A stretch of DNA of 64,000 bases. Source: a virus (taxonomy: Duplodnaviria > Caudoviricetes). How positions within the stretch are numbered: position 1 is the first letter of the stretch; each line of letters begins with the position of its first letter. The notes beneath the pieces were generated by a model that made no database searches, had not been told where the DNA came from, and saw only the letters and a list, made by a program, of their open reading frames with translations. The stretch spans positions 96,001 through 160,000 of IMG/VR virus record IMGVR_UViG_3300014205_000177; one strand, 5' to 3'. Of this stretch, positions 1 to 64,000 are shown piece by piece. A program made the position numbers and the translations under genes.

Positions 1-2401
1 TAGCATTACCTTCATTAACTATCTTTACATCATTCCATGTATAATCTGGATATACTGTAGTATTATCAGCTACTATTGTAGAGTCTCTAAAAGATAGACT
101 TCCATATCCATCATTAGATAATCTTTTATAAGTATGATAATTATAATCAGAAGTAACTCTACAATCTATTGGTACAAAATAAAATTCATCAAATCCATAT
201 CCAACACCACTATAAAATTCTAAAACACCTCTATCTTTATCTATTGAAAAATTAGAAACAAGTTTACCTGATTCGAAACTTGAAAAATCCCAAGTAGATA
301 CTTTATCTATCATTTCACCAGATGGTGTTATAAAAATATTAGGGTCATAATAATCTACTAAATCATCATTACCAAGTATAAACATTCTTGTTCTTTCTTC
401 TTCTGTAATATCTTCTTGTTTTTTATAATAAGTATAATCTGCACTTATTACACCACTGGGCATTATAGAAAAAGATACTGAACCATCATCATAACCAATA
501 TCAACTTCTGTATCATAATAATCATAAATCATTCTTATGTCATTTTCATAAGATATACCATCTGGATATGTATGAAGCCATAATTCACCATTTTTTTCAT
601 CTATATCATAGTTTTTAAAAGTAATATCTTGTTTCTCGCTTGATTTTAATTTAAACCCAGAACCTGTTCCAGCTGCATCTGAATAAAATATTAAACATAA
701 TTTTTCTTTACCAGATATTGTAGGAGTACTAAAAGCACCATAGGTGTCTGCACTAACTAAATATCCAGAAGAAAGTTCCATTACTTGATTACCACTTCCG
801 GTATATGCATAAATTTCTACCAATTTTGTAGAATCAAGTATTTCATATGTTTTTTCCCCGTTATTTAATATTATTTCCCTAGTAGCTCCTTCGGCACTAG
901 CATCATATAATACTAAACAATCACCATAGTAAGGAGAAAGATTATTATATGGAGGTCCATAACTATTAGCATTTAAATAAAAGAATTCAAAATTCAATTT
1001 TATTTCTGCTGCTGATGGATTGCTAAGAATCCAATATTTTAAACCAGATGAATAAGAACTTTCTAAATTACTATAATTTTTACTTCCATCATTTGTCCAA
1101 TCCACTGTTTTAGGTCTTCCTTCTTCATCATATACAACATTACCACTACTTAGTTGTACAGCATCATAATCTGCATTACTAACTCCGTTCATTGTTTTAG
1201 CAGTTGCTTCATCAAATTCTCCATATACATTAAGAGGATAAGAATGAGTAGTTGGATAAAAAATATCATCCCATAATCTGGTATATGTGTTTTCTAATGT
1301 TTGTGTTTTTACTACAATTTCTGGTTGACCAAGAGTATTTATTTTCATAACTTGATGGTCATACTCTGAACTTGGTTCTCTCAATAATCTATTTGAACAA
1401 TTAAATATTTTAGTATTCAATCTAATTGTTTTAACTACATTTGTTATATTTCCAGCAGAGTCCCTAAATGAAATAGTAATATCCCTGTCTTGGTCAAAAT
1501 TATAATCAGTTCCTACTAAATAAAAATTTAAACTATTAAAATTAATAATATTTGAAGTTCTATATGGAATCCATACGTCAACATATTCTGAAGACTCAAC
1601 GTCTCCTGATATTTTTATATCTATATCTAACAAATCGTCAGCATAAAATTCTAAAGATATTTCTCTATTTGGAGTCATACTATTGTCACTATTTATCATA
1701 ATGCCCGTATAAATATCACTATAGGTTGTTCCTATTATATTTACATTACAATCCGAAGGATTTACAGTATGTAAAAATGTTTGATAAGAATTAATAGTGC
1801 TTAAATTATAATAATTATCTCTAGTTTGTAATTTTATTGTTCTAGTGCCTTCTGAACCAATAGCTAAAACAAATGAAATTAATTCTTGACCAGAAGTAAA
1901 TTGAGTCCATGAAGAAGGAGCAGTTACACCTTCCCAAATTTTGTAATATGTAGCATCTACTGTATTTTCTACTGGAATACTTAAAGAATATACATTTGAA
2001 TATTGACTAACAGACAATGTTGAAACAGGCAATGTGGTTTTAATATTAAAATAATCAGTATTAACATAATCGGAATAAACACCATTCCCATCATCGAGAT
2101 TGAATCTTATTTGTACAGAAGTGTTAGTAATTGGCAAATCTGCCAAAACATTCCAATAAAAAGTATTTGAACGACCATTTCCACTTGAATATGATAAAAA
2201 TACTGTTTCACTTTGACTGTGAATAGTACCGTTTATCCATACCCCTGGATTTGATTGTAAACTATATTGAAAAGAATTTGGTACAATAGTACAACTTCTT
2301 CCAGAACTGTGATATAAATAAAAATTCACATTAGCAACTGGAGCACTGTTTAAATAAGACATAACCCCTGATAAACTATTTACTGATATTGTGTCTGACA
2401 T
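1..2401 (-). CDS. Large virion/tail-tip protein, truncated at window edge (starts MSDTISVNSLSGVMSYL), possible CUB-like segment
   Basis: ATG at 2401-2399 right after the stop of the upstream gene; frame read as open at both ends; missing from the ORF track because it runs off the window; beta-rich composition. Confidence 0.7.
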   Translation of the reverse strand, partial: MSDTISVNSLSGVMSYLNSAPVANVNFYLYHSSGRSCTIVPNSFQYSLQSNPGVWINGTIHSQSETVFLSYSSGNGRSNTFYWNVLADLPITNTSVQIRFNLDDGNGVYSDYVNTDYFNIKTTLPVSTLSVSQYSNVYSLSIPVENTVDATYYKIWEGVTAPSSWTQFTSGQELISFVLAIGSEGTRTIKLQTRDNYYNLSTINSYQTFLHTVNPSDCNVNIIGTTYSDIYTGIMINSDNSMTPNREISLEFYADDLLDIDIKISGDVESSEYVDVWIPYRTSNIINFNSLNFYLVGTDYNFDQDRDITISFRDSAGNITNVVKTIRLNTKIFNCSNRLLREPSSEYDHQVMKINTLGQPEIVVKTQTLENTYTRLWDDIFYPTTHSYPLNVYGEFDEATAKTMNGVSNADYDAVQLSSGNVVYDEEGRPKTVDWTNDGSKNYSNLESSYSSGLKYWILSNPSAAEIKLNFEFFYLNANSYGPPYNNLSPYYGDCLVLYDASAEGATREIILNNGEKTYEILDSTKLVEIYAYTGSGNQVMELSSGYLVSADTYGAFSTPTISGKEKLCLIFYSDAAGTGSGFKLKSSEKQDITFKNYDIDEKNGELWLHTYPDGISYENDIRMIYDYYDTEVDIGYDDGSVSFSIMPSGVISADYTYYKKQEDITEEERTRMFILGNDDLVDYYDPNIFITPSGEMIDKVSTWDFSSFESGKLVSNFSIDKDRGVLEFYSGVGYGFDEFYFVPIDCRVTSDYNYHTYKRLSNDGYGSLSFRDSTIVADNTTVYPDYTWNDVKIVNEGNA

Positions 2402-2403
2402 AA

Positions 2404-3519
2404 CTAAGCCTCTGTTTTAATTGTTAATGTATCATAAGGGTTAACCGTTACCGTTTGAGGGCAAAGTTCTCCATCATTATAAATATTTATTGGAATATAA
2501 ATAGTATCTTTATTAACCCATCTTGAATTTATACTTCCTGGATGTCTTGGGTCATTAATACATTTATATTTAAACACTCCATCAGATGAAATTAAAGATA
2601 ATTGCTGATTAGTTACATTTTCTACACAACTTATATGAGAATAAGAAGCTCTTACTGGGTTCTCAACTGAATCTATTTCTTCAGAAAAATAAATGCTTCC
2701 TTTTCTAAAATCTATTTGATAACCACTTTCTACAAATTGTGGTATTGACCCCTGTATTATAAGATTACCAGAACCATCTTCCGTATCATCTCCTGAATAA
2801 TCTTTTTCTCCAACAAAAACATCTGGAGCCATATATAAATGACCACTACTTCCTCCTTCAATATTTTGAGGAACCCAATTTTCGTGTTCACTGATAAATA
2901 AATTTGATTCAGATTTTAAATATGAATAATAAGATTTAATTACCCCTCTATCAGGATTATCTTCATTAAATATAATAACTCCAGATGGAGCTATAAAATT
3001 ATAATCTTCTTTATCTACAATAACATCATCTTCAGTTATATAATGTTTAAATGATGGGTTAATTCCATCATACCAATCTTTATTGGTAAATACAAAATTG
3101 GTATTTTCACCTGTTTTATAATATTCAATAAATGCTCCAGAAGGAGGAATGCCAGCAAATAGAATACCACTAGGAGTTGCTTGATATGTACTTGAAGATA
3201 TTATTTCTGAAAGAGAATTATAAACTATAGGTGAATAACATCCATCTGACAAAATATTAGAAGGACTTCCTTCTGGTCTTTGAAATTGTTGATTATCATC
3301 ATATAAAAGTGAAGATATTTTACCTACAGAAAAATCTATGTTTATTCCAGTATCTTCTTCTACCACAGCAACTCCAGTTAATAAATAAGAGTCTTCTGGG
3401 AGTAAAGGTTTATCTATAACAGGAAGTAATTCATCGTTAATAGACTCTCTAATATCGTTATCTCCAGATTCAGAATATCCTCTTGGTAACTGATAAATTT
3501 TAATTTTTGGTGCTCCCAT
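2404..3519 (-). CDS. Putative tail/baseplate structural protein
   Basis: 371-aa ORF in the tail module; repeated IDF/PSG beta motifs also seen in the neighbouring gene. Confidence 0.55.
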   Translation of the reverse strand: MGAPKIKIYQLPRGYSESGDNDIRESINDELLPVIDKPLLPEDSYLLTGVAVVEEDTGINIDFSVGKISSLLYDDNQQFQRPEGSPSNILSDGCYSPIVYNSLSEIISSSTYQATPSGILFAGIPPSGAFIEYYKTGENTNFVFTNKDWYDGINPSFKHYITEDDVIVDKEDYNFIAPSGVIIFNEDNPDRGVIKSYYSYLKSESNLFISEHENWVPQNIEGGSSGHLYMAPDVFVGEKDYSGDDTEDGSGNLIIQGSIPQFVESGYQIDFRKGSIYFSEEIDSVENPVRASYSHISCVENVTNQQLSLISSDGVFKYKCINDPRHPGSINSRWVNKDTIYIPINIYNDGELCPQTVTVNPYDTLTIKTEA

Positions 3520-3534
3520 TCCTGCTCCTTTTTT

Positions 3535-6500
3535 TTATATCTCTTCAGTTGAATCTCTTTCTCTCAAATATACAATAACTTGAGGTTTAGTAAAACAAAT
3601 ACCTCTTCTTCCTTTTTTTGAACTTGAACCATCTAATAAATCTTTAACACCTATCATAAAACCAGTTTTGTCAATACCACCAGTTCTTTCATATGTCTTT
3701 TTTGTCTCCATACCAAGTGGAGTTCTGTAAGTAGTAACTTCTTCAGTAATAGCTTTAGCATAAACATACAAATCACCACTAATTATAGTATTAGGTAATC
3801 CCGATAAAACCACAGAGGTTTCAACTTTTCCTCCAATAATATGTTTAGAATTTACAAAACCATTAGTTTTTTCAGAACCTGTACCTCCATTTAAAATCTC
3901 GTCAAAATTTCTTTCTTTATTACCATGTAATTCATTTCCAACAAATTGTAAATCTTGAAAATCTGCATCGCATCTATTAGGATTTGTAACTATCCATTTC
4001 ATATCTTTTCTGCAAGCTTTACCACTGTTGTTTACATTATGTTGAAAAACAATAGAATTTCCAATTGATGGTAGTATTGTTATATTATCAGTTGAACCAC
4101 CAGAGTCTTGTATTTGCTTCATTATATCAGAACTATATCCATCTGGTTTATTTTCATTACCATATATAAATCTTATACTATCCTTTTCTAATAAATAAGA
4201 AGGTCCATTCCCAATAGAAGTAGCTTTAACTTCAACATCAGAACCATTATTAAGTACATATTTTATTTCAAGAAAAGTTGGAATAGAACTTTGTTTTATA
4301 TTATTAATTTTTATTTCTTTACCAGTTTGGTCTATACAATAAGTAGGCATCATTAATGAATGAGTGCTGTTATTAAAGAAAAAATTACCACCATATATTT
4401 CATACTCTGTTCCATTCATTCTAACTTTCCAATATAGATTATCATTAGTATCATTATCTTGCATTAAGAATTTAATATTTCCAGAACTACCAGCTCCTAA
4501 AGAAATTATTTTACTAGGATTTTCAGGAATACTTATTGGGAAAGAAGATAAGTCTGAAGTTTGCATAGCTATAGGTATTTGAACTATTAGAGAATTACAG
4601 TCTTTTGTTATTGTTAATATATCTGGAGTAGTTTCATAACCATAAACTTCTAACTTTTTACAAGTAGAAACATATGCTGTTCTATATATTCTAAACTTAC
4701 TACGAGTATCAGATGTTTGAAATAGTTCATATAATGTAATAGAAGATTCATCATTAGATTTTATTTTATATCTAACTTTACCTGTTTCTAATGAAAAATC
4801 ATTTGACAATTCAAAATAGCTTTCACCTAATTCATCACTTCTTAAAGAAGAACAATCAATTTTTATTTTAAATTTATTACTATCAATCATATTTTCTAAA
4901 AATGTATTTCCCAATACAGGAGTTAACATTATTATGTTTTTAGGAACACTAGGATTACACTGATATTTTATTTTATTGGCTCTAGGAACTATAAAATTAT
5001 AATTATCTGCAATATTTTTATTTGCATTTATTACTCCACCATCTATCCATTTTCCATTTAATTCTGGTATAGAAGAATACTCACTATATAACAACTCTCC
5101 ATTTAAATATTTTGGAACTAACCATTTTGAAGAAATAGAATCCCAATAAATGTTTATAAGTGTTTTCCAAAAAGATGATTCTTCATTTTTATACATTATT
5201 GAAAAATCACAATAATTATTTTCTTTTTGTTCAACATTAATACTAGTTATAAAACAATTTTTATCAGGTAATTCACCATATGTTATTGTTAATATTCCAT
5301 CACCACCAGTATAAAAAGCTCCTGTTTTTTCTGGACTTTTTGTTAAATCAGTACCACATTCAGCACAGTGTATTGAATCTAGAGAAGGTCTAATAACCTT
5401 AAAACCACCGTAAGCTGATGGTGATTCACACCATCCTATAGCCTCTGATACTGTTAATCCCCTATTTGCTATTCTACAATTTCCTGCATTAGGACATATT
5501 GCATTTGCAACGTTCCATTTTCCCTTTTCATAGCGATAAGGTCTTCTTTCTTTCTCAGTGGGAAAACCACTTAATTTGAATGATATATAAGATGAATCAT
5601 TTGTATTTGAATAATATAACCAATATTTTTCACTATTTAAAGAAGGTTCCCATACTTCTGAACTACTCCAACTACCAGATGTTGAAGGAGTATAACCACT
5701 TTTTTGAGAAATACTATTAACGCTTTCCTTTGCCATACATAGTACTAAAGGATTAAAATTATTAAAATTAGAGTTTGAAACTCCATTAACAACTGAGTCT
5801 GGAGATATATAACATCCAGAATAATCATCTAAAATACCATTTTTATTTTTCGGATATTCCTCTCCAGAAATTATAGTAGGAAATTCTCCGTTTTCATTTT
5901 TTTGTGGATACATATTCCAGTTGTTTAACCAAAAACCTTTAACTGCATTTCCATATCTATCATTATTTAATTGATTTGGAGCATATTCACTAGTTGAATC
6001 TTCATATGCTTTAATTTTTTCACTAATAATATAATTGCCAATTTGAGAAAAAGATAAACCTGTACTAAGTTTATAAGCACGACTATTTCTTTTGTTGTAT
6101 ATTAATTTAAAATAATCTGTCATGTCAAAATTTAAAGGTTTACCAAATTTAGAAGAACTATTACCCAATGGTTCTGAACTACCAGTTGAACCATTACCAC
6201 CAGTAGTAATACTTGAAGAAATACTGGCAGATGTTTTAATCTCATAATTTTGAACTATTACTTGTCCTGACTCAGACCATGAAGTATCATAATATTTAGG
6301 TTCAAACATTGGTCCATTTTTATCATAAATAAGTGTGTCATTCATACCTGTATAATCAAAATAATCTGGAATGTATTGTGTTTTATTATTATAATAACCG
6401 TTTGCAAATGATGGTGGTACTATAGTAAAATCAACTTCTAAACCATGTGAAGATTTATCTCCAATCACTACTTTGCCGTTTATAGTATATCTATTAATCG

Positions 6501-9500
6501 TATCTCTAAACTCTTCATATGTTTTATCTTTCCAAGCTTCAGCTTCTGTTTTATTTTGAATTATGTCACTCCCAAATCCATTCCATTCTAATAAATCTTG
6601 AGAAAAATTAAAACCATAACTATCATCAGTAAATTGAGATATTGGAGGATTTTCATAAAAAGAATATTTTTTATTATAAATATAAGATACATAAGATTCA
6701 GAAGAAAAGTTATACTTTTCAGTATTTTCAGTTCCTACTGTATAATCAATTTTTTCATTAATATCATTATCATTAAAATGATGTTCACCTGTCATTTGGT
6801 TTTCACCTTCATGTCCTACTAGTAACGGATGATAATGATAGTTATATACCCTTCCAGACCACACTGTTCCCACACGAGGTGCAGTAGGTAATGAAACAGG
6901 GGTTACGGAAGCTATAACTCTAACAACTTCCTTATCTAAAGGTATCCAACCATGAGGAAATACATAAGAATTACTATAAACATCTCCAACATAACCATCT
7001 GTTCCACCTGCTCTATTTTCTGAAAAACTATTATCAAAATGAAGACTGTTAGTCCCTTCTGCTCTTGATATTCCACCTATATATCCATAACGATACCACC
7101 AAACTTTACTAGGTGGATACCAATATATAATAACCTTACCAGGAGATATACTACCATCCCAAAACTGGACATAATTTCCTTCTCCATCTGTTTCTGTAGA
7201 TGCTAATACTATTGGGTTTAAACCTTTTCTTTTCCCTGGAAATTTTTTAGGAATAAGATTATCAAATCTATATTTATTACCAACTTGTTTAGTATTAAAA
7301 AAATCACTACCTTCTGGTGGCTCTGACAAAGAATATCCAAGCATTGGCTGTATAAAATTTCTAAGAGTTTTTAAGTGATTTGCACTAAAAAAATCAAGAC
7401 CATCTATTTTATCATTATATGGAGATATTTGACCATCATTATATTTACCAGATGTTAATCTATTATCATTTTCTTGATGTAAACTTATTGGCTCAGTAAC
7501 ATATTTATCATTTCTTGCATATTGTAATATAGTTGATTCATCTAATTTACCATCTTTTAAAATACCTTGTTTTGTATTCATTCCTTTTTGTTTATGTGGT
7601 AAACAAACAGAACCTTCAGTATTATAATTGGCAGAACTTTCCCTTTTTAGCAGATAACCACCACCATCTGTTTTTTGTGGTCCAAGCTTAGTAAATATTT
7701 CAGATATAAAACTTCTACTAATTTCTGTATGGTTTTTCCAATAATATCCATCTAATCTAACTTCTTGACCAGGGAAACCCCATATATTAACAACTCCAGA
7801 AGATTCAACTTGTGGAAAATTACTCCATTGATAAGGTCCATCAAGAACATTATCACAACGAGGACATTTGCCTTCAAAATAAACATACTCTAAATCTGTA
7901 ATAATTTGAGGAACTACAGGTTCTCCCCAATAATTTAATTTATCATTAGTTAACCCATTATATATATGAAATTGGTCTGTAGATATATTGCATTTGGGAC
8001 ATAAATAATAAGTTCTTTCTTTTGGTAATACTCCGTCTGGTGGAGTTTTAGGAGGAGCTGATTTCCCGTCAGAGTTAGTCATATTTATCATTTCTTCAGA
8101 ATTTAAAATATCCCTAGTATCACTTGAATAAATCCAAGCATTAGTAACTGTAGCTCCGGAAGAATTATTTGCGTTAATCATTGAAGTTCCCATCGTTCCG
8201 TCAATAGGTGTAGCTTCATTATTTATGGTAGGAACACCGTATGCTCTTGCCTGTGTTGTAGAAGGAACTACACCTCCTAGAGTTCTTCCATCTACTATAA
8301 ATTCTCCAGTTTTATCTATTCTATATCCCCTGAATACTTTAGTATTATCAGAATAATCATCTTTACTATCTGTTCCACTATTACCTTCTCTTCCAAATAT
8401 ACCTGTTCCACCAGTTAACATTGGACACATTACTTCTGAACCCATTTTTGAATAATCTTTATATTCTGGCATTCTTCCACCCATAAATGGTCTTACATTA
8501 TTTATATATGTTTCAAATTTTGAAGGTGAAACATAATCATCATACAATTTAACTAACCATGGAACATTGTCTGGATAATTTTCTGCTGGCTTTGAATTAC
8601 TACTTAAAGACATTAGTAATAAATTATTATTATAATCATATTGTTTTAGATGAACAAATAAAATACTTTTTGTATGATTTTCTGTATCACTACTAGATAT
8701 TGTATAATAAAAATATAATTTATCATTAACAGTTGGAAATGTATTTATAAAATCTAAACTATCTAGTTCTTCACACATTCCAACAGCCGCATATACTCCA
8801 CTTCCTATTTCATGTTCTCTTATACCAGAAAACCCACCTATTCCATAATATCTAAATATTGGAATTATGAGACTCATTGCATGTCTATATTTTTTATCAT
8901 ATTCTAAAGCTCTTCTTGGAACTTCTGTATGAGGACATCCCTGATTATAATATCTGCAATAATCTTGACCGTCTACTCCAGCATATATACCATTTTCCCA
9001 TTGATTTAACATTTTTACAGTACCATATGCCCTATTACATTTTTCAGAGTTATAACATGGCATAACGCTACAATTAAATCTATGTCTACTCAAAAGATTT
9101 GTTCCAGAATATATATCAGTATCAACTCCACCATAACCAGTGCCTTTTGTATCAAAAGCCATTTTCCCAGTACCCTCTAAAATAGTTTCATAATCAGATT
9201 TACTTGGAAATTTATCTCTTATTATTTCTCTACCCTCTGCAAGCATTTTTGTGAATTCATATTCAACTTTATATCTTACAGTTCCCTCTCCCATTTGTAC
9301 AGGATTAGTAGGTAGGCTGTCCATCGCATTTTTTTGTGATAATAAAAGACCTCCCATAATTGCAGGAGTAGCAAATGGAGTATTTGACATAGCCATAGCT
9401 GCATCTCCATTAACAAAATAACCACTCATTCTATCAACACCAGAAAAAGCTTTTGCGTATTGTTCTTGTGTTGCAGCTGTAGTCTCAAATGTTATTATTT

Positions 9501-10884
9501 CTCTTTTCCCAGTTGGGGTATAATATGGACAAATTCCACCTGCTTCTTTATAAAATTCTTTTGGGCTTTTTGTTTCTATTCCATTACCGTCATAAGAAAC
9601 ATTATACATTTGACATAAGTTAACATTAAAAACACCTTCAGGTTTTTCATCGACAAAACATTTACATGCAATATTTGTTGTTATCCCAAAATCTCTTTTG
9701 AAAAAACTACATCCTTTATGAACTATTTCACCATCATTAATGTCTGAATTCCTTATACATCTAATAGTATTTGGTAAACCTCCACCAACTGATGAAACTT
9801 TACCTATTTGATTTGGTCTTGGTTGCTGTATTTTATCACTAATTTCAGCAGGTTCAACATAAACTCCACTTGGTAGTATATTTAAATAATTCCAAGATTC
9901 AACTCTTTCTATATAAGACCTTGTATCTCCGCCAACCGTTGTTGCTTCATAAGATATAATACCATCATCAACTGCATACATTGGAGACCCAAATGTTGCA
10001 GTAACTCTTGGTGTTACAACATTAGTATATAAATTAGAAGAATCTAACCATTCACTAGGTGCTGACATATTTATAAAATTAGACGGAACATTCCCATGTT
10101 GACCTCTATCTACACTTTTTACAGCTACATCTTTTCTATAATATCTAACTCCTGCATTTGTTTTTGGATATGTCAAAATCTTTCTAAAACCATAAATTCC
10201 TTTTTTTATAAAAGTATTTTTATATAAAACATGTGCGTCTGGGGCTGTCCATTTTTCATATTTTACACCATTTACTGTTACTCCAATTTCTAAATCTTCT
10301 TGTTTATAAATTCTACCTGGGTTTGCTTCTTTTTTGTCAATTATGCTTTGAATAGTTTTACTATCATATTTTGTTTGATATAAATATAGTGGTTCATATA
10401 ATTCTTCTGACTCTGTATCCCTAATTTGCCCATTAACTACTGCTCTTCTTAATCTACCTGACTTTCTATTATATTCAAATAAAGGGTCGTTGTTTTCTGG
10501 ATTTACAATCCCATTAATAACTGTAAGTGTTTTTGGACTATAAAGAGGAGGTTCAATTACAGTAGTACCAGAATAAATTCCTTTAAAAATATATTCAGTG
10601 AATTTCCACGGAGAACGAACCTCTGGGAATTGTTGACAGTATGCGTTTTTATCAGAAATGACACCAAATCTTACATCTGGTTGAAATTTATGAGTCCAAT
10701 TTGTCCATCCCTTATATCCTTCATCTGCATCTATTTCTACATACTTAGCACCATATAGCTCAACTTCACTTGAATAATGATAACTATCTTGCATCCCTCT
10801 CATTAAATCTCTTGGGTATGTATCAAAACTAAGTTTTGTGTTATCTGGATACTTAAAATTTTTATCAAAACTCGTGTCTAACAT
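3535..10884 (-). CDS. Very large tail-associated protein (2449 aa) with Cys-rich/Zn-ribbon segments
   Basis: ORF track; downstream of tape measure and hub genes; CPKC..CPRC and CPNAGNC..CAEC motifs. Confidence 0.55.
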   Translation of the reverse strand: MLDTSFDKNFKYPDNTKLSFDTYPRDLMRGMQDSYHYSSEVELYGAKYVEIDADEGYKGWTNWTHKFQPDVRFGVISDKNAYCQQFPEVRSPWKFTEYIFKGIYSGTTVIEPPLYSPKTLTVINGIVNPENNDPLFEYNRKSGRLRRAVVNGQIRDTESEELYEPLYLYQTKYDSKTIQSIIDKKEANPGRIYKQEDLEIGVTVNGVKYEKWTAPDAHVLYKNTFIKKGIYGFRKILTYPKTNAGVRYYRKDVAVKSVDRGQHGNVPSNFINMSAPSEWLDSSNLYTNVVTPRVTATFGSPMYAVDDGIISYEATTVGGDTRSYIERVESWNYLNILPSGVYVEPAEISDKIQQPRPNQIGKVSSVGGGLPNTIRCIRNSDINDGEIVHKGCSFFKRDFGITTNIACKCFVDEKPEGVFNVNLCQMYNVSYDGNGIETKSPKEFYKEAGGICPYYTPTGKREIITFETTAATQEQYAKAFSGVDRMSGYFVNGDAAMAMSNTPFATPAIMGGLLLSQKNAMDSLPTNPVQMGEGTVRYKVEYEFTKMLAEGREIIRDKFPSKSDYETILEGTGKMAFDTKGTGYGGVDTDIYSGTNLLSRHRFNCSVMPCYNSEKCNRAYGTVKMLNQWENGIYAGVDGQDYCRYYNQGCPHTEVPRRALEYDKKYRHAMSLIIPIFRYYGIGGFSGIREHEIGSGVYAAVGMCEELDSLDFINTFPTVNDKLYFYYTISSSDTENHTKSILFVHLKQYDYNNNLLLMSLSSNSKPAENYPDNVPWLVKLYDDYVSPSKFETYINNVRPFMGGRMPEYKDYSKMGSEVMCPMLTGGTGIFGREGNSGTDSKDDYSDNTKVFRGYRIDKTGEFIVDGRTLGGVVPSTTQARAYGVPTINNEATPIDGTMGTSMINANNSSGATVTNAWIYSSDTRDILNSEEMINMTNSDGKSAPPKTPPDGVLPKERTYYLCPKCNISTDQFHIYNGLTNDKLNYWGEPVVPQIITDLEYVYFEGKCPRCDNVLDGPYQWSNFPQVESSGVVNIWGFPGQEVRLDGYYWKNHTEISRSFISEIFTKLGPQKTDGGGYLLKRESSANYNTEGSVCLPHKQKGMNTKQGILKDGKLDESTILQYARNDKYVTEPISLHQENDNRLTSGKYNDGQISPYNDKIDGLDFFSANHLKTLRNFIQPMLGYSLSEPPEGSDFFNTKQVGNKYRFDNLIPKKFPGKRKGLNPIVLASTETDGEGNYVQFWDGSISPGKVIIYWYPPSKVWWYRYGYIGGISRAEGTNSLHFDNSFSENRAGGTDGYVGDVYSNSYVFPHGWIPLDKEVVRVIASVTPVSLPTAPRVGTVWSGRVYNYHYHPLLVGHEGENQMTGEHHFNDNDINEKIDYTVGTENTEKYNFSSESYVSYIYNKKYSFYENPPISQFTDDSYGFNFSQDLLEWNGFGSDIIQNKTEAEAWKDKTYEEFRDTINRYTINGKVVIGDKSSHGLEVDFTIVPPSFANGYYNNKTQYIPDYFDYTGMNDTLIYDKNGPMFEPKYYDTSWSESGQVIVQNYEIKTSASISSSITTGGNGSTGSSEPLGNSSSKFGKPLNFDMTDYFKLIYNKRNSRAYKLSTGLSFSQIGNYIISEKIKAYEDSTSEYAPNQLNNDRYGNAVKGFWLNNWNMYPQKNENGEFPTIISGEEYPKNKNGILDDYSGCYISPDSVVNGVSNSNFNNFNPLVLCMAKESVNSISQKSGYTPSTSGSWSSSEVWEPSLNSEKYWLYYSNTNDSSYISFKLSGFPTEKERRPYRYEKGKWNVANAICPNAGNCRIANRGLTVSEAIGWCESPSAYGGFKVIRPSLDSIHCAECGTDLTKSPEKTGAFYTGGDGILTITYGELPDKNCFITSINVEQKENNYCDFSIMYKNEESSFWKTLINIYWDSISSKWLVPKYLNGELLYSEYSSIPELNGKWIDGGVINANKNIADNYNFIVPRANKIKYQCNPSVPKNIIMLTPVLGNTFLENMIDSNKFKIKIDCSSLRSDELGESYFELSNDFSLETGKVRYKIKSNDESSITLYELFQTSDTRSKFRIYRTAYVSTCKKLEVYGYETTPDILTITKDCNSLIVQIPIAMQTSDLSSFPISIPENPSKIISLGAGSSGNIKFLMQDNDTNDNLYWKVRMNGTEYEIYGGNFFFNNSTHSLMMPTYCIDQTGKEIKINNIKQSSIPTFLEIKYVLNNGSDVEVKATSIGNGPSYLLEKDSIRFIYGNENKPDGYSSDIMKQIQDSGGSTDNITILPSIGNSIVFQHNVNNSGKACRKDMKWIVTNPNRCDADFQDLQFVGNELHGNKERNFDEILNGGTGSEKTNGFVNSKHIIGGKVETSVVLSGLPNTIISGDLYVYAKAITEEVTTYRTPLGMETKKTYERTGGIDKTGFMIGVKDLLDGSSSKKGRRGICFTKPQVIVYLRERDSTEEI

Positions 10885-11780
10885 TTATTTATTATCCCCT
10901 TAAATAAATCAACCAATTCTTCTTCCTTGAAATGTATCTTCCGATGACATTCTTGACATAATGTTATTCCGTTATCTACTTCAAAAATTTTTGTATCATC
11001 CATATATATAGGAATAATATAATGAACATTCATTTTATCTGTTTTTTTGTTACAATCTGGCATTTTACAAGAAAAATTATCTCTGGTCAATACTTCCTTT
11101 TTCCATTTTCTATATTCTTTAGAACTTCTTAATAATTCTATTCTTGGAGTTATACCACCTTTCCATCTTGGGTGTTTTTCTCCTCTTACAATATTTTCTT
11201 TAATTTCTATACCAGATTTCAATAAATGCTTTATTACTGTATGTGTATCTATTCCTAGTTTTCTTCCTGTCTCAGATGCATTTTTTTCTATAGAATAAGT
11301 TTCAACTATATCTTTGACAGGAACCTTTGGTTGATTTGTTTCCAATCTTACCCCATAATGACTTAACCATTTATAGATAACAGAATAAGAATATCCAGTT
11401 ATTAATTTTATTTCAGAAGAACTTTTACCATCTTGATACAATTTTAGTATAAGTTCTTTATCTGCCCCATTTTGACATTCAACCTTATCCCTTATTTTTA
11501 TTCCATTATCCCTTAGTATTCTTAAAATAACAGGTTCGCTTATATTGTAAACATTTCCAATAAATTTAGCTGACTTACCTGACAAGTAAAGACCGGATAC
11601 TTCATCAGCATTTAGTTTTATATTTATTCTATCTCTTTCTACATTATTCTTTTTTAGAATTCTCCATATAGTAGTTTCACTTATAGATAATTCTTTTACT
11701 ATATTTTTTATAATAGTTCCAGTTTTATATAAATCTATTATCTTTTTTTCTTTTTCATTTTTATCATATTTGTCATTCAT
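10878..11780 (-). CDS. HNH homing endonuclease with tandem HTH-like repeats
   Basis: Four repeated IxxLYxxG..S..I helix-turn-helix-like units, HPRWKGG motif, C-terminal RDNFSC..HYIIP..NGITLCQECH; own SD (AAGGAG). Confidence 0.85.
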   Translation of the reverse strand: MNDKYDKNEKEKKIIDLYKTGTIIKNIVKELSISETTIWRILKKNNVERDRINIKLNADEVSGLYLSGKSAKFIGNVYNISEPVILRILRDNGIKIRDKVECQNGADKELILKLYQDGKSSSEIKLITGYSYSVIYKWLSHYGVRLETNQPKVPVKDIVETYSIEKNASETGRKLGIDTHTVIKHLLKSGIEIKENIVRGEKHPRWKGGITPRIELLRSSKEYRKWKKEVLTRDNFSCKMPDCNKKTDKMNVHYIIPIYMDDTKIFEVDNGITLCQECHRKIHFKEEELVDLFKGIINKC

Positions 11781-11852
11781 AATAAAATCTCCTTTATTAT
11801 TATATAAAACAAATATAATTTTTTACACACCTATTAATTTTATTTCATAAAA

Positions 11853-12263
11853 TTAATCTTCCCAATCTGCCATAGGTATGCCAATTGAGGGGAAAAAGAT
11901 TGCATAGGCGAATCCTCCATGCTGTGCATCTAAATGTGAGTGGACACCCCTTGCCCCCCCTAAAATTCCACCATCATAATCAGAAGTATGAGTATGTCTA
12001 TTATATCCAGCAGTAGGATATGCAGGAACTGCTACAGCTTTTTTACCTTCTCTTAAAAACATATTAACTAGTTGAGCAGCTCTAACATCATTAAAAGCTA
12101 TTTCTGGAGAATCTCCTCCATGAAAATGCATTAAATCAAGAGACATACTTATGTTTTCTGATGCAAATTCGTCGGATATTCCATCGGCTACTCTTATTCC
12201 AACAGATACTGGAGATGATAGTAATTGAGAATGTTTTCTTATTAAATAATCCATATTAATCAT
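11853..12263 (-). CDS. Hypothetical tail-tip protein (His-rich, HTH/HSH motifs)
   Basis: 136-aa ORF overlapping the hub-like gene; His-x-His motifs recall metal-binding spike tips. Confidence 0.4.
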   Translation of the reverse strand: MINMDYLIRKHSQLLSSPVSVGIRVADGISDEFASENISMSLDLMHFHGGDSPEIAFNDVRAAQLVNMFLREGKKAVAVPAYPTAGYNRHTHTSDYDGGILGGARGVHSHLDAQHGGFAYAIFFPSIGIPMADWED

Positions 12264-15200
12264 TCCTTATTATATTTGCAGGGTCAATTACTTTACCACT
12301 ATAACTATTTGTTTTATCGGAAATAGAACCACCTTGAATATTATCACTTCTTTTGTATAATTCATTTATTTTAGTAGCAATTAATCTTTCATAATCTTTA
12401 TCTTCTTCCTTTTTATCTCCTATTCTAAAAGATTCTGTACCAACCTCTAGTTCTATTGTATATGAATTTGAAAAATTATATTCTATTTTTACGATACATG
12501 CCTTTGTGTTATCTGGAAAAGACACATAACCAAAGCCATTTTCATAATCAAATATTGTTCCTCTTATGCTTATAGTACCATTAATCTGAATATCATTTCT
12601 TCTTTCTAGTTCCATAACTGCTCTATCCATAAGTTTTATTCTATCATCTTTATGAATCCATCTTGGAGTTTTACCATATGTATCAGAACGCAATACTTTA
12701 TTAACAGTGGTAGTAGTATTACCAGCCGCAGCATCTATTGCATCTTTTTCGTTTTTTCTTATCCCTTCAATAATATGTACAGTACCTTCTGAAAAATAAT
12801 AATTTGCTGCTTTTAATTTAGTAAATAGCCCTTTAATACCCCAATGGTCATCACTATAACTATTAGGTACTACTAAATCATATCCAGAAGATGTTGGAAC
12901 TACCCACTTTTTCATATCCCATGGATGTATTTGCCATCTAGCTGAGTCAAAAGACATTCCTTTTATTATAGGTCTTCCTGAAAATTCACCTGCTTCAGCA
13001 TATGAAGATGTTACATCAAGAACATATCTATTATCTTCTATTTTTGAAAAAGCATAATATCTACCATATTCTTCTGGACCATCTAATTCTACTTTTCTTG
13101 TTATTTCATCTTTTGTAGAACTTAATGAAGAATAAAATTTATCTCTATAAAAATAACAATTAATCCAAGCCTTGGATGGTCTCCAAAATGATGTTGACTT
13201 TAATTCTATTCCCCCTATTGTACCCTGTTCTCTATATAGAGTAGAATTACTGTCATTCTTATCTTTCTCCATATAATATTCTTTATAATCATTAGTTGGA
13301 GTTATTTTTATGTTTTTAATTGGTTTCCTACAAGCTACGAATACTCTGTCTTTAAATATTACATTGCCCCTCTTTGTATCAATACTACAAGCGTTATTAA
13401 TAGTTATTTGAGTATGGAATAGCGTATCAATTTTTAAATTATTAGCTCCTGTAAAAATATCCTTTTTATTACCAGTAAGACTTTTTGTATTATAAAGAGG
13501 ATGATATGGCATTTGACTATACGTTTCTGTTGTTCTTTTTATAGCAGGATAGTTTGTATTTGTTTCTATTTGAATTTTTGGTCCATAACTATATGCTGTA
13601 TCATTAGCCACTTCACTCCATGTTCTATCAGATTCTGAAGATACTGTAACTTCTTTTAATTTAACTTCATTTGGTCCTACATCAACTAAGGAATTTAATA
13701 TATTAGTTATTTTAAACCATGGTTCCATTCCTACACCCCTGCATACGGGACATGTATTTATCCATGGTGAAGGATGTTTTCTGGGTATCATTGTTCCATC
13801 TGGTATTATTCTATCTCCAGAAGAAGCATAAAAATCATAATTAAAAGGAGTTAATGTTCCAGATATTTCTAACAACTCTCCTTTATCAGATATTGTCTTA
13901 CCAAATACATCCTCGGTTTTAACTATATTTGGTTCTACAGCACCAGAACCTCCACAAAATCTGCATGAAGCATGATATGGTATCCAAGCTTCATATGTAA
14001 ATCCACTAACCCTATCAAAATCATTTTGACTTACAGCACTAGTAAAAGACCTAGATGTTGTAAACATTTTATCATTTACTGTAAAACCTTGATTTTCATA
14101 TGTTTTACCATCAATTTTATCTTCATTAGCTATTGTATAATCTTCTAAAGTAGAAACATGACCATATTTATCAAATGTTACTGCCTTTGTTTTTTTTATT
14201 TCATATTTATATGGTTCATACCCTGTTTGTGGGTTCCAGGCTGGATAAAGTGGACATCCTACAATTTGATATATATCTTCTGAAACGTTTGTCATAATAT
14301 CTTTATCAATAGTATAAAGACCTTTAAAATAAGGATAACCATCCCAGTTTCTGTCTGGTAAATAATATTTTGAATTATCATTTCTTGTAAAATTATATAA
14401 AGTATAACCATTCTTTATATAAAAATGACCACTATACCATTCTATTGGTGATGAATACATTCTAAAAATATTAGCAAGATTGCTTGTCTTTTTTACTGTA
14501 TTATCAGAAATAACATTTATAACACCATCTTCTGCATAATCAATCATTCCATTTGAAGCATACGATAATATTCTTTCATTTCCACTATATAATGCGTTTA
14601 TTGATATTCTTGTAAATACTATTTTGTCTCTATAGTGGTCATAAATCATTCTATAAGAACCAGCAGAAGATATAGTTTTATATATAGCTTCAAGGATTGT
14701 ATCATTGTCAAATCTTAATGAGTTTGGTATAAAATCTTTCAATTCATTTAATCCATTAAAATCAAAATCTTCAAAATCAAAATATGTAACATGTTGAGTA
14801 TTTGTAATTAATCCACTTTCTGAGTTTTTAGATGTTTCTAATATATCTTCTATTATTTTTTCTACAGTCCATTTTTCGCTAAGATATGGTTTAAGATTAG
14901 CTTGTACGTTTTTTTCTGAATAATTTGGGAATGTTGAAGCTAAATATACTTCATTATAATTTTTCTTTATTATATGTTCAGATAATCTTCCTTTCATATC
15001 ATTACAATTATATACTAACTGTATTCCTTCTTTACCTTTGTGGATTGACATATCTATAATATATCCTTTAAATAAAATATGATAATCACTATCTTCTATT
15101 ACAACATCACCATCTTTTACACTAGTTATAAATATTGCAATTTCATCTCCAATAGCAGGTATTAAATCTTTATATGTATCATTTATATCTTTTATACTTT

Positions 15201-15432
15201 CATAATTATTATAATATTCTGTTATTTCTGGACTATTTAATCCTATAGTACATTCACCAGGAGATGCATCTGAGGTATGAATAACTCTACTGATAGACAT
15301 AGGTAATAATTTACCATTTGAAGGAGCTAAACTAGTTGGCGACATTTGTTGAAAACTATTAGGACTAAAATGAACTATTTTTATATCAAAATATTTTAAA
15401 ATAGATTTTACGTTTGAAGAGTCTTTTATCAT
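12256..15432 (-). CDS. Putative baseplate hub / Tal-like tail protein
   Basis: 1058 aa; N-terminal LFKGYI..DMKGRL hub-like segment; C-terminal I..IEYNFS..TIELEVG; third gene after the tape measure. Confidence 0.55.
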   Translation of the reverse strand: MIKDSSNVKSILKYFDIKIVHFSPNSFQQMSPTSLAPSNGKLLPMSISRVIHTSDASPGECTIGLNSPEITEYYNNYESIKDINDTYKDLIPAIGDEIAIFITSVKDGDVVIEDSDYHILFKGYIIDMSIHKGKEGIQLVYNCNDMKGRLSEHIIKKNYNEVYLASTFPNYSEKNVQANLKPYLSEKWTVEKIIEDILETSKNSESGLITNTQHVTYFDFEDFDFNGLNELKDFIPNSLRFDNDTILEAIYKTISSAGSYRMIYDHYRDKIVFTRISINALYSGNERILSYASNGMIDYAEDGVINVISDNTVKKTSNLANIFRMYSSPIEWYSGHFYIKNGYTLYNFTRNDNSKYYLPDRNWDGYPYFKGLYTIDKDIMTNVSEDIYQIVGCPLYPAWNPQTGYEPYKYEIKKTKAVTFDKYGHVSTLEDYTIANEDKIDGKTYENQGFTVNDKMFTTSRSFTSAVSQNDFDRVSGFTYEAWIPYHASCRFCGGSGAVEPNIVKTEDVFGKTISDKGELLEISGTLTPFNYDFYASSGDRIIPDGTMIPRKHPSPWINTCPVCRGVGMEPWFKITNILNSLVDVGPNEVKLKEVTVSSESDRTWSEVANDTAYSYGPKIQIETNTNYPAIKRTTETYSQMPYHPLYNTKSLTGNKKDIFTGANNLKIDTLFHTQITINNACSIDTKRGNVIFKDRVFVACRKPIKNIKITPTNDYKEYYMEKDKNDSNSTLYREQGTIGGIELKSTSFWRPSKAWINCYFYRDKFYSSLSSTKDEITRKVELDGPEEYGRYYAFSKIEDNRYVLDVTSSYAEAGEFSGRPIIKGMSFDSARWQIHPWDMKKWVVPTSSGYDLVVPNSYSDDHWGIKGLFTKLKAANYYFSEGTVHIIEGIRKNEKDAIDAAAGNTTTTVNKVLRSDTYGKTPRWIHKDDRIKLMDRAVMELERRNDIQINGTISIRGTIFDYENGFGYVSFPDNTKACIVKIEYNFSNSYTIELEVGTESFRIGDKKEEDKDYERLIATKINELYKRSDNIQGGSISDKTNSYSGKVIDPANIIRND

Positions 15433-16280
15433 TCTTTTCCCTCAATATTTACCGAAATTCCTGTTCCCGATTTAACTGCTGAAAAGTCTGAACTATCAAC
15501 AAATAAATCACTTATAACCCTGACAAAATTTCCATTTGAAATAATTTTATCAATACTTACCATTCCACTCATTAATGAATTTGCTAATCCTAATGCTGAA
15601 TCATGAAAAATACATCCACTTGGAATAATTCCTGACAAATCTCCAGACACTTTATATTTTCTAGGTTCCCAACCTGCAAAATAAATCTCTCCGCTATTTG
15701 CATTAAAATATTTTTCTGTAGATATTCTTGGTCTTCTTGCTACAATATCAATTACAGCGTCATTTATTATATACCCACTAACTGATATTTTACACGCAGG
15801 TTTCTGTATTTCTTTTAAAACAGCAGTATATGAGATTTGTGTAGGCCACTGAGTGTCTGATATATTTAAACTAAAAGGTCTCATATATATATTATAATTA
15901 TCTTTATCTCTAAATATATCTGGAAGTTTTATACATCTTAAATCGCTTACAGTTCCATATTCTAATATTGAAGATGGTGCTAATTGTTTTGACGCATTTA
16001 TAAATAAATCTCTTAATGTATCATACTTGTTTTTCATTGCATTAAATCTTGATTCATCTTGAGCACTATTTGGTGTAACTATTGAATTTAATTCTGCATT
16101 TACAGTAAAAGTTCCATTTATAGTTACCGTAGTTGGACTGTCATATGAATATTGACTTTCTTCGTATTCAAATGAAATATCTTGTTTTATAATAATAAAA
16201 CCCCAAAGAGCATCATAAGCTTCCATTACTGGGAAACTTGTAGGATTATAATTTTCTGGTATTTTACTAAAATCAATCAT
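15429..16280 (-). CDS. Putative tail protein (distal-tail region)
   Basis: 283-aa ORF, position in the tail module. Confidence 0.45.
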   Translation of the reverse strand: MIDFSKIPENYNPTSFPVMEAYDALWGFIIIKQDISFEYEESQYSYDSPTTVTINGTFTVNAELNSIVTPNSAQDESRFNAMKNKYDTLRDLFINASKQLAPSSILEYGTVSDLRCIKLPDIFRDKDNYNIYMRPFSLNISDTQWPTQISYTAVLKEIQKPACKISVSGYIINDAVIDIVARRPRISTEKYFNANSGEIYFAGWEPRKYKVSGDLSGIIPSGCIFHDSALGLANSLMSGMVSIDKIISNGNFVRVISDLFVDSSDFSAVKSGTGISVNIEGKE

Positions 16281-16282
16281 TT

Positions 16283-17020
16283 TTATACCTCTATATTTTG
16301 CGGTGGAGCAATAAAATTAATACTTACAGTTACACTTCTCTTTTCTACTCTCCAACTTAAATTTGAATCAGTAATCATTATTTTTTGTACATTTAAATTA
16401 GATTCTGACTCAGGAATAAAAGACTTTAACTCTCCAATTCTTGGTAATCCGTTTACCCCCTGTTGTTCTACAACATTAAAAAGAGCATCTGGGATAAAAT
16501 CATCTTCTAAAATTATAACCCCATTAAATGAAACCTTAATAAAATCATGACCAAGTTTCTGTCTAAAATATCCATCATATAGATGAATAGTTTTTTCTGA
16601 AAGAGATATTGTTGATGGTTTTAATGATATTTTTGGTTCATATACTAAAAAAGAAGATGTTCCATCAGTTAATGTTGCTATATTTTTATTTGTACCGTCT
16701 TCAGTTTCGTCTGTAAATGACATTGTTACAATCCCCCATGGAACCCAAATTCCACCCTCAAATGATATATTTGATATTCTCATATTTGAATATGTTTTAT
16801 TTGGAAGAACAAGCGTTCCTCTAAACCCCTTAGAAGAAGGATTACCTATTATACCGAAAAAATCAGTTTCACTTTTTTGTACATTACCTGTAACAGATAT
16901 TTCAATATTAGACCTAGTACCACTTCCACCATTCCATACAAGAGAATGATTTAATGAATAATTTATTCTTGTTAAACCTATAGTTCCAAGATTATTTGTA
17001 AAAGACATATTTGATAACAT
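16283..17020 (-). CDS. Putative distal tail (Dit-like) protein
   Basis: 245-aa beta-rich ORF immediately after the tape measure gene. Confidence 0.45.
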   Translation of the reverse strand: MLSNMSFTNNLGTIGLTRINYSLNHSLVWNGGSGTRSNIEISVTGNVQKSETDFFGIIGNPSSKGFRGTLVLPNKTYSNMRISNISFEGGIWVPWGIVTMSFTDETEDGTNKNIATLTDGTSSFLVYEPKISLKPSTISLSEKTIHLYDGYFRQKLGHDFIKVSFNGVIILEDDFIPDALFNVVEQQGVNGLPRIGELKSFIPESESNLNVQKIMITDSNLSWRVEKRSVTVSINFIAPPQNIEV

Positions 17021-17031
17021 TTTCCTATTCC

Positions 17032-20000
17032 TTATTTATTCATATTATATTTGGCACTATCTACCTTTACTCCTGCCATTGCATTTCCAGCTCCTTGTTC
17101 TATTATCTTAGAAATTTGGGGCATTAACATTTCAACTATTAATTTAGCCAATGGACTTCCAAATGATTCAGTAAATGCATCTTGCAATCCAGATGCATCA
17201 ACACTTACAGAACCTGAAACTTCACTTTTTGTATTAGTTGAACTATTCTGTTCTTTGAACTTGTCAGCAGACTCTTTCATTGATTCTTCTTCTGTATCAA
17301 ACTTATTTCTATTATAATCGTAAGAGTACATTTTTGTATTACCGTACATTTTCTCATGACTCCCATCTGAAAAACCTGGGTCAATATCCCTATATTCTTC
17401 TTTTCCATTTATAATAGCATCTATTAATTCATCTCTTGATTGTTCCTTAGAGGTATATTTTGTTATTGCTTTTTCTTTTATTTTCTTATCATAAGCTTTT
17501 TCATCCCATCTTTTTTCTACAACTGATAGCTCATCTTGACCAAACATATTTTTTTCATAAACTAATTCTTCTCCAAGATATATTCCAGATGGTCTTTTTT
17601 TAGAATGTTTATTTTCTTTTTTATCTTTTACTTTATCTTTTACTAATTCTTTATTAGACATTATTCTTAAATAATCTGTATTTTTATACTTATTGTCACT
17701 ATTAATAGATGGTGTTAATTTATCATTATTGTTTTTTTCATCAACTTTATATTTTATTTTTTGTAATTCAGTCAATTTTGTTTTATTGTCTATACCAGAT
17801 TTAAAAGATTCAGGAGTTAATTCTTTAACTTTATCTTCATCATCTTTCATCTTTCTGTGTTTTTCCATTAATTTAGAATATTCTTCACTAGTTACCTTTC
17901 TAGATAACTCAGATGGATTATTATATGACTCTTCTGATGGCTCAGTTCCATCATCAATTATTGAATTAAAATAATCTCTATATGATTTTTTGCTGGTACT
18001 TGCATCTTTTTCAAGTCCTGCTTTTTTATCATTAAACTTTTTATCTAATTGATTGTTGTATTCAGAATTAACATTTTTATCTGAAAGAAGTGTTTCAATT
18101 TGTTTATTATCATTTTCTATTCCGGTTCTTTTTGCCAAATCAATAGCTTTTTTAATTGCAAAATTTGCTTTATTAGGTGCTATTTCATCTTTTTTCTCAT
18201 CACTCCATAAATGAGATATTGCAGCTATTGGAGAAATTACTCGAAGTGCTAGTGAAGCCTTATTGTTTTTAGATTCATATTCTCTTTTTAAAGATTCACG
18301 TTTTGCTTCAAGTATTCTTTCACGAAAAATTCTAAATATATTACTTCTTTCCTCAAGTGTTTTCCCTTTTCCTTTATACATTGATGATTCTTGCAATATT
18401 GAAGCTTGGGTATCTTGAGGCAATTCTTCTGTTGCTCCCATGGATTTAGCTAAATCCATTACCTTGGCAATAGAATTTTTATCTATTTCTCTTTCTCTTC
18501 TCTTGTTTTCTCCATCATAATGAATTAAAGAATCTCTTTTAGATGGGTCATTTGTAGTATTTTTATGGGTTTTAACCATATTATAGATATTGTTTTGTTC
18601 TTCTTTCTTTTCTATTTGATTGGCTTTTGAACCAAGTCTTTTTGAAACATAACCACCAGTTAAATATTTATCTGCTTGAGATATTGCCGTCGCAGACCTA
18701 TCTAAAATTTCTGATACAATTCCACCACCCTTTAGCATACCTGATTTATTAATATATCTTGATATTCCATTATTTCTGGAATTATATTCCCAATCTGTAA
18801 GTCCTACTGATTTTTTATAATTCTCATTTTCTTTTTGTGAAAAACCATCAATGTCATGTTTTTTACTACGAAAATATCCTTCAGAACCAAGCATATCTTG
18901 GGTTGCATTGATTCCACCACTCATAATAGCCATTGAAGGGTCTAATCCAAGAAACGCCAAATGAGAAGCCATCCCAACTGCATCTCCAATATCTTCTCTT
19001 CCTGTGATTCTTTCAGCTGCATATGATGTTAATGGAGCAGTCATAGATAAACCCATTCCAATAAGAGAACCCTTTGGATTCATAGCTCCTATTTTATTTA
19101 TCCCTCTTGCAAGCTTCATTGGTGATTTCATCCATGATGGACTTTTCTCAATAGCCTTAGAAATATATGGAGTAGCTAATTTAGTAATACCTGTTTTGTC
19201 CCCTGCATATGAAGCAAGTTTTCCGCCCCATCCTCTAATTTTACTATTAAATGCTAAAAGTGGTAATGATTCAACTGCTGTATCACCCAAAGCCATTGGT
19301 ATATCTTTGTAATTATTAGTTTTAGCAAAATTGTTATATGCACTGCTTCCTGCGTACATTATAGAAGCTGCTGCTGTAGCAATTGAAGATTTAGGAGATT
19401 TAGAAAGAGCCTCATACAAGAAAGAACCAGAAACGGCAGATTTGCCAATTCCGCTAATTATAGATTTACTATCTCCTTTTTTGAAATCCTCAGCAGCATC
19501 CTTTCCATAATAATAAGCTGCCATTCCTGAAATGAACGAACTACCTGTTTTTTGGAAATTATCTCCAAACGATGGCTTAACTGCTGGTTCAAATGGAATT
19601 CCTTTGTTAGACATTCTTTCTCTTGCTATTCTACGAGAACGTTCTCCTGAAGTTTCAACCCTTACAGGTTCTTCAATTTTTTCTTTAGGTTTACGTCTAT
19701 TTCTTATTTTTCTTGATTCTTCATCAAGTTTTCTTTTACGTGACACTGGTGTTGGTGGCTCTTGTCTTATTTCAATTTCATCTGCATAATCTTTTAATGT
19801 TTTACTAACTTTAGGAAGTTTTTCACCTATTAATTCACCACCTTCTTTAAAAGTAAAGTTTTCCCCAATAATTTTTGCTAGTGGACCATATCCATTTTTA
19901 CCACCCATAATATCTGAAATAGTTTTTATTCTTGCATGTGGACTATTACCAGAAGATTCTAAGGCGTAATCAATTGATTTATATATGTTTTTATGTAATT

Positions 20001-23000
20001 TACCTGAACCTGATTTAGAAACAGGAGTGAAGTATGAATCAAGATTTATTCTACCCTTACTATATTTATTATCTAAAGCATGTGCTGCTGCTGAAGTAGA
20101 TAATTCATCAACTACCGTATCTCCTATATATCTAAATTTTTTATTATTTCTATTTGATAAATAATCCATTATACTATGATTTACTTCATGATTAGCATAT
20201 CTAACAGATTCTTTTGAAGATAGTCCTCTTCTTATATTTATTTCTTTTGTCAATGAATTAAAAGTACCATTAGCATCTTCTTGCATATTTTTTTGTAATT
20301 TAATTTCTGGAATATGTCCAAAAACTGATTCTGCAACACTAGATGTTCTTTCCCCTATTTTCCCTTTATACATATCGTTTGGAGTAAAGAATTTTTTGAT
20401 TGATTTACCAATATTAGCAAATGTTTGTTTAGGCATTACAGCTAAAGGAATACCTAATGTAGCTAATCCTAATGCATTACTTCTTGAAGAATTTGAATTA
20501 TTTTCTACACGTTCAGATGTAGGAGCTACTCTACTTATAACATTATAATTTATTTCTCTTGATTCAGCAGGAGTTATTACATCAGCACTTGTATTTCCTT
20601 TTTTTGATTCTTTCCATATTTTTTGTGCTTTTATAACCCCACTAAGATATGGGTTATTTAATGAATTAGCAGAACTAATAGCATTTTTTGCTCCACTGTC
20701 TAAATTTTTACCAGTTTCTGATTCTTTACCAACTTTAGAAACTAATCTTTCTGCGATATTAGCTAAATGTAATAATATATTAGAAAGTTTTGATTGTGAT
20801 TCTACAAGCTTTGAACTCTCTTCTTGACGAACCATTTTATCCATTAAAGAACCAATTAATGAATGGTCTTTTGCATATTCTTTCATTCCTGTATCAGAAA
20901 AAATTTCTTGTAAACTTATACCTGATTCTTTTTGTGACTCTATGAAACTTGCTATTGCTTGTTCTTGAGGAGAAGCTAATAACCAGTTTTTCATATATCC
21001 TGGGTCTCCACTCTTTCCAATTTCTTTTTCAGTATCTCCAAATTCTTTCATCAAAGAGAAAAATTCTTGGCTCATTCCACCCTTACCATAAAATGAATTT
21101 TCTTCAAGAGCATTAGTTATTCTTTTTGACAATTCAAACGCATCAGAAAGTCCACCTTTAGATAATTCTACTTGTGAACTTAATGTTCTTTCTGAACCCA
21201 TCATTTTATTTACAAAAAATTCAGTAGCAAGTTTTCTTTGAGTTTGCTCTCTTTGAGCTCTCATGTCTCCAACTTTATTATTTATCTCTTTTGTATTATT
21301 TAAAATTGGAGATAGCGCATCTGAAAAACTCTTACTGTTTATTTCTGCTTGCCTTAACATTATTTTTTCTAAAGGTGTTATATCTTCACCCTTAGCTTTT
21401 ATTCCTGCTATTTTATCATCTTCTATTTTCTTTGCTGCTTCTAGATTCTTTATTTGAGCTAAATTTATTAATAAATTATTTTCCTCCGAACCTGTATATC
21501 CACCAAGCAAATTACCCTTGGACGCTTCTCTTATAGCTTTTGATTTTGAATTTCTTATAATAAGACTTGTATTTTCATCTACTGGATTAATTTTAGCAGT
21601 GTTTTCTTCTAACATATTTAATAAATCAATATATGCTTTTTGTCTAGACTTAGATTCATTAATAGATTTTTCTTGACTAACTATTATGTCAGATAGACTT
21701 TTTCTTTCAGTTTCACTAGTTAATTTATTGTCACGCTTAAATTTATTGTTATCAACTTCAACCTGGTCTGATTCTATAGCTTTAGAAAAGTCACTTATTG
21801 CTTTTTCTTTTATTTTCTTTACAGAAGAGAAAATATTTTTAGTTATTTCTGCACTTTTTGTAATTACTTCAGAATCAACCATTGCAGCATCAGATTCTGT
21901 ATAATCACCAGTTTTTAATAATATCTCTCTTTTTCTTTTTTCTTTATAAAATCCTAAAGATTCTCTTGTGCTAGTTTGTACACCAGCTGTTTTTGAAACA
22001 AGGTCTATAATTTTCTTTTCATTTTCTTTTTCTGAGTCTGAAATACCGCTAGATTTTGAATATCTTTCCTTACCTATATTTGTAAATTTAGTTAATTCTT
22101 TTCTTAGTTTTTCTGGGTCATCTCCATATTTAGAGATAAGATGCTCTACGCTTACTCCAGTACCCTTAAATAAATCATTAAGTTCTTTCTTCATTAATTC
22201 GGCAGAAGTAAGATTTTCTGGTGATTCTTCACCAAGACTTGATAATTCAGCAGCTGACATTTTCTTTCTTGATTCTTGATTAACAAGAGTATTCACCATC
22301 TTTATTGCTTTAATATCAAATCCACTTTTGAATTTTGACATATAAATAGAATTTTCCATTAACCCTGCAATACCAGAATTTTCATTATTAGATATTTCAG
22401 CTAATCTTGAATTTATTTCTGCAAAATAATCTCTATTTGATTCTTCATTTGAAAGCTTCTTATAATCTTTAATATCAAAAGTAGATGTATCACCCATCAA
22501 TTTACTATAATTTGAACCAAAATCATTAAAAGATGCAAATCTACTGTCAAGTTCACTGTCAGAGTCTTTTGGTGTCAAGATTGACATCTTTTGGAAGTCT
22601 AATGGTTTAAATATTTTTCTTTCTAAACGTGTATAGTCATTAATTATTTCTTGGAATGAAGACTTGGCAGTTGTTGCAAATTGCTTTACTGATGTCATTG
22701 GCAAGTCAAACATTTCATCGCTTATTTCAGTTGTTGATAAAATAAATTCTTTTTTATCATCGTAAATACCGCCAAATTGTTTTTTAATTTCTTCTTTGGC
22801 TCTCTTTAGAACTTGAGTTTTGTTTAACCCTCTTTCTGTATCAAACCCTATAGTTTTTTGTTGATTAGTATAAACATCTTGAACAACAATTTTAAATTTC
22901 TTTACGTTGTCTCCAACTTTTTGATACCCATCATTAAGCAATAAAAACATCTTATTTGTGTCTTTAGCCATTTGAAGTGCATCTTTATGTGGATTTAAAC

Positions 23001-26000
23001 TTCTTCCACTCTCAGCAGTATCTTTAATTGCATTAAAACTTGTTTCTACATATTTATCTTTACCAAAAGTTTTAATATATGATTCTCTAGTTTTAACAAA
23101 CCTTTCGTCAACTGTATCATTATTAAATACCCTACTTCCTCTTTCCCTTGCATCTGAGGATATTTGTCTTCCAGTTTCGTTAAACAAATCAATGAATGGC
23201 TCAAAAACTTTTTCAGCCTTTGTCTTTGCTTCTTCCATTCTTCCATAAACTTCATCCAACGCAGCGTCTAAATTATAAATTTTTGATTGATAATATACTT
23301 TATTACTTTCTGATGTTGAACTATCCATTTTACCTACAAGAATTTTTCTTGTATCTGTTAATTCTTTTGCCCTGTCTCTTTCTTCTGCTAGATTTTCTGA
23401 AATAGATGATATTGCGGTTTTACCAAAAATTCCACCATCTGTCATAAATGCCTTTTTATAGGCTAAATTCATCCTTAATTCATCTTTTCTTTTTTCTCTA
23501 ATTTCACCTTCTTGAGACATTTTTGAAACAAATTCTTCACTTAGTGATGGAAATCCATTTTTAAATACTACAGATTCTGGATTAGCTCTCATTAATATAG
23601 ATGTTGCATTTTTAAGATTTGAATTTTCTAAAGTTGTTAGTATTTCTCCTTTTTCTTGTTTGCCAGTAAGCTTTTCATAAGTAGAAATAGAACTAGTTAT
23701 TGATTTTATTTTACTAGATTCTTTTTCTATCATTGCAACTGTTTTTCTATCGCTTCCACTCCAATATTCGGATATATTGTTAATTAAATCTTTAATATCA
23801 GATGCCATAGTTAATCCGGCAATGGTTAAACCTACAGCTCCACCTGCGAATTTACCACCTTTCCCACCAACCATATTGGAAACTTTTTGTCCAGCCATAA
23901 GTGCCATTGGAGCTATTGCAGCTCCAGAGCCTAGAGTATTAAGAGTGTCCCCAGTAAGACTTCTTCCAGAAATTGATTCTTTATCTTCAAATGTTTGTGC
24001 AAAAACTTTTAAACCAACACCTGCTGCCATCATAGCAACCATGTTTTGCTTTACAAATTCAGATATTTTTATAGGTATTTGACCAGGTTCTTTTTGAATT
24101 ATTGCATTTTGAGTTGTTTTGTCTATTTGAGAATTAAACTGTGTCCTAACTTTACCCTCAACAGTTTTTCTTTCTTCTTCACTAAATCTTGATACACCTT
24201 TTTCACCATAATGGGATACCATAATCTTCTTTATTATTTCATTTTCATCTGAAGATTCCATTTTTTGAAGTTTATTATATTGATAATCATACATGGCTGG
24301 ATTATAAAGAGCTCTTGTTTTTCCAGTATAATCTTTTTTCAAATAAGAAGAAACCTCTTTAGCTGTTATTTTAGCTATTCTTGATTCCTCTGTCTTATGA
24401 TTAATCCATCTATCTGCACCAGAATAAGAAATTGTTCTTGCTATTGCTGTGCCAGCTCCAAAAACAGTTCCTCCAACCGCAGCTAACCCAGCTATTCCAC
24501 TTGGCATACTATTCAATATTCCAAATATATTAGTAAGAGTATTAGAGAAATAAGTTAGAATTGATTTACCGCCACTTTCTCCAACTTTAGCATAAAATGA
24601 ATCTACACTAGCTTTCATTACTTCAACTTTTTTAGCATAAGTATCCATTATTAACATATTTTTTTGCATAGCTGAACCAGTAGAATCTTCACTCATTTTT
24701 GCTGCTTGAAGAACTTCATCCCATTGGTCCATTAATACCATCATTGTATTATATCTTCTTGCACCTGCTATTGTAACGGCTGCATTTTCTTTTTGAACTG
24801 TTGATAAAGTAGTCCATTTTGATGCTAAATCTTGCATAATAGTAAATGAATCTCTAAATCCTCCATCTACATTATAAACTGCTACACCAAGATTTTGAAG
24901 AGCAGTTATAGATTCTTCCACTCTTAAATGTGAAAGTATATATTTAAATGAATTCCCTAAAGAATTACCTGTATCTCTTGTTGCAGAACCTACCGCAGAA
25001 ACTATACCGTTAAATTCATGAAAAGACATGCCAGAAACTCTAGCTGATGTACCGGCTTGTTTTACAGCATCAGAAAGGTTTTTAGAAGTAACAGCAGTTC
25101 TAGCTCCTACTTCAGTCCATGAGTCAATAATTGATAATGTCTTAGAATCTTCTATGCCAAATTGTCTTGTAGCTGCTGTAAGTGCCTCAGTAGCTTCTGT
25201 AGCCTTGAATCCAGCCACATTAGAAGCTAATAGTGATGCATTGGTTAAAGTTATTACATCAGATGTGCTTTTACCTTGTTGTGCAAATACAGCCATGGAA
25301 TCGACTACTTCTATTATATTTGTGCCATATATTGATGACATCTTCTTTGCACTGTCTGAAAGTCTTTCTGTAGAAGTCATCATTGGGTCCATAACTTTAT
25401 TTACATTGACAAGAGCTGTCTCATAACTTGCCATTACTTTTGTTGCTTCTGCTATTTTATTAGTCATTCCGTAGAATGCATAAGAAAGACCTCCATATAA
25501 AACTACTCTATTTATTACAGAATTAACTAATTTACCCTGAGATTGTTCTTGTCTATAATTCTTTGACATTGTACTGTCATATTCTTTTGAAATCTTTGAA
25601 GCTTGTGTAGAACTCATCAAAGCAGCCGCTGGGAAAGATTCTATTTTTGGGAGATTTTTAGCTGTTCTTTTCTTATTTTCGTTTTCAATATGACTTAATA
25701 ATACACCCTTAGTTACAGATGCTATATGCTCTGGATTGCTTGTTCCAGGAGCATCTCTCAAGTCTCTTACAGTTGCTTCGTATGCAGATATTTTAACTGT
25801 TTCTGTTTCAAACTCTCCGTTCTTTTTTACCTTTTTGGGATTTACAATTTTTATTTCTTCTGCATCTGATAGTGATAATTTTTCTTCTTCTTTTTTATTT
25901 ATCTTAGAAACAATATTCTTCATTATTGCTTCTCTTCTGCTGTCTTTTTCAACAGACATAGTTAATGCATATGTCAATAATCTTTTTGAATATTCTTCGT

Positions 26001-29000
26001 TTGTCTCAGATTTTGTTTTTTGTAATCTATCTTTAGTAACATCTACTGCTGTAATAGGTTGACTTTCTTTTAATATTGGTTTTAAAACCTCTTTAAATAC
26101 TTGTTGACCTTCTGGAGAACTTGGCATTTTTTCTTGTACTTTATAACCAACATCGGCTACTATGGCAGTTTTACCTTCTTTGATTAATCCTATTTCAGCC
26201 ATTGATTGTGCGTCGTTTTTATATAAAGCTTTAGAACTTACAGTTTGAAAATATTTTTCAAACATCTTAATTCTTTGTCTAATGTCTTCTCTAACTGCTT
26301 TTTGTACTTCAGCAATATTTACACTTATATCTCCGTCTTTATATGAAGGACCACTAGTTTCTCCAACTTTTGGTCTAATAGGTGGCACATTAGTAGGAAT
26401 TTCAGGAGTTTCTGCTTCTACTTTTATCTTTTTACCCCTACCATTATTTTTACCACTTAATGAATCTTTGTTATTTAAATTATTAGATTGTTGTTCTACT
26501 TTTAAGGCTGCTAAACGTGAATTAGATGAAGCGTTTTCTGCGTTTGCCGCTTCTAAATCTGAACTAGATGGAAGACTTGTTTCTTCTATGTTTGGTAAAT
26601 TTAATTTTTGGTTATTTACACCTTTACCGCTATCAATAATAAACTTGACTAGACTAATCATATTGTCAGTCACTTTACTCATATTTGATATGCTTTTAGA
26701 AACTATAGTACTAAGATTTAATACTCCTCTTTCTATTTGAAGAAGAACATTCTCTATTTTATTTAATCCAGAAAATTGACCATTAGTTACAGGAGTAGAT
26801 TCACTAATAGCTTCACCTGCTTTTGTCACAGCTTTTTCTTTCATCTTTTTAGCTAATATAGCAGCATCCATTTGACTACTAGGGATTACTTCTTTATCAG
26901 GAATTACTTCTTTATCAGTAATTACTTTTTCGTTATCTAATTCTTCAATCCTTTTGTCAATCTGTTCTTTTCTTTTTTTAATTTGTTTCTTTATACTTAA
27001 CTTTTCTTCTGATGCTATTTTAACTTCTTCTAATTTTTTCTCATCAGGAATAGGTTTTTCTAAATTTTGACGTTCTCCATTATTATGTCTTAAAACTGTC
27101 ATAAAACTATCTGTGTTTTCTTTACTCGAAGAAACCTTATCAAGACTTTCATTATCAAGACCATAATATGAAAATTTTTCTCTTAATGCAGATATTCTTT
27201 TTTCAACAGAATCTCTATTATTAAATTTGTCTTTTTTACCTTCTACTTCCATTCTTTGTAAATTAAGTTCTTCCATTTCTTGTATGGACTCTTTTTCTTT
27301 TTTAGAAAGTAATGAGGCTTCTGTTTTACCGTTTTTACTAAGAGCGTTTTGATATGTCTTTGTTGATTTCAAATTGTTCATTTTCTTCAATATAGAAGCA
27401 TGTGTTATATCTAAAGGTTTTATATCTTGTGGGATATTCCCTAATTCCAATTTCGATTCTTGGTATTCTTTAAGTCCGTTTTCTATGTCATTATAATCTA
27501 ATATTGACATGTTAGAATTACTTGTAATTTTATTAAATTTTTCTAAACCATTCTCGTTACCGAATACATTGTTTAATAAATTTTTCTTACTATTAAGTAA
27601 ATATTGTATATAATTAACTTGTTCTTGTGGATTCTGATGACCTTTAATATTGTCTTGATTAAATGGAGATTCGTATCCTTCTGTTTTCTTCTTTCTTTGT
27701 TTTATAAAATCTTTTATAGTTTCAAATTTTTCTCCATCAGGTCTGTGTAAATTAGCACCAAAAGCTGCAAAATTATCAGCATTTACCCCAGACATAATAT
27801 TATTTTTACCTGAAACAATATCAATCATTCCTTGTAATAAAGCTTCGGGATTTTCTACATTCCCACCTCCAGCAAGTTGTATTAAGCTTTGAGAACTTTC
27901 TATTATTTTAGAAAATGCTTCTATTTCTTTTTTTGGCATACCTTTAGGAGTATTAGCTAGTATTAAATCCTTTATACTGTCCATATTTCCATGCATTTGT
28001 ACTGCACTGTAATTTCTTCCTAAAAGTCTTGTTGAAACACTCATACCTTCTTTCATAAAAGAAGGAAAAACATTTTCATATAAATTATCTAAAGAACCTT
28101 TTTTAGATTCAAGTTTTGCTATATCTTTAGATACTTTTAATCTTTCACTAGATGCTGGTAAAGTCTTTTTAAATAATTTTTCTTTTTCTTTAATTTGACT
28201 AACTATCTTTTTATATTCTGGGTCATATTTTTTAGCTGTTTGCAATATCCCCTTTAATACACTATCTGTATCATTACTAGATGAAGAGATTATATTTAAT
28301 GATTCATTTAATGTTTTTGATTCTTCTTCTGTAATGTTTCCACCACGAAATTCATAATCTTGTACTAATTGATAAACAGTTTTAAGAGCATTATAAGAAT
28401 ATTTAGTTTTTGCTTCTATATCTTTATCTATTGTGTTGCCCTTTTTATCTAAATTTTTATTATAAGCTTCAAAATCCTTTATAATATTTTCATTAACTTT
28501 GAATTTACCTAAAGAACCAAAATCTTTTTTCTCTAAATCTAAACCACTAAGAACTATTCCTACATCTCCAAGTTTTTCAACTCCACTTCCAATATTTGGG
28601 GATATTTTATTCTTTAAGAAATCTGCTAAAACACTTATATTATCTCCTGATTCTACATATTTAGTATCTTTTATATCAAACTTTTTATTTCCATATTTTA
28701 CTATTCCATCTTTACTCATTATTTCTTCATGAGCTTTTTCAAGTGCATTACCCTTGCCGAACAGTCTACCTGCTAATTCTTGAGCACCTGCATTGTTTTT
28801 TGCTTCTTTATATGCTGATTCTATTTCCATATGAGATGAAAGTTTATCCTGATAATTTTTATCATTTAAAAATTCTTTCGTTCCAAATTCTGGTCTTAAT
28901 TTACTACCAATTCCATCTTCTATAGCTTTAATTACTCCTTCTGGTGAGTAATCTTCGTTACCTTTTAAATATCTTGATATATCTTTTTCTTGTGAAACTT

Positions 29001-32000
29001 TTTCATTTTCATCAGAATATCCAATCTTATCAACAAGAAATTTTACTATAGAGTTTTTAATCTCTCTACCAGATAATGAAAACTGTGCTTTTTTTGTTCC
29101 TATATCATTATCAAAATATTTATTAGAATGATTGCTAATTGATGAAAGATTTTGAGGATTAAAAAGAACCGATTCTGTTGCAGGAATAGGAAATTTTGAA
29201 TCTCTCCCTATTGATTCAAATTGATTCTTTTTAGTAGTAGAAATATCACCAATCATTCCTATTAAATTTTCTACAGCAAGACCAATAGGTGAAGAATCTG
29301 TATATCCTGCAAACATACTTGAAGTAGCACCTGAAGCTAAACCCATTACTTCTGGTGAATATTTATGGTCTGGACTGTCTCCTCCGGCTAATTTTCTAAA
29401 TGCTGTTTCACCAGAAAGGTTTAAATTAGACTTAGCTAATAAATTTTCTATAATAGAAATAAGTTTTAAATATTCTTTATTCTCTGAAATATTACTTTTT
29501 CTAACCAATGAACCTGGTTCTATTCTATCATGATATTGATTTAAAATTTCTTGACCAGAAGCAATAGTTTCTGGAGTTATTACTGATTCTTTATCAAATA
29601 AACCTCCCCAGTTACCGTTTTTGGGACCAGTAATTGTTTCATAATTACCAATATTTGAGTTTTTTCTTACTCTCTTATTAACTGCTGTGCTTAAATTTCT
29701 ACCCATTGCTTCAAGCATTGGACCAGGAACTGATACATCTTTTTCATGCTCTTGTCCATCTTCAGTTTCCCATGTTTTTATTTTATAATTAGAAAATCCT
29801 ACTGAGTTCTGAATAAATTGAGTAATATCATTACTATGTTCTCTAACACTTTCTCTTGATTGTCTAATCAAATTTTGAGCAATATTTTTCTCATGAACAG
29901 CATTCATTCTATCCTTACTTTCCAATCCTTCATTTATTTCACTTTTAGCTATTTCTCTTGTTTTTGCATATCTTGCTATTTCCTGTTCACTCATACCAGG
30001 GAATTTCATTCCTAATGTTTTTAAAGCTTCTTTTCTTTGAGATATTGAATCTTTGTAAAATTCATTATTACCAAGATGTTCTTCTTCCAAATTATAAATA
30101 TCTTTATAAATAGGAGTTTTCTCTTGTTCACTTTTCACATCCTTTAATTTTGCAAATAATTCTTTTCTTTTTTTAATAAATTCATCAAAAGAAGATACTT
30201 CAGATTTTGCGTCGGCGTATGTTGTTATTTCTTTTACAGAATTAAGAACTGAATCATCTCCAAATAATATATTTGCCCCTGATTGCATTGATGGGACTGC
30301 TTCTGGATGTTCTTTATGTAAACCATGTGTTAACTTTCTTATCAAAGGATGTATTTTAGATTCAGATTCTTTTAATTGTTTTTTAAGTTTATCTTGTTGT
30401 CTTTTTGAACTATTTTCTGGTTTAGATAATGAAGATTTAATATTATCATAATCAACTAAATTTTGTTGTATACTAGAGTATTCTGAATTTTCTGTATTAA
30501 CTCCATTTTTGTAATCTTCTATAGAATTAACTAATCCAGTCAATCCTTTAAAGTCAGCTAGTGTCAACCCATAACCACTAAGCATCGCAGATTTTTTACT
30601 ACTCTTAACTGTCATGCTTGAAGTGTGAAATAAATCAGGAAATAAACCTTTATTAACATTATCTGAAAGTACTGCTCCTTTTAATGAAGCTCTTTGTATA
30701 TTAGAATTTTTAATAGCAATTAAATATTCAATTAACTTATCTATATTAGATTCATTAACCATCTCATTTAATACTTTTTTATTAAGTTTATTTTTATTAA
30801 TATCTTGAATTAAACTTCTTAATAAATTAACTTTTTCTTCTTTATTTCCTGATACATCTTTTAATGAACCAGAAGTGTTATCATCTCCTACTAATCCTAC
30901 AATTGAAGTTTTCCATATTTCTGATATTGCATTTTTATTTTTAGAATCTGAACTCAAACCTTTTATCTTTGAAAAATTAGATAACGCACTTAATCCTTCA
31001 GAAATTTGACCTGATTGAACATAACTTAAACCCATATCTTCCATAATTTTATTTATATTCGAACTTGTTCTTTGAGTTCCACCTTTTCTTAATGCTATAG
31101 ACTCTCTTCCTACATTTCTTAACTCATCAGATGATTTGTCTGAAAGAGATTTATTACCTGAAAAACCTCCTCTATAATTATTTGTAATAATAGACATTGG
31201 TCCATTTTCAGTATTTAACATTTCTAATAACATAGCAGTAGATGGTGATGAAGATTTTTTATTAAATTCATTATCTTGATTAAATGCTCTCCATGACTCT
31301 TCTATAATTTTAATTTTTTGAGGTTCTGAAAGAGTTACACCGTTTCTATCTTTTATATTATTATTTTTGAAATAATCCATTACTATCTTGCGATATTCTG
31401 ACTTCATTTTTTCTATATTTTTTTGACTAGTATCTGAGCCTTGTTGACTATTAATTATATCATTAAAATGTTCTTCCATGCTATCTTGAGAAGATGCTTT
31501 TAAATCAAAAAATCCAATCTTTATATTATTATGTTTTTTACCTTCTGAAACTTTTAATTTTTTATTTAAATAATCATCAATATTTTTATCAGTAGCACCA
31601 TAGTCTTTAAAAAGCTTTCTTTGTTCTTTTGTTATTTTTTTAGTTTCTAATACCTTTTCATATTCTTTTCTTAACTCTATTGGCATTCCATCATCAACAG
31701 CAACTTCATTTATAGCATTTTCATTAAATTCTGAATCCGATGCTTTTTCTTTAAAATTACCCATTTTAGCTTGTCTTATATATGCTCTTAAATTTTTAAA
31801 TGCTTCTGGAGCACCTTGTTTGCCTCTAGTAACAACAGGATTTGAACTACTTACATTTAAAGAATGGAGAGCCATCCCTATTTCGTTATTAACATCAGCT
31901 TGAACTGCTAAAGAATGTTCTGATAAAGGCTTTTGTACTTGTTTCATAGAATCTGTTTTTTCATCATACACTCTAGTTGATATTGGCATTCTACCAATAT

Positions 32001-33795
32001 GCTTAGAAATATAACTTTGTTCATCTTCTCCTTCTTTACGTTCATCCCATTTAAATCTTTTACCAAACAATTCTTTCATTACTGATGTTTGTGATGGGAA
32101 AAATTGTTTTTCTAGATACCTTGAAGAAGAAGCAGCATTTAAAGCTCCCTTTTGGAAATCTCTATTTATCAACCTCTTATCTGAACCAAAGCTTCCAAAA
32201 GACATAGGAGATGAATTGCTAAAATATTGACTGACACTAGCTCTAATCATTTTTGCATAATTTTGTATAGCACGTTCAGATTGAATACCTTGAGATTCTA
32301 TGAATTTTAATATTCCAGACCTCAAAGACTCTTGTTTTTTAGATAAGTTTTTATCTTCTATATTAAGTGCTTTATCAATATCTGATGATACATTAGAAAA
32401 ATCTTTAGATTTTATTAAAATATTAGATACTAAAGAAGATGCTAAATTAGCGGAACCACGAGCACCCATTCCATATGATTCAATATTGCTTGATAACTCA
32501 TTTTTTAAATTGTTTTTTGAATTTTTATCAAGCTTTAATCCACTTTTTTTAACTTCAATTAATGATGCTATTTGAGTTGCAATTTCATTAATATTTATAT
32601 TTGCAGTTTTTGGTTCTTTTTGTGCTAAATTTTCTAAACCAGTACCTTTATAGGCTGCTCTTGTATGAACATTTTCATGAACTCCAACTAAAAGTTCGCC
32701 TTCTTGGGAAAGACCTGGCTTTATATAAATGTTTGAATTTTGTCCAGAGTGTTCTACTCTACCAACTTCATTTTCTGAAAATTTTCCTCCATTAATGACT
32801 TTTACATTTCTTCCTGTTTGCCTAGATGTTTCTTCTGAAAAGTCTTTTATGTAAGAAGTATATTTTCTTGAACTTTGCACAGAATTGTTATTATTCATTC
32901 TCATACTACTAGTAGCAACTGGAGGAGCATGTGTCCTGTGTTCTTTTTCCCCAGAATCTGTAGATACTGGATTTTCTGATGTATTTACTGGTGTTATTTT
33001 ATCTTTTTTAACTTTATTAGTTTGTATTACTCTTTCTGAGGAAACAGTACCTACCATTTGAGCATATTCGTTTAATTTTTTCTTCAATTTTTTATCTTGT
33101 TCTAAAAACTTATTTAAAATACTATCAGATGCACTAAAATCAGGACCAGCTACTGGTGATACTGAACTTCCAGATTTTTGTGTTTTTTGTTGGGTGTTTG
33201 ATTCTCCAGATGCAAATTTTTCAAAAACTTTAAGTCTATTATTGATAGATTCAATATTTGATGAAGAATTATTATTTAAAGCTACTTGTTCTGATAATTT
33301 ATTAATGGCAGTCATAACGGCTACTTGTTGCTGAGAAATAGCAACCATTTCGGCTCTTGAATCTGGGATATTAGTAACAGCTTGAGTTATTTTGCTTAGT
33401 TCAGGTTTTAAATTACTATTTGCGATATTAATTTTCATTGATTCGGCAATGTCTTTAATCGGGAATGATTCTGGACTTTGTGATTTTAATCCATTATTCA
33501 TTTCATTAAATGATGTGATTGTACTTTTCATACTATGAATTGCATTTGACATTTCTTCAAAATTTATAGAACTAAATTTCTTTTCTAATTTTGAACTTTC
33601 TGTAAACATTTTTTCAGCAGCTTTTAGGCGTGAATTTATTTGATTAAGGATACTATTTTCTCCAGAATCACTTAATTTACTTTCTAATGTAGTAACCTTA
33701 TCTATGAAATCTGATGTATTACCCTGGTCTACTTCAAGACCAAGTTTTATTAACCAGTTTTCCTGTTGCATTCCACCACTTTTATCTTCTGCCAT
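17032..33795 (-). CDS. Giant tail tape measure protein (5587 aa) with TP901-type core and two HExxH zincin-like domains
   Basis: Core segment YETALVNVNKV..EATEALTAATRQF..GNSLGNSFKYI..IAGARRYN; follows the tail chaperones; HENVH and HEVNH motifs. Confidence 0.9.
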   Translation of the reverse strand: MAEDKSGGMQQENWLIKLGLEVDQGNTSDFIDKVTTLESKLSDSGENSILNQINSRLKAAEKMFTESSKLEKKFSSINFEEMSNAIHSMKSTITSFNEMNNGLKSQSPESFPIKDIAESMKINIANSNLKPELSKITQAVTNIPDSRAEMVAISQQQVAVMTAINKLSEQVALNNNSSSNIESINNRLKVFEKFASGESNTQQKTQKSGSSVSPVAGPDFSASDSILNKFLEQDKKLKKKLNEYAQMVGTVSSERVIQTNKVKKDKITPVNTSENPVSTDSGEKEHRTHAPPVATSSMRMNNNNSVQSSRKYTSYIKDFSEETSRQTGRNVKVINGGKFSENEVGRVEHSGQNSNIYIKPGLSQEGELLVGVHENVHTRAAYKGTGLENLAQKEPKTANININEIATQIASLIEVKKSGLKLDKNSKNNLKNELSSNIESYGMGARGSANLASSLVSNILIKSKDFSNVSSDIDKALNIEDKNLSKKQESLRSGILKFIESQGIQSERAIQNYAKMIRASVSQYFSNSSPMSFGSFGSDKRLINRDFQKGALNAASSSRYLEKQFFPSQTSVMKELFGKRFKWDERKEGEDEQSYISKHIGRMPISTRVYDEKTDSMKQVQKPLSEHSLAVQADVNNEIGMALHSLNVSSSNPVVTRGKQGAPEAFKNLRAYIRQAKMGNFKEKASDSEFNENAINEVAVDDGMPIELRKEYEKVLETKKITKEQRKLFKDYGATDKNIDDYLNKKLKVSEGKKHNNIKIGFFDLKASSQDSMEEHFNDIINSQQGSDTSQKNIEKMKSEYRKIVMDYFKNNNIKDRNGVTLSEPQKIKIIEESWRAFNQDNEFNKKSSSPSTAMLLEMLNTENGPMSIITNNYRGGFSGNKSLSDKSSDELRNVGRESIALRKGGTQRTSSNINKIMEDMGLSYVQSGQISEGLSALSNFSKIKGLSSDSKNKNAISEIWKTSIVGLVGDDNTSGSLKDVSGNKEEKVNLLRSLIQDINKNKLNKKVLNEMVNESNIDKLIEYLIAIKNSNIQRASLKGAVLSDNVNKGLFPDLFHTSSMTVKSSKKSAMLSGYGLTLADFKGLTGLVNSIEDYKNGVNTENSEYSSIQQNLVDYDNIKSSLSKPENSSKRQQDKLKKQLKESESKIHPLIRKLTHGLHKEHPEAVPSMQSGANILFGDDSVLNSVKEITTYADAKSEVSSFDEFIKKRKELFAKLKDVKSEQEKTPIYKDIYNLEEEHLGNNEFYKDSISQRKEALKTLGMKFPGMSEQEIARYAKTREIAKSEINEGLESKDRMNAVHEKNIAQNLIRQSRESVREHSNDITQFIQNSVGFSNYKIKTWETEDGQEHEKDVSVPGPMLEAMGRNLSTAVNKRVRKNSNIGNYETITGPKNGNWGGLFDKESVITPETIASGQEILNQYHDRIEPGSLVRKSNISENKEYLKLISIIENLLAKSNLNLSGETAFRKLAGGDSPDHKYSPEVMGLASGATSSMFAGYTDSSPIGLAVENLIGMIGDISTTKKNQFESIGRDSKFPIPATESVLFNPQNLSSISNHSNKYFDNDIGTKKAQFSLSGREIKNSIVKFLVDKIGYSDENEKVSQEKDISRYLKGNEDYSPEGVIKAIEDGIGSKLRPEFGTKEFLNDKNYQDKLSSHMEIESAYKEAKNNAGAQELAGRLFGKGNALEKAHEEIMSKDGIVKYGNKKFDIKDTKYVESGDNISVLADFLKNKISPNIGSGVEKLGDVGIVLSGLDLEKKDFGSLGKFKVNENIIKDFEAYNKNLDKKGNTIDKDIEAKTKYSYNALKTVYQLVQDYEFRGGNITEEESKTLNESLNIISSSSNDTDSVLKGILQTAKKYDPEYKKIVSQIKEKEKLFKKTLPASSERLKVSKDIAKLESKKGSLDNLYENVFPSFMKEGMSVSTRLLGRNYSAVQMHGNMDSIKDLILANTPKGMPKKEIEAFSKIIESSQSLIQLAGGGNVENPEALLQGMIDIVSGKNNIMSGVNADNFAAFGANLHRPDGEKFETIKDFIKQRKKKTEGYESPFNQDNIKGHQNPQEQVNYIQYLLNSKKNLLNNVFGNENGLEKFNKITSNSNMSILDYNDIENGLKEYQESKLELGNIPQDIKPLDITHASILKKMNNLKSTKTYQNALSKNGKTEASLLSKKEKESIQEMEELNLQRMEVEGKKDKFNNRDSVEKRISALREKFSYYGLDNESLDKVSSSKENTDSFMTVLRHNNGERQNLEKPIPDEKKLEEVKIASEEKLSIKKQIKKRKEQIDKRIEELDNEKVITDKEVIPDKEVIPSSQMDAAILAKKMKEKAVTKAGEAISESTPVTNGQFSGLNKIENVLLQIERGVLNLSTIVSKSISNMSKVTDNMISLVKFIIDSGKGVNNQKLNLPNIEETSLPSSSDLEAANAENASSNSRLAALKVEQQSNNLNNKDSLSGKNNGRGKKIKVEAETPEIPTNVPPIRPKVGETSGPSYKDGDISVNIAEVQKAVREDIRQRIKMFEKYFQTVSSKALYKNDAQSMAEIGLIKEGKTAIVADVGYKVQEKMPSSPEGQQVFKEVLKPILKESQPITAVDVTKDRLQKTKSETNEEYSKRLLTYALTMSVEKDSRREAIMKNIVSKINKKEEEKLSLSDAEEIKIVNPKKVKKNGEFETETVKISAYEATVRDLRDAPGTSNPEHIASVTKGVLLSHIENENKKRTAKNLPKIESFPAAALMSSTQASKISKEYDSTMSKNYRQEQSQGKLVNSVINRVVLYGGLSYAFYGMTNKIAEATKVMASYETALVNVNKVMDPMMTSTERLSDSAKKMSSIYGTNIIEVVDSMAVFAQQGKSTSDVITLTNASLLASNVAGFKATEATEALTAATRQFGIEDSKTLSIIDSWTEVGARTAVTSKNLSDAVKQAGTSARVSGMSFHEFNGIVSAVGSATRDTGNSLGNSFKYILSHLRVEESITALQNLGVAVYNVDGGFRDSFTIMQDLASKWTTLSTVQKENAAVTIAGARRYNTMMVLMDQWDEVLQAAKMSEDSTGSAMQKNMLIMDTYAKKVEVMKASVDSFYAKVGESGGKSILTYFSNTLTNIFGILNSMPSGIAGLAAVGGTVFGAGTAIARTISYSGADRWINHKTEESRIAKITAKEVSSYLKKDYTGKTRALYNPAMYDYQYNKLQKMESSDENEIIKKIMVSHYGEKGVSRFSEEERKTVEGKVRTQFNSQIDKTTQNAIIQKEPGQIPIKISEFVKQNMVAMMAAGVGLKVFAQTFEDKESISGRSLTGDTLNTLGSGAAIAPMALMAGQKVSNMVGGKGGKFAGGAVGLTIAGLTMASDIKDLINNISEYWSGSDRKTVAMIEKESSKIKSITSSISTYEKLTGKQEKGEILTTLENSNLKNATSILMRANPESVVFKNGFPSLSEEFVSKMSQEGEIREKRKDELRMNLAYKKAFMTDGGIFGKTAISSISENLAEERDRAKELTDTRKILVGKMDSSTSESNKVYYQSKIYNLDAALDEVYGRMEEAKTKAEKVFEPFIDLFNETGRQISSDARERGSRVFNNDTVDERFVKTRESYIKTFGKDKYVETSFNAIKDTAESGRSLNPHKDALQMAKDTNKMFLLLNDGYQKVGDNVKKFKIVVQDVYTNQQKTIGFDTERGLNKTQVLKRAKEEIKKQFGGIYDDKKEFILSTTEISDEMFDLPMTSVKQFATTAKSSFQEIINDYTRLERKIFKPLDFQKMSILTPKDSDSELDSRFASFNDFGSNYSKLMGDTSTFDIKDYKKLSNEESNRDYFAEINSRLAEISNNENSGIAGLMENSIYMSKFKSGFDIKAIKMVNTLVNQESRKKMSAAELSSLGEESPENLTSAELMKKELNDLFKGTGVSVEHLISKYGDDPEKLRKELTKFTNIGKERYSKSSGISDSEKENEKKIIDLVSKTAGVQTSTRESLGFYKEKRKREILLKTGDYTESDAAMVDSEVITKSAEITKNIFSSVKKIKEKAISDFSKAIESDQVEVDNNKFKRDNKLTSETERKSLSDIIVSQEKSINESKSRQKAYIDLLNMLEENTAKINPVDENTSLIIRNSKSKAIREASKGNLLGGYTGSEENNLLINLAQIKNLEAAKKIEDDKIAGIKAKGEDITPLEKIMLRQAEINSKSFSDALSPILNNTKEINNKVGDMRAQREQTQRKLATEFFVNKMMGSERTLSSQVELSKGGLSDAFELSKRITNALEENSFYGKGGMSQEFFSLMKEFGDTEKEIGKSGDPGYMKNWLLASPQEQAIASFIESQKESGISLQEIFSDTGMKEYAKDHSLIGSLMDKMVRQEESSKLVESQSKLSNILLHLANIAERLVSKVGKESETGKNLDSGAKNAISSANSLNNPYLSGVIKAQKIWKESKKGNTSADVITPAESREINYNVISRVAPTSERVENNSNSSRSNALGLATLGIPLAVMPKQTFANIGKSIKKFFTPNDMYKGKIGERTSSVAESVFGHIPEIKLQKNMQEDANGTFNSLTKEINIRRGLSSKESVRYANHEVNHSIMDYLSNRNNKKFRYIGDTVVDELSTSAAAHALDNKYSKGRINLDSYFTPVSKSGSGKLHKNIYKSIDYALESSGNSPHARIKTISDIMGGKNGYGPLAKIIGENFTFKEGGELIGEKLPKVSKTLKDYADEIEIRQEPPTPVSRKRKLDEESRKIRNRRKPKEKIEEPVRVETSGERSRRIARERMSNKGIPFEPAVKPSFGDNFQKTGSSFISGMAAYYYGKDAAEDFKKGDSKSIISGIGKSAVSGSFLYEALSKSPKSSIATAAASIMYAGSSAYNNFAKTNNYKDIPMALGDTAVESLPLLAFNSKIRGWGGKLASYAGDKTGITKLATPYISKAIEKSPSWMKSPMKLARGINKIGAMNPKGSLIGMGLSMTAPLTSYAAERITGREDIGDAVGMASHLAFLGLDPSMAIMSGGINATQDMLGSEGYFRSKKHDIDGFSQKENENYKKSVGLTDWEYNSRNNGISRYINKSGMLKGGGIVSEILDRSATAISQADKYLTGGYVSKRLGSKANQIEKKEEQNNIYNMVKTHKNTTNDPSKRDSLIHYDGENKRREREIDKNSIAKVMDLAKSMGATEELPQDTQASILQESSMYKGKGKTLEERSNIFRIFRERILEAKRESLKREYESKNNKASLALRVISPIAAISHLWSDEKKDEIAPNKANFAIKKAIDLAKRTGIENDNKQIETLLSDKNVNSEYNNQLDKKFNDKKAGLEKDASTSKKSYRDYFNSIIDDGTEPSEESYNNPSELSRKVTSEEYSKLMEKHRKMKDDEDKVKELTPESFKSGIDNKTKLTELQKIKYKVDEKNNNDKLTPSINSDNKYKNTDYLRIMSNKELVKDKVKDKKENKHSKKRPSGIYLGEELVYEKNMFGQDELSVVEKRWDEKAYDKKIKEKAITKYTSKEQSRDELIDAIINGKEEYRDIDPGFSDGSHEKMYGNTKMYSYDYNRNKFDTEEESMKESADKFKEQNSSTNTKSEVSGSVSVDASGLQDAFTESFGSPLAKLIVEMLMPQISKIIEQGAGNAMAGVKVDSAKYNMNK

Positions 33796-33800
33796 AACCT

Positions 33801-34694
33801 TTACACCCTAACTTTGTATGGAGTATTTATGTTTACATTTTCTCCGTTATTTTTTTCACCACCAGAACTATTCATTTTGTTTATTTTTCTTATCCAATCA
33901 AATAGTTTTTCATCATCGTTCAAAACCTCGTCAGGAGGTGGATTTTTATATTCAAATATATTATCATAAAAATCAGTCCAATAACACAAATTTATTTTAT
34001 TTTTATCCCAAGAAGAACTGCTTCCTTCAAAAACAGGAGTACCTGTTTTTTTAGATGCATTCCATCTCTTTCTCCATCCATTGTTCCTTGCAACTGCTCT
34101 TATTTTTATAACTGGTATTCCCATTAAAAGATTTATAAAATTCTTTTTTGATTCTGTTATTAATTTTATATTATCTTCTTTACAGAAATCAGAATATGAA
34201 TTCCAATATTTAGTATTTAATTCTAATCCACATAATAAACATTGAGATAGTATATAATTAGTTTTACAATCTTCTACTAAATACTCTATTGTATTAGTCA
34301 TCATAGAAGCTTCTTTATTTTCCATAATTCTTAATTGATTAAAATAATTTTCTATTTGAGAATTTATTTGATTAATTTGAAATTCAGAATTTGTTATTCT
34401 TTTAGTTTCATTTAAAGAACTTATTTGTTTTTCCAAGAAATCCATAATATTATAAAAATTATTACTTAATATACATTTTTTAATAAGTAAATCTTTCATT
34501 TGTTCTCTTGTTGGAATGCATTTTTTTTCTAATTCTTTCTTTTTCCTCCAAGATATTATCCTTGAATTATCTATTTCTAGTGTTGTTGGATGTCTTACGG
34601 CAAAGACGTTATCCATATAAATAAAAATCTTCTTGCCTACTATTATTTCAGCAAGAAGTTCTTCTAATTCATTATCTGTAAGTTTAAGGAACAT
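33801..34694 (-). CDS. Putative tail assembly chaperone (second, T-like)
   Basis: 297 aa directly upstream of the tape measure; C-terminal PPDEVLNDDEKLFDW motif. Confidence 0.55.
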   Translation of the reverse strand: MFLKLTDNELEELLAEIIVGKKIFIYMDNVFAVRHPTTLEIDNSRIISWRKKKELEKKCIPTREQMKDLLIKKCILSNNFYNIMDFLEKQISSLNETKRITNSEFQINQINSQIENYFNQLRIMENKEASMMTNTIEYLVEDCKTNYILSQCLLCGLELNTKYWNSYSDFCKEDNIKLITESKKNFINLLMGIPVIKIRAVARNNGWRKRWNASKKTGTPVFEGSSSSWDKNKINLCYWTDFYDNIFEYKNPPPDEVLNDDEKLFDWIRKINKMNSSGGEKNNGENVNINTPYKVRV

Positions 34695-34695
34695 A

Positions 34696-35364
34696 TTACC
34701 CCTTTTTTTCAGTACTTACAGCAGTCTCCGTTTTCAATGGCTCTTCTTTTATAACAACTTCTTCTTTTTTTTCTGGTTTTTCAGATACTTTATTTTCTGG
34801 CAATTGCTCAATAAAATCAGATGGTAAACCATTAGTGAAGGTCATATATTCATAAGTAGCCCTAAAAACAATATTTCCATCAGTTTCATTCATAAAATCT
34901 TCGATATTTCTCCATACTTTTGCTCCATTTTTTGCAAACTCAGTAACCTGAGAAACTATAGAATCACGTTGAGCATTAGAAGCTTTAGCCTCTGCTGAAT
35001 GAGCAAGGAGTCTTGACCTCTCTTGACGCATCTCAAAAAGTTTTGCTCTTGCATCCTTTAATCTATCTGCAACTTCTTGTTTGTTTTCACTTGGAGTGTT
35101 TTCTAATTCTTCTTCTAAAGAAGATACAAGTTCACCCTGCTCTTCTCTCTGTAGGTCTTTTTCTTCACTTAAAATACCCCTTTTACGAAGAGCACTTTCA
35201 AGTGTTTCTTGAGGCAAAAGTCCTGCAATAACAGAATTTGTAAAAGCTCTTGAATATTCCATATCAGAAATTTCAATTTCTTGATTATTAGGTCTTCTGG
35301 TAGAGATTTTTACTGATTCACCGTTTTGTTTTACTACATCAAAAACTCTTTTTTCAATATTCAT
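34696..35364 (-). CDS. Putative tail assembly chaperone (first, G-like)
   Basis: 222 aa, coiled-coil, between tail tube and tape measure. Confidence 0.55.
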   Translation of the reverse strand: MNIEKRVFDVVKQNGESVKISTRRPNNQEIEISDMEYSRAFTNSVIAGLLPQETLESALRKRGILSEEKDLQREEQGELVSSLEEELENTPSENKQEVADRLKDARAKLFEMRQERSRLLAHSAEAKASNAQRDSIVSQVTEFAKNGAKVWRNIEDFMNETDGNIVFRATYEYMTFTNGLPSDFIEQLPENKVSEKPEKKEEVVIKEEPLKTETAVSTEKKG

Positions 35365-35376
35365 ATTTCTTCTCCT

Positions 35377-35697
35377 TTATTTATCCCTTACCTTATAAGG
35401 CGTTTGAATGTCTTTAGTTTCAACTATTATATCAAATTCTTTTTGAATAAAATATTTTGACATAATTGTTGGTACTATTCTCAACTTGTCATTACCGCAC
35501 CTTAAAATTCTGGCACGTAATCCTTTAAATTCTGCTTCGTTAGAGCTGCCATCTTCCCTTACATGAGGAAATCTATTTGAAATAATATTCAGAATTTCCC
35601 CAAAATAAGAATTAAAAAGGGTAGAGATTTCATCTACTAAAAGACTATTATCTCTACCCGTTTGTTTTTCTTCAGCTCCCTTACCTTTATTATCCAT
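35377..35697 (-). CDS. Hypothetical protein
   Basis: 106-aa ORF with SD (AAGGA). Confidence 0.6.
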   Translation of the reverse strand: MDNKGKGAEEKQTGRDNSLLVDEISTLFNSYFGEILNIISNRFPHVREDGSSNEAEFKGLRARILRCGNDKLRIVPTIMSKYFIQKEFDIIVETKDIQTPYKVRDK

Positions 35698-35722
35698 TCC
35701 TTTTATCCTTATTTATTTGCTG

Positions 35723-36628
35723 TTATGCATTCACCGCATTTGGTGTCAATGGAATCCACAAGTCAGATGCAGTATAATTGAACGTATATGTCAAATATCC
35801 GCCAACATTAATACTTTCAGTTTCTTGTGTCTTTGATAGTCCACTTGCCATTACCAACAGTTTAGAAGAGTTAGCAAATGCTACTCCTGGGTCTGTTGCA
35901 TATCCAGTTCTGTTTGAGTGACTGCTTCCTCCAGCAAGTTTTACTCCAATAGAAGTAAGATTACCAGCTGCTGCAATTACAGAAGATTTGTCAAACACTT
36001 CCAAATTGACAGTAATATCAATAGGATATGTTGTAACAAACTGGATTGGGTTAGAACTACGGATGTCCATGATGTTGTTTTTGTTGATATTCGCAGAATA
36101 ATTAATACTTTGAACTCCAGAAGGAAGAATTGAAACACCTTCGGCATTTACAATATTCACTCCTGAGCCATCAGAACCCATTACTACTGCAAATACGGAT
36201 TCTTCTCCGTCTACCAATACATCTGGAGCTTGAGCGGCTGCCACAAGGGCACTGCCAAGACCAGCGGTAAGATATCCGAACTTCAAAGTAGCTGGATTAC
36301 CAGCTTGGAAACCAACAGAACAAGAATTAAGAACATATGACTCTGTACCTACAATCATTTCCTGTTCAGCATGTTTGTATACACCGGTATTAACGGTGGA
36401 CTCAACAGCTTGTTCAGTAAGAATGCAGTCCAAAGACAATTCTGTGGTAATTTGACCACTAGAAAAGTCAACAACCCCACGATAACCTACGGCTTGATGC
36501 GGATTACGAGGAGTATTTCTTGTGATGTTGATTGTCTGAAGAGCATTTCCACCCCACGCTTCTGAATTATTGATTTTATCCATAATACCAGCGTTGAAGT
36601 CAATGCCATGATGTTGAATTACAGACAT
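35723..36628 (-). CDS. Major tail (tube) protein
   Basis: 301 aa; two repeated QT/SIN..NI...R halves typical of tube folds; more GC-rich, like the capsid gene; after the neck genes. Confidence 0.7.
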   Translation of the reverse strand: MSVIQHHGIDFNAGIMDKINNSEAWGGNALQTINITRNTPRNPHQAVGYRGVVDFSSGQITTELSLDCILTEQAVESTVNTGVYKHAEQEMIVGTESYVLNSCSVGFQAGNPATLKFGYLTAGLGSALVAAAQAPDVLVDGEESVFAVVMGSDGSGVNIVNAEGVSILPSGVQSINYSANINKNNIMDIRSSNPIQFVTTYPIDITVNLEVFDKSSVIAAAGNLTSIGVKLAGGSSHSNRTGYATDPGVAFANSSKLLVMASGLSKTQETESINVGGYLTYTFNYTASDLWIPLTPNAVNA

Positions 36629-36766
36629 ATTTACACCTCTTTTTTTGTTTGTTTTTACCCGTTTTGTATCAACGTGATGGGGTTGTCAATACATATTCGG
36701 AACTATTATTTAGCTAATGCTAAATTCCTATTATATAATATGTGTTTAAATATAAAAAAACACAAT

Positions 36767-37513
36767 TTAATATATTATTGTTATAAATCCATCAACTCTA
36801 GCCCTATATTTCATCTTTTTAGAGAATAAAACATCATTAAAAACTTTTCCACTAGGGTTTCCCTTGTCCTTTATGTGGAAAAGAAAATTATCTGATAATG
36901 AAAAATTTGTGTTAATAGTTCCATCATTATTTAAAATCATTCCTGAAGTAAAATCCATTAAAGGCATCCACTCGCATTTTATTAAATATTGTAAACCATT
37001 TTTAATGTTTCTTCTTATATTATCGTTTGAAGCAAATATATCTATATAATATAATATACTCCAAAAATTTTCGTTAGACCCTACTGCATATCCTCTGTAA
37101 GGTTCACTATCTTTAATATCTATTGATATAATTGGAACATTTACACTATCAAAAACTTCATCTTCTGGGAAAGAATCTCTAACCTCTACTGTTAAATATT
37201 TATAATAAATTATTACATTATCTATAGTAGAATTAAATTTAATTTCTTTTGTATAGTAATTTATAGAATAGGATGAAGATGATACTATTACCCCATTGCT
37301 TTTAACTATTACAGATGTCTCTATTTCACCATCTCCATTTATAATAATAATCTTTTCGTTACATATTGAATAAGTTTGATTAATTAATACCCTACCAATA
37401 TTATTTTGACCATCTGAAATGTAACCCATTTTAGGAAGTAAAACATTTTCAATCCAATATATAAATGATTGATTTACATTGTATTCCATGTTTAATTTTA
37501 TTTTTCCATCCAT
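36767..37513 (-). CDS. Putative tail terminator / neck protein
   Basis: PIISI..YYIDIFA..R motif; just before the tail tube. Confidence 0.55.
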   Translation of the reverse strand: MDGKIKLNMEYNVNQSFIYWIENVLLPKMGYISDGQNNIGRVLINQTYSICNEKIIIINGDGEIETSVIVKSNGVIVSSSSYSINYYTKEIKFNSTIDNVIIYYKYLTVEVRDSFPEDEVFDSVNVPIISIDIKDSEPYRGYAVGSNENFWSILYYIDIFASNDNIRRNIKNGLQYLIKCEWMPLMDFTSGMILNNDGTINTNFSLSDNFLFHIKDKGNPSGKVFNDVLFSKKMKYRARVDGFITIIY

Positions 37514-37515
37514 AA

Positions 37516-38196
37516 TCAACCCTTAGTAAAAATTTTTATAAATGCTGTATTTATTACCTTTTGAAAAAAATCTCTATTTAGTTTTACATCTTTAATAATC
37601 AAATTTTGCATTGTTGTTAAATATCTTTGAGGAACTATTCCCTTATGTGGTTTTAGATGAAATCTACTCCAAAATTCACTTGTTATATCTACCATATAAC
37701 CTTCTCCAAATCTTCCTGATAAAAATAAATTATCACCAAATATTTTTTCCAACAAAGACCTATTAACAAATCCTTTAACTGAACTCCCACCTACTCTCAT
37801 TCCTGGTGCTCCTATTTCATGAAGAATCCACCATCCATGACCTGTATTAGAATCACCATGCATTGGTAGAAGGTTATCAAGCATTGATAAATCCATGATA
37901 TTAAACATACCTATATTTCCATTTTCATAGAATTTACTAGCATTTATTGCTAATTCATAAGCTGATTTTAAAGTAACCTCTTCTGGGTGCTGTTCTTTCC
38001 ATACTTCATCAAAATCTTTTTGCGCTACATTATTTATCATTTGCTCCATTCTATATTTACATAGAGCTCCAAAATGATAATAAAACGATTTTCTTATCTC
38101 TAACTTTATTTTAGCTGGAGTTAATTTTAATATTTCATCTTTAGTTATCTTTTTAATGAGAGTACCATTTTTATATAAAGTCATAACTAATTTCAT
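37516..38196 (-). CDS. Putative neck / tail-completion protein
   Basis: WWILHEIGA..HKGIVPQRY pattern and position resemble HK97 gp10-like genes. Confidence 0.45.
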   Translation of the reverse strand: MKLVMTLYKNGTLIKKITKDEILKLTPAKIKLEIRKSFYYHFGALCKYRMEQMINNVAQKDFDEVWKEQHPEEVTLKSAYELAINASKFYENGNIGMFNIMDLSMLDNLLPMHGDSNTGHGWWILHEIGAPGMRVGGSSVKGFVNRSLLEKIFGDNLFLSGRFGEGYMVDITSEFWSRFHLKPHKGIVPQRYLTTMQNLIIKDVKLNRDFFQKVINTAFIKIFTKG

Positions 38197-38197
38197 T

Positions 38198-38689
38198 TTA
38201 ATCCTCGTTTATTGTTGTATATCCAATAGCTACAACATCGTCTTTCAAACCTCTCCTTATTATAGACATTAAAGACGTTTGATTACCATCTATAATTATT
38301 TTTTTTGCAGATTTTATATCGTTATAATTAGCAACTAAAGTCTTTATTCTAAAAAAACCTATATTTATTAAACCAGCTGGAACAAATTCTTTCTGTCTTG
38401 ATTTTGAATCTGGCTCAATCCATTTAGCTACTGCCTGGATTGTTTTTTGTGTTTCTATTATTATTTTACCTCTACCGTTACATACTGGGCAAATAGCACC
38501 TGTAAAAGATGATGGACCAGTTCCATTGTATTGACCAGAACTACTCTTATTTTTGTGGTCATAAAAACAATTATTACAAAAACCACCATCCTCTTCATTA
38601 ACTAATATTATACTTTTACTTAAATCTCTGATTAAAGCTTCTGTATACTTCTTATAAAGTTTAACATGTTTTTGTTTTATTAATGACAT
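38198..38689 (-). CDS. Putative head closure (stopper) protein with Zn finger
   Basis: CNNC..CPVCNGRG; position after the adaptor. Confidence 0.5.
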   Translation of the reverse strand: MSLIKQKHVKLYKKYTEALIRDLSKSIILVNEEDGGFCNNCFYDHKNKSSSGQYNGTGPSSFTGAICPVCNGRGKIIIETQKTIQAVAKWIEPDSKSRQKEFVPAGLINIGFFRIKTLVANYNDIKSAKKIIIDGNQTSLMSIIRRGLKDDVVAIGYTTINED

Positions 38690-38691
38690 TA

Positions 38692-39321
38692 TTATTCTGC
38701 AAAGCAGACTCCTGAAAATTTATTTGTTTTTACGGTCTTTAATAATTCATTCCATTCTTTAAGAACTGTAGAATAACCTTTAATAGCTTCTGATGATGCA
38801 ACTGAAGTATTAATTACAGTATCACCGTCTCTAATCATAATAGCATCTCCAGTACTAGATAAAAGATTAATACCTGATAAATTAATAACACTACCTCTTA
38901 CAAATAATGATATAATGTTTTTGTCAATTACTTGTTCTGTAACTGTTGGTTTTGTTTCATCAGAACCAAATTCGAAATCTTTATTTAAAAGAGGTTCTAC
39001 TACATTAGATATTGTATCACCTATTATTGCCAAAATATCTTCATCGCTATATTTAACTATTGAATATTTAATAGATACTGAAGAACCAGCATCTATCATA
39101 TACACCATCTTTATAATATTTTTATCTACTTCATAAAAATCAGGAGATACCATTCCTTCATCTATTATAAGTTCATCTTCATATATTGTAGCATATCCCT
39201 CTTCCTCAAGGGTTATATAAAAAGAACTTTTTGGGAATGACTCTGTTTCCTCTAAAACTGTTACAGGATTATCGTCTATGCTTCTTCTAACTTGACTTAT
39301 TAGTGTAGAATAATCAAACAT
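38692..39321 (-). CDS. Putative head-tail adaptor
   Basis: LISQVRRSIDD..YSDEDI motif; start moved to ATG 39321 with SD AGGAG. Confidence 0.55.
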   Translation of the reverse strand: MFDYSTLISQVRRSIDDNPVTVLEETESFPKSSFYITLEEEGYATIYEDELIIDEGMVSPDFYEVDKNIIKMVYMIDAGSSVSIKYSIVKYSDEDILAIIGDTISNVVEPLLNKDFEFGSDETKPTVTEQVIDKNIISLFVRGSVINLSGINLLSSTGDAIMIRDGDTVINTSVASSEAIKGYSTVLKEWNELLKTVKTNKFSGVCFAE

Positions 39322-40036
39322 TTTTATTACTCCTATGTTCGCATCCATGAACTTTACAGTCTGGACTACATTTTATTCCAAGATATGAAACCTTATTTAA
39401 TTCTCCATTTATTTGTTTGATAGCTTTTTCGGCAGATATTAAAGAAATATCATTAATTCCAGCTATAAAGTCTAGAATAGCTATACTCTTCTCCATATTA
39501 TTTTCATATATTCTATTAGAATTACAAACATCAGTTATAAATGTAACAATATTTTCTCCAGAATCTTGACAAAAGTTTTGATATTTTTCTATTGCTATTT
39601 GTGGAATACCAGAATTATTCCATTCTGAAGTTGTTTCTTTATCCATATTTAATATTTTATTTTCCCAATAATCTTTAAGCTCTACATTATTTAAATTTAA
39701 TATTTCTTCATTTTTAATATCTTTTAAGTGTTCAATTCTTTTTTTAAGTTTTATTTTTATAATATCTGTAAATATTTTATATCTTAATGGGCATGATATT
39801 CTTAATCTATCAACTCTAAAATTAACCATTACATCAATCTTATGAAAAATTATAGAATCAGATATTTCTAATTTTGTATTTGAAAATTTAAACAATTTGA
39901 TAATATTTTCATAATTTACTCTTACAATTTCAAATATTAAATATAAAAAAATTGTAATTATTAAAATTAAAAACAAACCACCAATGCCGAATTTATCAAA
40001 TACATATTTAAAATTATCTATAATAAAATTTTCCAT
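39314..40036 (-). CDS. Membrane-anchored hypothetical protein (possible holin/lysis function)
   Basis: Single N-terminal hydrophobic helix FGIGGLFLILIITIFLYLIF. Confidence 0.45.
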   Translation of the reverse strand: MENFIIDNFKYVFDKFGIGGLFLILIITIFLYLIFEIVRVNYENIIKLFKFSNTKLEISDSIIFHKIDVMVNFRVDRLRISCPLRYKIFTDIIKIKLKKRIEHLKDIKNEEILNLNNVELKDYWENKILNMDKETTSEWNNSGIPQIAIEKYQNFCQDSGENIVTFITDVCNSNRIYENNMEKSIAILDFIAGINDISLISAEKAIKQINGELNKVSYLGIKCSPDCKVHGCEHRSNKNV

Positions 40037-40052
40037 ATTTTTCTCCGTTTTT

Positions 40053-40100
40053 AAAAAAATAATCCCCTCTTTGTCCTAATTATAAGACCAAGAGAGGATT
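40053..40100 (-). terminator. Intrinsic terminator after the head operon
   Basis: Minus strand AATCCTCTCTTGGTC..GACAAAGAGGGGATT followed by ATTTTTTT. Confidence 0.65.
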
Positions 40101-40116
40101 TAATGCGCATTTACGA

Positions 40117-40683
40117 TTAAGCTCTAATTTGCAATTCTCTTTCTGCAATTATTTTTTTTGAAGAATCTGCTGAACTAAATTTCATTTTTACGAATTCAGA
40201 AAGAACTTCTTTTGAAGCTTTCTTTATTCTTAACTCTATTATTCCAAATGGAGCTTTCATTAATTCATCAGCAGTGATTTTCCCTATATTATTTCCAAGA
40301 ATCTTTTGTTGTGCATTCACAGCAGCTATCCTGCTTTTTTTTAGTAGTTCATTTGTTGCTAATTCTTTTGCGGTCATTCTATCTTCAGTAGATACTGTTA
40401 ATGAACTTATAATATCATATCCAAGTTTCTTATCACAAGTGCAAGATTTTGCTCCAATATGTTTCTTATAACCACCTATACTTCCTAAAACTTTTAAACA
40501 TGAATTACAACGATACTTTCTAGGTGAAGATTCTTGTTTCTTTTTCCATGCAGAAGCAAGTTCTCTAGCTTTAATCATAGCTTTTTCAAAGCCTTCTCTC
40601 AGCTTTTCTGACGTATCAGAAGAAACCAATACCTCGTTGTTTGAGGTATTGGTTGTAGTTTCTCTTTGTATTCTTTCATCCAT
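40117..40683 (-). CDS. Hypothetical protein with Zn-finger-like motif
   Basis: CNSC..H..C motif; follows the capsid gene. Confidence 0.6.
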   Translation of the reverse strand: MDERIQRETTTNTSNNEVLVSSDTSEKLREGFEKAMIKARELASAWKKKQESSPRKYRCNSCLKVLGSIGGYKKHIGAKSCTCDKKLGYDIISSLTVSTEDRMTAKELATNELLKKSRIAAVNAQQKILGNNIGKITADELMKAPFGIIELRIKKASKEVLSEFVKMKFSSADSSKKIIAERELQIRA

Positions 40684-40724
40684 TTTTCCTGTTTCCTTTT
40701 ATTTAACCTTTTCCGAATTTAAGA

Positions 40725-41606
40725 TTAGGCTGTGAATGTTACTTCAATCAAACCTTTTTCGTCGAGTACTGCGAATCCAAGAATTTCTCTAGCCATGATA
40801 CCCACTTTCCAGCTCATGATAGAAAGAGGATTGTCAAAAGTAGTAAGATTCTTACGAATTGGCATTACACCATAAGTTACACCATCACGCTGACCGAAAG
40901 CATAAGCTTTGTCATTGCTAACTAAAGCAGGATTATATACCTTATGGATATTTACACCCCAAACATTTGTCAATCCAGATTGATTGAATGCATTATCTTT
41001 CATATTTTGTGAATATGTAGAGCTTTCAACCCAACTTCTCATATCTGAGAATCTGGAAGGAGAAACATATAAGTCTGTAATTTTTCTGCGAAGAACATCA
41101 CCGGCTGTAACCAATTTGTTAAAAGCAGATACGTTAAGACCAGTATCGGATACCTTTTGAGATGCATCAAGAGTAGCTGCATGAGTATGGATTAAAGTCC
41201 AACCTGCAAGTTCTTCTTGGTCAATCACTTTATTTTTCAAAAGGGTAGTAGCTCTTTCAGCAACGTTAAAACGTCCTTGTTCTGCTACATCCATTTGATA
41301 TTCTACAGCTGCTTCAAGACCAAAGGTAGAAACCGAAATTTCTGTACCTTCTACTTGAATCTGTGGGATACCCCCAATTTTAGGCATTACCCATGCACAA
41401 TTCACGTCGTCAAACGGAATGTCATAAGTAGGTTGCGCACCAACCGGAAGTTGTTCAGGAGCAAAAATGCTTCTGATTGTTGATTGAGTATCGAGCAATG
41501 GAAGAATTACCATAGCACGAGACTGAGCAAATTCGCTTCTGCGAACAGGGTCACTTGCAGTTTGTTGAAACAAAGCAACCTTTTCATCGTAAGTCAATGT
41601 ATTCAT
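40725..41606 (-). CDS. Major capsid protein (HK97 fold likely)
   Basis: 293 aa; STIRSIF..PTYDIP, LYVSPSRFSDMRSW, GIMAREILGFAVLD; strong SD GGAGG; after scaffold and decoration genes. Confidence 0.85.
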   Translation of the reverse strand: MNTLTYDEKVALFQQTASDPVRRSEFAQSRAMVILPLLDTQSTIRSIFAPEQLPVGAQPTYDIPFDDVNCAWVMPKIGGIPQIQVEGTEISVSTFGLEAAVEYQMDVAEQGRFNVAERATTLLKNKVIDQEELAGWTLIHTHAATLDASQKVSDTGLNVSAFNKLVTAGDVLRRKITDLYVSPSRFSDMRSWVESSTYSQNMKDNAFNQSGLTNVWGVNIHKVYNPALVSNDKAYAFGQRDGVTYGVMPIRKNLTTFDNPLSIMSWKVGIMAREILGFAVLDEKGLIEVTFTA

Positions 41607-41617
41607 TTTTACCTCCT

Positions 41618-42109
41618 TTATACTAATGAGAAGTCAACTCTTACACGAATATAAGAATCGCCATCTGTACCAGAGGTTTCAGCTACACCGACCGATTTAT
41701 CAGAACCCGTTTGAAAAGCTACTAGGTAGCCGCTAGGTCCAGGATAAAGCTCATCATGTTCGTTGATTTCACCAGCATAGTTAAGTGTTTCTACCCAACC
41801 TGCTCCAGTGATTACACCAACGGCATCTCCAATTCTGGCTTTTGTATTGTTGAAGAATTCATATCCTGCAAGCTCTCCTAAAACACTTGGGTCATAGGTT
41901 TGCTGTGCAAGAAATCCGAGACATCCTGCTGATGAACTACCAGGTACAGCAACTTTTACAGTTTCTGACTTAGCTGTGTCAATCACTACAGGAGCACCCT
42001 CTCTTGCCACTTCGTCGCATTTATAGAATGGGGCTACTATAACACCAAAAGTTGTCATAATACCTTTTCTATAGCGAGAAGGACGTTGGAACGGAATATT
42101 AGGAACCAT
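41618..42109 (-). CDS. Putative capsid decoration/cement protein
   Basis: 163 aa between scaffold and capsid; LGFLAQ..GDAVGV..LYPGPSGYL..VG pattern. Confidence 0.65.
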   Translation of the reverse strand: MVPNIPFQRPSRYRKGIMTTFGVIVAPFYKCDEVAREGAPVVIDTAKSETVKVAVPGSSSAGCLGFLAQQTYDPSVLGELAGYEFFNNTKARIGDAVGVITGAGWVETLNYAGEINEHDELYPGPSGYLVAFQTGSDKSVGVAETSGTDGDSYIRVRVDFSLV

Positions 42110-42124
42110 AGTTACCTCCTATTT

Positions 42125-43009
42125 TTATATTGAAGCGTAGGCTTTCACCATATCAGCATCAACTTTTACTCCATCAGAAGCAGCTGCAACTGACCTTGCA
42201 AAAATATCTCCCATACCTTTAACAGCTGGTGTAGAAGCAATTGCTTTCTTAACTTTTTCATCAGCTTGTTGTTCAGCAGTTTGAATCTTCGTAGATGCGG
42301 TTGTGCTTTCAACTTCTTCTTTTGTTGTTGGTTCTTTCTTGCTTGCGATTGCTGAAAGTTCTGCAACATAAGAATCAAAATCTTCTTTTTTCATTGCTGT
42401 AACTTTTTCAACTTGTTTTACTCGCAAGTCACCTTCAGGCATAAGAATATTTGCTTGAGTAAGAACTTCAGTTCTTTCAGCAACAGTCTTTTCTGCCACA
42501 ATTTGGTCAATTTGTTTCTGCAACGTGCTGGCCTGCGTTAATGCTGTTTCCCTTTCAGAAGCAAGAGTTTGGTTCTGTGTCTTTAGTGTTTCCACTTCAG
42601 CTTTCACAGTTTCAAGTTCTGAGGAAACGTTAGCAGTGCTTGCCTTAGCGTCTGACAGTTCTTTTTCGAGAGTGGCACTTGAAGCTTGCATAGTTGCAAT
42701 TTCTGCATCTTTGTCCGAAATCTTTTTAGCAATAGATGCTTCTGCATCTTTTTGTTTCAAAATTTCAGATACTTCAGCCTTGACCTGCTCTCTTAATTCT
42801 TTTTCGTCAGCCATAGCTTTTCCTCCGTTTTTGGTTTGTTCTTGCTCTGATGCAGAAATAGTATTCTTTTCACGACCCCCATCGTCAATTACAGAAACTT
42901 TTTCGTTTGCAGAGCTATTTGAGCTGGCTTCAGCCTTTAAAAAAACATTTCTAAATTCTTCAGAAACATTTTCATCAAGATTTATTCCAGTTTCACCCTT
43001 ATTTTTCAT
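42125..43009 (-). CDS. Putative capsid scaffolding protein
   Basis: Long Ala/Glu/Lys coiled coil between protease and capsid genes. Confidence 0.7.
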   Translation of the reverse strand: MKNKGETGINLDENVSEEFRNVFLKAEASSNSSANEKVSVIDDGGREKNTISASEQEQTKNGGKAMADEKELREQVKAEVSEILKQKDAEASIAKKISDKDAEIATMQASSATLEKELSDAKASTANVSSELETVKAEVETLKTQNQTLASERETALTQASTLQKQIDQIVAEKTVAERTEVLTQANILMPEGDLRVKQVEKVTAMKKEDFDSYVAELSAIASKKEPTTKEEVESTTASTKIQTAEQQADEKVKKAIASTPAVKGMGDIFARSVAAASDGVKVDADMVKAYASI

Positions 43010-43877
43010 TTACTACCTCCATTGAAGCTACTAATCTTTCTATTTCTTCATGTTCTTTAATATATAATTCGTTTGGATTATATTTTTGTAAAATGTGCAA
43101 TTCATTATGTCTTGCTATTAACTTTTCTCTTGCTGTAACAAAACAAGAATATTCATTAGCTGGATTTGTTGTAGCCCCAACTCCACCAAATAATAATCCA
43201 TTTAAAACTCTTGACACTCTTCTTCCTTTTACTTTTTCTCCAGCATTCCATTGTGATAAATACTTTTCTTTATTGCTATCTGTTGATTTTATAATTTCTT
43301 CACCAACCATAAAATCAAATCCTTTATACCAACATTCCATACTAACAGATATTTTTCCATCTTCAGTCATTTGTAATAAATCTGTTATTGTATTTGGAAA
43401 ATAAAAAGAATATAAAACTGCTCCGCATACCATATCTAGACTATCTTCAACTTTTCTTTTTGGGTCATCTGTAGTATCAAGTTTTGATATTTCATCTTCT
43501 GAAAGTATTGTCCCATCTTTTTTAGCTAAAGCAGAATGAACCATATGTCCAATAATAGTATTCTGATTTTGATTATATAATGGTGATGTTATATAGCTTG
43601 ATACTTCTTTAAGTTTATGTTCTACGTTAAAAGGTTTATATATAGGACTATTTCTTGATGCCAATAATTGACTTCTTGAAAAATAATCTCCATTTTTATT
43701 CTCATGTTCTGATGCTAATACAAATATTCTATAAGATAAATCAGGAACATCTATAGGTGAAAAAAGATTAACGGCTCCTTTTATTTTTTTAATACTAGCT
43801 TTAGCATTTTTAAAATAATCACTTTTTTCAGGAACCATAGTTGCTGTGACAATAGTTTTTTCGTAGTCTTTATGCAT
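42999..43877 (-). CDS. Putative prohead protease
   Basis: NKNGDYF..KPFNVEH..IIGH..VSMEC..FGGVGATTNPA motifs; after the portal. Confidence 0.7.
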   Translation of the reverse strand: MHKDYEKTIVTATMVPEKSDYFKNAKASIKKIKGAVNLFSPIDVPDLSYRIFVLASEHENKNGDYFSRSQLLASRNSPIYKPFNVEHKLKEVSSYITSPLYNQNQNTIIGHMVHSALAKKDGTILSEDEISKLDTTDDPKRKVEDSLDMVCGAVLYSFYFPNTITDLLQMTEDGKISVSMECWYKGFDFMVGEEIIKSTDSNKEKYLSQWNAGEKVKGRRVSRVLNGLLFGGVGATTNPANEYSCFVTAREKLIARHNELHILQKYNPNELYIKEHEEIERLVASMEVVNEK

Positions 43878-43878
43878 A

Positions 43879-44154
43879 TTATATTTTTGCGAAATCCCTA
43901 AGTGTTGGTTCTTTTACATTTGCCTCTGGCTTGCCTTCTATAAAACTTGCTGTTGATGGTTGATAAGAAAAATTTGTGACAGAACTAAATCCATCTTTAT
44001 CTTTATTATTTATAGAATAATTAAAACAAAGGTCTCTTCCACATGATTCGTATTCATAATAATACACATTAACAGACTTAAGATTCTTTATTTTAGCACC
44101 ATCAATTGTTAAAGATGCATCTTCTCCATCAATTGTAATAACGATTTTTGCCAT
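43879..44154 (-). CDS. Hypothetical protein
   Basis: 91-aa ORF with SD GGAG. Confidence 0.6.
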   Translation of the reverse strand: MAKIVITIDGEDASLTIDGAKIKNLKSVNVYYYEYESCGRDLCFNYSINNKDKDGFSSVTNFSYQPSTASFIEGKPEANVKEPTLRDFAKI

Positions 44155-44262
44155 TTTTTAATATCTCCACGTTTAGTTATTCAGCTTATTATATATTTAC
44201 ACAACAGAATTAAACACTTTTTAAAATATATTTTCAATTTTTTTTTTTAATATTTTTAAATT

Positions 44263-46110
44263 TTATAAAGATAATGAATCTATAACCATAGAAACAACAT
44301 TTATTAAATCTTTATTTCCTGTTATTCTCATGTAATCAGAAGAAGCAGATATTATTTTAACCATAGCTATAGAGCTTTCTTTTTCATCTTGTATATTTTC
44401 CTTAACATAATCTTCTAATATGGAAGACACTTCTTGAATTTGTTTTTTAGAAGTTGCGCTTTCGTATCCTGAATCTATACATTTCTTTATAAAACTTTCA
44501 CTTGATATTGATTTTGTTTTAGAAGGAGACTTTGGTTTATCTTTAGCTTTTGGTCTATTTCCCTCTTTAATAGGACTACTTGGTCTACCTTCTTGTTTAC
44601 TTGGAGTAGAATTAGAAGCTTGTTGAGTAGGTGCAACTTGAGGTTTAAGTATTTCTTCTTTATCTCTAATTTTCTTTTCTCTTCTAAGTCTATCAAGTTC
44701 TTTTGGGAAATAGAACCCTATTGTTTCTATAGCTGTTTCATAAGAAATTATTTGACGGTCAACCATCTGCATAATTACGCCTATAAAAGCATTCTCATCT
44801 TTAAGATTTAATTTACCAAAACCTGATTCTGGTATTTTATCTATACCAATTACATTGCAAATATTTTCAAGTTCACCATCAAACCAATCACAAAATGATG
44901 TTTGAGCATTATCTAATTTTTCTATTAGTCCTTTCATATTTAATACATTATTGCCAGTATTTCCGCTATTTTCTCCAATTAGAGCTTGAGCAATACCAAA
45001 ACATGATAATATTTCTGAATTTACTAAATTATACTTTTCTGCATTTAGTGTATCAAGAGTTGGTTCTATATATTCTATATTAAGAGTATGATTCCAAAAT
45101 ATTGTAAGGTTTTTACTTGGGTTTTTAAAAGCAGTAGCAAGTGTTTTAAGTTCTTTATTATCTGTAACTGGAAATTGGTCTGAACCTATTGTAACTTTTA
45201 ATATTCTATTCTTAACTCCTCTCACAGTAGCTTTGTCCATCTCTCTTATTTCTTGTTTAAAGTCAAGAGAATCAAAACAATGAGAAACAGTAGGATTAGC
45301 CCAAGATTCATATGGTTGTTTTTCTTTATATATTATATCAAATAAATAATTTGGTATTTCAACTTCGTAATCTCCATTTAATGCTTTAGATTTAATTTCT
45401 TCTGGTATCATACCAAAAACATTATTACCTAAATCCATCATTTTTTTAAATTCTGAAGAAACAACCATTGAATAATAAGCATTTGAATTTTTAGAAAAAG
45501 TATTTATTCTTACATTTAGTGGATTTAATAATGTATAAAAAGCTGGAATACTATTATTTTTAAATTTATCTCTCAATAAAATTTTTTGTTCTGCTGTTAA
45601 ATTTTTATAATTTTTAATTTCTGACAATATAGTATTACTATTTTTTGCTACTATAGATGATTTTTTATTATTTATTTCTTTTGGAATATATGGAATCATT
45701 GATTTTAATATAGGAACATTTCCTGAACGAAAATATTCTAAAAAGAAATATTTAAGAAATTCATTACCTCTTATGTCTTTCCACCATGTTTTGATAACTA
45801 ATTCAGATTCTTTATCTTCACATGAAATTTTAAAATTATCATTTGCGAGTTGAGATAACATTGACACACATTGATAAACAATAGCATCTTTATTATAATA
45901 AAAAACCGCTTTTCTAATATTTTGTTTATATTCACTTTCTGTTTGAGAAGAAGTAATTGCATAATTTTTTGCAGTTTGTTCTCCTTGGTAAGTATATTCT
46001 CTATTATCAAAAGAACCAGTAGCCAACGACATAAAAAATGAGGTTGAACCATCTGGATTTTTTACAAACGGAATATCCCCAGTATCTCTTTTTTCAGTTA
46101 TATTTTTCAT
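44263..46110 (-). CDS. Portal protein
   Basis: 615 aa directly after the terminase; EYFRSGNV, LNPLNV, ILKVTIG, ISYETA; low-complexity C-terminus with GRP. Confidence 0.8.
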   Translation of the reverse strand: MKNITEKRDTGDIPFVKNPDGSTSFFMSLATGSFDNREYTYQGEQTAKNYAITSSQTESEYKQNIRKAVFYYNKDAIVYQCVSMLSQLANDNFKISCEDKESELVIKTWWKDIRGNEFLKYFFLEYFRSGNVPILKSMIPYIPKEINNKKSSIVAKNSNTILSEIKNYKNLTAEQKILLRDKFKNNSIPAFYTLLNPLNVRINTFSKNSNAYYSMVVSSEFKKMMDLGNNVFGMIPEEIKSKALNGDYEVEIPNYLFDIIYKEKQPYESWANPTVSHCFDSLDFKQEIREMDKATVRGVKNRILKVTIGSDQFPVTDNKELKTLATAFKNPSKNLTIFWNHTLNIEYIEPTLDTLNAEKYNLVNSEILSCFGIAQALIGENSGNTGNNVLNMKGLIEKLDNAQTSFCDWFDGELENICNVIGIDKIPESGFGKLNLKDENAFIGVIMQMVDRQIISYETAIETIGFYFPKELDRLRREKKIRDKEEILKPQVAPTQQASNSTPSKQEGRPSSPIKEGNRPKAKDKPKSPSKTKSISSESFIKKCIDSGYESATSKKQIQEVSSILEDYVKENIQDEKESSIAMVKIISASSDYMRITGNKDLINVVSMVIDSLSL

Positions 46111-46119
46111 ATTTATGGA

Positions 46120-49100
46120 TTAATTCCAGAATCCCCCAGCTAATGATTGAGGTTTGTTAATGTTTTCTAAATAATTATATGCTAAATCATGCCCTATTAA
46201 CACAGCACTATATCTATCTTTTCTTTGTTTTTTCTGTGGAGTGTCCCAATGCATCCTTCCAGAACCAGGTGTTAAGGTCACAACAATGTTTTGTATTTCA
46301 TTCATTGTTTCTAATATTTGTTTATACATTAGTTCATCTTCAGTGCTTTCTTCATCATGACAATTTGTTAATAATCCTTTTTCACATGGGAATAATAAAG
46401 TACCATTTTGTAAAGAAAGTAATAAATTATGATTTGCATTGTGAACCCATTCATATCTTGAAAATTCTACTAATTCAAGCATTCTATTGCCTTTCATAAA
46501 TCTATGTTCTTCAAATCCCCTTTGTAGAATAGGAGTTTCTCCAACAGACAATGTTTTGGAATCTGCCAATAAGTCTCTTATAGTTTGACCCCCTCCTCCT
46601 GAATCCATTGCAAATTCAGTTATATTATATTCTTTTATAAGATTTCTTATTTCTCTATGCATAACAGGATATGGTTGTTTATTATAGGCTAAAACTCTTT
46701 TAAGTTTTATTAGTCTTTTTGCTATATCAATTGTAAATATGGCAATTGCAAAATTATCACCATTACGAGCTGGGTCTATACCCATTACATTTACAAAACC
46801 TGATTGTTTAGCAAGTGATTTTTCACATGAAAATGAATAATGTAACTGTGATTTATCGAGAAGTGAACGTTGAAAGAAACCATCTGAGTCAGCAGGAAAA
46901 TAATTTTCATATTCCATTCTAAATTGATAGTCTGGCATATTTAACTTTGCTTCATCAATAGAACTTCTGTTCATAAATCCTTCTGGATAATCATTATGTG
47001 TAAATGCTACTAAAGCCCTGTTATTATCTTTCATTATATTATAAGGTATTTGAGGACCAGATTCATTACCTCTTAATTCTATACCTTGTAAATCTTCTGG
47101 TATTTCTTGATTATTATTAAATAATTTAATATATCTATCTTGTTTTTCCATAATTGAATCAATATAACTCTTAACAGAAACCCAAAAATGATTATATTGA
47201 TAATAAGAAGTAGAAGAAAGAACTATTTTATTACTATATAATTTTTCTATTTTATTAATTTTACCTAAAGCTAAAAGTTTCTTTTGTTCTTCTATAAATC
47301 TTACTTGTTCCATTGGGTTTTTAGAAGTTGCCATCATACCACGAATAACTACATCTAAAACTTCCTTATTTACCTGAGCTACTTCGTCTACAATAACAGT
47401 AAAAAAACGAGCACCACGAATTGTTCCCCCGTCACCTATAGGTAACGCTTGAATAACAGAGCCTGGTTTATTGCATACTGATTTAAATTGGAGATAGCAC
47501 ATATCTGTCATTTTAGTAGGTTTCTTTTCACAACAATCTCTTAAAAGAAGAGATGTTTCATATATTCTTTCTATTTCAGAAAAAACAAATTTTGACTGAC
47601 GAAAAGATGCACCAAATATACCAACTTTTTCGCCAGGAAATAGTAATGCTCTTAAAATTGCAAATACAGCATCAATAAAAGTATTGTGAGATATAAATCC
47701 ATTGGATATAAAAGTATGGTCGTCTGGAATATGAACATCGTAAGTATGCTCTTCTGGAAGAATTTCTTTCTCTACAACAATATCAAAAAAGTAATTTTTT
47801 TCTGATATATCTTTTAACTTTTTCCAATTTTCGCTATCACTGCAATCCTTAGTTAACTCTAAAAATTCATTTAAAAATCTATAAGATGGATTGTATTCTA
47901 ATAGGTGAGTATTCTGCAATAACGTTCTTGATTTTCTATCTAGTTTATATTCCACCTTGTTTTTTAAGTAATCATTTTTCACAGAAATAAGAATATCCGA
48001 TAGGAAAGGAATCACATCCTTATTGGGATTGAATTTTTTATTCAGCAATAACGTCTCAAGTTTGTCTTGTTTCCTATTACATTTAAATCCTATCTTTTCT
48101 GCAAAAATTTTTGCTGAATTTGAATATATAAACAATCTCCATGAATCTCTTCTTGATTCAATTCCTTTGTAAATATATTTTACCGACTTATAATGGATAG
48201 AAGAAATAATTCCAAAAGATAAAAGAACCACCTGAAGTTGTTTTAATAGTTTTTCAGAACATGATGAAAACTCAACCCCTCTATCAGTAACACTTCCATC
48301 GGTATCTGCATATCCAGAAATAAATGATGCCAATACTTTTTTATTTGATTGTAGTATTGACTCTGGTATTTCTTTTTCTTTTGATTTTACTTTTTTAAGC
48401 TTGTATTTACTAAAGAATTCTTTATCTCTATAAGCTCCTCCGAAATTCAAACTAAATTCTATTTTATCCTTTAGTTCTGAAAACTTACAAGCTCCTAGTT
48501 TTTTATAATTTTCTCTGAAAATATTTATTATGTCTTCATCTGTATTGGTAAATCCAACCCCTCCGGATTTTACAAAGCATCCATCGCCAATTAATGCTCC
48601 AATCATATATCCTTCTATTTCTGATATCCAGTTAAATTCTCCGCTGAATTCATACTTATCATCCCTATTAATGACTACATAATCTCCAATTTTTATATCA
48701 TCATTTCTTTTCCATGTAATATTTCCATTTTCAAAACATCTAATCATGTGCTTGTCTACTGATTTTATTTCGTAGCCGTGACAAGTTCTTGTTCTGTAAA
48801 TTTGTTTTGGTTCGTTTTTGTATGTGTGCGATGTATTTTTGAATCCGTTTTCTCCATACATTTGGATTACACTCTCTTTAAGTCCAAACTCTTCTGATTT
48901 GTGAAGTCCTGCTATTTCATGGAATCCACTATTGAGAAGACACATAGAGTCTCCAACTATGCATTTACCAGAACCACGGGACAAAACCATAATCACATTA
49001 TTACAGTCCCACATTGCTCTAAGTGCAATTCTTTGATGTGGAGCAAGGTCAATACCAAGTAAATCCCTTGCTGCTGCTGCTGGGTCTTCTTTATAAATTC

Positions 49101-49149
49101 TTACCATCTCCATTAATTGAATATCGTCTTCTGCAAAATTCTGTATCAT
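46120..49149 (-). CDS. terL: Terminase large subunit, intein-containing
   Basis: Walker A RGSGK|T split by an intein; IRGARF, VIVDE Walker B, GIDPAR, DSGGGG and KDRYSA nuclease motifs. Confidence 0.95.
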   Translation of the reverse strand: MIQNFAEDDIQLMEMVRIYKEDPAAAARDLLGIDLAPHQRIALRAMWDCNNVIMVLSRGSGKCIVGDSMCLLNSGFHEIAGLHKSEEFGLKESVIQMYGENGFKNTSHTYKNEPKQIYRTRTCHGYEIKSVDKHMIRCFENGNITWKRNDDIKIGDYVVINRDDKYEFSGEFNWISEIEGYMIGALIGDGCFVKSGGVGFTNTDEDIINIFRENYKKLGACKFSELKDKIEFSLNFGGAYRDKEFFSKYKLKKVKSKEKEIPESILQSNKKVLASFISGYADTDGSVTDRGVEFSSCSEKLLKQLQVVLLSFGIISSIHYKSVKYIYKGIESRRDSWRLFIYSNSAKIFAEKIGFKCNRKQDKLETLLLNKKFNPNKDVIPFLSDILISVKNDYLKNKVEYKLDRKSRTLLQNTHLLEYNPSYRFLNEFLELTKDCSDSENWKKLKDISEKNYFFDIVVEKEILPEEHTYDVHIPDDHTFISNGFISHNTFIDAVFAILRALLFPGEKVGIFGASFRQSKFVFSEIERIYETSLLLRDCCEKKPTKMTDMCYLQFKSVCNKPGSVIQALPIGDGGTIRGARFFTVIVDEVAQVNKEVLDVVIRGMMATSKNPMEQVRFIEEQKKLLALGKINKIEKLYSNKIVLSSTSYYQYNHFWVSVKSYIDSIMEKQDRYIKLFNNNQEIPEDLQGIELRGNESGPQIPYNIMKDNNRALVAFTHNDYPEGFMNRSSIDEAKLNMPDYQFRMEYENYFPADSDGFFQRSLLDKSQLHYSFSCEKSLAKQSGFVNVMGIDPARNGDNFAIAIFTIDIAKRLIKLKRVLAYNKQPYPVMHREIRNLIKEYNITEFAMDSGGGGQTIRDLLADSKTLSVGETPILQRGFEEHRFMKGNRMLELVEFSRYEWVHNANHNLLLSLQNGTLLFPCEKGLLTNCHDEESTEDELMYKQILETMNEIQNIVVTLTPGSGRMHWDTPQKKQRKDRYSAVLIGHDLAYNYLENINKPQSLAGGFWN
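47683..48963 (-). mobile_element. Intein (427 aa) with LAGLIDADG homing endonuclease
   Basis: Begins C-IVGDS, ends TYDVHI..HTFISNGFISHN followed by Thr; IGALIGDG and ISGYADTDG motifs. Confidence 0.95.
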
Positions 49150-49156
49150 AATATCC

Positions 49157-52100
49157 TTAATTTACATATAGTTTATTAGGAATAGTAGGGGGAGTATTTA
49201 CTTTAAACATACCAACACTACTCCAATTTGAATATTCATGTCCATCAAAGGACCTAACTCTCCAATAATAATCTTTGCTTAAATAACTTATACTTATAAT
49301 ATAATAATTTTGTAAAATATTCACAGAATTTAATATTATAGACTCATTTCCATTTAAATCTTTACCAAAATCAGACCTAGTTGCAATTTGTAAGTCATAT
49401 AGCAATGAATCTAATTGGTCAATATCAATACTTTGTTCCCACTCAAAAGTATTATTACCGTACCTAGAAACTAATACTGGTAATCTTTCTGAGTAAGAAT
49501 TATTAATATAAAGATTAATAGGTATAGATGGTTTATGATTATATTTTATTTCAAAATGATTAACAGGTCCATAATTACCATATATATTTTTTGCTACTGC
49601 ATGAAAATAATAAATACCAGCACCAGATAATATTTCTAAATCAAAATTTCTAATAAAATCTACACTTCTTTGGAAATTTTCAGATGGTTGTGTGGTTGGA
49701 TTTTTATCCAGTTGAGTAAAATAACCATCAATTTCTACTTCTTGATTTTCTAAAGAATTCCATGTAAAAGTTATTAGATTATTTTCCTGCCAAGTTTCTC
49801 CGTTAACATTACAAAATACTGATAACATATCTGGTCTTGATGCAATAGTACTAACTCTACCATATATATTTATACTTGATTTTTTTGATATTATAACTGA
49901 TGCTCCGATATTATTAGAAAAATCGTCTATATAACCAAAATTAGTAATATCATAAACATTTAAAGAGCATCCTATGTTTGAATAAGGTATAATATATAAT
50001 CCAGCACCAATTGATGATATTTCTTTGTATTTTACAGTTACAGAACAATTTAATTCTGAATCGTATTTGTGACACACTCTTACTACTGAAGATATGTTAT
50101 TATTTCCTTCAACATTTATTATGGTTACTCTACATTTTAATTCTATACCATAATTTATATTTACTTTAGCTTTTAATTCTAAATAAGACCTAATATTAAT
50201 GACTGCTCCTATTTCAAAATCTCCTTTTTTACAAACTCTTAATTGGCAATTAATATCAGAATAATCACGTTTCCTTACATATACAGAAGCGTTTAAATTA
50301 GAATAATTTATTATATATATTTTAGCACCAATATTTTTATTTGAATATATTGGTATTAATACTTTAGCTCCAACATCTATCTTTTCAGATACAATATCAA
50401 ATGGATATTGACTTTCAGTCCAGTCTCCATATTGTTTACCATCATAAGGTCTAACTCTCCATTTATAATGCCCTACGCTTATTGTATTTTGTATGTTATA
50501 AATAACTTCATTACCAAGTGGAATATCAACTATATCATCAATAAAATTAGTTATAAATTCATCTTCAGAAATTTGTAATTCATAATTAACATAATCAAGT
50601 TGGTCAATATCCAAAGAACGATTCCATTGAAATTCTGGGAATGCTATTGGCCCATTATAAGAATATTCTCCATTTATTAACATTCCAGAAGGTGTAATAT
50701 TTGAAGGGAGATTGTTAAAGGCTATGCAATAATGAGATGTTTCTTTACTATAATTTCCTATTCTATTTACTGCTCTTACATGTAAATACCATCTTCCACT
50801 ATAGTCAGCAGTTTTTGTTACATAATTATCGTTTAATCTTTGGTCTAATTCTGTAACATTATAATATGGATTTGTATTAAAAGCTATATGATATTCGTCA
50901 ACAATAGACATATTATCATGTGGAACCTGCCATTCAAAATTTGCGCTATCATTGTTTTGCCATACATTTTCTTCAATATTTGATGTAATAATAACACTAT
51001 CTGGTCTGTCTGCAATAGTATTGACAATAGCAGATATGTTTTTATAATTATATCTTGAAACTTTTATTATTGCATTTATATCAACATCTTTTGCTATAAA
51101 TATACATGCATTTATTAATTCTAAACCTTTTTGACAAACAAATAATGAAGCACCAATATCTTGAGAAGATTTTTTAATAACATTAACGCTTGCTGACAAT
51201 CCACCTACAAGAAAAACAGATGCAGATATAGAAGATACTCTAAATTTTGATACAACAACAGCAGCACCAAGTTTTTGTTGTGTTATTGCTACTATTACTT
51301 TAGATTGTATATTAGATAATAGTTTACCACCAATCATTACTGAAGCATAAATATTTTGATTTTCTGATGTCACATTTACAGAACATCCTATTTCAGACCT
51401 AGGTATAATATAAACAGAACCGTGAATCATCCTAATTATATTAACAGTTGAATTTATATCAGACTTTGGATTTATATATATTGAAGAACCTATACTTGAA
51501 TATCCGTGTTGAGTAACATATAGTGAAGCTCCAACAACAGAACTGTTTTTACTTACAATATTTACCACTCCACCTATTGGTGAATATTCAATTCCATAAT
51601 CTGAATCCCATAGTGCTTCATAATCAATTCTAAAATTATCTATATATCCATCAAATGTACTAGAACCATCAGTGTCGTCAACATCACATTCTGGATGACT
51701 TCCAATATAAAACGGTGCTGATGTAATATCATACAAACCATTAAAATTGTTTACAGGAATTCCATCTCCATAGTCCCTGATTCCACAAGATTGTAAAACA
51801 CATATTCCATTAATAAAAAATTTTAAAGATTGACCGTTTCTTACTAATGCAATCTTATATATTTTATTTAACTCTAATGCTCCTATGTCTAATGTATCAA
51901 AACTATTATAGTTTGCATATGAATAATAAAAAACACCCCTACCATCTGGTAATAAATCGAATTGTATAGAGCTATCATAACCACCCTCTTCCATCTCATA
52001 TACTTTAGCAAAGACTGTTTGTCTTTTATGTGATGTTATTAAAAAAGATAGTTGAATTGTCCAATATTCTTGAGTTTCAAGATTTATATTATGATTTTCT

Positions 52101-52312
52101 ATTTTTACCCATCCGTTATTTTGGATAGATAATGAACCTTCTCCAATATCATAATATTCTGAACTTATAGATGTTAAATTATCGGTTATTTGCAGGTTTA
52201 ATTCTGTACCATAATTTGTAAATTTAGATTCTGTAGAATCAAAAGGAAGGAAAATTTTTGTATTTCCTGTTATAGGTCTATTTAATAAGTTATCATATAT
52301 ATAGTCGCTCAT
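49157..52312 (-). CDS. Virion/adhesion protein: LamG (concanavalin A-like) domain, FN3-like domains and beta-strand repeats
   Basis: WTIQ..KIALVRNG..FFING..FYIG..FDGYIDNFRI; YKWRVRPYDG and YYWRVRSFDG; two blocks of about 13-aa S-I-x-A-x-V-x-V repeats. Confidence 0.75.
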   Translation of the reverse strand: MSDYIYDNLLNRPITGNTKIFLPFDSTESKFTNYGTELNLQITDNLTSISSEYYDIGEGSLSIQNNGWVKIENHNINLETQEYWTIQLSFLITSHKRQTVFAKVYEMEEGGYDSSIQFDLLPDGRGVFYYSYANYNSFDTLDIGALELNKIYKIALVRNGQSLKFFINGICVLQSCGIRDYGDGIPVNNFNGLYDITSAPFYIGSHPECDVDDTDGSSTFDGYIDNFRIDYEALWDSDYGIEYSPIGGVVNIVSKNSSVVGASLYVTQHGYSSIGSSIYINPKSDINSTVNIIRMIHGSVYIIPRSEIGCSVNVTSENQNIYASVMIGGKLLSNIQSKVIVAITQQKLGAAVVVSKFRVSSISASVFLVGGLSASVNVIKKSSQDIGASLFVCQKGLELINACIFIAKDVDINAIIKVSRYNYKNISAIVNTIADRPDSVIITSNIEENVWQNNDSANFEWQVPHDNMSIVDEYHIAFNTNPYYNVTELDQRLNDNYVTKTADYSGRWYLHVRAVNRIGNYSKETSHYCIAFNNLPSNITPSGMLINGEYSYNGPIAFPEFQWNRSLDIDQLDYVNYELQISEDEFITNFIDDIVDIPLGNEVIYNIQNTISVGHYKWRVRPYDGKQYGDWTESQYPFDIVSEKIDVGAKVLIPIYSNKNIGAKIYIINYSNLNASVYVRKRDYSDINCQLRVCKKGDFEIGAVINIRSYLELKAKVNINYGIELKCRVTIINVEGNNNISSVVRVCHKYDSELNCSVTVKYKEISSIGAGLYIIPYSNIGCSLNVYDITNFGYIDDFSNNIGASVIISKKSSINIYGRVSTIASRPDMLSVFCNVNGETWQENNLITFTWNSLENQEVEIDGYFTQLDKNPTTQPSENFQRSVDFIRNFDLEILSGAGIYYFHAVAKNIYGNYGPVNHFEIKYNHKPSIPINLYINNSYSERLPVLVSRYGNNTFEWEQSIDIDQLDSLLYDLQIATRSDFGKDLNGNESIILNSVNILQNYYIISISYLSKDYYWRVRSFDGHEYSNWSSVGMFKVNTPPTIPNKLYVN

Positions 52313-52353
52313 TTTTCACCATTATATTGGTTGAATGAGCATTGCATTGCTCA

Positions 52354-52896
52354 TTAGAATCTAACTGTAGTTTCACTTCCATCATTATTTTTTATATTGG
52401 CAGTAAATGTAGTAGAAATACATGCCCTTAAAGAAATAGAATCAACAGAAATTAAAACCATTATTTTCTTTATAGTAACAAATTTATCGTTTTTCCAAAA
52501 ATTACATATATGGTCTGGAATATCAACTTTATAACCTATATTAAAACTTTTTGGAATAGCAACAACAGGAGGACCATATGGTACTGGAAAACTCTCTTTA
52601 TATTGAATTAATCCTTCAAAATAATTTGTATCTGGAAGTCCACATAAATTGATAACTCTTCCTTCAACTTCTTTACCTACATTTATAGGAAATCCATTAA
52701 GTATCAATTCCCCCGTAATTAAATTTATTGTATATAATATATTATTTTGCAAATCTTTTAAACATGCAAATTTTATATTTCCTTTTTCTTTTAATAATAG
52801 TTCTTTGCTAAAAATGGTTTCTTTACCATTATTATCAATTTCCATTATTTGAGAACCATCATGTTTTTCAAGAATCCAAATTACATGTTGTTTCAC
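52354..52896 (-). CDS. Hypothetical protein
   Basis: 180-aa ORF, GTG start. Confidence 0.6.
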   Translation of the reverse strand: MKQHVIWILEKHDGSQIMEIDNNGKETIFSKELLLKEKGNIKFACLKDLQNNILYTINLITGELILNGFPINVGKEVEGRVINLCGLPDTNYFEGLIQYKESFPVPYGPPVVAIPKSFNIGYKVDIPDHICNFWKNDKFVTIKKIMVLISVDSISLRACISTTFTANIKNNDGSETTVRF

Positions 52897-52958
52897 TTTT
52901 TTTTATTCCCACCTTTTTTGCATTTTCCCATTTTTCTTTTCCCTTTTAAAATTATAAA

Positions 52959-53462
52959 TTAAGGATAAAGGAAGGAGAGCCTAAAACCCCAATCCTGAGT
53001 AAGTCCATCTGCTGCATTACTTGGTGGTTGTAAACATAAATAAATATATTTTGTATATTCTCCAGCTGCAATTGTATAATCAACACCAAAATTACTTACA
53101 GAGGGTTCTGTTTCTGGAGTTGTTGTAAAATCAACACCAACTGGGTTTGATGCTGTTCCGTTTTTTACATCAGCTGTTATTCCTGCATCATCAGGATTAA
53201 AAAAACTTGTATTTATAGAAAGCTTATGTTTCCACGAAGCAGAAGCTGAAACATTTTGATTTCCACCAGATGAAGCTGTATCGTTTAACCAAAATTTAAG
53301 AGTTCTAACTGAATTTCCAGTAAAACCTGCTTGTACACATTTTGCATCAGACCAATATCCTGCTTCTACGTTACCAAAATCAATGATTGTTATAGCATTT
53401 CCTCTTTGAGGACTTCCACTATTATTCGTTACTGGATACCAAGTTACTGTAGGTGCTGCCAT
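52959..53462 (-). CDS. Putative small virion structural protein
   Basis: 167 aa; IDFGNVEAG start and ending F.LSFLYP; SD AGGAG. Confidence 0.55.
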   Translation of the reverse strand: MAAPTVTWYPVTNNSGSPQRGNAITIIDFGNVEAGYWSDAKCVQAGFTGNSVRTLKFWLNDTASSGGNQNVSASASWKHKLSINTSFFNPDDAGITADVKNGTASNPVGVDFTTTPETEPSVSNFGVDYTIAAGEYTKYIYLCLQPPSNAADGLTQDWGFRLSFLYP

Positions 53463-53465
53463 TTT

Positions 53466-54047
53466 TTATACTCCTATTGCTCTTACCGGAAAGAGGTCAT
53501 CTTCCTCAGTTTTATTTTTTATACTTATATTTTTTATATTTAATATTTTTTCTTCATCAACTTTTCCACATAATATAGCAATATTTATTCCACCATTTTT
53601 ATTGTAATTATCATTTTTAGCAGAACGTTTTGCTCCTAAATTATTTCTATATTGACTTTCCCTCCTTTTGCTATTAGATAGCTCTGCATCAGAATCTCCG
53701 CTTGGTTTTTTCTTTAATGCTCTATATTGCATAATCTTTTCTAATGCTAAGTTATTAATATCTTCAATATCTTCTACATTATTCCAATCAGGATGGGCTT
53801 CCACCCACTTCTTAACTTCATCAATATATATTTTAAATTCTATAGGATTTAATGTCATAGCCGCTATTACAGAAACTTTACCATCTAGACATTCTGGAAT
53901 TTTATTTTTACCATGAATTATGTCTGATGTTTTATTTGATATCTGTATTTCTTTTTTATTACAAATACTTACATCTTCAAAAAATTTTTTAGACATTTCT
54001 TCTGGGTTTTTAATCCCTATACTATTTATATTGTCATTTTTATCCAT
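53466..54047 (-). CDS. Hypothetical protein, possible terminase small subunit
   Basis: Helical 193-aa protein at the head of the packaging operon; assignment from position only. Confidence 0.35.
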   Translation of the reverse strand: MDKNDNINSIGIKNPEEMSKKFFEDVSICNKKEIQISNKTSDIIHGKNKIPECLDGKVSVIAAMTLNPIEFKIYIDEVKKWVEAHPDWNNVEDIEDINNLALEKIMQYRALKKKPSGDSDAELSNSKRRESQYRNNLGAKRSAKNDNYNKNGGINIAILCGKVDEEKILNIKNISIKNKTEEDDLFPVRAIGV

Positions 54048-54101
54048 TTAAAAACCTTTTTCTTAATTATTCTATATTAAAAAAAAATAAAAAACACCAA
54101 T

Positions 54102-54668
54102 TTAGAATTTTTTATCAGTCTTAATTCTTTTCCTCATTCTATTAAGTATCGCACTTACAGCTGACGGGTAACTATAGTTTAATTTTTCTGATATTTCTCT
54201 TTGGGTTATTTTGGGATTTTCGAATATCAATTTTAATACATTTTTTTCGTTTTCTTTTAAATAACATTCTGGTGAATTATCATCAATCATTAGTCTTAAA
54301 TTTTTTATTCTTTCTTCATCAAAACTCTTTTTTTCTGATTCTTCACAATTAGAATCTATAAAAGGGAAATCTTTCATGAATAAATCTTCTCCAGAAAAAA
54401 CATATGATTTATATTTTTGATATTTTATGCAGTTATGTTGTACAAGATTTGATATACAACGGAAGGCAAATACTGAAAATTTAACACCTTTTGATGGGTC
54501 ATATTTTGGAATTATTTTTTCTATAACGAAAAGACACGAATTTTGAAATATATCTTCTTTTTCTTCTTTTGGGATATTGTTATATCTGTGAATTATTGAC
54601 CAAATCATTGGTTCAATACTTTTTAACATCAATTCATTTTTTTTATCAACTACCTTCTCTTTCTCCAT
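54102..54668 (-). CDS. Phage RNA polymerase sigma factor (sigma-70 family)
   Basis: Region 2 KEDIFQ..KYDPSKGVKFSVFAFRCI; region 4 LKENEKNVL..TQREISEKLNYS; start moved to ATG 54668. Confidence 0.9.
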   Translation of the reverse strand: MEKEKVVDKKNELMLKSIEPMIWSIIHRYNNIPKEEKEDIFQNSCLFVIEKIIPKYDPSKGVKFSVFAFRCISNLVQHNCIKYQKYKSYVFSGEDLFMKDFPFIDSNCEESEKKSFDEERIKNLRLMIDDNSPECYLKENEKNVLKLIFENPKITQREISEKLNYSYPSAVSAILNRMRKRIKTDKKF

Positions 54669-54852
54669 TTTCAACTCCACTTCCTGTCGTAAAGACAATT
54701 TTTAATTCTATTGTTTGAAAGGAAGTAGAATCTTGATTAGATTGTGTTCCAACACATCCCATATATTGAATTAAGCTTTCTTTGTTTATACTGTTAAGTA
54801 TTTCTAAAATAGAGCTAAATGGTACTATATTACCATCAACTATGTTTACCAT
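54646..54852 (-). CDS. Hypothetical protein (68 aa, MVNIVDG...)
   Basis: ATG 54852 with SD GAGGAGG. Confidence 0.6.
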   Translation of the reverse strand: MVNIVDGNIVPFSSILEILNSINKESLIQYMGCVGTQSNQDSTSFQTIELKIVFTTGSGVENGEREGS

Positions 54853-55012
54853 TCTCAACCTCCTCTTTAATGCTTGCAAGGGTTCTTTGAAATTCTTTCT
54901 TCTCCTTGCTTCCGCATTTTGGACAAATGTTGGAGTCTGTATAAATATTTTTACATTTTATACATGTGAATGTTTTTTTATAAATTTTACCAGTAGTCTT
55001 TTGATATTCCAT
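54836..55012 (-). CDS. Small Zn-ribbon protein (58 aa, MEYQKTTGKIYKKTFTCIKC..CPKCGS)
   Basis: Hand-translated, below the ORF-track cutoff; CxxC..CPxCG; SD GAGG. Confidence 0.7.
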   Translation of the reverse strand: MEYQKTTGKIYKKTFTCIKCKNIYTDSNICPKCGSKEKKEFQRTLASIKEEVENGKHS

Positions 55013-55013
55013 T

Positions 55014-55235
55014 TTAACCTCTTGTTGACCTTAAAATTAGGTCTAAATCTTTTATCCCTATTACAAATCTAACATCAATTCCAGGGATTGTTAACAATAA
55101 TGAATCTGTAGAAATTTCGGTAGGATATGTACCATCTGCAAAAATATTATTGTCTTCTGCTTTTGATAATTCTAGTTCAGTATTTTGACAATTTCCATTC
55201 TCTATTGCAACACACTTAATATTAAATCTTACCAT
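55014..55235 (-). CDS. Hypothetical protein
   Basis: 73 aa, SD AGGAG, downstream of a promoter. Confidence 0.65.
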   Translation of the reverse strand: MVRFNIKCVAIENGNCQNTELELSKAEDNNIFADGTYPTEISTDSLLLTIPGIDVRFVIGIKDLDLILRSTRG

Positions 55236-55258
55236 AAAATCTCCTTGTTATAAAACAT

Positions 55259-55286
55259 ATTATAGCATAAATAAATAATATTTCAA
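55259..55286 (-). promoter_or_regulatory. Host sigma-70-type promoter driving the phage sigma operon
   Basis: TTGAAA-N16 (ending TGC)-TATAAT. Confidence 0.7.
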
Positions 55287-55496
55287 TTTTTTTAAATAAA
55301 ATACTTGACATTTTTATTGAACATGCTTCACTTTTATTTTTAAGGATAAACTTTAAACATTTTGTTTTATAAATCTATACAACAATGTTATAATCAAATT
55401 TTAACTACATAGAACGAACGCTATTTAATTTTTTGTTAAGATATGACTCTTTGCCCATTATTGTTGTTTTGGTGGTCTTATTTTTCTTTTATTTGA

Positions 55497-55830
55497 TTCT
55501 AGTTAATACTTTACTAGTTTATTTATCTAGTAATTATATTTACCAGTATAAATTACTTACTAGTATAATCTTCTAGTATACTTTCTTTATTGGACTATGC
55601 TATTTAGTGCGTGTATGTGATTATACTAGATAAGTATACCGCACATTACACGTTATTACTAACTAGTTAATTAATTATACTAGTTAATACACAAACTAAT
55701 ATAGTATTCACGTTAATACGTTACTAGTAATTCTCTGATGTATTAAACTAGTAAAGTATTCACGCACACACGCACGATTATAATAATATATTAATTAATT
55801 ACTAGTATTCACGTATGTGCGCACGTAAGG
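55497..55830. repeat. CTAG/ACTAGT-rich repeat region at the strand switch, candidate replication origin
   Basis: 11 CTAG copies in 55499-55805 and three AGTATTCACG (55703, 55755, 55804); non-coding. Confidence 0.6.
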
Positions 55831-55892
55831 ATAATTAATAAAAAAACTAAAACATTAATTTTAAAAAAAATTGAAAAAAAATAAAACTTTGT

Positions 55893-55920
55893 TTGTTTTT
55901 ATTTGGTTTTATGCTATAAT
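55893..55920 (+). promoter_or_regulatory. Promoter of tRNA array 1
   Basis: TTGTTT-N16 (ending TGC)-TATAAT. Confidence 0.7.
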
Positions 55921-55963
55921 ATAAAACAGAAACAAAAATAATTTAAAAATGGTGATATTAAAA

Positions 55964-56041
55964 ATGAGAACAATGCAAGATATGACAGTGGCGACAGCCA
56001 ATACCAATCCGGAGAATTCTCCAGTGTGGTACGTCTCTTAG
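55964..56041 (+). CDS. Leader peptide 1 (MRTMQDMTVATANTNPENSPVWYVS), putative attenuator of tRNA array 1
   Basis: SD GGTGA at 55951; first 18 codons all specify amino acids of array-1 tRNAs; 3' end overlaps the antiterminator strand. Confidence 0.8.
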   Translation: MRTMQDMTVATANTNPENSPVWYVS

Positions 56042-56100
56042 TCTTTGTTTTTATTTGTAAATAATGATTTAAGAGCGAACCCTAAAAAGTTCGCTTTTTT
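56032..56100 (+). terminator. Attenuator 1: antiterminator (56032-56077) overlapping intrinsic terminator (56071-56100)
   Basis: AGCGAAC-loop-GTTCGCT-TTTTT; CGTCTCTTAGTC pairs with GATTTAAGAGCG. Confidence 0.8.
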
Positions 56101-56128
56101 GTTGATTGAAAACTTAATATAATAAAAT

Positions 56129-56221
56129 GCTAGTGTGGCTGAGTGGTCTAAAGCAGCGCACCTGTAATGCGCCGAGTTCATATCAATGGCTCCGTGGGTT
56201 CAAATCCTACCACTAGCTCCA
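56129..56221 (+). tRNA. tRNA-Thr(TGT), long variable arm, C33
   Basis: GCTAGTG/CACTAGC acceptor, GCGCA-CCTGTAA-TGCGC, TTCAAAT T-loop, CCA. Confidence 0.75.
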
Positions 56222-56301
56222 GTCTTCCGGCTTCGTAAAAACGAATATAATAACATAGCAATATGTGAAGCGGATATTCCCAGCCGGTTTTATTTTAGAA
56301 T

Positions 56302-56379
56302 GGGGCAATAGCTCAGTTGGCTTAGAGCATCTCGCTTGCACCGAGAAGGTCCAGGGTTCAATTCCCTGTTGTTCCACCA
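56302..56379 (+). tRNA. tRNA-Ala(TGC)
   Basis: TCTCG-CTTGCAC-CGAGA, G3:U70, CCA. Confidence 0.95.
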
Positions 56380-56387
56380 TTTTACGT

Positions 56388-56465
56388 TGGCTAGTAGCTC
56401 AGTTGGTAGTAAGCGTTCGCCTGTTAAGCGAAAGGTCGCACGTTCGAACCGTGCCTAGCCAGCCA
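56388..56465 (+). tRNA. tRNA-Asn(GTT)
   Basis: TTCGC-CTGTTAA-GCGAA, CCA. Confidence 0.95.
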
Positions 56466-56513
56466 ATTTTATTAACAATGTGTGTTAATATTATTCTAGT
56501 TTAAAATAATTTT

Positions 56514-56599
56514 TGCAGGGATAAGTCTCGGAAGACTGGTAAGGCTCATAACCTTATGCGGAAACGCTGAGTGGGTTCGACTCTCCACCCCTGCTACCA
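56514..56599 (+). tRNA. tRNA-Met(CAT), initiator-like, atypical body
   Basis: U1xU72 mismatch, GCAGGG/CCCTGC, TAAGG-CTCATAA-CCTTA, GCG-GAAA-CGC variable arm, CCA. Confidence 0.75.
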
Positions 56600-56667
56600 T
56601 TTCTCTACCAGAGGTAGGGATATTATAAAGGGTTATCGCTGTCCCCGTCTGACGAAACAGCGAACGT

Positions 56668-56743
56668 GGCTCGTATGGATAATGGCTATCCACAAGTATC
56701 ATAAACTTGTTTAAGGTGGGTTCGATTCCCCCACGAGCTACCA
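56668..56743 (+). tRNA. tRNA-Met(CAT), elongator (Ile2 not excluded)
   Basis: CAAGT-ATCATAA-ACTTG, bulged T-stem, CCA. Confidence 0.8.
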
Positions 56744-56752
56744 ATTTAAAAC

Positions 56753-56828
56753 GGGGATGTAGCTCAATTAGGAGAGCATCGGTCTGTCGAACCGAAGGTC
56801 GTGGGGGCAGAACCCATCATCCTCGCCA
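56753..56828 (+). tRNA. tRNA-Asp(GTC)
   Basis: TCGGT-CTGTCGA-ACCGA, G73, T-loop GGCAGAA, CCA. Confidence 0.9.
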
Positions 56829-56836
56829 TTTTATAT

Positions 56837-56913
56837 GCTCGGTTAGCTCAATTGGCTAGAGCACTTGGTTTACACCCAAGTTGTTACAGATTCGAGTTCT
56901 GTACCGAGTACCA
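56837..56913 (+). tRNA. tRNA-Val(TAC)
   Basis: CTTGG-TTTACAC-CCAAG, CCA. Confidence 0.95.
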
Positions 56914-56922
56914 GTTTTATAT

Positions 56923-57012
56923 GGGGAGGTAGCTCAGAGGCAGAGCGTCGGGCTAGGTGGTGAAAACCACCGAATCTGAAGGTCGCTGGTTCGAATCCAG
57001 CCTTCCCCACCA
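56923..57012 (+). ncRNA. tRNA-like RNA with the anticodon loop replaced by a GAAA hairpin
   Basis: Canonical acceptor, D and T arms and CCA; anticodon region is CTA-GGTGGT-GAAA-ACCACC-GAA. Confidence 0.8.
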
Positions 57013-57018
57013 GTTTCG

Positions 57019-57091
57019 TTGCGAGATAATATAATTTTTAGTACCCCATTGTGGATGGGAAATGTTGGTGAAAATCCAACTCTCGCAACCA
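57019..57091 (+). tRNA. tRNA-His(GTG), degenerate
   Basis: CCCA-TTGTGGA-TGGG; 8-bp acceptor with U-1:A73; weak D arm; T-loop TGAAAAT; CCA. Confidence 0.7.
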
Positions 57092-57116
57092 TTTTTTAAA
57101 AAAATAGAAAAGTAAT

Positions 57117-57144
57117 TTGTTTTTGAAGTAAATTATGCTATATT
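57117..57144 (+). promoter_or_regulatory. Internal promoter in tRNA array 1
   Basis: TTGTTT-N16 (ending TGC)-TATATT. Confidence 0.6.
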
Positions 57145-57235
57145 TTAAAGTATAAGAAAGTTGTTGGATAATTACCAACTGAACTCTGAGGTTATGGGAA
57201 TATCAGAGAGAGATTAACAAATAACCCGTACATAT

Positions 57236-57309
57236 CAGAGCGTGAGATAATGGTAGTCGTCCTTCCTTGGAAGAAGGGGGTGGTCGTTCGAATCGACCCG
57301 CTCTGACCA
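57236..57309 (+). tRNA. tRNA-Pro(TGG)
   Basis: CCTTC-CTTGGAA-GAAGG, C1:G72, A73, CCA. Confidence 0.9.
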
Positions 57310-57359
57310 TTTTAAATTTAACCATAGTGGTTTAAATAAAAAATAACATAGGAAAAGTT

Positions 57360-57566
57360 ATGGAAGAAGATTTAATTCCTGAAATTTGGGAAAACGGAAA
57401 GGGGAGAACAAAACCCTTTGTAAAAAGTAAGAAAAACAATTATGAAGAACCCAAAAAAAGATTTGGGATAATTGGTAAGAAAAAAGTAAAAGAAAATAGA
57501 GAACTTCAAGATATAGATGAAGTAGAAGATAAAATAAGTTCTTCTATACTTAGTAAAATTAAATAA
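57360..57566 (+). CDS. Hypothetical protein within the tRNA array
   Basis: 68 aa, SD AGGA. Confidence 0.55.
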   Translation: MEEDLIPEIWENGKGRTKPFVKSKKNNYEEPKKRFGIIGKKKVKENRELQDIDEVEDKISSSILSKIK

Positions 57567-57571
57567 TATGT

Positions 57572-57647
57572 GTCCGGTTCTTCTAGTTGGACAGGATAAG
57601 GGACCTTCACTCCCTCGACACGGGTTCGAATCCCGTACCGGATACCA
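57572..57647 (+). tRNA. tRNA-Glu(TTC), C33
   Basis: AGGGA-CCTTCAC-TCCCT, CCA. Confidence 0.9.
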
Positions 57648-57650
57648 TAA

Positions 57651-57726
57651 AGCCCTGAAGTGTAACGGCTGCACACTTGTCTTTGACACAAGTAGACTTA
57701 TGGTTCAACTCCATGCAGGGCTGCCA
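57651..57726 (+). tRNA. tRNA-Gln(TTG)
   Basis: CTTGT-CTTTGAC-ACAAG, G73, CCA. Confidence 0.9.
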
Positions 57727-57734
57727 GTTTTCGA

Positions 57735-57809
57735 GTTCCCTTAATTCAGAGGAAGAAATTATCGGTCCTAACGATAAAGTCGCTGGTTCAAGTCCAGCAG
57801 GGAACGCCA
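57735..57809 (+). tRNA. tRNA-Arg(CCT)
   Basis: TATCG-GTCCTAA-CGATA, A20 in D-loop, CCA. Confidence 0.9.
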
Positions 57810-57823
57810 GTTTTGTTTTATGT

Positions 57824-57907
57824 GTGCCAGTAGCTGAGAGGATAGAGCAGTGGTTTAAATTAAATATTTAAGATTGACGTGTGTTCGATTCAATGTTTCG
57901 ATGGTAT
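57824..57907 (+). pseudogene. Degenerate tRNA (Arg-like 5' half)
   Basis: GTGCCAGTAGCTGAGAGGATAGAGCA and GTTCGATTC remain; anticodon arm, T-stem and CCA are decayed. Confidence 0.55.
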
Positions 57908-57927
57908 TATATAAAAAGGAGTTTTAT

Positions 57928-58906
57928 ATGAAAGCCATTGAAATAGATTGGAAATTAGTTCAGGAATACCATAATAATGAGCACTGCTTGAGTGATGTCA
58001 TGAAAAATTTTAAGGTTTCAAGAGCATCCATAGATACAGCGGTAAAACATGGATGCTTTGTTAAAAAATATTTTAAACAAGAACACACTGAGGAAACAAA
58101 GAAGGCAATATCTGAAAAAAGGAAAAAATGGTTGGCAGACAATCCAGATAAACATGTATGGAAAAGGAAGGGAAAATTCAAATCTGAACCATGCGAAGTA
58201 TTAAAGAAAAAAACTTGAAGAAAATGGAGTTAGTTTTTATCCAGAATTTTCACCAATAGAAAGCCATTCATTCTCTTTAGATATAGCTTTTCCAAAAGAT
58301 AAGTTTGGCATAGAAATAAATGGAAACCAGCACTATGAAAGAGACGGTAGACTAAAGGATTATTATCAGAAACGACATGATTTAATCGTTGCAGATGGTT
58401 GGGAACTATTGGAAATACCTTGTGCTATGGTTTGGAACAAGGAGTTTATTGATGGTTTAATAGAATCACTTAAAACTAAGGTCTGCGGTTTTGAGTATAA
58501 AGAACAAGTGGAAGAATATAATAAAAAGAAAAGAGAAAAGTATATTTGCCCGACTTGTGACAATAGAAAGAGCAAAAACTCGATGCTTTGTAGAAAGTGT
58601 TCTTTTAAGCCGAAAGTAAAAAAGCAAGTAGTCAGAATTTTTGTAAATAAAAACCATATGTGTCCGAATTGTAAAAACGCTAAAGATGCAAAAGCGGTTT
58701 TATGTAAGGAATGCTTTAGTTTGTCAAAGAGGAAAGTTGAAAGACCAAATAAGGAAGAGTTGGAAAAATTGGTCAAAGAGTTATCGATGACTAAGATAGG
58801 CAAGATGTTCGGAGTTAGCGACAATGCCGTAAAAAAATGGTGTAAAATTTATGAAATAGAATTAGGAGACAGACGAGGGTACTGGGCAAAGATTTATGCA
58901 AGGTGA
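57928..58906 (+). pseudogene. Free-standing homing-type endonuclease (Vsr/DUF559-like PD-(D/E)XK domain, Zn ribbons, HTH) split by a +1 frameshift at A7 (58207-58213)
   Basis: ATG 57928 with SD AAGGAG; NUMOD3-like HTEETKKAIS; +1 frame continues KLEENG..SLDIAFP..GIEINGNQHY..GWELLEIP into ORF 58409-58906. Confidence 0.8.
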
Positions 58907-58914
58907 TTTAACAT

Positions 58915-58989
58915 GGTCTCATAGCTTAACGGATAAAGTTCGTGTCTTCTAAACACGCCATTCGGGTTCAATTCCCGATGAGACCTCCA
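58915..58989 (+). tRNA. tRNA-Arg(TCT)
   Basis: CGTGT-CTTCTAA-ACACG, CCA. Confidence 0.95.
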
Positions 58990-59010
58990 ATTTTAAAAAA
59001 GGAATTTTTT

Positions 59011-59268
59011 ATGAAAAGAGCTAGACCTATTTACTCACTAGGGCAGTATTATAGAAACAGGGGCACTCATAAACGAGAAGAAGCAATAAGCGAAGACGAA
59101 GAACATAGTCCATTAACTAGAGCCAAGAGAGAATCAAATTTACCTGACTCTTGGGATACAAAAAAGATTTGCAGACCTAAGACATGGAAGAGGAGATGCA
59201 AGAAAGCAAAACAGTGGATGAAACATTTTATGACAGATTTAGAAAAGAAATTTATAAGAGGAGAATAA
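59011..59268 (+). CDS. Small basic hypothetical protein (LPDSWD..KTWK..KQW)
   Basis: Start moved to ATG 59011 (SD AAGGA) because the track start lies inside tRNA-Arg. Confidence 0.65.
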   Translation: MKRARPIYSLGQYYRNRGTHKREEAISEDEEHSPLTRAKRESNLPDSWDTKKICRPKTWKRRCKKAKQWMKHFMTDLEKKFIRGE

Positions 59269-59271
59269 ACG

Positions 59272-59376
59272 ATGAGTGGAAAAGGATGTAAGAGAAGACC
59301 TCAACAGATAAGCGAAGAAAAAATGCAAAGCAATTGGGAAAAAGCATTTAACAAAGGAAATAAAAAGAAAAAATGA
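59272..59376 (+). CDS. Small phage protein (34 aa, MSGKGCKRRPQQISEEKMQSNWEKAF...)
   Basis: SD AGGAG; stop overlaps the next ATG; GKGxxRRP..NWxxxF pattern. Confidence 0.6.
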   Translation: MSGKGCKRRPQQISEEKMQSNWEKAFNKGNKKKK

Positions 59377-59960
59377 GTGAAGTATTGGTTTTAAACAAGC
59401 TATGGCAACCAGTTAAAGTTATTAACGTATGGGATGCAATTTGCAAAGTATATCAAGATAAAGCTTCTTTTTTAGATGCTAATTATGTTATGCATAATTG
59501 GGAATCTTGGGTTATATCATGGAAAGATGCAGAAATTCATGCAAAAGATATGATACATGGTTCATCTTGTTCTATTAGAAAACCAACTGTAATTGTTTTA
59601 AAAAACTACAGTGGGTATGTTTTTAAAAAACCAAAGATGAGTAGGCGTAACATTTACTTAAGGGATGCAAACCAGTGCCAATATTGTGGTATAACATACG
59701 AAACAAAGAAACTAAATATAGACCATATTATACCTAAATCTCATGGGGGAAGAACTCAATGGACTAATGTAGTAGTTTCATGTATAAAATGTAATAGTTT
59801 TAAAGCAGATAGAACTCCTGAACAGGCAGGAATGAAACTTTTAAGAAAGCCAAAAGCTCCTACCTGGAAAGATGTTAACATGGAAGCTTTTCAAAGAAAT
59901 TATTCTAATTGGCACGGTCTGTTAAATGACATGTACTGGAATGTTACTTTAGAAAAATAG
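59373..59960 (+). CDS. HNH endonuclease (McrA-like)
   Basis: VLVLN..SRRNIYLRDANQCQYCG..NIDHIIPKSHGG..WTNVVVSCIKCN..K.DRTPEQAGM. Confidence 0.9.
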   Translation: MSEVLVLNKLWQPVKVINVWDAICKVYQDKASFLDANYVMHNWESWVISWKDAEIHAKDMIHGSSCSIRKPTVIVLKNYSGYVFKKPKMSRRNIYLRDANQCQYCGITYETKKLNIDHIIPKSHGGRTQWTNVVVSCIKCNSFKADRTPEQAGMKLLRKPKAPTWKDVNMEAFQRNYSNWHGLLNDMYWNVTLEK

Positions 59961-59970
59961 AATTATAAGA

Positions 59971-59998
59971 TTGACAAATAAAAAAAAGATGCTATACT
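59971..59998 (+). promoter_or_regulatory. Sigma-70-type promoter
   Basis: TTGACA-N16 (ending TGC)-TATACT. Confidence 0.75.
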
Positions 59999-60039
59999 TA
60001 ATAAGTGTAGCATTTTTTATATATAAATAAGGAGATAAA

Positions 60040-60426
60040 ATGAGTGAAAAAATTGTAATGGGTAAAATGTTTTCTATTGAAAATAAAAACAAAAAAACCG
60101 GTGAAAATGAAAAATACATAGCCGTTTATGTAGAAGACGAAAGCGGAAATGAAGAAACCGAAAGGTGCTTACTATTTACGGAAATAGAGCTTTCCGACAT
60201 GGAAAAAGTTGTACTTCCATTTGTTAAGAATACAATGAAAAAAGGAAGAATTTATTCTGTTATTATAGACAAAAAAGAAACAAATCTTTTAAAAGTAGAA
60301 ACAGAACGTAATGGAAATATTATTTTTAGGGTTTCTAATTCTCAACTTAAATCGGCAGAAGAAAGGGTTAAAAGAAATCCAGAAGATGTTGAAAAGAAAG
60401 ATTTTATAACTGATTTACTTGACTAA
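60040..60426 (+). CDS. Hypothetical protein
   Basis: 128 aa, SD AAGGAG. Confidence 0.7.
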   Translation: MSEKIVMGKMFSIENKNKKTGENEKYIAVYVEDESGNEETERCLLFTEIELSDMEKVVLPFVKNTMKKGRIYSVIIDKKETNLLKVETERNGNIIFRVSNSQLKSAEERVKRNPEDVEKKDFITDLLD

Positions 60427-60435
60427 CAAGGAAAT

Positions 60436-60669
60436 ATGATGAAATTAAAAATAAAATGTCCAGAATGTAAAAGGGAACATCTTGTCACTATATCAAATGA
60501 ACAACCTATTATGGAAATTAAAAAGATAAAATGTTTATCTTGTAGTATAATTATAAAATATAGAATAGGAATAAAAAAAGAAAATACCAGTGATAGTTCT
60601 TCTAAACTTTTTGATAGTATGGGAATGTTTGGAGATGTTTTTAAAAATATTATGGGGAGTAAAAGATGA
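60436..60669 (+). CDS. Zn-ribbon protein
   Basis: CPEC..CLSC. Confidence 0.65.
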   Translation: MMKLKIKCPECKREHLVTISNEQPIMEIKKIKCLSCSIIIKYRIGIKKENTSDSSSKLFDSMGMFGDVFKNIMGSKR

Positions 60670-60992
60670 TAGGTACAATAGAAGTGGTAAATAAATATAC
60701 ATATGAAGGTGATTATATAGATATAATGAGAGGAACTCCACTTGGTAATCCATATATAGTTTCTGATTCAATGAGCAGAGAACAATCAGTTTTAAATTTT
60801 TATAAATATTTCAGAAAAGAATTTTTTAAAAAAACAGATGTATATAATGCAATAATGGAGATAGTTGAAAAGGTTAAGTCTGGAGAAAATGTAAAAATTA
60901 AATGTTGTTGTAAACCAAAATTATGCCATGGCGATATTATAAAAATTGCAATAGAAAGTATTTTAGAAAAACAAATTAGAAATAATACTTGA
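60666..60992 (+). CDS. DUF4326-like protein
   Basis: I.RGTPLGNPY..R...V..F..Y..CCCKPKLCHGDII motif. Confidence 0.8.
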   Translation: MIGTIEVVNKYTYEGDYIDIMRGTPLGNPYIVSDSMSREQSVLNFYKYFRKEFFKKTDVYNAIMEIVEKVKSGENVKIKCCCKPKLCHGDIIKIAIESILEKQIRNNT

Positions 60993-61016
60993 TTTTTAAA
61001 AATATTATGCTATAGT
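60989..61016 (+). promoter_or_regulatory. Promoter of the PTH2-like operon
   Basis: TTGATT-N16 (ending TGC)-TATAGT. Confidence 0.65.
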
Positions 61017-61066
61017 TAATATTATAAAATTTCTTATTATGAGAAATTAAAAAAAAGAGGTAAAAA

Positions 61067-61141
61067 ATGATGTAGAATAATAAATCTCCATAACGTGTTT
61101 CTTTGTTTTAATGATTTTAATAATAATAATAAACAAAGGAG
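61067..61141 (+). promoter_or_regulatory. Mini-leader ATG ATG TAG (read-through MM*NNKSP*) plus SD-sequestering hairpin
   Basis: SD GAGG at 61057; TTTCTTTGTTT (61098-61108) pairs with AAACAAAGGAG (61131-61141). Confidence 0.55.
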
Positions 61142-61147
61142 AGTATA

Positions 61148-61522
61148 ATGAATACTTTAAGAAACACGAACGAAGAAGTAATAGATTTGAAGAAAGAGGA
61201 ATATAAGAAGAATATTAAAAGGATGAAGGCTAACGTTAAACTGGTGTCAAATAACATAAAAGAAATGAAAGAAGAATTAAAGACTAAGCAAAAAAAAGGT
61301 GATTATAAAAGTTGGTCTTTAATGAGTGATTTAAATTCTTATAAAAATGATGTCAGAAATACACATATAGCTTATGCTATGGCAAAAGGGAGAGTCTACC
61401 AAAAAATTGAGTCAAAAGTTAGAGATAACAATGAACCAAACTGGTGGGCAATAAAGGCAAATATAGAAAATTTCTTCGGAAAGAAATTTGAAATTGTTGA
61501 CTTCAAGGTAAACTTTCTATGA
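61148..61522 (+). CDS. Hypothetical protein (R..HIAY.M.KGR.Y..IE motif)
   Basis: 124 aa, SD AAGGAG; coupled to the next gene by ATGA overlap. Confidence 0.7.
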   Translation: MNTLRNTNEEVIDLKKEEYKKNIKRMKANVKLVSNNIKEMKEELKTKQKKGDYKSWSLMSDLNSYKNDVRNTHIAYAMAKGRVYQKIESKVRDNNEPNWWAIKANIENFFGKKFEIVDFKVNFL

Positions 61523-61821
61523 AAAAGGTATTTATAATAACCAGGAAAGACCTTGAAAATGGAGCAAGAATAGTTCAGTCTGTTCATTCATTCCATGAGT
61601 TGGCAAGAAAAAATGAAGAAATATTGAATCAGGTATATAATACAATATGTTACAAAATAGAAGACGAACTATCATTAAAAGAAGTTTCTGAGAGGATAGC
61701 AAGTAATCTAAACGAAAAAGAATATGCATGGTTCAGAGAAACAGATTACAATAATCAATTGACCTCTTTTGCAGTCTTTACAAACAAGAAAGAGCTGTTT
61801 AAAGGTTTAAGATTGGCGTAA
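61519..61821 (+). CDS. Peptidyl-tRNA hydrolase type 2 (PTH2)-like protein
   Basis: KVFIITRKDL..G..IVQSVHS..FRETD...QLTS..LFKGLRL resembles the PTH2 fold signature. Confidence 0.7.
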   Translation: MKKVFIITRKDLENGARIVQSVHSFHELARKNEEILNQVYNTICYKIEDELSLKEVSERIASNLNEKEYAWFRETDYNNQLTSFAVFTNKKELFKGLRLA

Positions 61822-61827
61822 TAAATA

Positions 61828-61855
61828 GGGAGGAGTAAATCCTCCCATTATTTTA
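61828..61855 (+). terminator. Probable terminator hairpin
   Basis: GGGAGGA-GTAAA-TCCTCCC followed by ATTATTTT. Confidence 0.55.
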
Positions 61856-61871
61856 TAAAAAATGGAGAAAA

Positions 61872-62342
61872 ATGAGCAATAAAGAAAATTATTTTTTAGA
61901 CCTAGCACTTAGAAGTGCTCATCAAGGTTCCTGTACAAGAAGAAACTACGGAGCAATTATAGTAAACGAGAAAAAGCATATAGTAGCAACTGGTTATACA
62001 GGAAATGTATCAGGAGAAGAGCACTGTAATAGTCTTGGAATTTGCTGGAGAAAAGAGAATAATATTCCAAGTGGAACCTCCTACGAACGCTGTAAATCAA
62101 TACATGCCGAACAGAATGCGTTAATTCAAGCCGGTAAAGAATCTTATGGTTCTGTAATATATATTGCCGGATATGATGTAGAAACAGGAAGGGAAATAGC
62201 TGGTATACCTTGCTTTATTTGTGCAAAACTAATTGTTAATGCTGGAATATCTTCTATTATATATAGAGATACATCTTTAGTGTTCAGGAAGGGTCCAGTT
62301 GCCCATTATCGTGAACTAGAAAGAAAAATATTTGGAAAATAA
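61872..62342 (+). CDS. dCMP/cytidine deaminase family protein
   Basis: SCTRRNYGAIIV..ATGY.G..HAEQNA..PCFIC. Confidence 0.9.
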   Translation: MSNKENYFLDLALRSAHQGSCTRRNYGAIIVNEKKHIVATGYTGNVSGEEHCNSLGICWRKENNIPSGTSYERCKSIHAEQNALIQAGKESYGSVIYIAGYDVETGREIAGIPCFICAKLIVNAGISSIIYRDTSLVFRKGPVAHYRELERKIFGK

Positions 62343-62354
62343 TAGTTTATGGTG

Positions 62355-62382
62355 TTGTTTTTTTATAAAGTAATGCTATAAT
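62355..62382 (+). promoter_or_regulatory. Promoter of tRNA array 2
   Basis: TTGTTT-N16 (ending TGC)-TATAAT. Confidence 0.7.
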
Positions 62383-62522
62383 ATAATCAACAGCCACCGA
62401 TATAGAAATATACGGTAATGTATAGCTCATCTGCCAGGTGTAGAGTGAGTTTCCGAGAATGACGATGACAAAATTCAAAGTTGTTCTCCGTTTTTAAAAA
62501 AAAATAAAAGGAATTATATTAA

Positions 62523-62594
62523 ATGATGAACGTTTTTAAAAAGATTAGTTTTGGTCGTTGGGGTTTTAAACCTCACGTCCGTCTATTCTTGTAA
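62523..62594 (+). CDS. Leader peptide 2 (MMNVFKKISFGRWGFKPHVRLFL), putative attenuator of tRNA array 2
   Basis: SD AAAGGA at 62507; codons 4-13 include a codon for each of the 8 downstream tRNAs; 3' end overlaps the antiterminator strand. Confidence 0.85.
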   Translation: MMNVFKKISFGRWGFKPHVRLFL

Positions 62595-62654
62595 CGTTTA
62601 TCGTTAGTTGTTGGAGAAGTAGGCGGACTAGAAATAGTTCGCCTTTTTGTTTTT
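62577..62654 (+). terminator. Attenuator 2: antiterminator (62577-62628) overlapping intrinsic terminator (62621-62654)
   Basis: AGGCGGACTA-GAAA-TAGTTCGCCT-TTTTGTTTTT; GTCCGTCTA pairs with TAGGCGGAC and TTCTT with GAGAA. Confidence 0.85.
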
Positions 62655-62656
62655 AT

Positions 62657-62732
62657 GGGTTGATAGCAAACGTGGTCAATGCATACCGTTGAAGCCGGTA
62701 CTACTTCGGTTCAATTCCGAATCAACCCACCA
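62657..62732 (+). tRNA. tRNA-Phe(GAA)
   Basis: TACCG-TTGAAGC-CGGTA, CCA. Confidence 0.9.
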
Positions 62733-62742
62733 GTTTATGTGA

Positions 62743-62833
62743 GCAAGGTTGTCTTAGCGGCTTGAGAAACCGACTTTTAATCGGTCAGAGGGTAATGCCT
62801 CGTAGGTGGGTTCGACTCCCACACCTTGCACCA
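62743..62833 (+). tRNA. tRNA-Lys(TTT), long variable arm
   Basis: ACCGA-CTTTTAA-TCGGT; GAGG..CCTC variable stem; CCA. Confidence 0.85.
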
Positions 62834-62844
62834 TTTTATAGTAT

Positions 62845-62929
62845 GCGTCGATGTCATAGCGGTTGTGAGGCTGACTCTTAATCAGTGAGAGAAATCTCTA
62901 GGTGGGTTCAACTCCCACTCGGCGCACCA
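62845..62929 (+). tRNA. tRNA-Lys(CTT), long variable arm
   Basis: GCTGA-CTCTTAA-TCAGT; GAGA-GAAA-TCTC variable stem; CCA. Confidence 0.85.
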
Positions 62930-62941
62930 AGTTTTTTGTGT

Positions 62942-63015
62942 ATGTCTATAGTTCAATAGTAGAACGGGAGTCTCCAAAACTCTTGACGAGGGGGCAGTAC
63001 CTTCTAGACATGCCA
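62942..63015 (+). tRNA. tRNA-Trp(CCA)
   Basis: GGAGT-CTCCAAA-ACTCT, G73, T-loop GGCAGTA, CCA. Confidence 0.9.
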
Positions 63016-63024
63016 GTTTTATAT

Positions 63025-63100
63025 GCGCTGTTAGCTCAGTTGGAAGAGCCCAAAAATACGAATTTTGAGGTCGGGGATTCGAATTCTCCACGGCGCACCA
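63025..63100 (+). tRNA. tRNA-Arg(ACG)
   Basis: CAAAA-ATACGAA-TTTTG, CCA. Confidence 0.9.
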
Positions 63101-63107
63101 TTTTCAT

Positions 63108-63183
63108 TGGCGTATCATATAACGGTCAATTATGTGAGACTGATATTCTCATCACCAAGGTTCAACTCCTTGTACGCCAACCA
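63108..63183 (+). tRNA. tRNA-Ile(GAT)
   Basis: TGAGA-CTGATAT-TCTCA, CCA. Confidence 0.9.
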
Positions 63184-63192
63184 GTTATACAT

Positions 63193-63268
63193 ATTCGGTT
63201 AGTTTAGCGGCTAGAACAATACGTTGACATCGTATAAATCATGGGTTCGATTCCCATACCGAATACCA
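63193..63268 (+). tRNA. tRNA-Val(GAC)
   Basis: ATACG-TTGACAT-CGTAT, CCA. Confidence 0.95.
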
Positions 63269-63276
63269 GTTTTCAT

Positions 63277-63350
63277 GCGAATATAGTACAGTAGCAGTAT
63301 TTGACGTTGCCAACGTTAGGACGAGGGTGCAATTCCCTCTATTCGCACCA
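63277..63350 (+). tRNA. tRNA-Gly(GCC)
   Basis: TGACG-TTGCCAA-CGTTA, A73, CCA. Confidence 0.9.
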
Positions 63351-63380
63351 TTTTTTGCAACGAAAAATATAATCTTTATG

Positions 63381-63408
63381 TTGCAAAACCAAGATATTGT
63401 GCTATACT
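63381..63408 (+). promoter_or_regulatory. Promoter of the tRNA-like ncRNA
   Basis: TTGCAA-N16 (ending TGC)-TATACT. Confidence 0.7.
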
Positions 63409-63414
63409 ATCAAT

Positions 63415-63538
63415 GGCGGTTTAGAGAAAGGTTCATCGCCCTCTAACAAGGGAGGGATTGCAGTAGATTCACCGTGGAAGAAAAGTACATCAGTGAAGGA
63501 ACCAATCCAATGTTTTTTCGATAAAACAATCGCCACCA
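63415..63538 (+). ncRNA. 124-nt RNA with tRNA-like acceptor stem, T-like arm and CCA end
   Basis: GGCGGTT/AATCGCC-A-CCA; TGTTT..TTCGAT..AAACA arm; internal stems TAGAG/CTCTA, GGATTG/CAATCC, TTCAC/GTGAA. Confidence 0.65.
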
Positions 63539-63539
63539 T

Positions 63540-63567
63540 TTGACATTTATAAAAATCATGCTATTGT
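63540..63567 (+). promoter_or_regulatory. Sigma-70-type promoter
   Basis: TTGACA-N16 (ending TGC)-TATTGT. Confidence 0.65.
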
Positions 63568-63596
63568 ACCTCAACAAACTAAAAAGGAGATATGCA

Positions 63597-63995
63597 ATGT
63601 GTATCAAAATCAAGGCGATGGAAAATGGAGTAATGATTCAAAGCAGAGAAGAATATGAAGATATAATGGATATTCTATTGGATGCAGGTCTTCGGACAGT
63701 GAGTGGAAAATATTTTGGAGAATGTGACTGGTTTAATGAAACCGGAACCGAAACAGTTATAGATTTGAGAAATCTGGAGTCTATTGCATATGGTGAATAT
63801 CAGTATTTTATTGATAATGATATCCCGGTTTGTAATTTCCAGGATTTTCTTACAGAACAGGGTTTAACACCAAACGGATGCATTAGCGGTGAACAACAGA
63901 TATTTATGCGTAGGGCAAAGTTGAAATGTCCAAAAATGAAAAAGAAAGAAATCAGAAGACTTGCAAAGGCAATCGTGAGGGAGATGAACAAATGA
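63597..63995 (+). CDS. Hypothetical protein
   Basis: Start moved to ATG 63597 (SD AAGGAG). Confidence 0.65.
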   Translation: MCIKIKAMENGVMIQSREEYEDIMDILLDAGLRTVSGKYFGECDWFNETGTETVIDLRNLESIAYGEYQYFIDNDIPVCNFQDFLTEQGLTPNGCISGEQQIFMRRAKLKCPKMKKKEIRRLAKAIVREMNK

Positions 63996-64000
63996 AAGCA

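What the first reader, a model, noticed from the sequence alone, without database searches (positions are those of the whole stretch)
55893..63350. Phage tRNA arrays gated by codon-matched leader-peptide attenuators (a tRNA-depletion sensor)
Seen: both tRNA arrays share one layout: promoter, SD, 23-25 codon ORF, antiterminator whose 5' strand is the end of that ORF, overlapping intrinsic terminator, then the first tRNA. The two leaders are unrelated in sequence, yet each uses the codons of its own array and avoids most of the other's. Leader 1 has no Lys, Phe, Ile or Gly. Leader 2 has no Thr, Ala, Asp, Glu or Gln. Arg is AGA in leader 1 (tRNA-TCT in array 1) and CGT in leader 2 (tRNA-ACG in array 2). 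Established: in trp/his/thr-type attenuation, a ribosome stalled on a hungry leader codon frees the antiterminator; hosts also defend against phages by cleaving tRNAs (PrrC, PARIS/AriB, VapC-type toxins). Inference: the phage monitors many host tRNAs at once and transcribes replacements only when one runs out. I know of no description of attenuation controlling tRNA genes or sensing 8-10 tRNA species with one leader, but I could not check the literature.
Basis: partly seen in the sequence, partly recalled or inferred. Interest (0 to 1): 0.97.

Follow-up and report, generated by a model that had tools for sequence, protein, structure and literature searches.

The report
Codon-matched leader attenuators before phage tRNA arrays
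In this complete 178-kb phage genome, each of three blocks of tRNA genes sits behind a tiny translated "test" gene spelled in the codons those tRNAs read, followed by a transcription stop signal, so the phage probably makes more of a tRNA set only when ribosomes decode its codons slowly; I found no published account of this control for tRNA genes.

Summary
Both in-window arrays have the layout promoter, SD, 23-25-codon ORF, intrinsic terminator, first tRNA 12-30 nt later.

- **Match to own array:** strict-wobble cognate codons are 17/24, 15/22 and 16/23. The leaders cover 10/12, 8/8 and 11/11 of their tRNA species. This holds only in the ORF frame and only for the adjacent array. In windows drawn from real phage ORFs, p runs from 2e-3 to below 2e-5 for each leader.
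- **Relatives:** two related phages, found through a neighbouring Ro60/TROVE gene, have the same three cassettes. Their leader codons move with the tRNAs. Ile-UAU and Cys tRNAs sit in array 3 here and in array 2 there, and the ATA and TGC codons follow. His, Val-UAC and Arg behave the same way.
- **Switch:** the last ORF codons can pair with the terminator's 5' strand. This is clear in 5 of 9 leaders and weak in leader 1.

Best reading: trp/his-type ribosome-mediated attenuation, giving feedback on decoding capacity.

Caveats: there are internal promoters, one relative's leader overlaps its terminator, there is no expression data, and the link to host anticodon nucleases is untested.

This scan has already noted the same design in at least 8 other phage genomes, and I partly re-checked one of them, phiCbK. 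Seven literature searches found no publication.

The parts
55893..55920 (+). Promoter of leader 1 (TTGTTT, 16-nt spacer, extended -10 TGcTATAAT)
   Evidence: Read from the sequence. The same TTGTTT..TGnTATAnT pattern precedes all nine leaders in three genomes.
55951..55956 (+). Shine-Dalgarno (GGTGAT) of leader 1
   Evidence: It lies 7 nt before the ATG at 55964. The upstream in-frame ATG at 55949 has no SD.
55964..56041 (+). Leader ORF 1: 25 codons and a TAG stop. Codons 2-18 are 15/17 cognate to array 1.
   Evidence: 10 of 12 tRNA species of array 1 are represented. The non-cognate codons cluster in the last seven.
56071..56104 (+). Intrinsic terminator 1 (10-bp stem, 8-nt loop, T-tract)
   Evidence: stem -11.2 kcal/mol. 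Its 5' strand can pair weakly with the last codons of the ORF.
56129..58989 (+). tRNA array 1, in order: Thr-TGT, Ala-TGC, Asn-GTT, CAT, Met-CAT, Asp-GTC, Val-TAC, a tRNA-like gene with a hairpin in the anticodon loop, His-GTG (weak), Pro-TGG, Glu-TTC, Gln-TTG, Arg-CCT, Arg-TCT. Interrupted by a 68-aa ORF and a broken HNH-type gene.
   Evidence: ARAGORN, Rfam, anticodon reading.
57117..57144 (+). Internal promoter-like site in array 1 (TTGTTT, 16 nt, TGcTATATT), upstream of Pro, Glu, Gln and Arg-CCT
   Evidence: Read from the sequence. It matches the phage's own promoter consensus and counts against strict gating.
62355..62382 (+). Promoter of leader 2 (TTGTTT, 16 nt, TGcTATAAT)
62396..62505 (+). 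Structured 5' UTR before leader 2: three hairpins, the last followed by a U-run
   Evidence: strand folding, (-29.2 kcal/mol, z -4.0). Function unknown. It is absent from the relatives' leader 2.
62508..62513 (+). Shine-Dalgarno (AAGGAA) of leader 2
62523..62594 (+). Leader ORF 2: 23 codons and a TAA stop. 15/22 codons are cognate to array 2, and all 8 tRNA species are represented.
62576..62588 (+). Antiterminator 5' strand of leader 2 (codons 19-22)
   Evidence: It forms an RNA duplex of -13.9 kcal/mol with the terminator's 5' strand. Only 2/500 shuffles are as good. It is the MFE pairing when the transcript ends at the terminator loop.
62621..62654 (+). Intrinsic terminator 2 (10-bp stem, 4-nt loop, T-tract)
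   Evidence: -14.7 kcal/mol. The first tRNA starts 12 nt after the stem, which leaves no room for a promoter.
62657..63350 (+). tRNA array 2: Phe-GAA, Lys-TTT, Lys-CTT, Trp-CCA, Arg-ACG, Ile-GAT, Val-GAC, Gly-GCC

Best explanation
Each tRNA array is the regulated part of a ribosome-mediated (trp/his-type) transcription attenuator.

Proposed sequence of events:
- A sigma-70-like phage promoter starts a transcript. Its first element is a 23-25-codon ORF with a Shine-Dalgarno site.
- Codons 2 to about 18 of that ORF are drawn almost only from codons read by the tRNAs of the array that follows. There are usually one or two codons per tRNA species.
- The last four or so codons resemble the 3' strand of the terminator that lies 23-29 nt after the stop codon. 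They can therefore pair with the terminator's 5' strand and act as an antiterminator.
- If every required aminoacyl-tRNA is plentiful, the ribosome runs to the stop codon and covers the antiterminator strand. The terminator then forms and the array is not transcribed from this promoter.
- If any one of the 8-12 tRNA species is scarce, the ribosome stalls in the sensor part. The ORF end stays free and captures the terminator's 5' strand as it emerges. RNA polymerase then reads into the tRNA genes.

The net effect is negative feedback that holds decoding capacity for each codon set at a set point. It does not matter whether the shortage comes from decay of host tRNAs, from codon demand of the phage, or from host tRNA-cleaving defences.

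Shown here: the layout, the codon/anticodon match, the co-variation across relatives, and the potential alternative pairings.
Inferred: transcription starts, translation of the leaders, stalling, and the response of read-through.
For: 1. Layout. The layout is present three times in this genome and six more times in two related phages.

2. Match in this genome.
- Own-array cognate codons by strict wobble are 17/24, 15/22 and 16/23. Other arrays score only 2-5.
- Windows of real ORFs reach these values in 99/47368, 0/47698 and 16/47533 cases.
- tRNA species covered are 10/12, 8/8 and 11/11. The null gives 6e-3, 2e-4 and 0/47533. The other five frames give nothing similar.

3. All nine leaders. 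For codons 2-18, cognate counts are 15, 12, 14 (this phage), 13, 11, 10 (relative B) and 15, 12, 13 of 17 (relative A). Each has p between 1e-2 and below 2e-5.

4. Co-variation.
- Ile-TAT and Cys-GCA are in array 3 here and in array 2 in both relatives. ATA and TGC codons sit in leader 3 here and in leader 2 there.
- His is absent from B's arrays and from B's leaders.
- Val-TAC is in B's array 3, and only B's leader 3 has Val.
- AGA and CGT are absent from the sensor part (codons 2-18) of B's leaders, and B has no Arg tRNAs.
- GGT appears twice in leader 2 only here, where Gly-GCC is in array 2.

5. Geometry.
- The stop-to-terminator gap is 21-29 nt in 8/9 leaders.
- The best complement of the terminator's 5' strand lies in the last four codons in 6/9 leaders.
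- It is better than nearly all shuffles (0-13 of 500 as good) in five: OWN_2, OWN_3, B_2, B_3, A_2.
- With transcripts cut at the terminator loop, that pairing is the MFE. It is lost once the A site passes codon 15-20, which is just where the cognate codons end.

6. Position of the first tRNA. It starts 6-30 nt after the terminator in 7/9 cases, so it can only be reached by read-through.

7. Specificity. Only 11 strong plus-strand terminators exist on the contig, and three are these.

8. Cultured phage. In Caulobacter phage phiCbK, short ORFs before annotated terminators cover 9/9 and 7/7 tRNA species of the arrays behind them.
Against: - There is no expression, Term-seq or ribosome-profiling data.
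- At equilibrium, the full-length leaders keep the terminator (P 0.94-0.97) for almost every ribosome position. The switch must therefore be kinetic.
- The antiterminator helices of OWN_1, B_1, A_1 and A_3 are no better than shuffled controls.
- In relative A, leader 1 has 42 codons and its stop lies in the terminator loop. In B_2 and A_2 the antiterminator strand lies 20-42 nt before the stop, so a terminating ribosome would not cover it.
- Bypass promoters are likely. One is inside array 1 (57117-57144). Promoter-like sites of 9/12 and 10/12 with a TG extension lie between terminator and first tRNA in array 3 of relatives B and A respectively.
- Some array tRNAs are not represented in leader 1 (His-GTG, Arg-CCT).
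- The three genomes are related, so the nine cassettes are not nine independent events.
Confidence: 0.7

Rival explanations
1. The circuit is specifically an inducible counter-defence. The leaders detect cleavage of host tRNAs by anticodon nucleases (PrrC, PARIS AriB, VapC-like, retron or CRISPR-associated tRNases). They then switch on nuclease-resistant phage replacements. The mechanism is the same as the best explanation, but the selective trigger is narrower.
For: - The array carries tRNAs with unusual bodies that could resist nucleases. There are two tRNA-Lys genes with long variable arms (62743-62929) and a tRNA-like gene whose anticodon is replaced by a GNRA hairpin (56923-57012).
- Phage tRNAs that evade tRNA-targeting defences are documented (PMC10264068, listed).
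- Sensing many species at once suits an unknown attacker.
Against: - Nothing in the sequence ties the leaders to a defence system.
- The three arrays together cover all 20 amino acids. That looks like general supply rather than replacement of the few tRNAs known to be targeted.
- Plain feedback explains the same features.
Confidence: 0.3
2. The logic is inverse. Efficient translation of the leader, with a closely coupled ribosome, suppresses termination. The array is then made only when decoding works. This would be positive feedback, or a check that translation capacity is intact.
For: - In relative A, leader 1 runs into the terminator loop, so a translating ribosome would melt the stem.
- Leader 1 here and leader 3 of relative B end in TAG. 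Their read-through frames cross the terminator. These phages carry a TAG-suppressor tRNA (CTA anticodon).
Against: - In 8/9 leaders the stop lies 21-29 nt before the stem. That is beyond the roughly 12-13 nt a ribosome covers downstream of the A site.
- The ORF end mimics the terminator's 3' strand. That feature has a use only in the stall-induced model.
- TAG is not recoded genome-wide.
Confidence: 0.1
3. The short ORFs are free-standing small-protein or small-RNA genes with their own promoter and terminator. They merely lie next to the tRNA arrays, which are transcribed from other promoters. The codon match is a by-product, or serves another purpose such as a translated reporter whose output is not read-through.
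For: - Each cassette is formally a complete transcription unit.
- Leaders 2 and 3 are partly conserved as peptides between relatives A and B.
- Promoter-like sites follow the terminator in array 3 of both relatives.
Against: - Leaders 1 and 2 of this phage are not alignable with those of the relatives, yet they keep the array-specific codon make-up.
- Codons follow tRNAs when these change arrays.
- In 7/9 cases the first tRNA begins 6-30 nt after the terminator, with no room for a promoter.
- A by-product cannot explain 8/8 and 11/11 coverage.
Confidence: 0.07
4. The match is a chance coincidence of biased short ORFs in AT-rich intergenic DNA.
For: Short ORFs are common in AT-rich DNA.
Against: - Nulls for each leader run from 2e-3 to below 2e-5.
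- The signal is specific to the frame and to the array.
Confidence: 0.01

Closest known systems
Leader-peptide transcription attenuators of enterobacterial amino-acid operons (trpL, hisL, leuL, thrL, pheL, and the multivalent ilvGMEDA leader)
   Same: A promoter and a short translated leader carrying the regulatory codons. An intrinsic terminator before the regulated genes. An alternative helix that uses the terminator's 5' strand and is controlled by ribosome position. A stop codon a few tens of nt before the terminator.
   Different: - The regulated genes are tRNA genes, not biosynthetic enzymes.
- The leader samples 8-12 different tRNA species, mostly once or twice each, instead of runs of one to three amino acids.
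- The output replenishes the sensed molecule itself.
- It sits in a phage, three times per genome, each copy tuned to its own array.
pheM leader of the pheST operon (phenylalanyl-tRNA synthetase) in E. coli
   Same: Leader-peptide attenuation applied to a gene of the translation apparatus. It responds to the supply of charged tRNA. This comparison rests on my own knowledge and was not tested here.
   Different: It senses one tRNA species and controls a synthetase, not tRNA genes.
T-box riboswitches
   Same: They sense the tRNA state and control read-through of a terminator through an antiterminator.
   Different: - T-boxes bind one uncharged tRNA directly and need no translation.
- No T-box model matched here at E <= 1.
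- Here the codons lie in frame in an ORF with an SD.
Phage tRNA sets as compensation for host tRNA loss or as counter-defence (for example, phage tRNAs that evade tRNA-targeting defences, PMC10264068)
   Same: Large phage-encoded tRNA repertoires, some with unusual anticodon loops or bodies.
   Different: Those studies concern what the tRNAs do, not how their transcription is controlled. Seven full-text searches found no leader-based control of phage tRNA arrays.

Membership tests
Ribosome-mediated leader-peptide transcription attenuator | Short ORF with ribosome-binding site and start codon at the 5' end of the transcript | tested here: met
   SD plus ATG plus 23-25 codons in all three cassettes of this phage. 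The six cassettes in relatives have 23-42 codons. Translation itself is not shown.
Ribosome-mediated leader-peptide transcription attenuator | Leader enriched in codons that report on the product of the regulated genes | tested here: met
   17/24, 15/22 and 16/23 cognate codons. Coverage is 10/12, 8/8 and 11/11. The signal is frame- and array-specific. It holds in nine leaders and co-varies with array content.
Ribosome-mediated leader-peptide transcription attenuator | Intrinsic terminator between leader ORF and regulated genes | tested here: met
   Stems of 10-11 bp with a T-tract, at -11 to -16 kcal/mol. The first tRNA starts 12-30 nt downstream.
Ribosome-mediated leader-peptide transcription attenuator | No promoter that bypasses the terminator | tested here: inconclusive
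   There is no room for one before the first tRNA in 7/9 cassettes. However, a consensus promoter lies inside array 1 (57117-57144), and promoter-like sites follow the terminator in array 3 of both relatives.
Ribosome-mediated leader-peptide transcription attenuator | Antiterminator helix that excludes the terminator and depends on ribosome position (leaders 2 and 3) | tested here: met
   Duplexes of -13.9 and -12.7 kcal/mol form between the last ORF codons and the terminator's 5' strand. Only 2/500 and 1/500 shuffles are as good. This pairing is the MFE in transcripts cut at the terminator loop. It is lost when the A site passes codon 15-17.
Ribosome-mediated leader-peptide transcription attenuator | Antiterminator helix (leader 1) | tested here: inconclusive
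   Only -6.7 kcal/mol, with 157/500 shuffles as good. The pairing does appear in truncated-transcript folds.
Ribosome-mediated leader-peptide transcription attenuator | Read-through rises when the cognate charged tRNA is scarce | not testable with these tools
   This needs reporter assays, Term-seq or Ribo-seq.
T-box riboswitch | Match to the T-box covariance model (specifier loop, T-box sequence) | tested here: not met
   An Rfam scan of 55000-64000 at E <= 1 lists tRNAs and weak chance hits only, with no T-box.
Free-standing small-protein gene | Peptide sequence conserved among relatives regardless of neighbouring genes | tested here: inconclusive
   Leaders 2 and 3 of relatives A and B share short peptide stretches. 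Leaders 1 and 2 of this phage are not alignable with theirs, yet they keep the array-matched composition.

The most novel reading that the evidence does not exclude
The cassettes are multi-channel sensors of attack on the host tRNA pool. Cleavage of any one of about 30 host tRNA species by an anticodon nuclease stalls the matching leader. That switches on a block of phage tRNAs, some of which have remodelled, nuclease-resistant bodies (long-arm tRNA-Lys, a hairpin-capped decoy). Together this would be an inducible, self-limiting counter-defence, widespread in large phages.
Probability: 0.3. Interest if true: 0.95.

Novelty: new variant of a known kind. Interest (0 to 1): 0.86.

Why it matters
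- **New use of a classic mechanism.** Why large phages carry tRNA sets, and how they are expressed, has been debated for decades. Attenuation is a textbook mechanism, but it is known for amino-acid operons and for a synthetase operon (pheST), not for tRNA genes.
- **What it implies for phage biology.** A leader that samples every tRNA of the array it controls would mean that phages measure decoding capacity codon by codon. They would top it up on demand.
- **Why arrays are grouped.** Each array would be a unit with one sensor.
- **An annotation tool.** The leader gives a sequence-only read-out of which odd-looking tRNA genes are actually used. For example, leader 3 has a TAT codon for a tRNA-Tyr that neither ARAGORN nor Rfam calls.
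- **A testable link to defence.** It gives an experimental handle on the interplay between phages and tRNA-targeting defences.
- **Tractable in the lab.** The design also appears in the cultured phage phiCbK, so it can be tested in Caulobacter.

Tried and rejected
**Searches for relatives that found nothing**
- blastn of the region against 50,697 phage records gave only single-tRNA hits.
- The search for related loci in viral contigs with dCMP deaminase and with the 1051-aa protein found nothing.
- A homologue search with the 1051-aa protein returned only itself.
- A vWA alignment in genome contigs found nothing.
- A DNA pattern for long-arm tRNA-Lys in viral contigs found nothing.
- 40 genomes related to the bin gave only tRNA-level hits.
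- The nearest vWA relative (59% identity) lies on a contig with a 1.3-kb gene-free gap after the gene, but its DNA is not held. More distant vWA relatives are not syntenic.
- The route that worked was the Ro60/TROVE gene next to array 3.
- Contig handles for the relatives could not be opened.

**Other attempts and negative results**
- Equilibrium folding with a masked ribosome does not show a switch. I kept this as evidence against the model and used truncated transcripts instead.
- An unrelated 58% GC phage with a TROVE gene and 33 tRNAs (L028) shows no clear cassette.

**Ideas rejected**
- I rejected the upstream ATG at 55949 as the start of leader 1. It has no SD, and its extra codons are not cognate to array 1.
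- I rejected genome-wide TAG recoding. Reading TAG as sense adds only about 4% to the long open stretches.

Full report
**Context.** The window is bases 96001-160000 of a 177,804-bp contig with 30% GC.
- The contig has a 123-bp terminal direct repeat, which points to a complete circular assembly.
- It encodes a large terminase with an intein, and long minus-strand genes upstream.
- It carries more than 35 tRNA genes.
- It is a large phage that was binned with a 4-Mb bacterial genome.
- Its genes use strong Shine-Dalgarno sites and sigma-70-like promoters of the form TTGTTT, about 16 nt, TGnTATAAT.

**The observation.**
- Leader 1 (55964-56041) and leader 2 (62523-62594) each follow such a promoter and an SD.
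- Each ends 26-29 nt before a strong intrinsic terminator (56071-56098; 62621-62644).
- The first tRNA follows 30 and 12 nt later.
- Rfam adds tRNAs that ARAGORN missed: Asp-GTC, a second CAT tRNA and a weak His-GTG in array 1, and Trp-CCA in array 2.
- On the whole contig only 11 plus-strand sites pass a strict terminator filter, and three of them stand directly before tRNA arrays.

**An independent third case.** About 740 nt beyond the window end lies a third cassette (locus L002 = contig 159300-166000).
- Its parts are a promoter near L002:1385-1402, an SD, a 24-codon ORF at 1438-1512 and a terminator at 1540-1569.
- tRNA-Gly-TCC starts 16 nt after the terminator.
- Then follow Ser-TGA, Cys-GCA, Ser-GCT, Ile-TAT, an atypical Tyr-GTA, Ser-GGA, His-GTG, Leu-TAG, Leu-TAA (with an intron) and Leu-CAA.
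- This leader contains six Leu codons, one of each of the six kinds, and six Ser codons.
- It also has ATA twice, plus GGA, TGC, CAT and TAT.

**Statistics.**

| Measure | Leader 1 | Leader 2 | Leader 3 |
|---|---|---|---|
| Codons cognate to own array (strict wobble) | 17/24 | 15/22 | 16/23 |
| Equal-length windows of real ORFs reaching this | 99/47368 | 0/47698 | 16/47533 |
| tRNA species of own array covered | 10/12 | 8/8 | 11/11 |
| Null for that coverage | 6e-3 | 2e-4 | 0/47533 |

- The other two arrays score only 2-5 cognate codons for each leader.
- The null windows came from the contig's 165 ORFs of at least 100 codons.
- The five other frames of the same DNA give 5-11 matches and incomplete coverage.
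- The non-cognate codons sit at positions 2-3 and in the last five to seven codons.

**Structure.**
- The full leaders fold into a long hairpin that pairs the start of the ORF with the region around its stop. The terminator follows (z = -4.4 and -7.6).
- When the transcript is cut at the terminator loop, the terminator's 5' strand pairs with the last four or so codons of the ORF in all three leaders.
- That pairing disappears when a modelled ribosome has its A site beyond about codon 20, 15 and 17 respectively. These are the points where the cognate codons end.
- The antiterminator duplex is strong and specific in leaders 2 and 3: -13.9 and -12.7 kcal/mol, with 2/500 and 1/500 shuffles as good.
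- It is weak in leader 1: -6.7 kcal/mol, with 157/500 shuffles as good.
- At equilibrium the terminator wins almost regardless of ribosome position. The switch would therefore have to be kinetic, as in trp.

**Relatives.** Many searches failed (see Tried and rejected). A TROVE/Ro60 gene next to array 3 led to two syntenic phages.
- Relative A is on loci L020/L026/L027, from contigs of 164 kb and 65 kb. Relative B is on loci L022/L024, from a 54-kb contig.
- Both share this gene order: intein-bearing terminase and minus-strand genes, then array 1, HNH, DUF4326, (dCMP deaminase), array 2, vWA, array 3, TROVE.
- Both have a promoter-SD-ORF-terminator cassette before each array.
- Leaders 1 and 2 are not alignable with those of this phage.
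- For codons 2-18, the counts cognate to the own array are:
  - 15, 12 and 14 of 17 in this phage;
  - 13, 11 and 10 in B;
  - 15, 12 and 13 in A.
- Counts against other arrays are 0-7. Each own-array count has p between 1e-2 and below 2e-5 against ORFs of the same loci.

**Co-variation.** Where a tRNA species sits in a different array, the codons follow.
- Ile-TAT and Cys-GCA are in array 3 here and in array 2 in A and B. ATA and TGC lie in leader 3 here and in leader 2 there.
- No His tRNA was found in B's arrays, and there is no His codon in B's leaders.
- Val-TAC is in array 3 only in B, and only B's leader 3 has Val codons.
- B lacks Arg tRNAs, and AGA and CGT do not occur in the sensor part (codons 2-18) of its leaders.
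- Gly-GCC is in array 2 only here, and GGT occurs twice in leader 2 only here.
- One apparent exception was Tyr codons in A's leader 3. It vanished when an atypical Tyr-GTA gene was found in A's array 3, homologous to the one here.
- The terminator stems differ between genomes. In OWN_2, OWN_3, B_2, B_3 and A_2 the ORF carries a matching complement, with 0-13 of 500 shuffles as good.

**What does not fit.**
- In relative A, leader 1 has 42 codons and its stop lies in the terminator loop.
- In B_2 and A_2 the antiterminator strand lies 20-42 nt before the stop.
- A promoter of the phage's own consensus lies inside array 1 (57117-57144).
- In array 3 of relatives B and A, a site of 9/12 and 10/12 respectively, with a TG extension, lies between the terminator and the first tRNA.
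- The leaders therefore probably modulate expression rather than gate it strictly.
- His-GTG and Arg-CCT of array 1 have no codon in leader 1.
- There is no transcript or ribosome evidence.

**Mechanism.** I think the most likely mechanism is classical ribosome-mediated attenuation, acting as negative feedback on decoding capacity (confidence about 0.7).
- The defence-sensor version is a narrower case of the same mechanism. It is compatible with the odd tRNA bodies in the arrays but is untested.
- Inverse logic, free-standing small genes and chance are less likely, for the reasons given under rivals.

**Known or new.** Seven full-text searches found no account of leader-peptide control of tRNA genes.
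- The scan's own notes list the same design, confirmed by other agents, in at least eight other phage genomes. One of them is a phiCbK-like phage.
- They also record a note on this genome's three cassettes. These are unchecked AI notes.
- I tested one of them myself. In Caulobacter phage phiCbK (JX100813), short ORFs that end before annotated terminators cover 9/9 and 7/7 tRNA species of the arrays behind them. Cognate codons are 21/44 and 11/31, against 1-3 for the other arrays. A third, weaker cassette covers 2/2.
- The design is thus a new use of a known mechanism. It appears widespread in large phages and can be tested in a model system.

Noticed in passing
56923-57012: A tRNA-like gene with normal acceptor, D and T arms. 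Its anticodon loop holds a perfect 6-bp hairpin capped by GAAA. ARAGORN gives a two-base 'anticodon', or Arg-ACG with a 15-nt insert. It cannot decode as written.
   Followed up: partly
62743-62929, also 56129-56221 and 56515-56595: tRNA-Lys-TTT (91 nt) and tRNA-Lys-CTT (85 nt) have long, paired variable arms like class II tRNAs. Thr-TGT (93 nt, C at position 33) and a CAT tRNA (about 80 nt) also have long arms. Relative B has the same kind of Thr-TGT.
   Followed up: partly
L002:4649-5210 and L018:465-2099 (contig 163948-166098, beyond the window): A Ro60/TROVE protein gene (544-aa ORF, thousands of homologues). A promoter-driven RNA of about 500 nt precedes it. That RNA contains a tRNA-like module (Rfam tRNA 53.9 bits, partial) and ends in a strong terminator. 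It looks like a phage Ro-Y RNA (YrlA-type) pair next to the tRNA arrays.
   Followed up: partly
63381-63540: A promoter-like site (63381-63408) followed by a structured RNA of about 125 nt that ends in a 7-bp acceptor-like stem plus ACCA. ARAGORN and Rfam do not call it as tRNA or tmRNA.
   Followed up: no
62396-62505: The 5' UTR of leader 2 folds into three hairpins (z -4.0). The last is followed by a U-run, and one strand can pair with the leader's SD. The relatives lack this element.
   Followed up: partly
56102-56112; contig 161089 and 162224; L024:7571, 14174; L026:5845, 11134, 11600: The motif TTG[AT]TTGAAAA recurs 19-42 nt upstream of tRNA 5' ends in the arrays of all three phages. It is almost absent elsewhere, with one minus-strand copy in 178 kb. 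It is too close to the tRNAs to be an ordinary promoter for them. Function unknown.
   Followed up: partly
contig 18254-18329 (outside the window); leader 1 stop at 56039-56041: A tRNA with anticodon CTA (TAG suppressor) is encoded here and in relative A, yet TAG is not recoded genome-wide. Leader 1 ends in TAG, and its read-through frame runs across the terminator to a TAA at about 56120. The same holds for leader 3 of relative B.
   Followed up: partly
46120-49149 (minus strand): The large terminase gene carries an intein with a LAGLIDADG homing endonuclease domain. Relative B has the same.
   Followed up: no
57874-58906: An endonuclease-like gene between Arg-CCT and Arg-TCT is split into two ORFs (57874-58218 and 58409-58906). 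An intact paralogue lies after array 3 (L002:3309-4222). tRNA-Leu-TAA in array 3 carries a 191-nt intron.
   Followed up: no
55400-55860: The divergent intergenic region before leader 1 is full of short repeats (ACTAGT-containing and CACGCAC-type units). It could be an origin or a regulatory region.
   Followed up: no

Follow-up and report, generated by a model that had tools for sequence, protein, structure and literature searches.

The window analysed here is a 64,000-nt stretch (G000:C2:96001-160000) of contig C2, which is 177.8 kb long, has 30% G+C and carries a 123-bp terminal overlap; it therefore represents a complete phage genome, either circular or terminally redundant. C2 encodes a major head protein and an intein-carrying terminase, together with about 35 tRNA genes, nearly all of them located within C2:152,000-164,000. 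Because the closest deposited phage terminases, which belong to Bacillus phages, are less than 30% identical to that of C2, we place this phage in an uncultured lineage, and an identification as a crAss-like phage was dropped on the same grounds. The bin that contains C2 is a Melioribacteraceae genome according to the names in its rpoB cluster, which is only a weak pointer to Melioribacteraceae as a possible host; there is no cultured host. Some other features of this genome deserve mention. The terminase large subunit (window 46120-49149, minus strand) is 1009 aa long and its intein has a LAGLIDADG domain (Pfam), and the terminases of several relatives are 576-584 aa long and have no intein. 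The structural-gene block includes a single 5587-aa ORF (window 17032-33795, minus strand) and a 2449-aa ORF (3535-10884).

The tRNA region is preceded in the window by a divergent operon, the first gene of which (54102-54698, minus strand) encodes a sigma-70-like factor with a region 2 and a region-4-like helix-turn-helix; homologues lie at the equivalent place in L107, L109 and L154. The divergent intergenic spacer (window 55072-55890) is dense in ACTAGT/TACTAGT and CACGCAC-type short repeats. The L154 spacer is likewise repeat-rich, with many ACTAGT-type repeats, and that of L107 is rich in short repeats. This repeat-packed spacer is possibly an origin or a regulatory array.

Beyond the spacer lies unit 1, in which a promoter motif is followed, in this order, by a Shine-Dalgarno-like site, a short ORF, an intrinsic terminator and tRNA array 1. 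Its features are the following:

55893-55920, plus strand: promoter-like site P1, with TTGTTT, a 16-nt spacer and a TG-extended TATAAT (-10 at 55915-55920); no transcript start has been mapped.
55951-55955, plus strand: Shine-Dalgarno-like GGTGA, 8 nt 5' of the L1 ATG.
55964-56041, plus strand: leader ORF L1, with its ATG at 55964, 25 sense codons and a TAG stop at 56039-56041; its translation is inferred.
55967-56026, plus strand: stall-sensitive ('sensing') zone, codons 2-21 of L1, as delimited by ribosome-masked partition-function folds.
56027-56042, plus strand: antiterminator strand (segment 2), covering the last five L1 codons and the stop; best partner of the terminator 5' strand.
56069-56104, plus strand: intrinsic terminator, with the 5' strand and its flank at 56069-56080, a loop, the 3' strand at 56089-56098 and a T tract.
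56129-57088, plus strand: proximal part of array 1, with Thr-TGT, Ala-TGC, Asn-GTT, Met, Met, Asp-GTC, Val-TAC, an odd tRNA-like gene and His-GTG.
57117-57144, plus strand: internal promoter-like site P2, with the same motif as P1; neither a leader ORF nor a terminator lies downstream.
57236-58989, plus strand: distal part of array 1, with Pro-TGG, Glu-TTC, Gln-TTG, Arg-CCT and Arg-TCT, interspersed with small ORFs.

These parts and their order are read directly from the DNA; the start of transcription at P1 and the translation of L1 are inferences. On the plus strand of C2 the promoter motif (ATGCTATA[AT]T) has only five copies, all of them in the tRNA region, and three of these head leader-terminator-array units. 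Promoter-like sites are also found at the equivalent place in the related genome G001 and in locus L158. Promoters of the TTGTTT-N16-TATAAT type could be read either by the phage sigma-70-like factor or by a host sigma factor. As regards translation, a Shine-Dalgarno-like motif lies 7-11 nt upstream of the ATG in all nine leaders that we examined here and in related phages (125 of the 166 long ORFs of the phage have one). The terminator hairpin of L1 (56071-56098, -10 kcal/mol) begins 29-31 nt past the stop codon, too far for a ribosome terminating at this stop to block the hairpin by itself; only about 30 nt separate the terminator from the first tRNA. An initial annotation, made without database searches, had given the L1 sequence, its start, its stop and its 25 codons, and all of this held. 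Its list of the tRNAs in array 1 also held, except that one tRNA-like gene (56923-57012) was missing from it, while its antiterminator strand, placed at 56032-56043, held only in part and is now put at about 56027-56042. Between the T tract of the terminator and the first tRNA there is also a TTGAAAA box (window 56106-56112), kept in all five L1-type units (window, G001, L107, L108 and L109) despite diverged flanks; that it could be a processing signal is merely a guess.

Most of the genes in array 1 were called by ARAGORN, with Met 56515-56594, Asp 56753-56825 and His 57020-57088 added by Rfam and by reading of the anticodon loop. The extra tRNA-like gene at 56923-57012 matches the Rfam tRNA model at 54.6 bits. 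Its anticodon loop contains an inserted 15-nt hairpin, and the anticodon is not assigned unambiguously, ARAGORN giving either 'ag' or Arg-ACG with an intron. The internal promoter motif that the initial annotation had reported near 57117 is present, and the stretch from it to tRNA-Pro (window 57117-57235) contains a 7-codon ORF and a small hairpin but no terminator. The caveat raised there stands: P2 could possibly express the Pro, Glu, Gln and Arg tRNAs independently of L1. Several tRNAs of this phage are unusual in themselves. Long extra arms, which are normally limited to Ser, Leu and Tyr tRNAs, are present in tRNA-Thr(TGT) (56129-56221), tRNA-Lys(TTT) (62743-62833) and tRNA-Lys(CTT) (62845-62929); tRNA-Thr(TGT) in addition has C at position 33, and in the relatives the tRNAs for Ala, Asn, Arg, Ile and Pro include similarly oversized ones. 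Beyond the window, C2:162252-162528 may be a tRNA-Leu(TAA) whose anticodon loop is interrupted by about 190 nt (ARAGORN intron mode), and no Rfam group I intron matched there at E<=0.1.

The codons of L1 correspond to the tRNAs encoded behind it. As had been claimed, 21 of its 25 codons match array 1 by amino acid, codons 1-18 match without exception, and the four misses (Ser19, Trp22, Tyr23 and Ser25) are all among the last seven codons; each of these claims held. Without the start codon the count is 20 of 24. So did the claim that GCC, ACC and GTC need extended wobble, and under strict wobble 17 of the 24 codons are read by array-1 tRNAs. The sensing codons 2-21 include Thr (four times), Asn (three times), Met, Ala, Val, Pro, Arg-AGA, Gln, Asp and Glu, with most array-1 tRNAs being sampled by one to four scattered codons and not by runs. 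The array-1 tRNAs without a codon in L1 are His-GTG, Arg-CCT and the odd tRNA at 56923, and the earlier caveat that L1 has neither His nor AGG codons also stands. Since the eleven array-1 amino acids account for 48.7% of the codons in the long ORFs of the phage, the probability of 17 matches in a row is about 5e-6, and that of at least 20 matches in 24 codons is 5e-4. Among the 737 ORFs of the contig that start with ATG and have 20-35 codons, none attains the match fraction of L1 and the longest initial matching run is 8; this list carries L1 itself in a 30-codon form, which starts at an alternative in-frame ATG (55949) that has no Shine-Dalgarno-like site. Furthermore, rare G-ending codons make up 4 of the 10 codons that L1 uses from the Thr, Ala, Val and Pro boxes, versus 4.9% genome-wide (P = 0.001). 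In the E. coli leu leader, rare codons increase sensitivity.

The same arrangement is repeated twice more in this phage:

62373-62656, plus strand: unit 2, with the promoter motif at 62373, leader L2 at 62523-62594, a terminator at 62621-62644 and array 2 from 62657.
C2:160688-160884, just past the window end: unit 3, with leader L3 and array 3.

In all three units a Shine-Dalgarno-like site precedes an ORF of 23-25 codons, the terminator lies 19-31 nt past the stop and the array begins 5-32 nt further on. The leaders end differently, L1 in TAG and both L2 and L3 in TAA. Each leader matches its own array: with strict wobble, L1 has 17, 2 and 2 codons read by arrays 1, 2 and 3, respectively, L2 has 3, 15 and 4, and L3 has 3, 3 and 15. 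In total, 47 of the 69 leader codons match their own array, versus 21.4 +/- 3.7 when codons are permuted among leaders (strict wobble, full tRNA inventory), and none of 300,000 permutations reaches 47. The correspondence extends to isoacceptors, with AGA in unit 1 going with Arg-TCT, ATT and GGT in unit 2 with Ile-GAT and Gly-GCC, CGT in unit 2 with Arg-ACG, and ATA and GGA in unit 3 with Ile-TAT and Gly-TCC. Both the match between codons and array and its specificity are thus properties of the sequence itself; that units 2 and 3 are leader attenuators of the same design as L1 is a likely inference from it.

Leader units were also found in four related phage contigs. G001, an IMG/VR genome of 175.4 kb whose terminase is 64% identical, has three units, in which 50 of 80 leader codons match their own array (29.6 +/- 4.1 expected). 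The ENA contig behind L109 and L158 has three as well, and for L158 the figure is 40 of 72 (19.8 +/- 3.6 expected); neither value was reached in 200,000 permutations. In L107 and L108 the first unit was seen, and it encodes a different peptide with the same composition. L110, L111, L154, L156 and L157 were left out, as they lack synteny or end short of the leader. Across the nine units the leaders have 23-33 codons, the stop is 19-31 nt before the terminator and the terminator is 5-66 nt before the first tRNA.

What is conserved among the L1-type leaders (window, L109, G001, L107 and L108) is composition: with the exception of the window and L109 they are mostly unalignable, and all the peptides have a high content of Thr, Asn, Asp, Gln, Ala, Pro, Arg and Glu. 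Between the window and L109, the Shine-Dalgarno-like site and the terminator hairpin with its T tract are identical. The start and stop contexts are identical as well, and the sole indel in the leaders is of 6 nt and in frame; these contexts and this indel argue that the L1 frame is read. In the sensing zone of L109, six of the seven substituted or inserted residues (R, T, P, Q, N and D, but not I) fall within the array set, and several of the replacements are chemically radical, a pattern that would be expected if the codon class, and not the peptide sequence, were under selection. Leaders and arrays also change together. Cys-GCA and Ile-TAT belong here to array 3, with TGC and ATA in L3, and in G001 to array B, with TGC and ATA in leader B. 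Gln-CTG is absent from our phage, where L1 has only CAA, and is present in L109, L108 and G001, where the leaders carry CAG; overall, Gln-CTG pairs with a leader CAG in three of the four phages possessing that tRNA.

Wider searches were not productive. A DNA search of deposited phages with window 54700-58000 returned generic tRNA similarity only, and a promoter-pattern scan of viral contigs gave chance matches (14 loci were checked for tRNAs, with no related array among them). The protein encoded beside array 2 (61872-62342) has no relatives in viral contigs. The conserved terminator-tail pattern recovered only G001 from viral contigs and no relative from metagenome contigs, and a terminase profile search of metagenome and genome contigs found nothing. 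Four other tRNA arrays that we inspected had no promoter-leader-terminator unit.

The position of a pairing that competes with the terminator can also be read from the sequence. In L1, the antiterminator strand 56027-56042 pairs with 56069-56080 at -8.5 kcal/mol, the best duplex that the terminator 5' strand can form in the whole leader transcript, although this energy is also reached by 5.5% of shuffles. This position is conserved: in eight of the nine units no more than 4 nt separate the best complement of the terminator 5' strand from the end of the ORF. The transcript up to the terminator loop was then folded with a 30-nt ribosome footprint at every codon, using the partition function, and the predicted probability (P) that the terminator 5' strand is sequestered upstream was as follows:

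Ribosome A site on L1 codons 1-21: P = 0.63-0.87, except at codon 19, where it is 0.49.
Ribosome A site on L1 codons 22 to stop: P = 0.12-0.33.
No ribosome on L1: P = 0.41.

Folding under ribosome constraints had been suggested in the initial annotation as a check; now run, it makes L1 switch between codons 21 and 22, and every other unit switches too. Of the three switches in this phage, L1 is predicted to be the weakest, and it is energetically modest. In the absence of a ribosome, the probability of antiterminator pairing ranges among the units from 0.10 to 0.90, and in the minimum-energy fold of the L1 leader the antiterminator segment is paired with upstream codons; since the ribosome-free fold is intermediate in L1 and variable among units, a trp-style 1:2 protector hairpin is not established.

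The matching codons are placed where a stalled ribosome would matter. In the six units with full tRNA lists, 77 of 100 codons inside the stall-sensitive zone match the array, versus 20 of 49 outside it (Fisher P = 2e-5). In L1 alone, with strict wobble, 17 of the 19 non-start codons at P>=0.6 match, and none of the five outside, including the borderline codon 19. We attribute the clustering of the L1 misses at its end to this organization, because the end codons cannot sense and their sequence is constrained by the pairing.

We consider it likely, as an inference from sequence alone, that array 1 is gated by ribosome-mediated transcription attenuation, with L1 as the leader, and that this attenuator senses the supply of the tRNAs encoded in the array. 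In this scenario, transcription would start at P1, and a ribosome would load at GGTGA and translate the 25-codon L1 while RNA polymerase advances, with codons 2-21 sampling the tRNAs of array 1. When decoding is fast, the ribosome would arrive at the last codons or the stop and cover 56027-56042, the hairpin 56071-56098 would form and transcription would stop before tRNA-Thr. When a cognate charged tRNA is scarce, the ribosome would stall in the sensing zone, leaving 56027-56042 free to pair with the emerging 5' strand of the terminator, and the polymerase would read into array 1. The new tRNAs would then relieve the stall, closing a negative feedback loop. The coupling of ribosome and polymerase, and the direction and size of the response, are inferred here. 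The biological trigger is equally inferred, candidates being host tRNA depletion during infection and tRNA-cleaving defences. A caveat is that stalling would report amino-acid starvation too, which additional tRNA cannot cure.

This design is close to that of the enterobacterial multivalent attenuators (thrL, ilvL of ilvGMEDA and ivbL; also trpL, hisL, leuL and pheL), with which the L1 unit shares a promoter, a short translated leader (in L1, putatively so) with control codons, mutually exclusive antiterminator and terminator structures, and the masking of the antiterminator strand by a ribosome at the stop; as in the multivalent ones, one leader would sense several amino acids, and rare codons may add sensitivity. 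The reading of L1 as a leader-peptide attenuator, proposed initially, is supported: every prediction that can be tested at the sequence level is met, the one attenuator feature not established being the protector hairpin, and the function remains an inference. In spite of these similarities, there are important differences: (i) the enterobacterial attenuators control biosynthetic enzymes, whereas the L1 unit is viral and its genes encode tRNAs; (ii) in L1 about ten tRNA species are sampled by scattered codons, where the enterobacterial leaders have runs; (iii) the product of the L1 unit, tRNA, would act directly on the step being sensed, which would make the unit a tRNA-supply homeostat, unlike the enterobacterial attenuators; and (iv) the 1:2 protector hairpin of the latter is not established here.

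Other known systems resemble the L1 unit in part. The pheST attenuator of E. coli, with its pheM leader peptide, controls a component of the translation apparatus via the decoding of matching codons. However, it governs an aminoacyl-tRNA synthetase operon, responds to one amino acid and is cellular, while the L1 unit would control tRNA genes, would be multivalent and is viral. T-box riboswitches also tune the supply of charged tRNA by a choice between terminator and antiterminator in a leader RNA, but they act without a ribosome, through direct binding of uncharged tRNA, and their targets are synthetase or amino-acid genes. The L1 unit is not a T-box, a class marked by a specifier loop, a T-box sequence and a conserved stem I fold: neither a T-box nor any other Rfam cis-regulator was found in window 54500-64000 at E<=1. 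There is precedent for the sensing principle in the use of the his leader as an in vivo gauge of the reading speed of single codons (PMC4046918), an engineered laboratory tool built on an amino-acid operon and not a natural control of tRNA genes. A Phe-rich leader in front of E. coli pheV and pheU was considered as a precedent and dropped: in K-12 there are about 105 nt upstream of each gene without an annotated leader gene, and the upstream sequence of pheV contains neither a Phe-rich leader ORF nor a terminator. No report of leader-peptide attenuation of tRNA genes appeared in the literature searched. What would be new is the class of target, tRNA genes; leader-peptide attenuation as a mechanism is known.

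Of the alternative explanations, the one that survives best, though we regard it as unlikely, accepts that the leader is translated and codon-matched and supposes that it senses overall translation capacity, timing or amber readthrough in place of the scarcity of single tRNAs. In the amber version, a phage suppressor tRNA would read the TAG, the ribosome would continue across the terminator and the array would be opened late in infection. In its favour, the phage has a tRNA with a CTA anticodon (amber suppressor-type; C2:18254-18329, outside the window), L1 ends in TAG with the next in-frame stop (56120-56122) beyond the terminator, and TAG ends four of the nine leaders but only 17 of the 166 long ORFs. 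Against it, L2 and L3 end in TAA, and the extension is not conserved: in unit C of G001 a TGA comes directly after the TAG, and the L109 extension ends ahead of the hairpin. No genome-wide recoding of TAG was found in the phage. As for a sensor of general capacity, array-specific codons would be unnecessary.

A second alternative is that the hairpin is a constitutive terminator or insulator and the ORF incidental, with the array being expressed from its own start at the TATAAT at 56118-56123 or by unregulated leak-through. This bare TATAAT, reported in the initial annotation as a caveat that still stands, is present and is a perfect match ending 5 nt before the first base of tRNA-Thr, and a 5/6 version lies at the equivalent place in L109; in addition, in the unrelated 222-kb phage contig L089, one of the four other arrays inspected, a promoter and a hairpin precede the tRNA array and there is no ORF, showing that a hairpin can exist before a tRNA array without a leader peptide. 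However, the TATAAT lacks a TG extension and has no -35 at the 16-18 nt that would make a workable spacing, and three of the four relatives (G001, L107 and L108) do not have it. The gap between terminator and tRNA is only 5-32 nt in eight of the nine units, too short to leave room for a separate promoter. This explanation also does not account for the array-specific codon match in three units of each of three phages, for the way in which matching codons concentrate where a stall matters, for the location of the antiterminator at the end of the ORF or for the conserved Shine-Dalgarno-like sites. We judge it very unlikely, while not excluding that the TATAAT is a weak bypass promoter with a start near the first base of tRNA-Thr.

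Finally, that L1 is a small functional peptide, or its terminated leader RNA a trans-acting small RNA, with the neighbouring tRNAs unrelated, is also very unlikely: the unit does have its own promoter, ribosome-binding site and terminator, and the by-products of an attenuator can have trans activity, rnTrpL being an example (PMC6614838), but among relatives only composition and not peptide sequence is kept, three unrelated peptides each match their own array, and a trans function, which could exist additionally, would not explain the codon match.

Returning to the attenuator reading, a bolder version of it would take the leaders as the tRNA-supply homeostat of the phage, which would switch an array on only when the codons read by that array are decoded slowly, for instance upon degradation of host tRNAs or cuts by anticodon nucleases, with leader and array co-evolving as one module. 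We offer this version tentatively, since the balance tips slightly against it at present.

How the many tRNA genes of phages are regulated is largely unknown, and why phages carry them at all is currently debated, the proposals being codon usage, decay of host tRNAs and evasion of defences that cleave tRNAs. If a leader is composed of the codons of its own array, this would mean that expression is driven by demand, the signal being slow decoding of those same codons, and, if this is true, textbook attenuation would be extended to a new class of target genes. The combination of a short ORF, a terminator, a tRNA array and a codon-match score is a marker readable in sequence for the mining of phage genomes, and the leaders would provide synthetic biology with small natural sensors that report how available particular tRNAs are. 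Should the homeostat reading prove true, this would be the first leader-peptide attenuation acting on tRNA genes, and it would represent a general viral way to sense and repair damage to the translation apparatus, one that may exist in other tRNA-rich phages.

What the first reader, a model, noticed from the sequence alone, without database searches (positions are those of the whole stretch)
61057..61821. Met-Met-amber minigene upstream of a PTH2-like operon: possible termination or drop-off sensor
Seen: after promoter 60989 come SD GAGG, then ATG ATG TAG AAT AAT AAA TCT CCA TAA. An 11-bp hairpin follows (61098-61108 with 61131-61141) that hides the AAGGAG SD of gene 61148; an alternative 10-bp pairing is CGTGTTTCTT with AAGAAACACG (61159-61168). 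Inference: a ribosome stopping at TAG leaves the hairpin intact, while one reading through to the Pro-TAA covers its 5' strand and frees the SD. Established: minigenes such as lambda bar cause peptidyl-tRNA drop-off and strain Pth, and Pro-stop slows termination. This would be a third ribosome-sensing switch, controlling tRNA recycling.
Basis: partly seen in the sequence, partly recalled or inferred. Interest (0 to 1): 0.72.

Follow-up and report, generated by a model that had tools for sequence, protein, structure and literature searches.

The report
Amber-stop-gated leader switch controlling phage Pth2
A 178-kb phage places an eight-codon leader gene, interrupted by a UAG stop, in front of two small genes, one a peptidyl-tRNA-hydrolase look-alike, so these genes are probably translated only when the phage's own UAG-reading tRNA overrides that stop.

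Summary
In detail: promoter, SD, ATG ATG TAG + 5 codons + TAA (61067-61093), then a helix whose 5' strand starts one base after TAA and pairs with the SD and start region of gene 61148.

The window alone gives weak statistics. Four divergent relatives, whose proteins are only 22-62% identical, keep the same design: ATG(ATG)-TAG, exactly five sense codons, a final Pro in three synonymous codons, TAA, then an anti-SD strand.

Gene 61519 has a PTH2 fold. The contig carries an amber-suppressor tRNA(CUA) 139 kb away but is not TAG-recoded. Two relatives keep an in-frame TAG inside their PTH2-like gene, so TAG is decoded in this lineage. In 29 distant phage loci with this PTH2-like family, 23 have a tRNA(CUA) within 2 kb and 12 have a TAG-interrupted leader ending in Pro-stop.

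Best reading (about 0.6): a translational attenuator whose input is amber read-through. Ribosomes that pass UAG stall at Ser/Pro-Pro-UAA and unmask the downstream start. The lambda-bar drop-off idea is not supported.

I found no published natural example. Earlier notes of this scan describe the same design in other phage genomes.

The parts
60989..61016 (+). Sigma-70-type promoter with extended -10 (TTGATT, 16 nt, TG-c-TATAGT). It overlaps the stop codon of the upstream DUF4326 gene.
   Evidence: Relatives have similar TTGAyw...TGCTAnnnT promoters at the same relative place.
61028..61048 (+). Hairpin at the 5' end of the predicted transcript (9 bp, loop AUU). Possibly an mRNA-stabilising stem.
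   Evidence: MFE and centroid, I19. Its function is inferred.
61057..61060 (+). Shine-Dalgarno GAGG of the leader ORF, 6 nt before the first ATG.
   Evidence: Relatives have AGGAGG or GGGGTG 5-8 nt before their leader ATG.
61067..61093 (+). Leader ORF ATG ATG TAG AAT AAT AAA TCT CCA TAA, read as M M [UAG] N N K S P stop. The sensing codon UAG is 61073-61075; the Ser-Pro-UAA termination-stall site is 61085-61093.
   Evidence: Conserved as MM*NNIPP* (L005), MM*NRKPP* (L020), M*LLKPP* (L007) and M*LQKPP* (L021). The only start-TAG hit in the 178-kb contig whose read-through frame ends in Pro before the next stop.
61094..61108 (+). 5' strand of the sequestering structure. It begins one base after TAA, so it lies inside the footprint of a ribosome paused on TAA.
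   Evidence: Two compensatory pair changes among three relatives.
61131..61141 (+). Inner 3' strand AAACAAAG, overlapping the AAGGAG Shine-Dalgarno (61136-61141) of gene 61148.
   Evidence: The equivalent ACAAGG pairing is seen in the MFE folds of L005 and L020, and GGUGAA SD pairing in L007 and L021.
61140..61158 (+). Small hairpin holding the AUG of gene 61148 in its loop.
   Evidence: A similar hairpin appears in the L020 and L005 folds.
61159..61168 (+). Outer 3' strand AAGAAACACG (codons 4-7 of gene 61148), pairing with 61094-61103.
   Evidence: I15. 90% of cells paired in three relatives, against 27-63% in slid registers.
61148..61522 (+). Gene X, 124 aa: a long helical hairpin plus a small C-terminal domain, no known family. 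It is the conserved partner gene upstream of the PTH2-like gene.
61519..61821 (+). PTH2-fold protein, 100 aa. Its start overlaps the stop of gene X (ATGA), suggesting translational coupling.
61828..61846 (+). Intrinsic-terminator-like hairpin closing the two-gene unit.
   Evidence: Hairpin plus T-run at the same place in L005 and L020.

Best explanation
The element is a leader-peptide translational attenuator whose input is decoding of an amber codon.

1. Transcription starts near 61023. The mRNA folds so that the strand just 3' of the leader stop (61094-61108) pairs with the SD and first codons of gene X (61131-61168).
2. Ribosomes initiate on the leader. If RF1 terminates them at UAG (codon 3), their footprint ends about 10 nt short of the helix, and X and the PTH2-like gene stay poorly translated.
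3. If the phage's own tRNA(CUA) decodes the UAG, the ribosome translates five more codons and reaches Ser-Pro-UAA (Pro-Pro-UAA in relatives). This is a slow-termination context.
4. Paused there, the ribosome occupies the 5' strand and the structure collapses. The SD and AUG of X become available, and the PTH2-like gene follows by ATGA coupling.

The operon would therefore be made in proportion to amber-suppression activity.

Shown here: the sequence anatomy, its conservation, the PTH2 fold, the presence of tRNA(CUA), and TAG decoding in relatives.

Inferred: stalling, helix opening, the direction of control, and what X and the PTH2-like protein do. My guess is that they handle peptidyl- or aminoacyl-tRNA linked to the suppressor.
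For: (1) Conservation. Five versions of the leader keep ATG(ATG)-TAG, exactly five sense codons and Pro-TAA, while the codons in between vary. The last Pro uses CCA, CCG and CCU. The flanking proteins are only 22-62% identical.

(2) Helix position. In all five, the helix 5' strand begins within about 2 nt of TAA and pairs with the downstream SD or start region. Among three relatives there are two compensatory pair changes and 90% pairing, against 27-63% in slid registers.

(3) Constrained folding. A ribosome at TAG leaves the helix and SD pairing unchanged. A ribosome at TAA cuts the structure from between -12.5 and -20.9 to between -5.5 and -8.7 kcal/mol. It raises P(SD unpaired) from 0.09 to 0.72 in L020, 0.11 to 0.64 in L007, 0.01 to 0.73 in L021, 0.42 to 0.59 in L005 and 0.30 to 0.41 in the window.

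(4) An amber-suppressor tRNA(CUA) lies at contig position 18254-18329.

(5) TAG is decoded in this lineage. L005 and L020 both keep an in-frame TAG at codon 27 of the PTH2-like gene. Between the two, the 26 codons before it differ by 8 synonymous and 5 non-synonymous changes. With TAG read through, the full-length proteins are 60-62% identical to the window protein.

(6) Recurrence in 29 distant viral loci that encode this PTH2-like family. 23 have a tRNA(CUA) within 2 kb. 12 have an SD-preceded short ORF with in-frame TAG ending in Pro-stop, such as ML*VKKPP*, MR*ISYKPP* and MS*NKWDHPP*. The same search with TGA as the internal stop found 0 of 29, and with TAA 3 of 29. Where a next gene could be called, the leader's end pairs with that gene's SD or start region.

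(7) Published precedent. [quoted passage not shown] Peptide release after C-terminal Pro is reported as slow (PMC7246954).
Against: - There is no expression, toeprint or reporter data.
- In the window the modelled gain in SD accessibility is small (0.30 to 0.41), because a 6-bp A/U helix and the AUG hairpin remain.
- Only five close relatives exist, two of them near-duplicates, so covariation statistics are weak (116 of 500 shuffles reach the observed score).
- The contig is not TAG-recoded, and 21 of 188 crude genes end in TAG. Why the phage keeps a suppressor is therefore unexplained.
- The suppressor gene lies 139 kb from this operon, unlike in most distant loci.
- The window ends in Ser-Pro rather than Pro-Pro.
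- 17 of 29 distant PTH2-like loci showed no such leader under my criteria.
Confidence: 0.6

Rival explanations
1. Same switch, different input. It reports RF1 shortage or general termination failure at UAG, through near-cognate read-through, rather than the phage suppressor tRNA.
For: The geometry is identical. RF1 and tRNA(CUA) compete for the same codon, so the element cannot tell them apart by sequence. In this phage the suppressor gene is far from the operon.
Against: This PTH2-like family is tightly linked to tRNA(CUA) genes in 23 of 29 distant loci. Relatives need TAG decoding inside the PTH2-like gene itself, which near-cognate read-through could hardly sustain.
Confidence: 0.15
2. The UAG always terminates, and the AUG-AUG-UAG or AUG-UAG mini-ORF acts on its own as a ribosome-loading or stand-by site, or as an mRNA-stabilising start-stop. 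The conserved bases beyond it would be RNA structure, not codons.
For: Start-stop mini-ORFs exist in bacteria (my own knowledge, not checked here). The 17-nt block around ATGATGTAG is the best-conserved part of the leader between the window and L005.
Against: It does not explain the invariant spacing of exactly five codons to an in-frame TAA in two leader types with different sequence. It does not explain the synonymous variation of the final Pro codon (CCA, CCG, CCU). It does not explain the recurrence of TAG...PP-stop leaders in distant phages, against 0 of 29 with internal TGA.
Confidence: 0.1
3. A lambda-bar-like minigene whose fMet-Met-tRNA drops off and loads Pth. The operon would respond to peptidyl-tRNA stress.
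For: The two-codon ORF with a good SD resembles bar minigenes in size, and the downstream gene has a PTH2 fold.
Against: Relatives L007 and L021 have AUG-UAG with no second sense codon, so no peptidyl-tRNA could form. No route links drop-off to helix opening. The conserved post-TAG frame is left unexplained.
Confidence: 0.05
4. A chance arrangement in AT-rich intergenic DNA, with no regulatory role.
For: Short SD+ATG+stop mini-ORFs are near chance frequency in the contig (30-39 per strand against about 25 expected). The fold z-score is only -2.3.
Against: The design is conserved in relatives whose proteins are only 22-62% identical, and recurs in distant phages.
Confidence: 0.03

Closest known systems
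[quoted passage not shown]
   Same: A short upstream ORF; a stall with the stop codon in the A site after a C-terminal Pro; a stem-loop that sequesters the SD of the next gene and is opened by the stalled ribosome.
   Different: Those peptides are about 100 residues long, carry a localisation signal, and sense Sec/YidC activity. Here the leader has 7-8 codons, no signal, lies in a phage, and whether the stall site is reached at all is decided by an in-frame UAG.
ermC / cat / cmlA translational attenuation leaders
   Same: A leader ORF plus a hairpin hiding the downstream SD and AUG. A ribosome paused in the leader frees them, and control is purely translational.
   Different: Their input is an antibiotic bound to the ribosome. 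There is no in-frame stop codon and no Pro-stop end.
prfB (RF2) autoregulatory in-frame UGA
   Same: An early in-frame stop codon serves as the measuring point for how efficiently that stop is read. This comparison rests on my own knowledge.
   Different: The prfB output is a +1 frameshift within one gene and senses the release factor. Here the output is read-through to a stall site that opens a helix, and the likely signal is a suppressor tRNA.
Engineered 'unnatural amino acid transcriptional switch': TAG placed in a tna/trp-type leader peptide (reviewed in PMC6412442, section 6)
   Same: [quoted passage not shown]
   Different: That device is synthetic and acts on transcription through rut/Rho. 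This element is natural, acts on translation initiation, and is conserved in phages.
TAG-recoded (genetic code 15) phages with suppressor tRNAs (bioRxiv 10.1101/2021.08.26.457843; PMC10607447)
   Same: A phage-encoded tRNA(CUA), and in relatives L005 and L020 an in-frame TAG inside a gene.
   Different: This contig reads cleanly in the standard code and uses TAG as a real stop for about 11% of crude gene calls. That preprint has no occurrence of 'leader' or 'hydrolase'.
Archaeal/eukaryotic peptidyl-tRNA hydrolase 2 (PF01981; PDB 2zv3, 1wn2, 1xty, 1q7s)
   Same: The same fold (TM 0.71-0.78) and a family-level profile match (E 8.6e-11).
   Different: The phage protein is shorter (100 aa) and lacks the Gly/Lys-rich loop after the DL motif. 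The window protein itself does not reach the Pfam threshold. Its catalytic equivalence is unknown.

Membership tests
Leader-peptide translational attenuators (ermC / SecM type) | A short ORF with its own SD immediately upstream of the regulated gene | tested here: met
   GAGG, 6 nt, then ATG at 61067. There are 54 nt between TAA and the ATG of gene 61148.
Leader-peptide translational attenuators (ermC / SecM type) | A helix that sequesters the downstream SD or start codon, with its 5' strand inside the footprint of the paused ribosome | tested here: met
   MFE and centroid folds. The same holds in four relatives. Constrained folds agree.
Leader-peptide translational attenuators (ermC / SecM type) | Ribosome pausing in the leader raises downstream translation | not testable with these tools
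   Needs a reporter or toeprint assay.
[quoted passage not shown] | A conserved C-terminal Pro directly before the stop codon | tested here: met
   Pro is the last codon in all five close versions and in the 12 distant leaders. That final Pro was a search criterion for the 12 distant leaders.
[quoted passage not shown] | An N-terminal localisation signal and a sec/yidC gene downstream | tested here: not met
   The leader has 8 codons, and the downstream genes are X and a PTH2-like gene. It works like this class but is not a member.
[quoted passage not shown] | Measured accumulation of peptidyl-tRNA with the stop codon in the A site | not testable with these tools
   Needs in vitro translation.
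PTH2 (PF01981) | The PTH2 alpha/beta fold | tested here: met
   AlphaFold2 model with pLDDT 97.6. The top Foldseek PDB hits are almost all PTH2/Bit1 structures, TM 0.71-0.78.
PTH2 (PF01981) | A sequence match at the Pfam gathering threshold | tested here: inconclusive
   The window protein gives no PF01981 hit. However, 31 of 35 of its homologues match PF01981 at E up to 0.1 (best 1.2e-12; thresholds not listed per member). Their profile matches PDB 2zv3 at E 8.6e-11.
PTH2 (PF01981) | Catalytic residues and hydrolase activity on peptidyl-tRNA | not tested
   The invariant residues of the phage family are R9, Q20, H23, L53, E74 and T82. The Gly/Lys-rich loop of archaeal Pth2 is absent in the alignment. 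No assay was possible.
Lambda bar-type drop-off minigenes | A two-codon ORF that yields a dipeptidyl-tRNA | tested here: not met
   Relatives L007 and L021 have AUG directly followed by UAG.
TAG-recoded (code 15) phages | Many genes interrupted by in-frame TAG, and low coding density under the standard code | tested here: not met
   ORF coverage is almost unchanged when TAG is read as sense (0.80 to 0.84, like host contigs). The only two long TAG junctions look non-coding. 21 of 188 crude genes end in TAG.
TAG-recoded (code 15) phages | A phage-encoded tRNA with anticodon CUA | tested here: met
   ARAGORN finds one at contig position 18254-18329.

The most novel reading that the evidence does not exclude
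This is a natural sensor of genetic-code state. Large phages carrying an amber-suppressor tRNA use a minimal UAG-interrupted, Pro-stop-ended leader to measure how well UAG is being read through. They couple that reading to a dedicated two-protein module, X plus a PTH2-like hydrolase, that manages the suppressor tRNA or its peptidyl/aminoacyl forms. This gives 'orphan' suppressor tRNAs in standard-code phages their first defined client and a feedback loop.
Probability: 0.45. Interest if true: 0.88.

Novelty: new variant of a known kind. Interest (0 to 1): 0.8.

Why it matters
Stop-codon reassignment in phages is known only from genome patterns. How a phage monitors or times the switch is open. 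This element would be a compact, testable cis-acting reporter of amber suppression built by nature, with the same logic that synthetic biologists engineered into tna/trp leaders.

It also ties a widespread, uncharacterised phage PTH2-like family and its partner protein to suppressor tRNAs. That suggests a function for both, and a reason why standard-code phages keep tRNA(CUA) genes.

The parts are small enough (about 110 nt) to serve directly as a read-through biosensor.

Tried and rejected
**Searches for relatives that found nothing useful**
- No DNA or protein relatives of the operon in the GenBank phage set, apart from one 37% PTH2-like hit.
- No relatives of the 124-aa protein in viral contigs, metagenome contigs or genome contigs.
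- The word-indexed protein search found only the window's own proteins until an alignment was used.
- The 60 host-relative genomes lack the PTH2-like gene with this query.
- The 17-mer AAAATGATGTAGAATAAY in viral contigs gave 8 chance hits with no SD and no such ORF.
- The full 35-sequence alignment was too diverse for a locus scan.
- The L020 record could not be searched for a suppressor tRNA because it is not held. No tRNA(CUA) lies within the 20 kb fetched.

**Structure and function attempts**
- RNAalifold on the five-sequence MAFFT alignment gave almost no consensus (4 pairs). The two leader types place the helix differently and MAFFT misaligned the arms. I used single-sequence folds and a three-sequence alignment instead.
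- Rfam gathering scan: only tRNAs.
- TAG recoding of the contig was considered and rejected. Backup stops after TAG-ended genes are no closer than after other stops.
- Amino-acid identity of the suppressor: no close tRNA in the genome, so left undetermined.
- Gene X: no Pfam, PDB-sequence or Foldseek match of value.
- X with the PTH2-like protein, complex prediction: no verdict.

**Other**
- Sequencing runs: no RNA holder listed. The only full DNA holder is a landfill metagenome that may be the source.
- More distant PTH2-like loci L016-L019 show no such leader.

Full report
**Context.** The window is positions 96001-160000 of a 177.8-kb, 30% G+C contig (C2) of a binned assembly. The contig is phage-like. 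It has more than 25 tRNA genes, HNH and dCMP deaminase genes, and long standard-code ORFs. The only full DNA holder among public runs is a landfill metagenome.

**Observation.**
- An extended -10 promoter (TTGATT, 16 nt, TGcTATAGT; 60989-61016).
- GAGG at 61057, then ATG ATG TAG AAT AAT AAA TCT CCA TAA at 61067-61093.
- An exact 10-bp pairing of 61094-61103 with 61159-61168, and an 8-bp pairing of 61101-61108 with 61131-61138 that overlaps the AAGGAG SD of gene 61148.
- The two pairings are not alternatives. The minimum-energy and centroid folds combine them into one three-way junction, with a third small hairpin presenting the AUG in its loop.
- The unit is closed by a terminator hairpin at 61828-61846. 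The two genes overlap by ATGA.

Taken alone, the window is weak evidence. The fold z-score is -2.3. SD+ATG+stop mini-ORFs occur at close to chance frequency in this AT-rich contig (30-39 per strand against about 25 expected).

**Downstream genes.** The 100-aa protein has no Pfam hit by itself. An exhaustive HMMER search found 40 distant homologues. Of the 35 aligned, 31 hit PF01981 (PTH2). Their profile matches the solved archaeal Pth2 2zv3 at E 8.6e-11. The AlphaFold2 model (pLDDT 97.6) matches PTH2/Bit1 structures at TM 0.71-0.78. The PTH2-fold claim therefore holds. Catalytic equivalence is open, because the Gly/Lys-rich loop of archaeal Pth2 is missing.

The 124-aa protein (X) is predicted to be a long helical hairpin with a small C-terminal domain. 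It matches no family or structure.

**Relatives.** Four metagenomic relatives were recovered through the protein hits.
- L005/L006 (2.3 kb) and L020 (from a 144.7-kb contig) share the order DUF4326, X, PTH2-like, dCMP deaminase.
- L007 and L021 carry X and the PTH2-like gene after a run of tRNA genes.
- X proteins are 22-41% identical to the window's. PTH2-like proteins are 35-62% identical.

All four nevertheless carry the same leader.

| Source | Leader read in frame |
|---|---|
| window | MM*NNKSP* |
| L005 | MM*NNIPP* |
| L020 | MM*NRKPP* |
| L007 | M*LLKPP* |
| L021 | M*LQKPP* |

The invariants are a good SD, ATG directly before TAG, exactly five sense codons, a final Pro and TAA. The final Pro is written CCA, CCG or CCU, which is a codon-level rather than base-level pattern. 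The gap from TAA to the X start codon is 54-59 nt. In the window's contig, this is the only SD-preceded start-TAG hit whose read-through frame ends in Pro before the next stop.

**Structure in relatives.** In each sequence the strand starting within about 2 nt of TAA forms the 5' side of the main helix.
- In the window, L005 and L020 it pairs with codons 4-7 of X and with ACAAGG at the SD.
- In L007 and L021, UUCACC pairs directly with the GGUGAA SD.
- On the three-sequence alignment, the outer helix has 90% of cells paired, against 27-63% in slid registers. Two pairs changed on both sides (C-G to U-A and U-A to C-G); one of them compensates a non-synonymous change in X.
- With three sequences the shuffle control is not significant (116 of 500).

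**Constrained folding** (ribosome footprint taken to 9 nt past the A-site codon).
- Occupancy at UAG changes neither the helix nor SD accessibility.
- Occupancy at UAA lowers stability from between -12.5 and -20.9 to between -5.5 and -8.7 kcal/mol.
- It raises the mean probability that the SD is unpaired: 0.09 to 0.72 (L020), 0.11 to 0.64 (L007), 0.01 to 0.73 (L021), 0.42 to 0.59 (L005) and 0.30 to 0.41 (window).

**What reads the UAG.**
- Outside the window, the contig encodes a tRNA with anticodon CUA at position 18254-18329.
- The contig is not recoded. Reading TAG as sense barely changes ORF coverage. The only two long same-frame TAG junctions look non-coding. 21 of 188 crude gene calls end in TAG.
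- In L005 and L020 the PTH2-like gene has an in-frame TAG at codon 27, where the window has GAG. These two genes are 68% identical in DNA. Their first 26 codons differ by 8 synonymous and 5 non-synonymous changes. Read through, both proteins align over their full length with the window protein at 60-62% identity. TAG is therefore decoded in this lineage, and there the operon has a second amber lock.

**Generality, tested independently.** A scan of IMG/VR with a PTH2-like alignment gave 29 loci, mostly from 100-500-kb phages.
- 23 carry a tRNA(CUA) within 2 kb, usually right after the PTH2-like gene.
- 12 have an SD-preceded short ORF with in-frame TAG ending in Pro-stop: ML*VKKPP*, MR*ISYKPP*, MIMR*ITYKPP*, MS*NKWDHPP*, MIKWT*GFT*IKSFKPP* and MTKSGFV*VVRSP*.
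- The same search with TGA as the internal stop found 0 of 29, and with TAA 3 of 29.
- In the four cases where a next gene could be called, the end of the leader or the bases just after its stop pair with that gene's SD or start region. Modelled occupancy at the final stop opens the pairing.
- X homologues precede the PTH2-like gene in 8 of the loci scanned (L016, L026-L030, L034, L049).

**Mechanism.** The best-supported reading is a translational attenuator gated by amber read-through. RF1 termination at UAG leaves the helix closed. Decoding by tRNA(CUA) carries the ribosome to (Ser/Pro)-Pro-UAA. Termination after a C-terminal Pro is slow (PMC7246954). Pro-stop arrest peptides stall with the stop codon in the A site and induce downstream genes by opening an SD-sequestering stem (PMC10987492). 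The paused ribosome sits on the 5' strand and frees the start of X, and the PTH2-like gene follows by coupling.

- Shown: the anatomy, its conservation, the fold, the tRNA, and TAG decoding in relatives.
- Inferred: stalling, opening, the direction of control, and the roles of the proteins.

**Rivals.** These are an RF1/termination sensor with the same geometry, a stand-alone start-stop element, a bar-like drop-off minigene, and chance. The bar analogy fails because two relatives have AUG-UAG with no second sense codon.

**Comparison with the known.** The output device belongs to a well-known kind, the ermC, SecM and NSP-stop leaders. The input has, as far as I could find, only a synthetic precedent: TAG placed in tna/trp leaders (PMC6412442). 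The main survey preprint on phage recoding has no occurrence of 'leader' or 'hydrolase'. Full-text searches found no description of the design.

Earlier notes of this scan describe the same design in other phage genomes. They also note an amber-suppressor tRNA and tRNA-array attenuators in this same phage. I treated these as leads. I had reached the reading before seeing them, and I tested recurrence myself.

**What is particular here.** The leader is extremely short, with UAG at codon 3, or codon 2 in relatives. The suppressor gene is remote from the operon. The second TAG lock is present in relatives but replaced by GAG in this phage.

**Verdict.** Its drop-off rationale is replaced by suppressor-tRNA sensing. 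This is a new variant of a known kind of switch, of high interest, and directly testable.

Noticed in passing
contig C2 18254-18329 (77.7 kb before the window start); L022:2254-2329: An amber-suppressor tRNA(CUA) in a contig that otherwise reads in the standard code. Just upstream (about C2 18190-18250) is a tRNA-like piece with acceptor and T arms that ARAGORN did not call as a tRNA.
   Followed up: partly
L005:586-588 and L020:10447-10449: An in-frame TAG at codon 27 of the PTH2-like gene in two relatives, where the window has GAG. Gene callers therefore report only a 71-aa C-terminal fragment.
   Followed up: yes
L023-L051 (IMG/VR loci): 23 of 29 phage loci encoding this PTH2-like family have a tRNA(CUA) gene within 2 kb, typically 50-150 nt after the gene. 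This is a strong gene-neighbourhood link that I did not find in the papers searched.
   Followed up: partly
window 56753-56825 and 62942-63012: Two tRNAs scored by Rfam (54.5 and 48.5 bits) that ARAGORN does not call. By eye, their anticodon loops read GUC (Asp) and CCA (Trp), and the T arms look unusual.
   Followed up: no
window 56923-57012: A 90-nt tRNA (Rfam 54.6 bits) for which ARAGORN gives no anticodon ('ag'). It seems to carry an inserted hairpin in the anticodon region.
   Followed up: no
L020:10717-12465: The dCMP deaminase downstream of the operon is 582 aa in this relative and carries an intein-splicing domain hit. It is 156 aa in the window (61872-62342).
   Followed up: no
window 60436-60669: A 77-aa zinc-ribbon protein two genes upstream has a weak match (E 0.011) to a PHROG annotated 'translational regulator'. 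The match is too weak to use.
   Followed up: no
L020:9515-9928 against leader 9915-9941: In this relative the DUF4326 gene runs, in another frame, into the leader ORF. The operon promoter lies inside its 3' end. In the window the gene stops at 60992, before the leader.
   Followed up: no

Follow-up and report, generated by a model that had tools for sequence, protein, structure and literature searches.

Short leader ORFs listing the codons of the tRNA arrays that they precede suggest attenuation control of tRNA genes in a phage

What decides when a phage transcribes its tRNA genes? The regulation of such genes is largely unknown, and the reason for carrying them is debated, one view invoking codon compensation and the other the replacement of host tRNAs lost to degradation or cleavage. 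The question takes a specific form in the DNA analysed here, a stretch of 64,000 nucleotides (the window), near the end of which a short ORF and an intrinsic terminator stand between a promoter and a tRNA array. The whole window is contained in C2, a 177.8-kb contig of 30% GC that is binned with a 4-Mb genome of 33% GC and that encodes a large terminase, a major head protein, HNH endonucleases and ORFs of 5587 and 2449 aa. There are three tRNA arrays on C2, and ahead of each stand a leader ORF and a terminator, preceded by a common promoter motif; the leader named above is the second of these. No close cultured relative of C2 was found; the sole match of the major capsid protein was Bacillus phage G (27% identity). 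Comparison with 50,697 cultured phages revealed no DNA similarity to leader 2 and array 2, and only generic tRNA matches with an array-1 query. The dCMP deaminase and a 517-aa neighbouring protein had no relatives in IMG/VR; 166 genomes from the host's family gave host tRNA matches only; and a back-translated MMNVFKKI pattern, searched in IMG/VR, JGI metagenomes and GTDB genomes, picked up only chance N-termini of other proteins.

Array 2 (62657-63350, plus strand) consists of Phe-GAA, Lys-TTT, Lys-CTT, Trp-CCA, Arg-ACG, Ile-GAT, Val-GAC and Gly-GCC, all with an encoded CCA tail. These are the eight genes named in the preliminary description; seven were called by ARAGORN and the eighth, Trp-CCA (62942-63012), by Rfam only (48.5 bits). 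Array 1 (56129-58989) comprises Thr, Ala, Asn, Met, Asp, Val-TAC, His, Pro, Glu, Gln, Arg-CCT and Arg-TCT. Array 3 (C2:160885-163602) lies just beyond the window end and holds 11 tRNAs: Gly-TCC, three Ser, Cys, Ile-TAT, Tyr, His and three Leu. Several tRNA identities here and in the relatives described below were read by eye, namely Tyr-GTA, Ser-TGA in contig L031 and the second Phe in contig L029. The phage encodes a near-complete tRNA set, and its codon usage is near the host's.

All parts of an attenuator are present ahead of array 2 in the proper order: a promoter, a putative leader ORF with a ribosome binding site, and a terminator directly 5' of the tRNAs. The predicted promoter (62355-62382, plus strand) is of the sigma-70 type, with a -35 element TTGTTT (62355-62360), a 16-nt spacer and an extended -10 element TGcTATAAT (62374-62382); transcription presumably starts near 62389. 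The promoter motif, ATGCTATAATATA, also heads leader 1 (55912), leader 3 (C2:160689) and a fourth site (C2:163967). The segment between 62390 and 62500 folds into a structured 5' leader, a long part that is absent from leaders 1 and 3. Its first hairpin persists in the related contig L029, where the stem bases differ (CCGATAT vs CAACAT, compared by eye). A hairpin followed by the U-run CGTTTTT and then by an A-run occupies approximately 62455-62495, upstream of the ORF, and is not evident in L029; it may act in pausing or weak termination, or mark the end of a small RNA. A Shine-Dalgarno-like AAGGA (62508-62512) is found 10 nt before the ATG. Neighbouring phage genes have GGAG or AGGAG sites, and the L029 leader retains AAAGGA. 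The putative leader ORF itself, MMNVFKKISFGRWGFKPHVRLFL, has 23 codons plus TAA (62523-62594, plus strand), exactly as first quoted. The terminator (62621-62654, plus strand) follows the stop codon by 26 nt; its 10-bp GC-rich stem-loop (62621-62644; -14.7 kcal/mol) is succeeded by the U-tract TTTTTGTTTTT. As stated in the preliminary description, this tract ends 2 nt before tRNA-Phe (62654 vs 62657).

The codons of leader 2 correspond to the tRNAs that follow. Fifteen of its 22 non-initiator codons are read by array-2 tRNAs (the 15 matches counted previously are borne out on this denominator), the background share in genes of the phage being 25.5%. In those genes, none of 44,695 windows of 22 codons equals this match, and eight cover all eight anticodons. 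The sensing codons 4-13 (62532-62561; GTT TTT AAA AAG ATT AGT TTT GGT CGT TGG) hold a codon for every array-2 anticodon (8/8), the central claim of the preliminary description, and this was seen in 0 of 46,315 gene windows of 10 codons. The analytic P for 8/8 coverage is 7.6e-7 per 10-codon window and <=1e-5 for any window in the ORF. A set of 609 small ORFs was collected from C2 (18-30 codons, ATG start, six frames); ORF 62523-62594 alone reaches its match to array 2. The other two frames of leader 2 match at 7/22 and 8/22 codons. Six or seven codons of the leader fall outside array 2. Each anticodon is represented by 1-3 scattered codons, and the stretches of repeated cognate codons that characterise trp and his leaders are absent; hence a mild shortage may give only short pauses.

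The pattern recurs in the two other cassettes of C2. The sister cassette 1 (55912-56098, plus strand) is made up of the promoter, ORF 55964-56041 (MRTMQDMTVATANTNPENSPVWYVS) and a terminator (56071-56098), and stands ahead of array 1; cassette 3, headed by the promoter motif at C2:160689, has a 24-codon ORF, MNKLLSSHSLSLSSYIGCEIGLLW, and a terminator ahead of array 3. The leader-3 codons cover all 11 tRNAs of that array. The leader-by-array matches were 17/2/3, 3/15/4 and 3/3/16 (chi-square P = 2e-9), each leader fitting its own array; the correct assignment gives 48 matches and the five wrong permutations 9-24.

The same comparison bears on the nature of the signal. The attenuator might respond to amino-acid starvation, that is, to uncharged tRNA in general, as opposed to the abundance or integrity of particular tRNAs. 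Classical attenuators do sense charging, and the leaders match their arrays at the amino-acid level too (41/44 for one leader of Caulobacter phage phiCbK, its block 2). Against this, where different arrays hold different isoacceptors for one amino acid (Val, Arg, Gly, Ile), 13 of 15 leader codons are those of the own array, 7.1 being expected (P = 0.001): AGA in leader 1 as opposed to CGT in leader 2, and likewise GTG vs GTT/GTC, ATT vs ATA, and GGT vs GGA. The match thus goes beyond the amino acid to the anticodon. In addition, an extra tRNA does not relieve an amino-acid shortage, so that a feedback triggered by starvation would be purposeless. We therefore regard starvation as an unlikely signal.

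The fold of the leader transcript is consistent with a switch. In the minimum free energy fold of 62500-62656 (z = -6.65), a long hairpin (62522-62605), also present in the centroid fold, precedes the terminator. It pairs the start-codon region with bases just past the stop, while its inner stems hold the segment 62577-62586. The latter, GTCCGTCTA(T), spans codons 19-22 and is the candidate 5' strand of an antiterminator: as proposed in the preliminary description, it can pair with the terminator arm, here over 10 bp with 62619-62628 (-16.6 kcal/mol, a value matched by 0.1% of random segments). The long hairpin would thus correspond to the 1:2 protector of classical attenuators. Here our results depart from the preliminary description, in which no 1:2 protector helix was seen and the untranslated leader was accordingly taken to be ON by default. 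Since the hairpin sequesters the antiterminator strand, the predicted default without translation is termination (OFF). A comparable long hairpin appears in leaders 1 and 3 and in the relatives, L031 among them.

The effect of a ribosome was modelled by forcing a footprint of assumed size to be single-stranded in a transcript ended before the terminator 3' arm. With the A site at codons 1-14, the terminator 5' arm was predicted to pair upstream with a probability of about 0.8; this fell to 0.62 at codon 15 and to about 0.27 from codon 16 to the stop, compared with 0.32 in the absence of a ribosome. Leaders 1 and 3 behaved similarly. In this model the matched codons thus lie where a stalled ribosome would free the antiterminator, as originally suggested. 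Full-length equilibrium folds were less permissive: the terminator was dominant at most ribosome positions, falling only at codons 7-9 in leader 2 and hardly at all in leaders 1 and 3. The preliminary description had held that dominance of the terminator regardless of ribosome position would argue against attenuation. That dominance is largely seen in full-length folds, while the truncated transcripts switch; the proposed condition is too strict, as the terminator of the classical trp attenuator is also dominant at equilibrium and the device works kinetically. The equilibrium folds do imply that the switch must rely on kinetic trapping.

Antiterminator pairing was also found in seven other cassettes, with duplex energies of -8.5, -12.7, -12.0, -13.0, -16.2, -6.6 and -17.6 kcal/mol; leader 1 (-8.5) and the L043 cassette (-6.6) are the weak ones. 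In all eight cassettes the best partner strand for the terminator 5' arm is located within the last ORF codons or at their end, and in six of them <=3.5% of random segments pair as well with that arm. The gap from stop codon to terminator measures 23-31 nt in the eight, and 32 nt in the second leader of a 429-kb phage described below.

Taken together, the order of the parts, the codon match and the predicted folds make it likely, with a probability of roughly 0.7, that array 2 is governed by trp-type, ribosome-mediated transcription attenuation sensing the supply of the array's own tRNAs. The phage would then probably make these tRNAs only during slow decoding of the matching codons. Here we infer the translation of the leader ORF, the kinetics of the switch and its physiological trigger. 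Transcription would begin at the leader-2 promoter, and a ribosome would load on the leader ORF while RNA polymerase advances. Quick decoding of the sensing window (codons 1 to approximately 15) would bring the ribosome to the last codons or the stop, masking 62577-62586; the terminator hairpin 62621-62644 would then form and transcription would end 2 nt short of tRNA-Phe. Should any one of the eight tRNA species be scarce, uncharged or cleaved, the ribosome would stall on the cognate codon and keep the protector hairpin open, leaving 62577-62586 to pair with the terminator 5' arm and allowing read-through into the array. Without translation, the protector would form, the terminator would prevail and the array would stay OFF. 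Each of the three cassettes in this genome would thus act as an OR-gate sensor of demand and, through its product, would feed back negatively on its own set of tRNAs. Since the tRNA product would relieve the stall, a cassette would constitute a self-limiting supply loop for one block of tRNAs. A point against this reading is that coupling of transcription and translation is loose in some Firmicutes, and the host here is a low-GC bacterium.

Relatives of the locus were recovered. Two short Logan contigs, L029 and L030 (runs SRR24750904 and SRR24750923), encode a dCMP deaminase homologue (65% identical) and the same upstream genes, followed by the promoter motif and a homologue of leader 2, MMNVFKKISVGRWGFIKAQVRLFL; this is the one close homologue of leader 2 found. 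Relative to leader 2, it carries a single in-frame insertion of 3 nt, which keeps the frame, and seven substitutions, four of which are synonymous; at the peptide level the differences are F10V, an additional Ile, P to A and H to Q. Frame conservation had been named in advance as a prediction of attenuation, and it held for this homologue. The ORF is 90% identical, as opposed to approximately 50% in the spacer that follows it. The only G-U pair of the 9-bp antiterminator core is a G-C in L029, and one pair of the inner protector stem shows a compensatory change from G-C to C-G (GGT to GGC with CCT to GCT). The tRNA of L029/L030 starts 9-10 nt past the U-tract, and the array is truncated at the contig end. 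A second relative, L031, in which the neighbouring VWA gene is 51% identical, carries a counterpart of leader 3, MKTSLSHYGYSYSSLSLGGGFPVV, of very different sequence and the same architecture. Its array is without Cys, Ile-TAT and Leu-TAA, and its leader is without the corresponding codons.

These comparisons bear on a different explanation, in which the mini-ORFs would be genes for functional micro-proteins, each with a terminator of its own, and other promoters would drive the arrays. Small phage proteins are common, and candidate promoters do occur in array 1 (a TATAAT 6 nt before tRNA-Thr and a promoter-like motif inside the array at 57137). Nonetheless, a promoter would not fit into the 12 nt between the leader-2 terminator stem and tRNA-Phe; the peptides share no sequence relationship and yet follow array content; and amino-acid changes are tolerated where RNA pairing persists. 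A micro-protein function is highly improbable on these grounds.

The attenuation reading gained further support from unrelated phages. L032, a 115-kb T4-like JGI contig, has two cassettes. In one, MRNFKQQYYFIQKLHGGAC stands ahead of Tyr, Ile-TAT, Phe, Phe and additional tRNAs, and every codon from 4 to 14 (11 in a row) is a match; in the other, L032B, the array following MKTVLKQQKQKQQQIMGVCVLK reads Gln, Leu, Gln, Lys, Lys, Gln, Gln, and this is the only case with runs of cognate codons (Gln/Lys). G166, a 429-kb IMG/VR phage, has two as well: MKAISVHIIHIWEHLLEEVNINIM is followed by His, Glu, Val-TAC, Trp and Leu-TAG, all five of which it covers (5/5), and MKTLSTYPLGQAQTLGTPPITG by Ala, Leu-TAA, Pro, Tyr, Gln, Gly, Thr, Gly, with 15/21 codons matched, 8/8 coverage and P = 1e-5. 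In Caulobacter phage phiCbK, the block-2 leader matches at 31/44 codons, covers 13/13 tRNAs and specifies their amino acids at 41/44 positions (P = 7e-12); the block-3 leader covers 11/11 tRNAs, and neither leader matches the other blocks. The phiCbK leaders were missed by the automatic pipeline, one ORF exceeding its 45-codon limit, and were found by eye and then scored. The cassettes of different lineages show no sequence similarity, their leaders vary from 19 to 45 codons, and the hosts range from a GC-rich alphaproteobacterium to low-GC bacteria. We propose that they form a class of codon-matched cassettes in which the leader covers nearly all anticodons of its own array, in preference to other arrays, its last codons would supply the antiterminator, and 23-32 nt separate stop codon and terminator (nine cassettes measured); by its sequence, leader 2 fits this class.

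When eight leaders were pooled (the three of this genome, one of L031, two of L032 and two of G166, with phiCbK left out), 111/175 codons matched in frame, as opposed to 41/175 and 44/175 out of frame. This confinement to the ORF frame is difficult to reconcile with an untranslated ORF, in which case a leaky constitutive terminator or a processing hairpin within a structured RNA would set the level of expression and the codon match would be incidental. That explanation can appeal to the strong structure of the leaders (z -4 to -6.7), which buries the start codon once fully folded. The match recurs, however, in unrelated sequences from four phage lineages, the frame survives an indel in L029, Shine-Dalgarno-like sites stand ahead of most leaders, and the chance P is <=1e-5 per leader. 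An untranslated leader is accordingly very unlikely. The pipeline does not manufacture hits: applied unchanged to 119 unselected IMG/VR tRNA loci (67 with at least three tRNAs), it returned null-like scores only and no significant hit. Bacillus phage Mater has no such cassette either; together, these results indicate that the element is restricted to certain lineages and is not general to phage tRNA clusters.

A last alternative dispenses with the ribosome altogether: the leader RNA could bind the tRNAs directly by codon-anticodon pairing, in the manner of a T-box. The display of one codon per tRNA in the leader would suit such a mechanism, and T-box riboswitches resemble the phage cassettes in sensing tRNA status through the choice between terminator and antiterminator. 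They differ from leader 2 in that they bind one uncharged tRNA directly, using neither an ORF nor a ribosome. A search of 55000-64000 yielded no match to the T-box specifier loop or conserved sequence (Rfam RF00230), nor to any other Rfam cis-regulator, at E <= 1; moreover, eight to thirteen tRNAs cannot each be given a specifier scaffold in approximately 70 nt. The start codon, Shine-Dalgarno sequence, stop codon and fixed spacing from stop to terminator all point to the ribosome as the reader, and direct binding is scarcely credible.

With the ribosome as the presumptive reader, the closest known systems are the enterobacterial attenuators of ilvGMEDA (Ile/Leu/Val) and thr (Thr/Ile) and the leaders trpL, hisL, pheL and leuL. 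Like leader 2, these combine a promoter, a short leader ORF and 1:2, 2:3 and 3:4 helices; the position of the ribosome selects the structure, and several codon types can each trigger read-through. The differences are four. Enterobacterial attenuators control enzymes, whereas the phage cassettes would control tRNAs. Their leaders contain codon runs, whereas the phage panel comprises 8-13 isoacceptors with 1-3 scattered codons each. In the phage leader, the 1:2 hairpin also buries the start codon. Finally, the tRNA produced by a phage cassette would directly relieve the stall, a one-step feedback. The leader peptide of Escherichia coli pheST (pheM) responds to the supply of charged tRNA and regulates part of the decoding apparatus; there, the product is a synthetase, a single amino acid is concerned and the system is bacterial, whereas tRNA arrays of a phage are at issue here. 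phiCbK blocks 2 and 3, the T4-like contig and the 429-kb phage share the layout and the apparent logic of leader 2. Full-text searches, with much of the subscription literature outside their scope, turned up no account of leader-peptide control of tRNA genes.

Should the attenuation reading be correct, leader codons that list the phage's own tRNAs imply that decoding speed is measured codon by codon and that tRNAs are supplied on demand. Classical attenuation would be extended from amino-acid metabolism to the tRNA pool, and the cassettes would represent natural, compact sensors of individual tRNA levels. The same layout in a cultured phage, phiCbK, makes the idea directly testable. As to purpose, a near-full tRNA set together with host-like codon usage fits replacement of a failing host pool better than codon compensation. 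The trigger may be the decay of the pool during infection or a tRNA-cleaving defence. A broader proposal is that the cassettes are modular sensors of tRNA demand serving counter-defence: a host anticodon nuclease, or decay of the host pool induced by the phage, would remove any one tRNA, the ribosome would stall and the replacing array would be switched on, the codon panels co-evolving with the arrays in many unrelated lineages. We put this forward tentatively, as a possibility with somewhat less than even odds.

The codon lists also provide independent, sequence-based evidence for the use of oddly shaped phage tRNAs. Several genes of the arrays depart from the usual form. tRNA-Trp-CCA (62942-63012) and tRNA-Asp-GTC (56753-56825; Rfam 54.5 bits) have the non-canonical T-loops GGCAGTA and GGCAGAA, respectively, and were missed by ARAGORN. 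The two tRNA-Lys genes (62743-62833 and 62845-62929) measure 91 and 85 nt and have extra paired arms, which is unusual for tRNA-Lys. The tRNA at 56923-57012 has a 15-nt hairpin insertion in the anticodon loop, and ARAGORN reads it either as '???' with a 2-base anticodon or as Arg-ACG with the insert taken as an intron. tRNA-Leu-TAA of array 3 (L022:2252-2528 = C2:162252-162528) has a 191-nt intron according to ARAGORN. A suppressor-type tRNA with anticodon CTA is encoded at C2:18254-18329, outside the window; the long late genes of C2 are nonetheless open in the standard code. Suppressor-type tRNAs with anticodons TTA and CTA are found in the 429-kb phage as well (G166, approximately 373448-373637).

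Other genes are interspersed with the tRNAs. Arrays 1 and 3 are broken by ORFs with HNH or zinc-ribbon Pfam hits (57874-58906; L022:2607-3521), and ORFs inserted within or beside the tRNA arrays were seen by eye in L030 and L031. A Lys/Glu-rich ORF of 68 aa (57360-57566) lies between tRNA-Pro and tRNA-Glu of array 1; the motif at 57137, a weaker copy of the common promoter motif, is upstream of it. Between divergent gene blocks, the AT-rich intergenic segment 55440-55850 contains many short repeats with ACTAGT and CACG and may be an origin or a regulatory region. Downstream of the fourth copy of the promoter motif (C2:163967) come a tRNA-like element (Rfam tRNA, 53.9 bits, model positions 5-66) and the 517-aa ORF, for which Pfam gave no hit (L022:3967-6098 = C2:163967-166098); a similar tRNA-like element is present at L031:4053-4126. 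A Y-RNA/Ro-like module was suspected, but the reading of the 517-aa ORF, past the window end, as a Ro60/TROVE protein drew no support from Pfam. Finally, in three phage lineages with no other relationship, a VWA-domain gene adjoins tRNA arrays under putative attenuator control (from 63926-64000 onward in the window, L002:3087-3731; L031:825-1412; L032:10001-10720; L043:6001-6531); searches with the VWA gene led to the other cassette examples.
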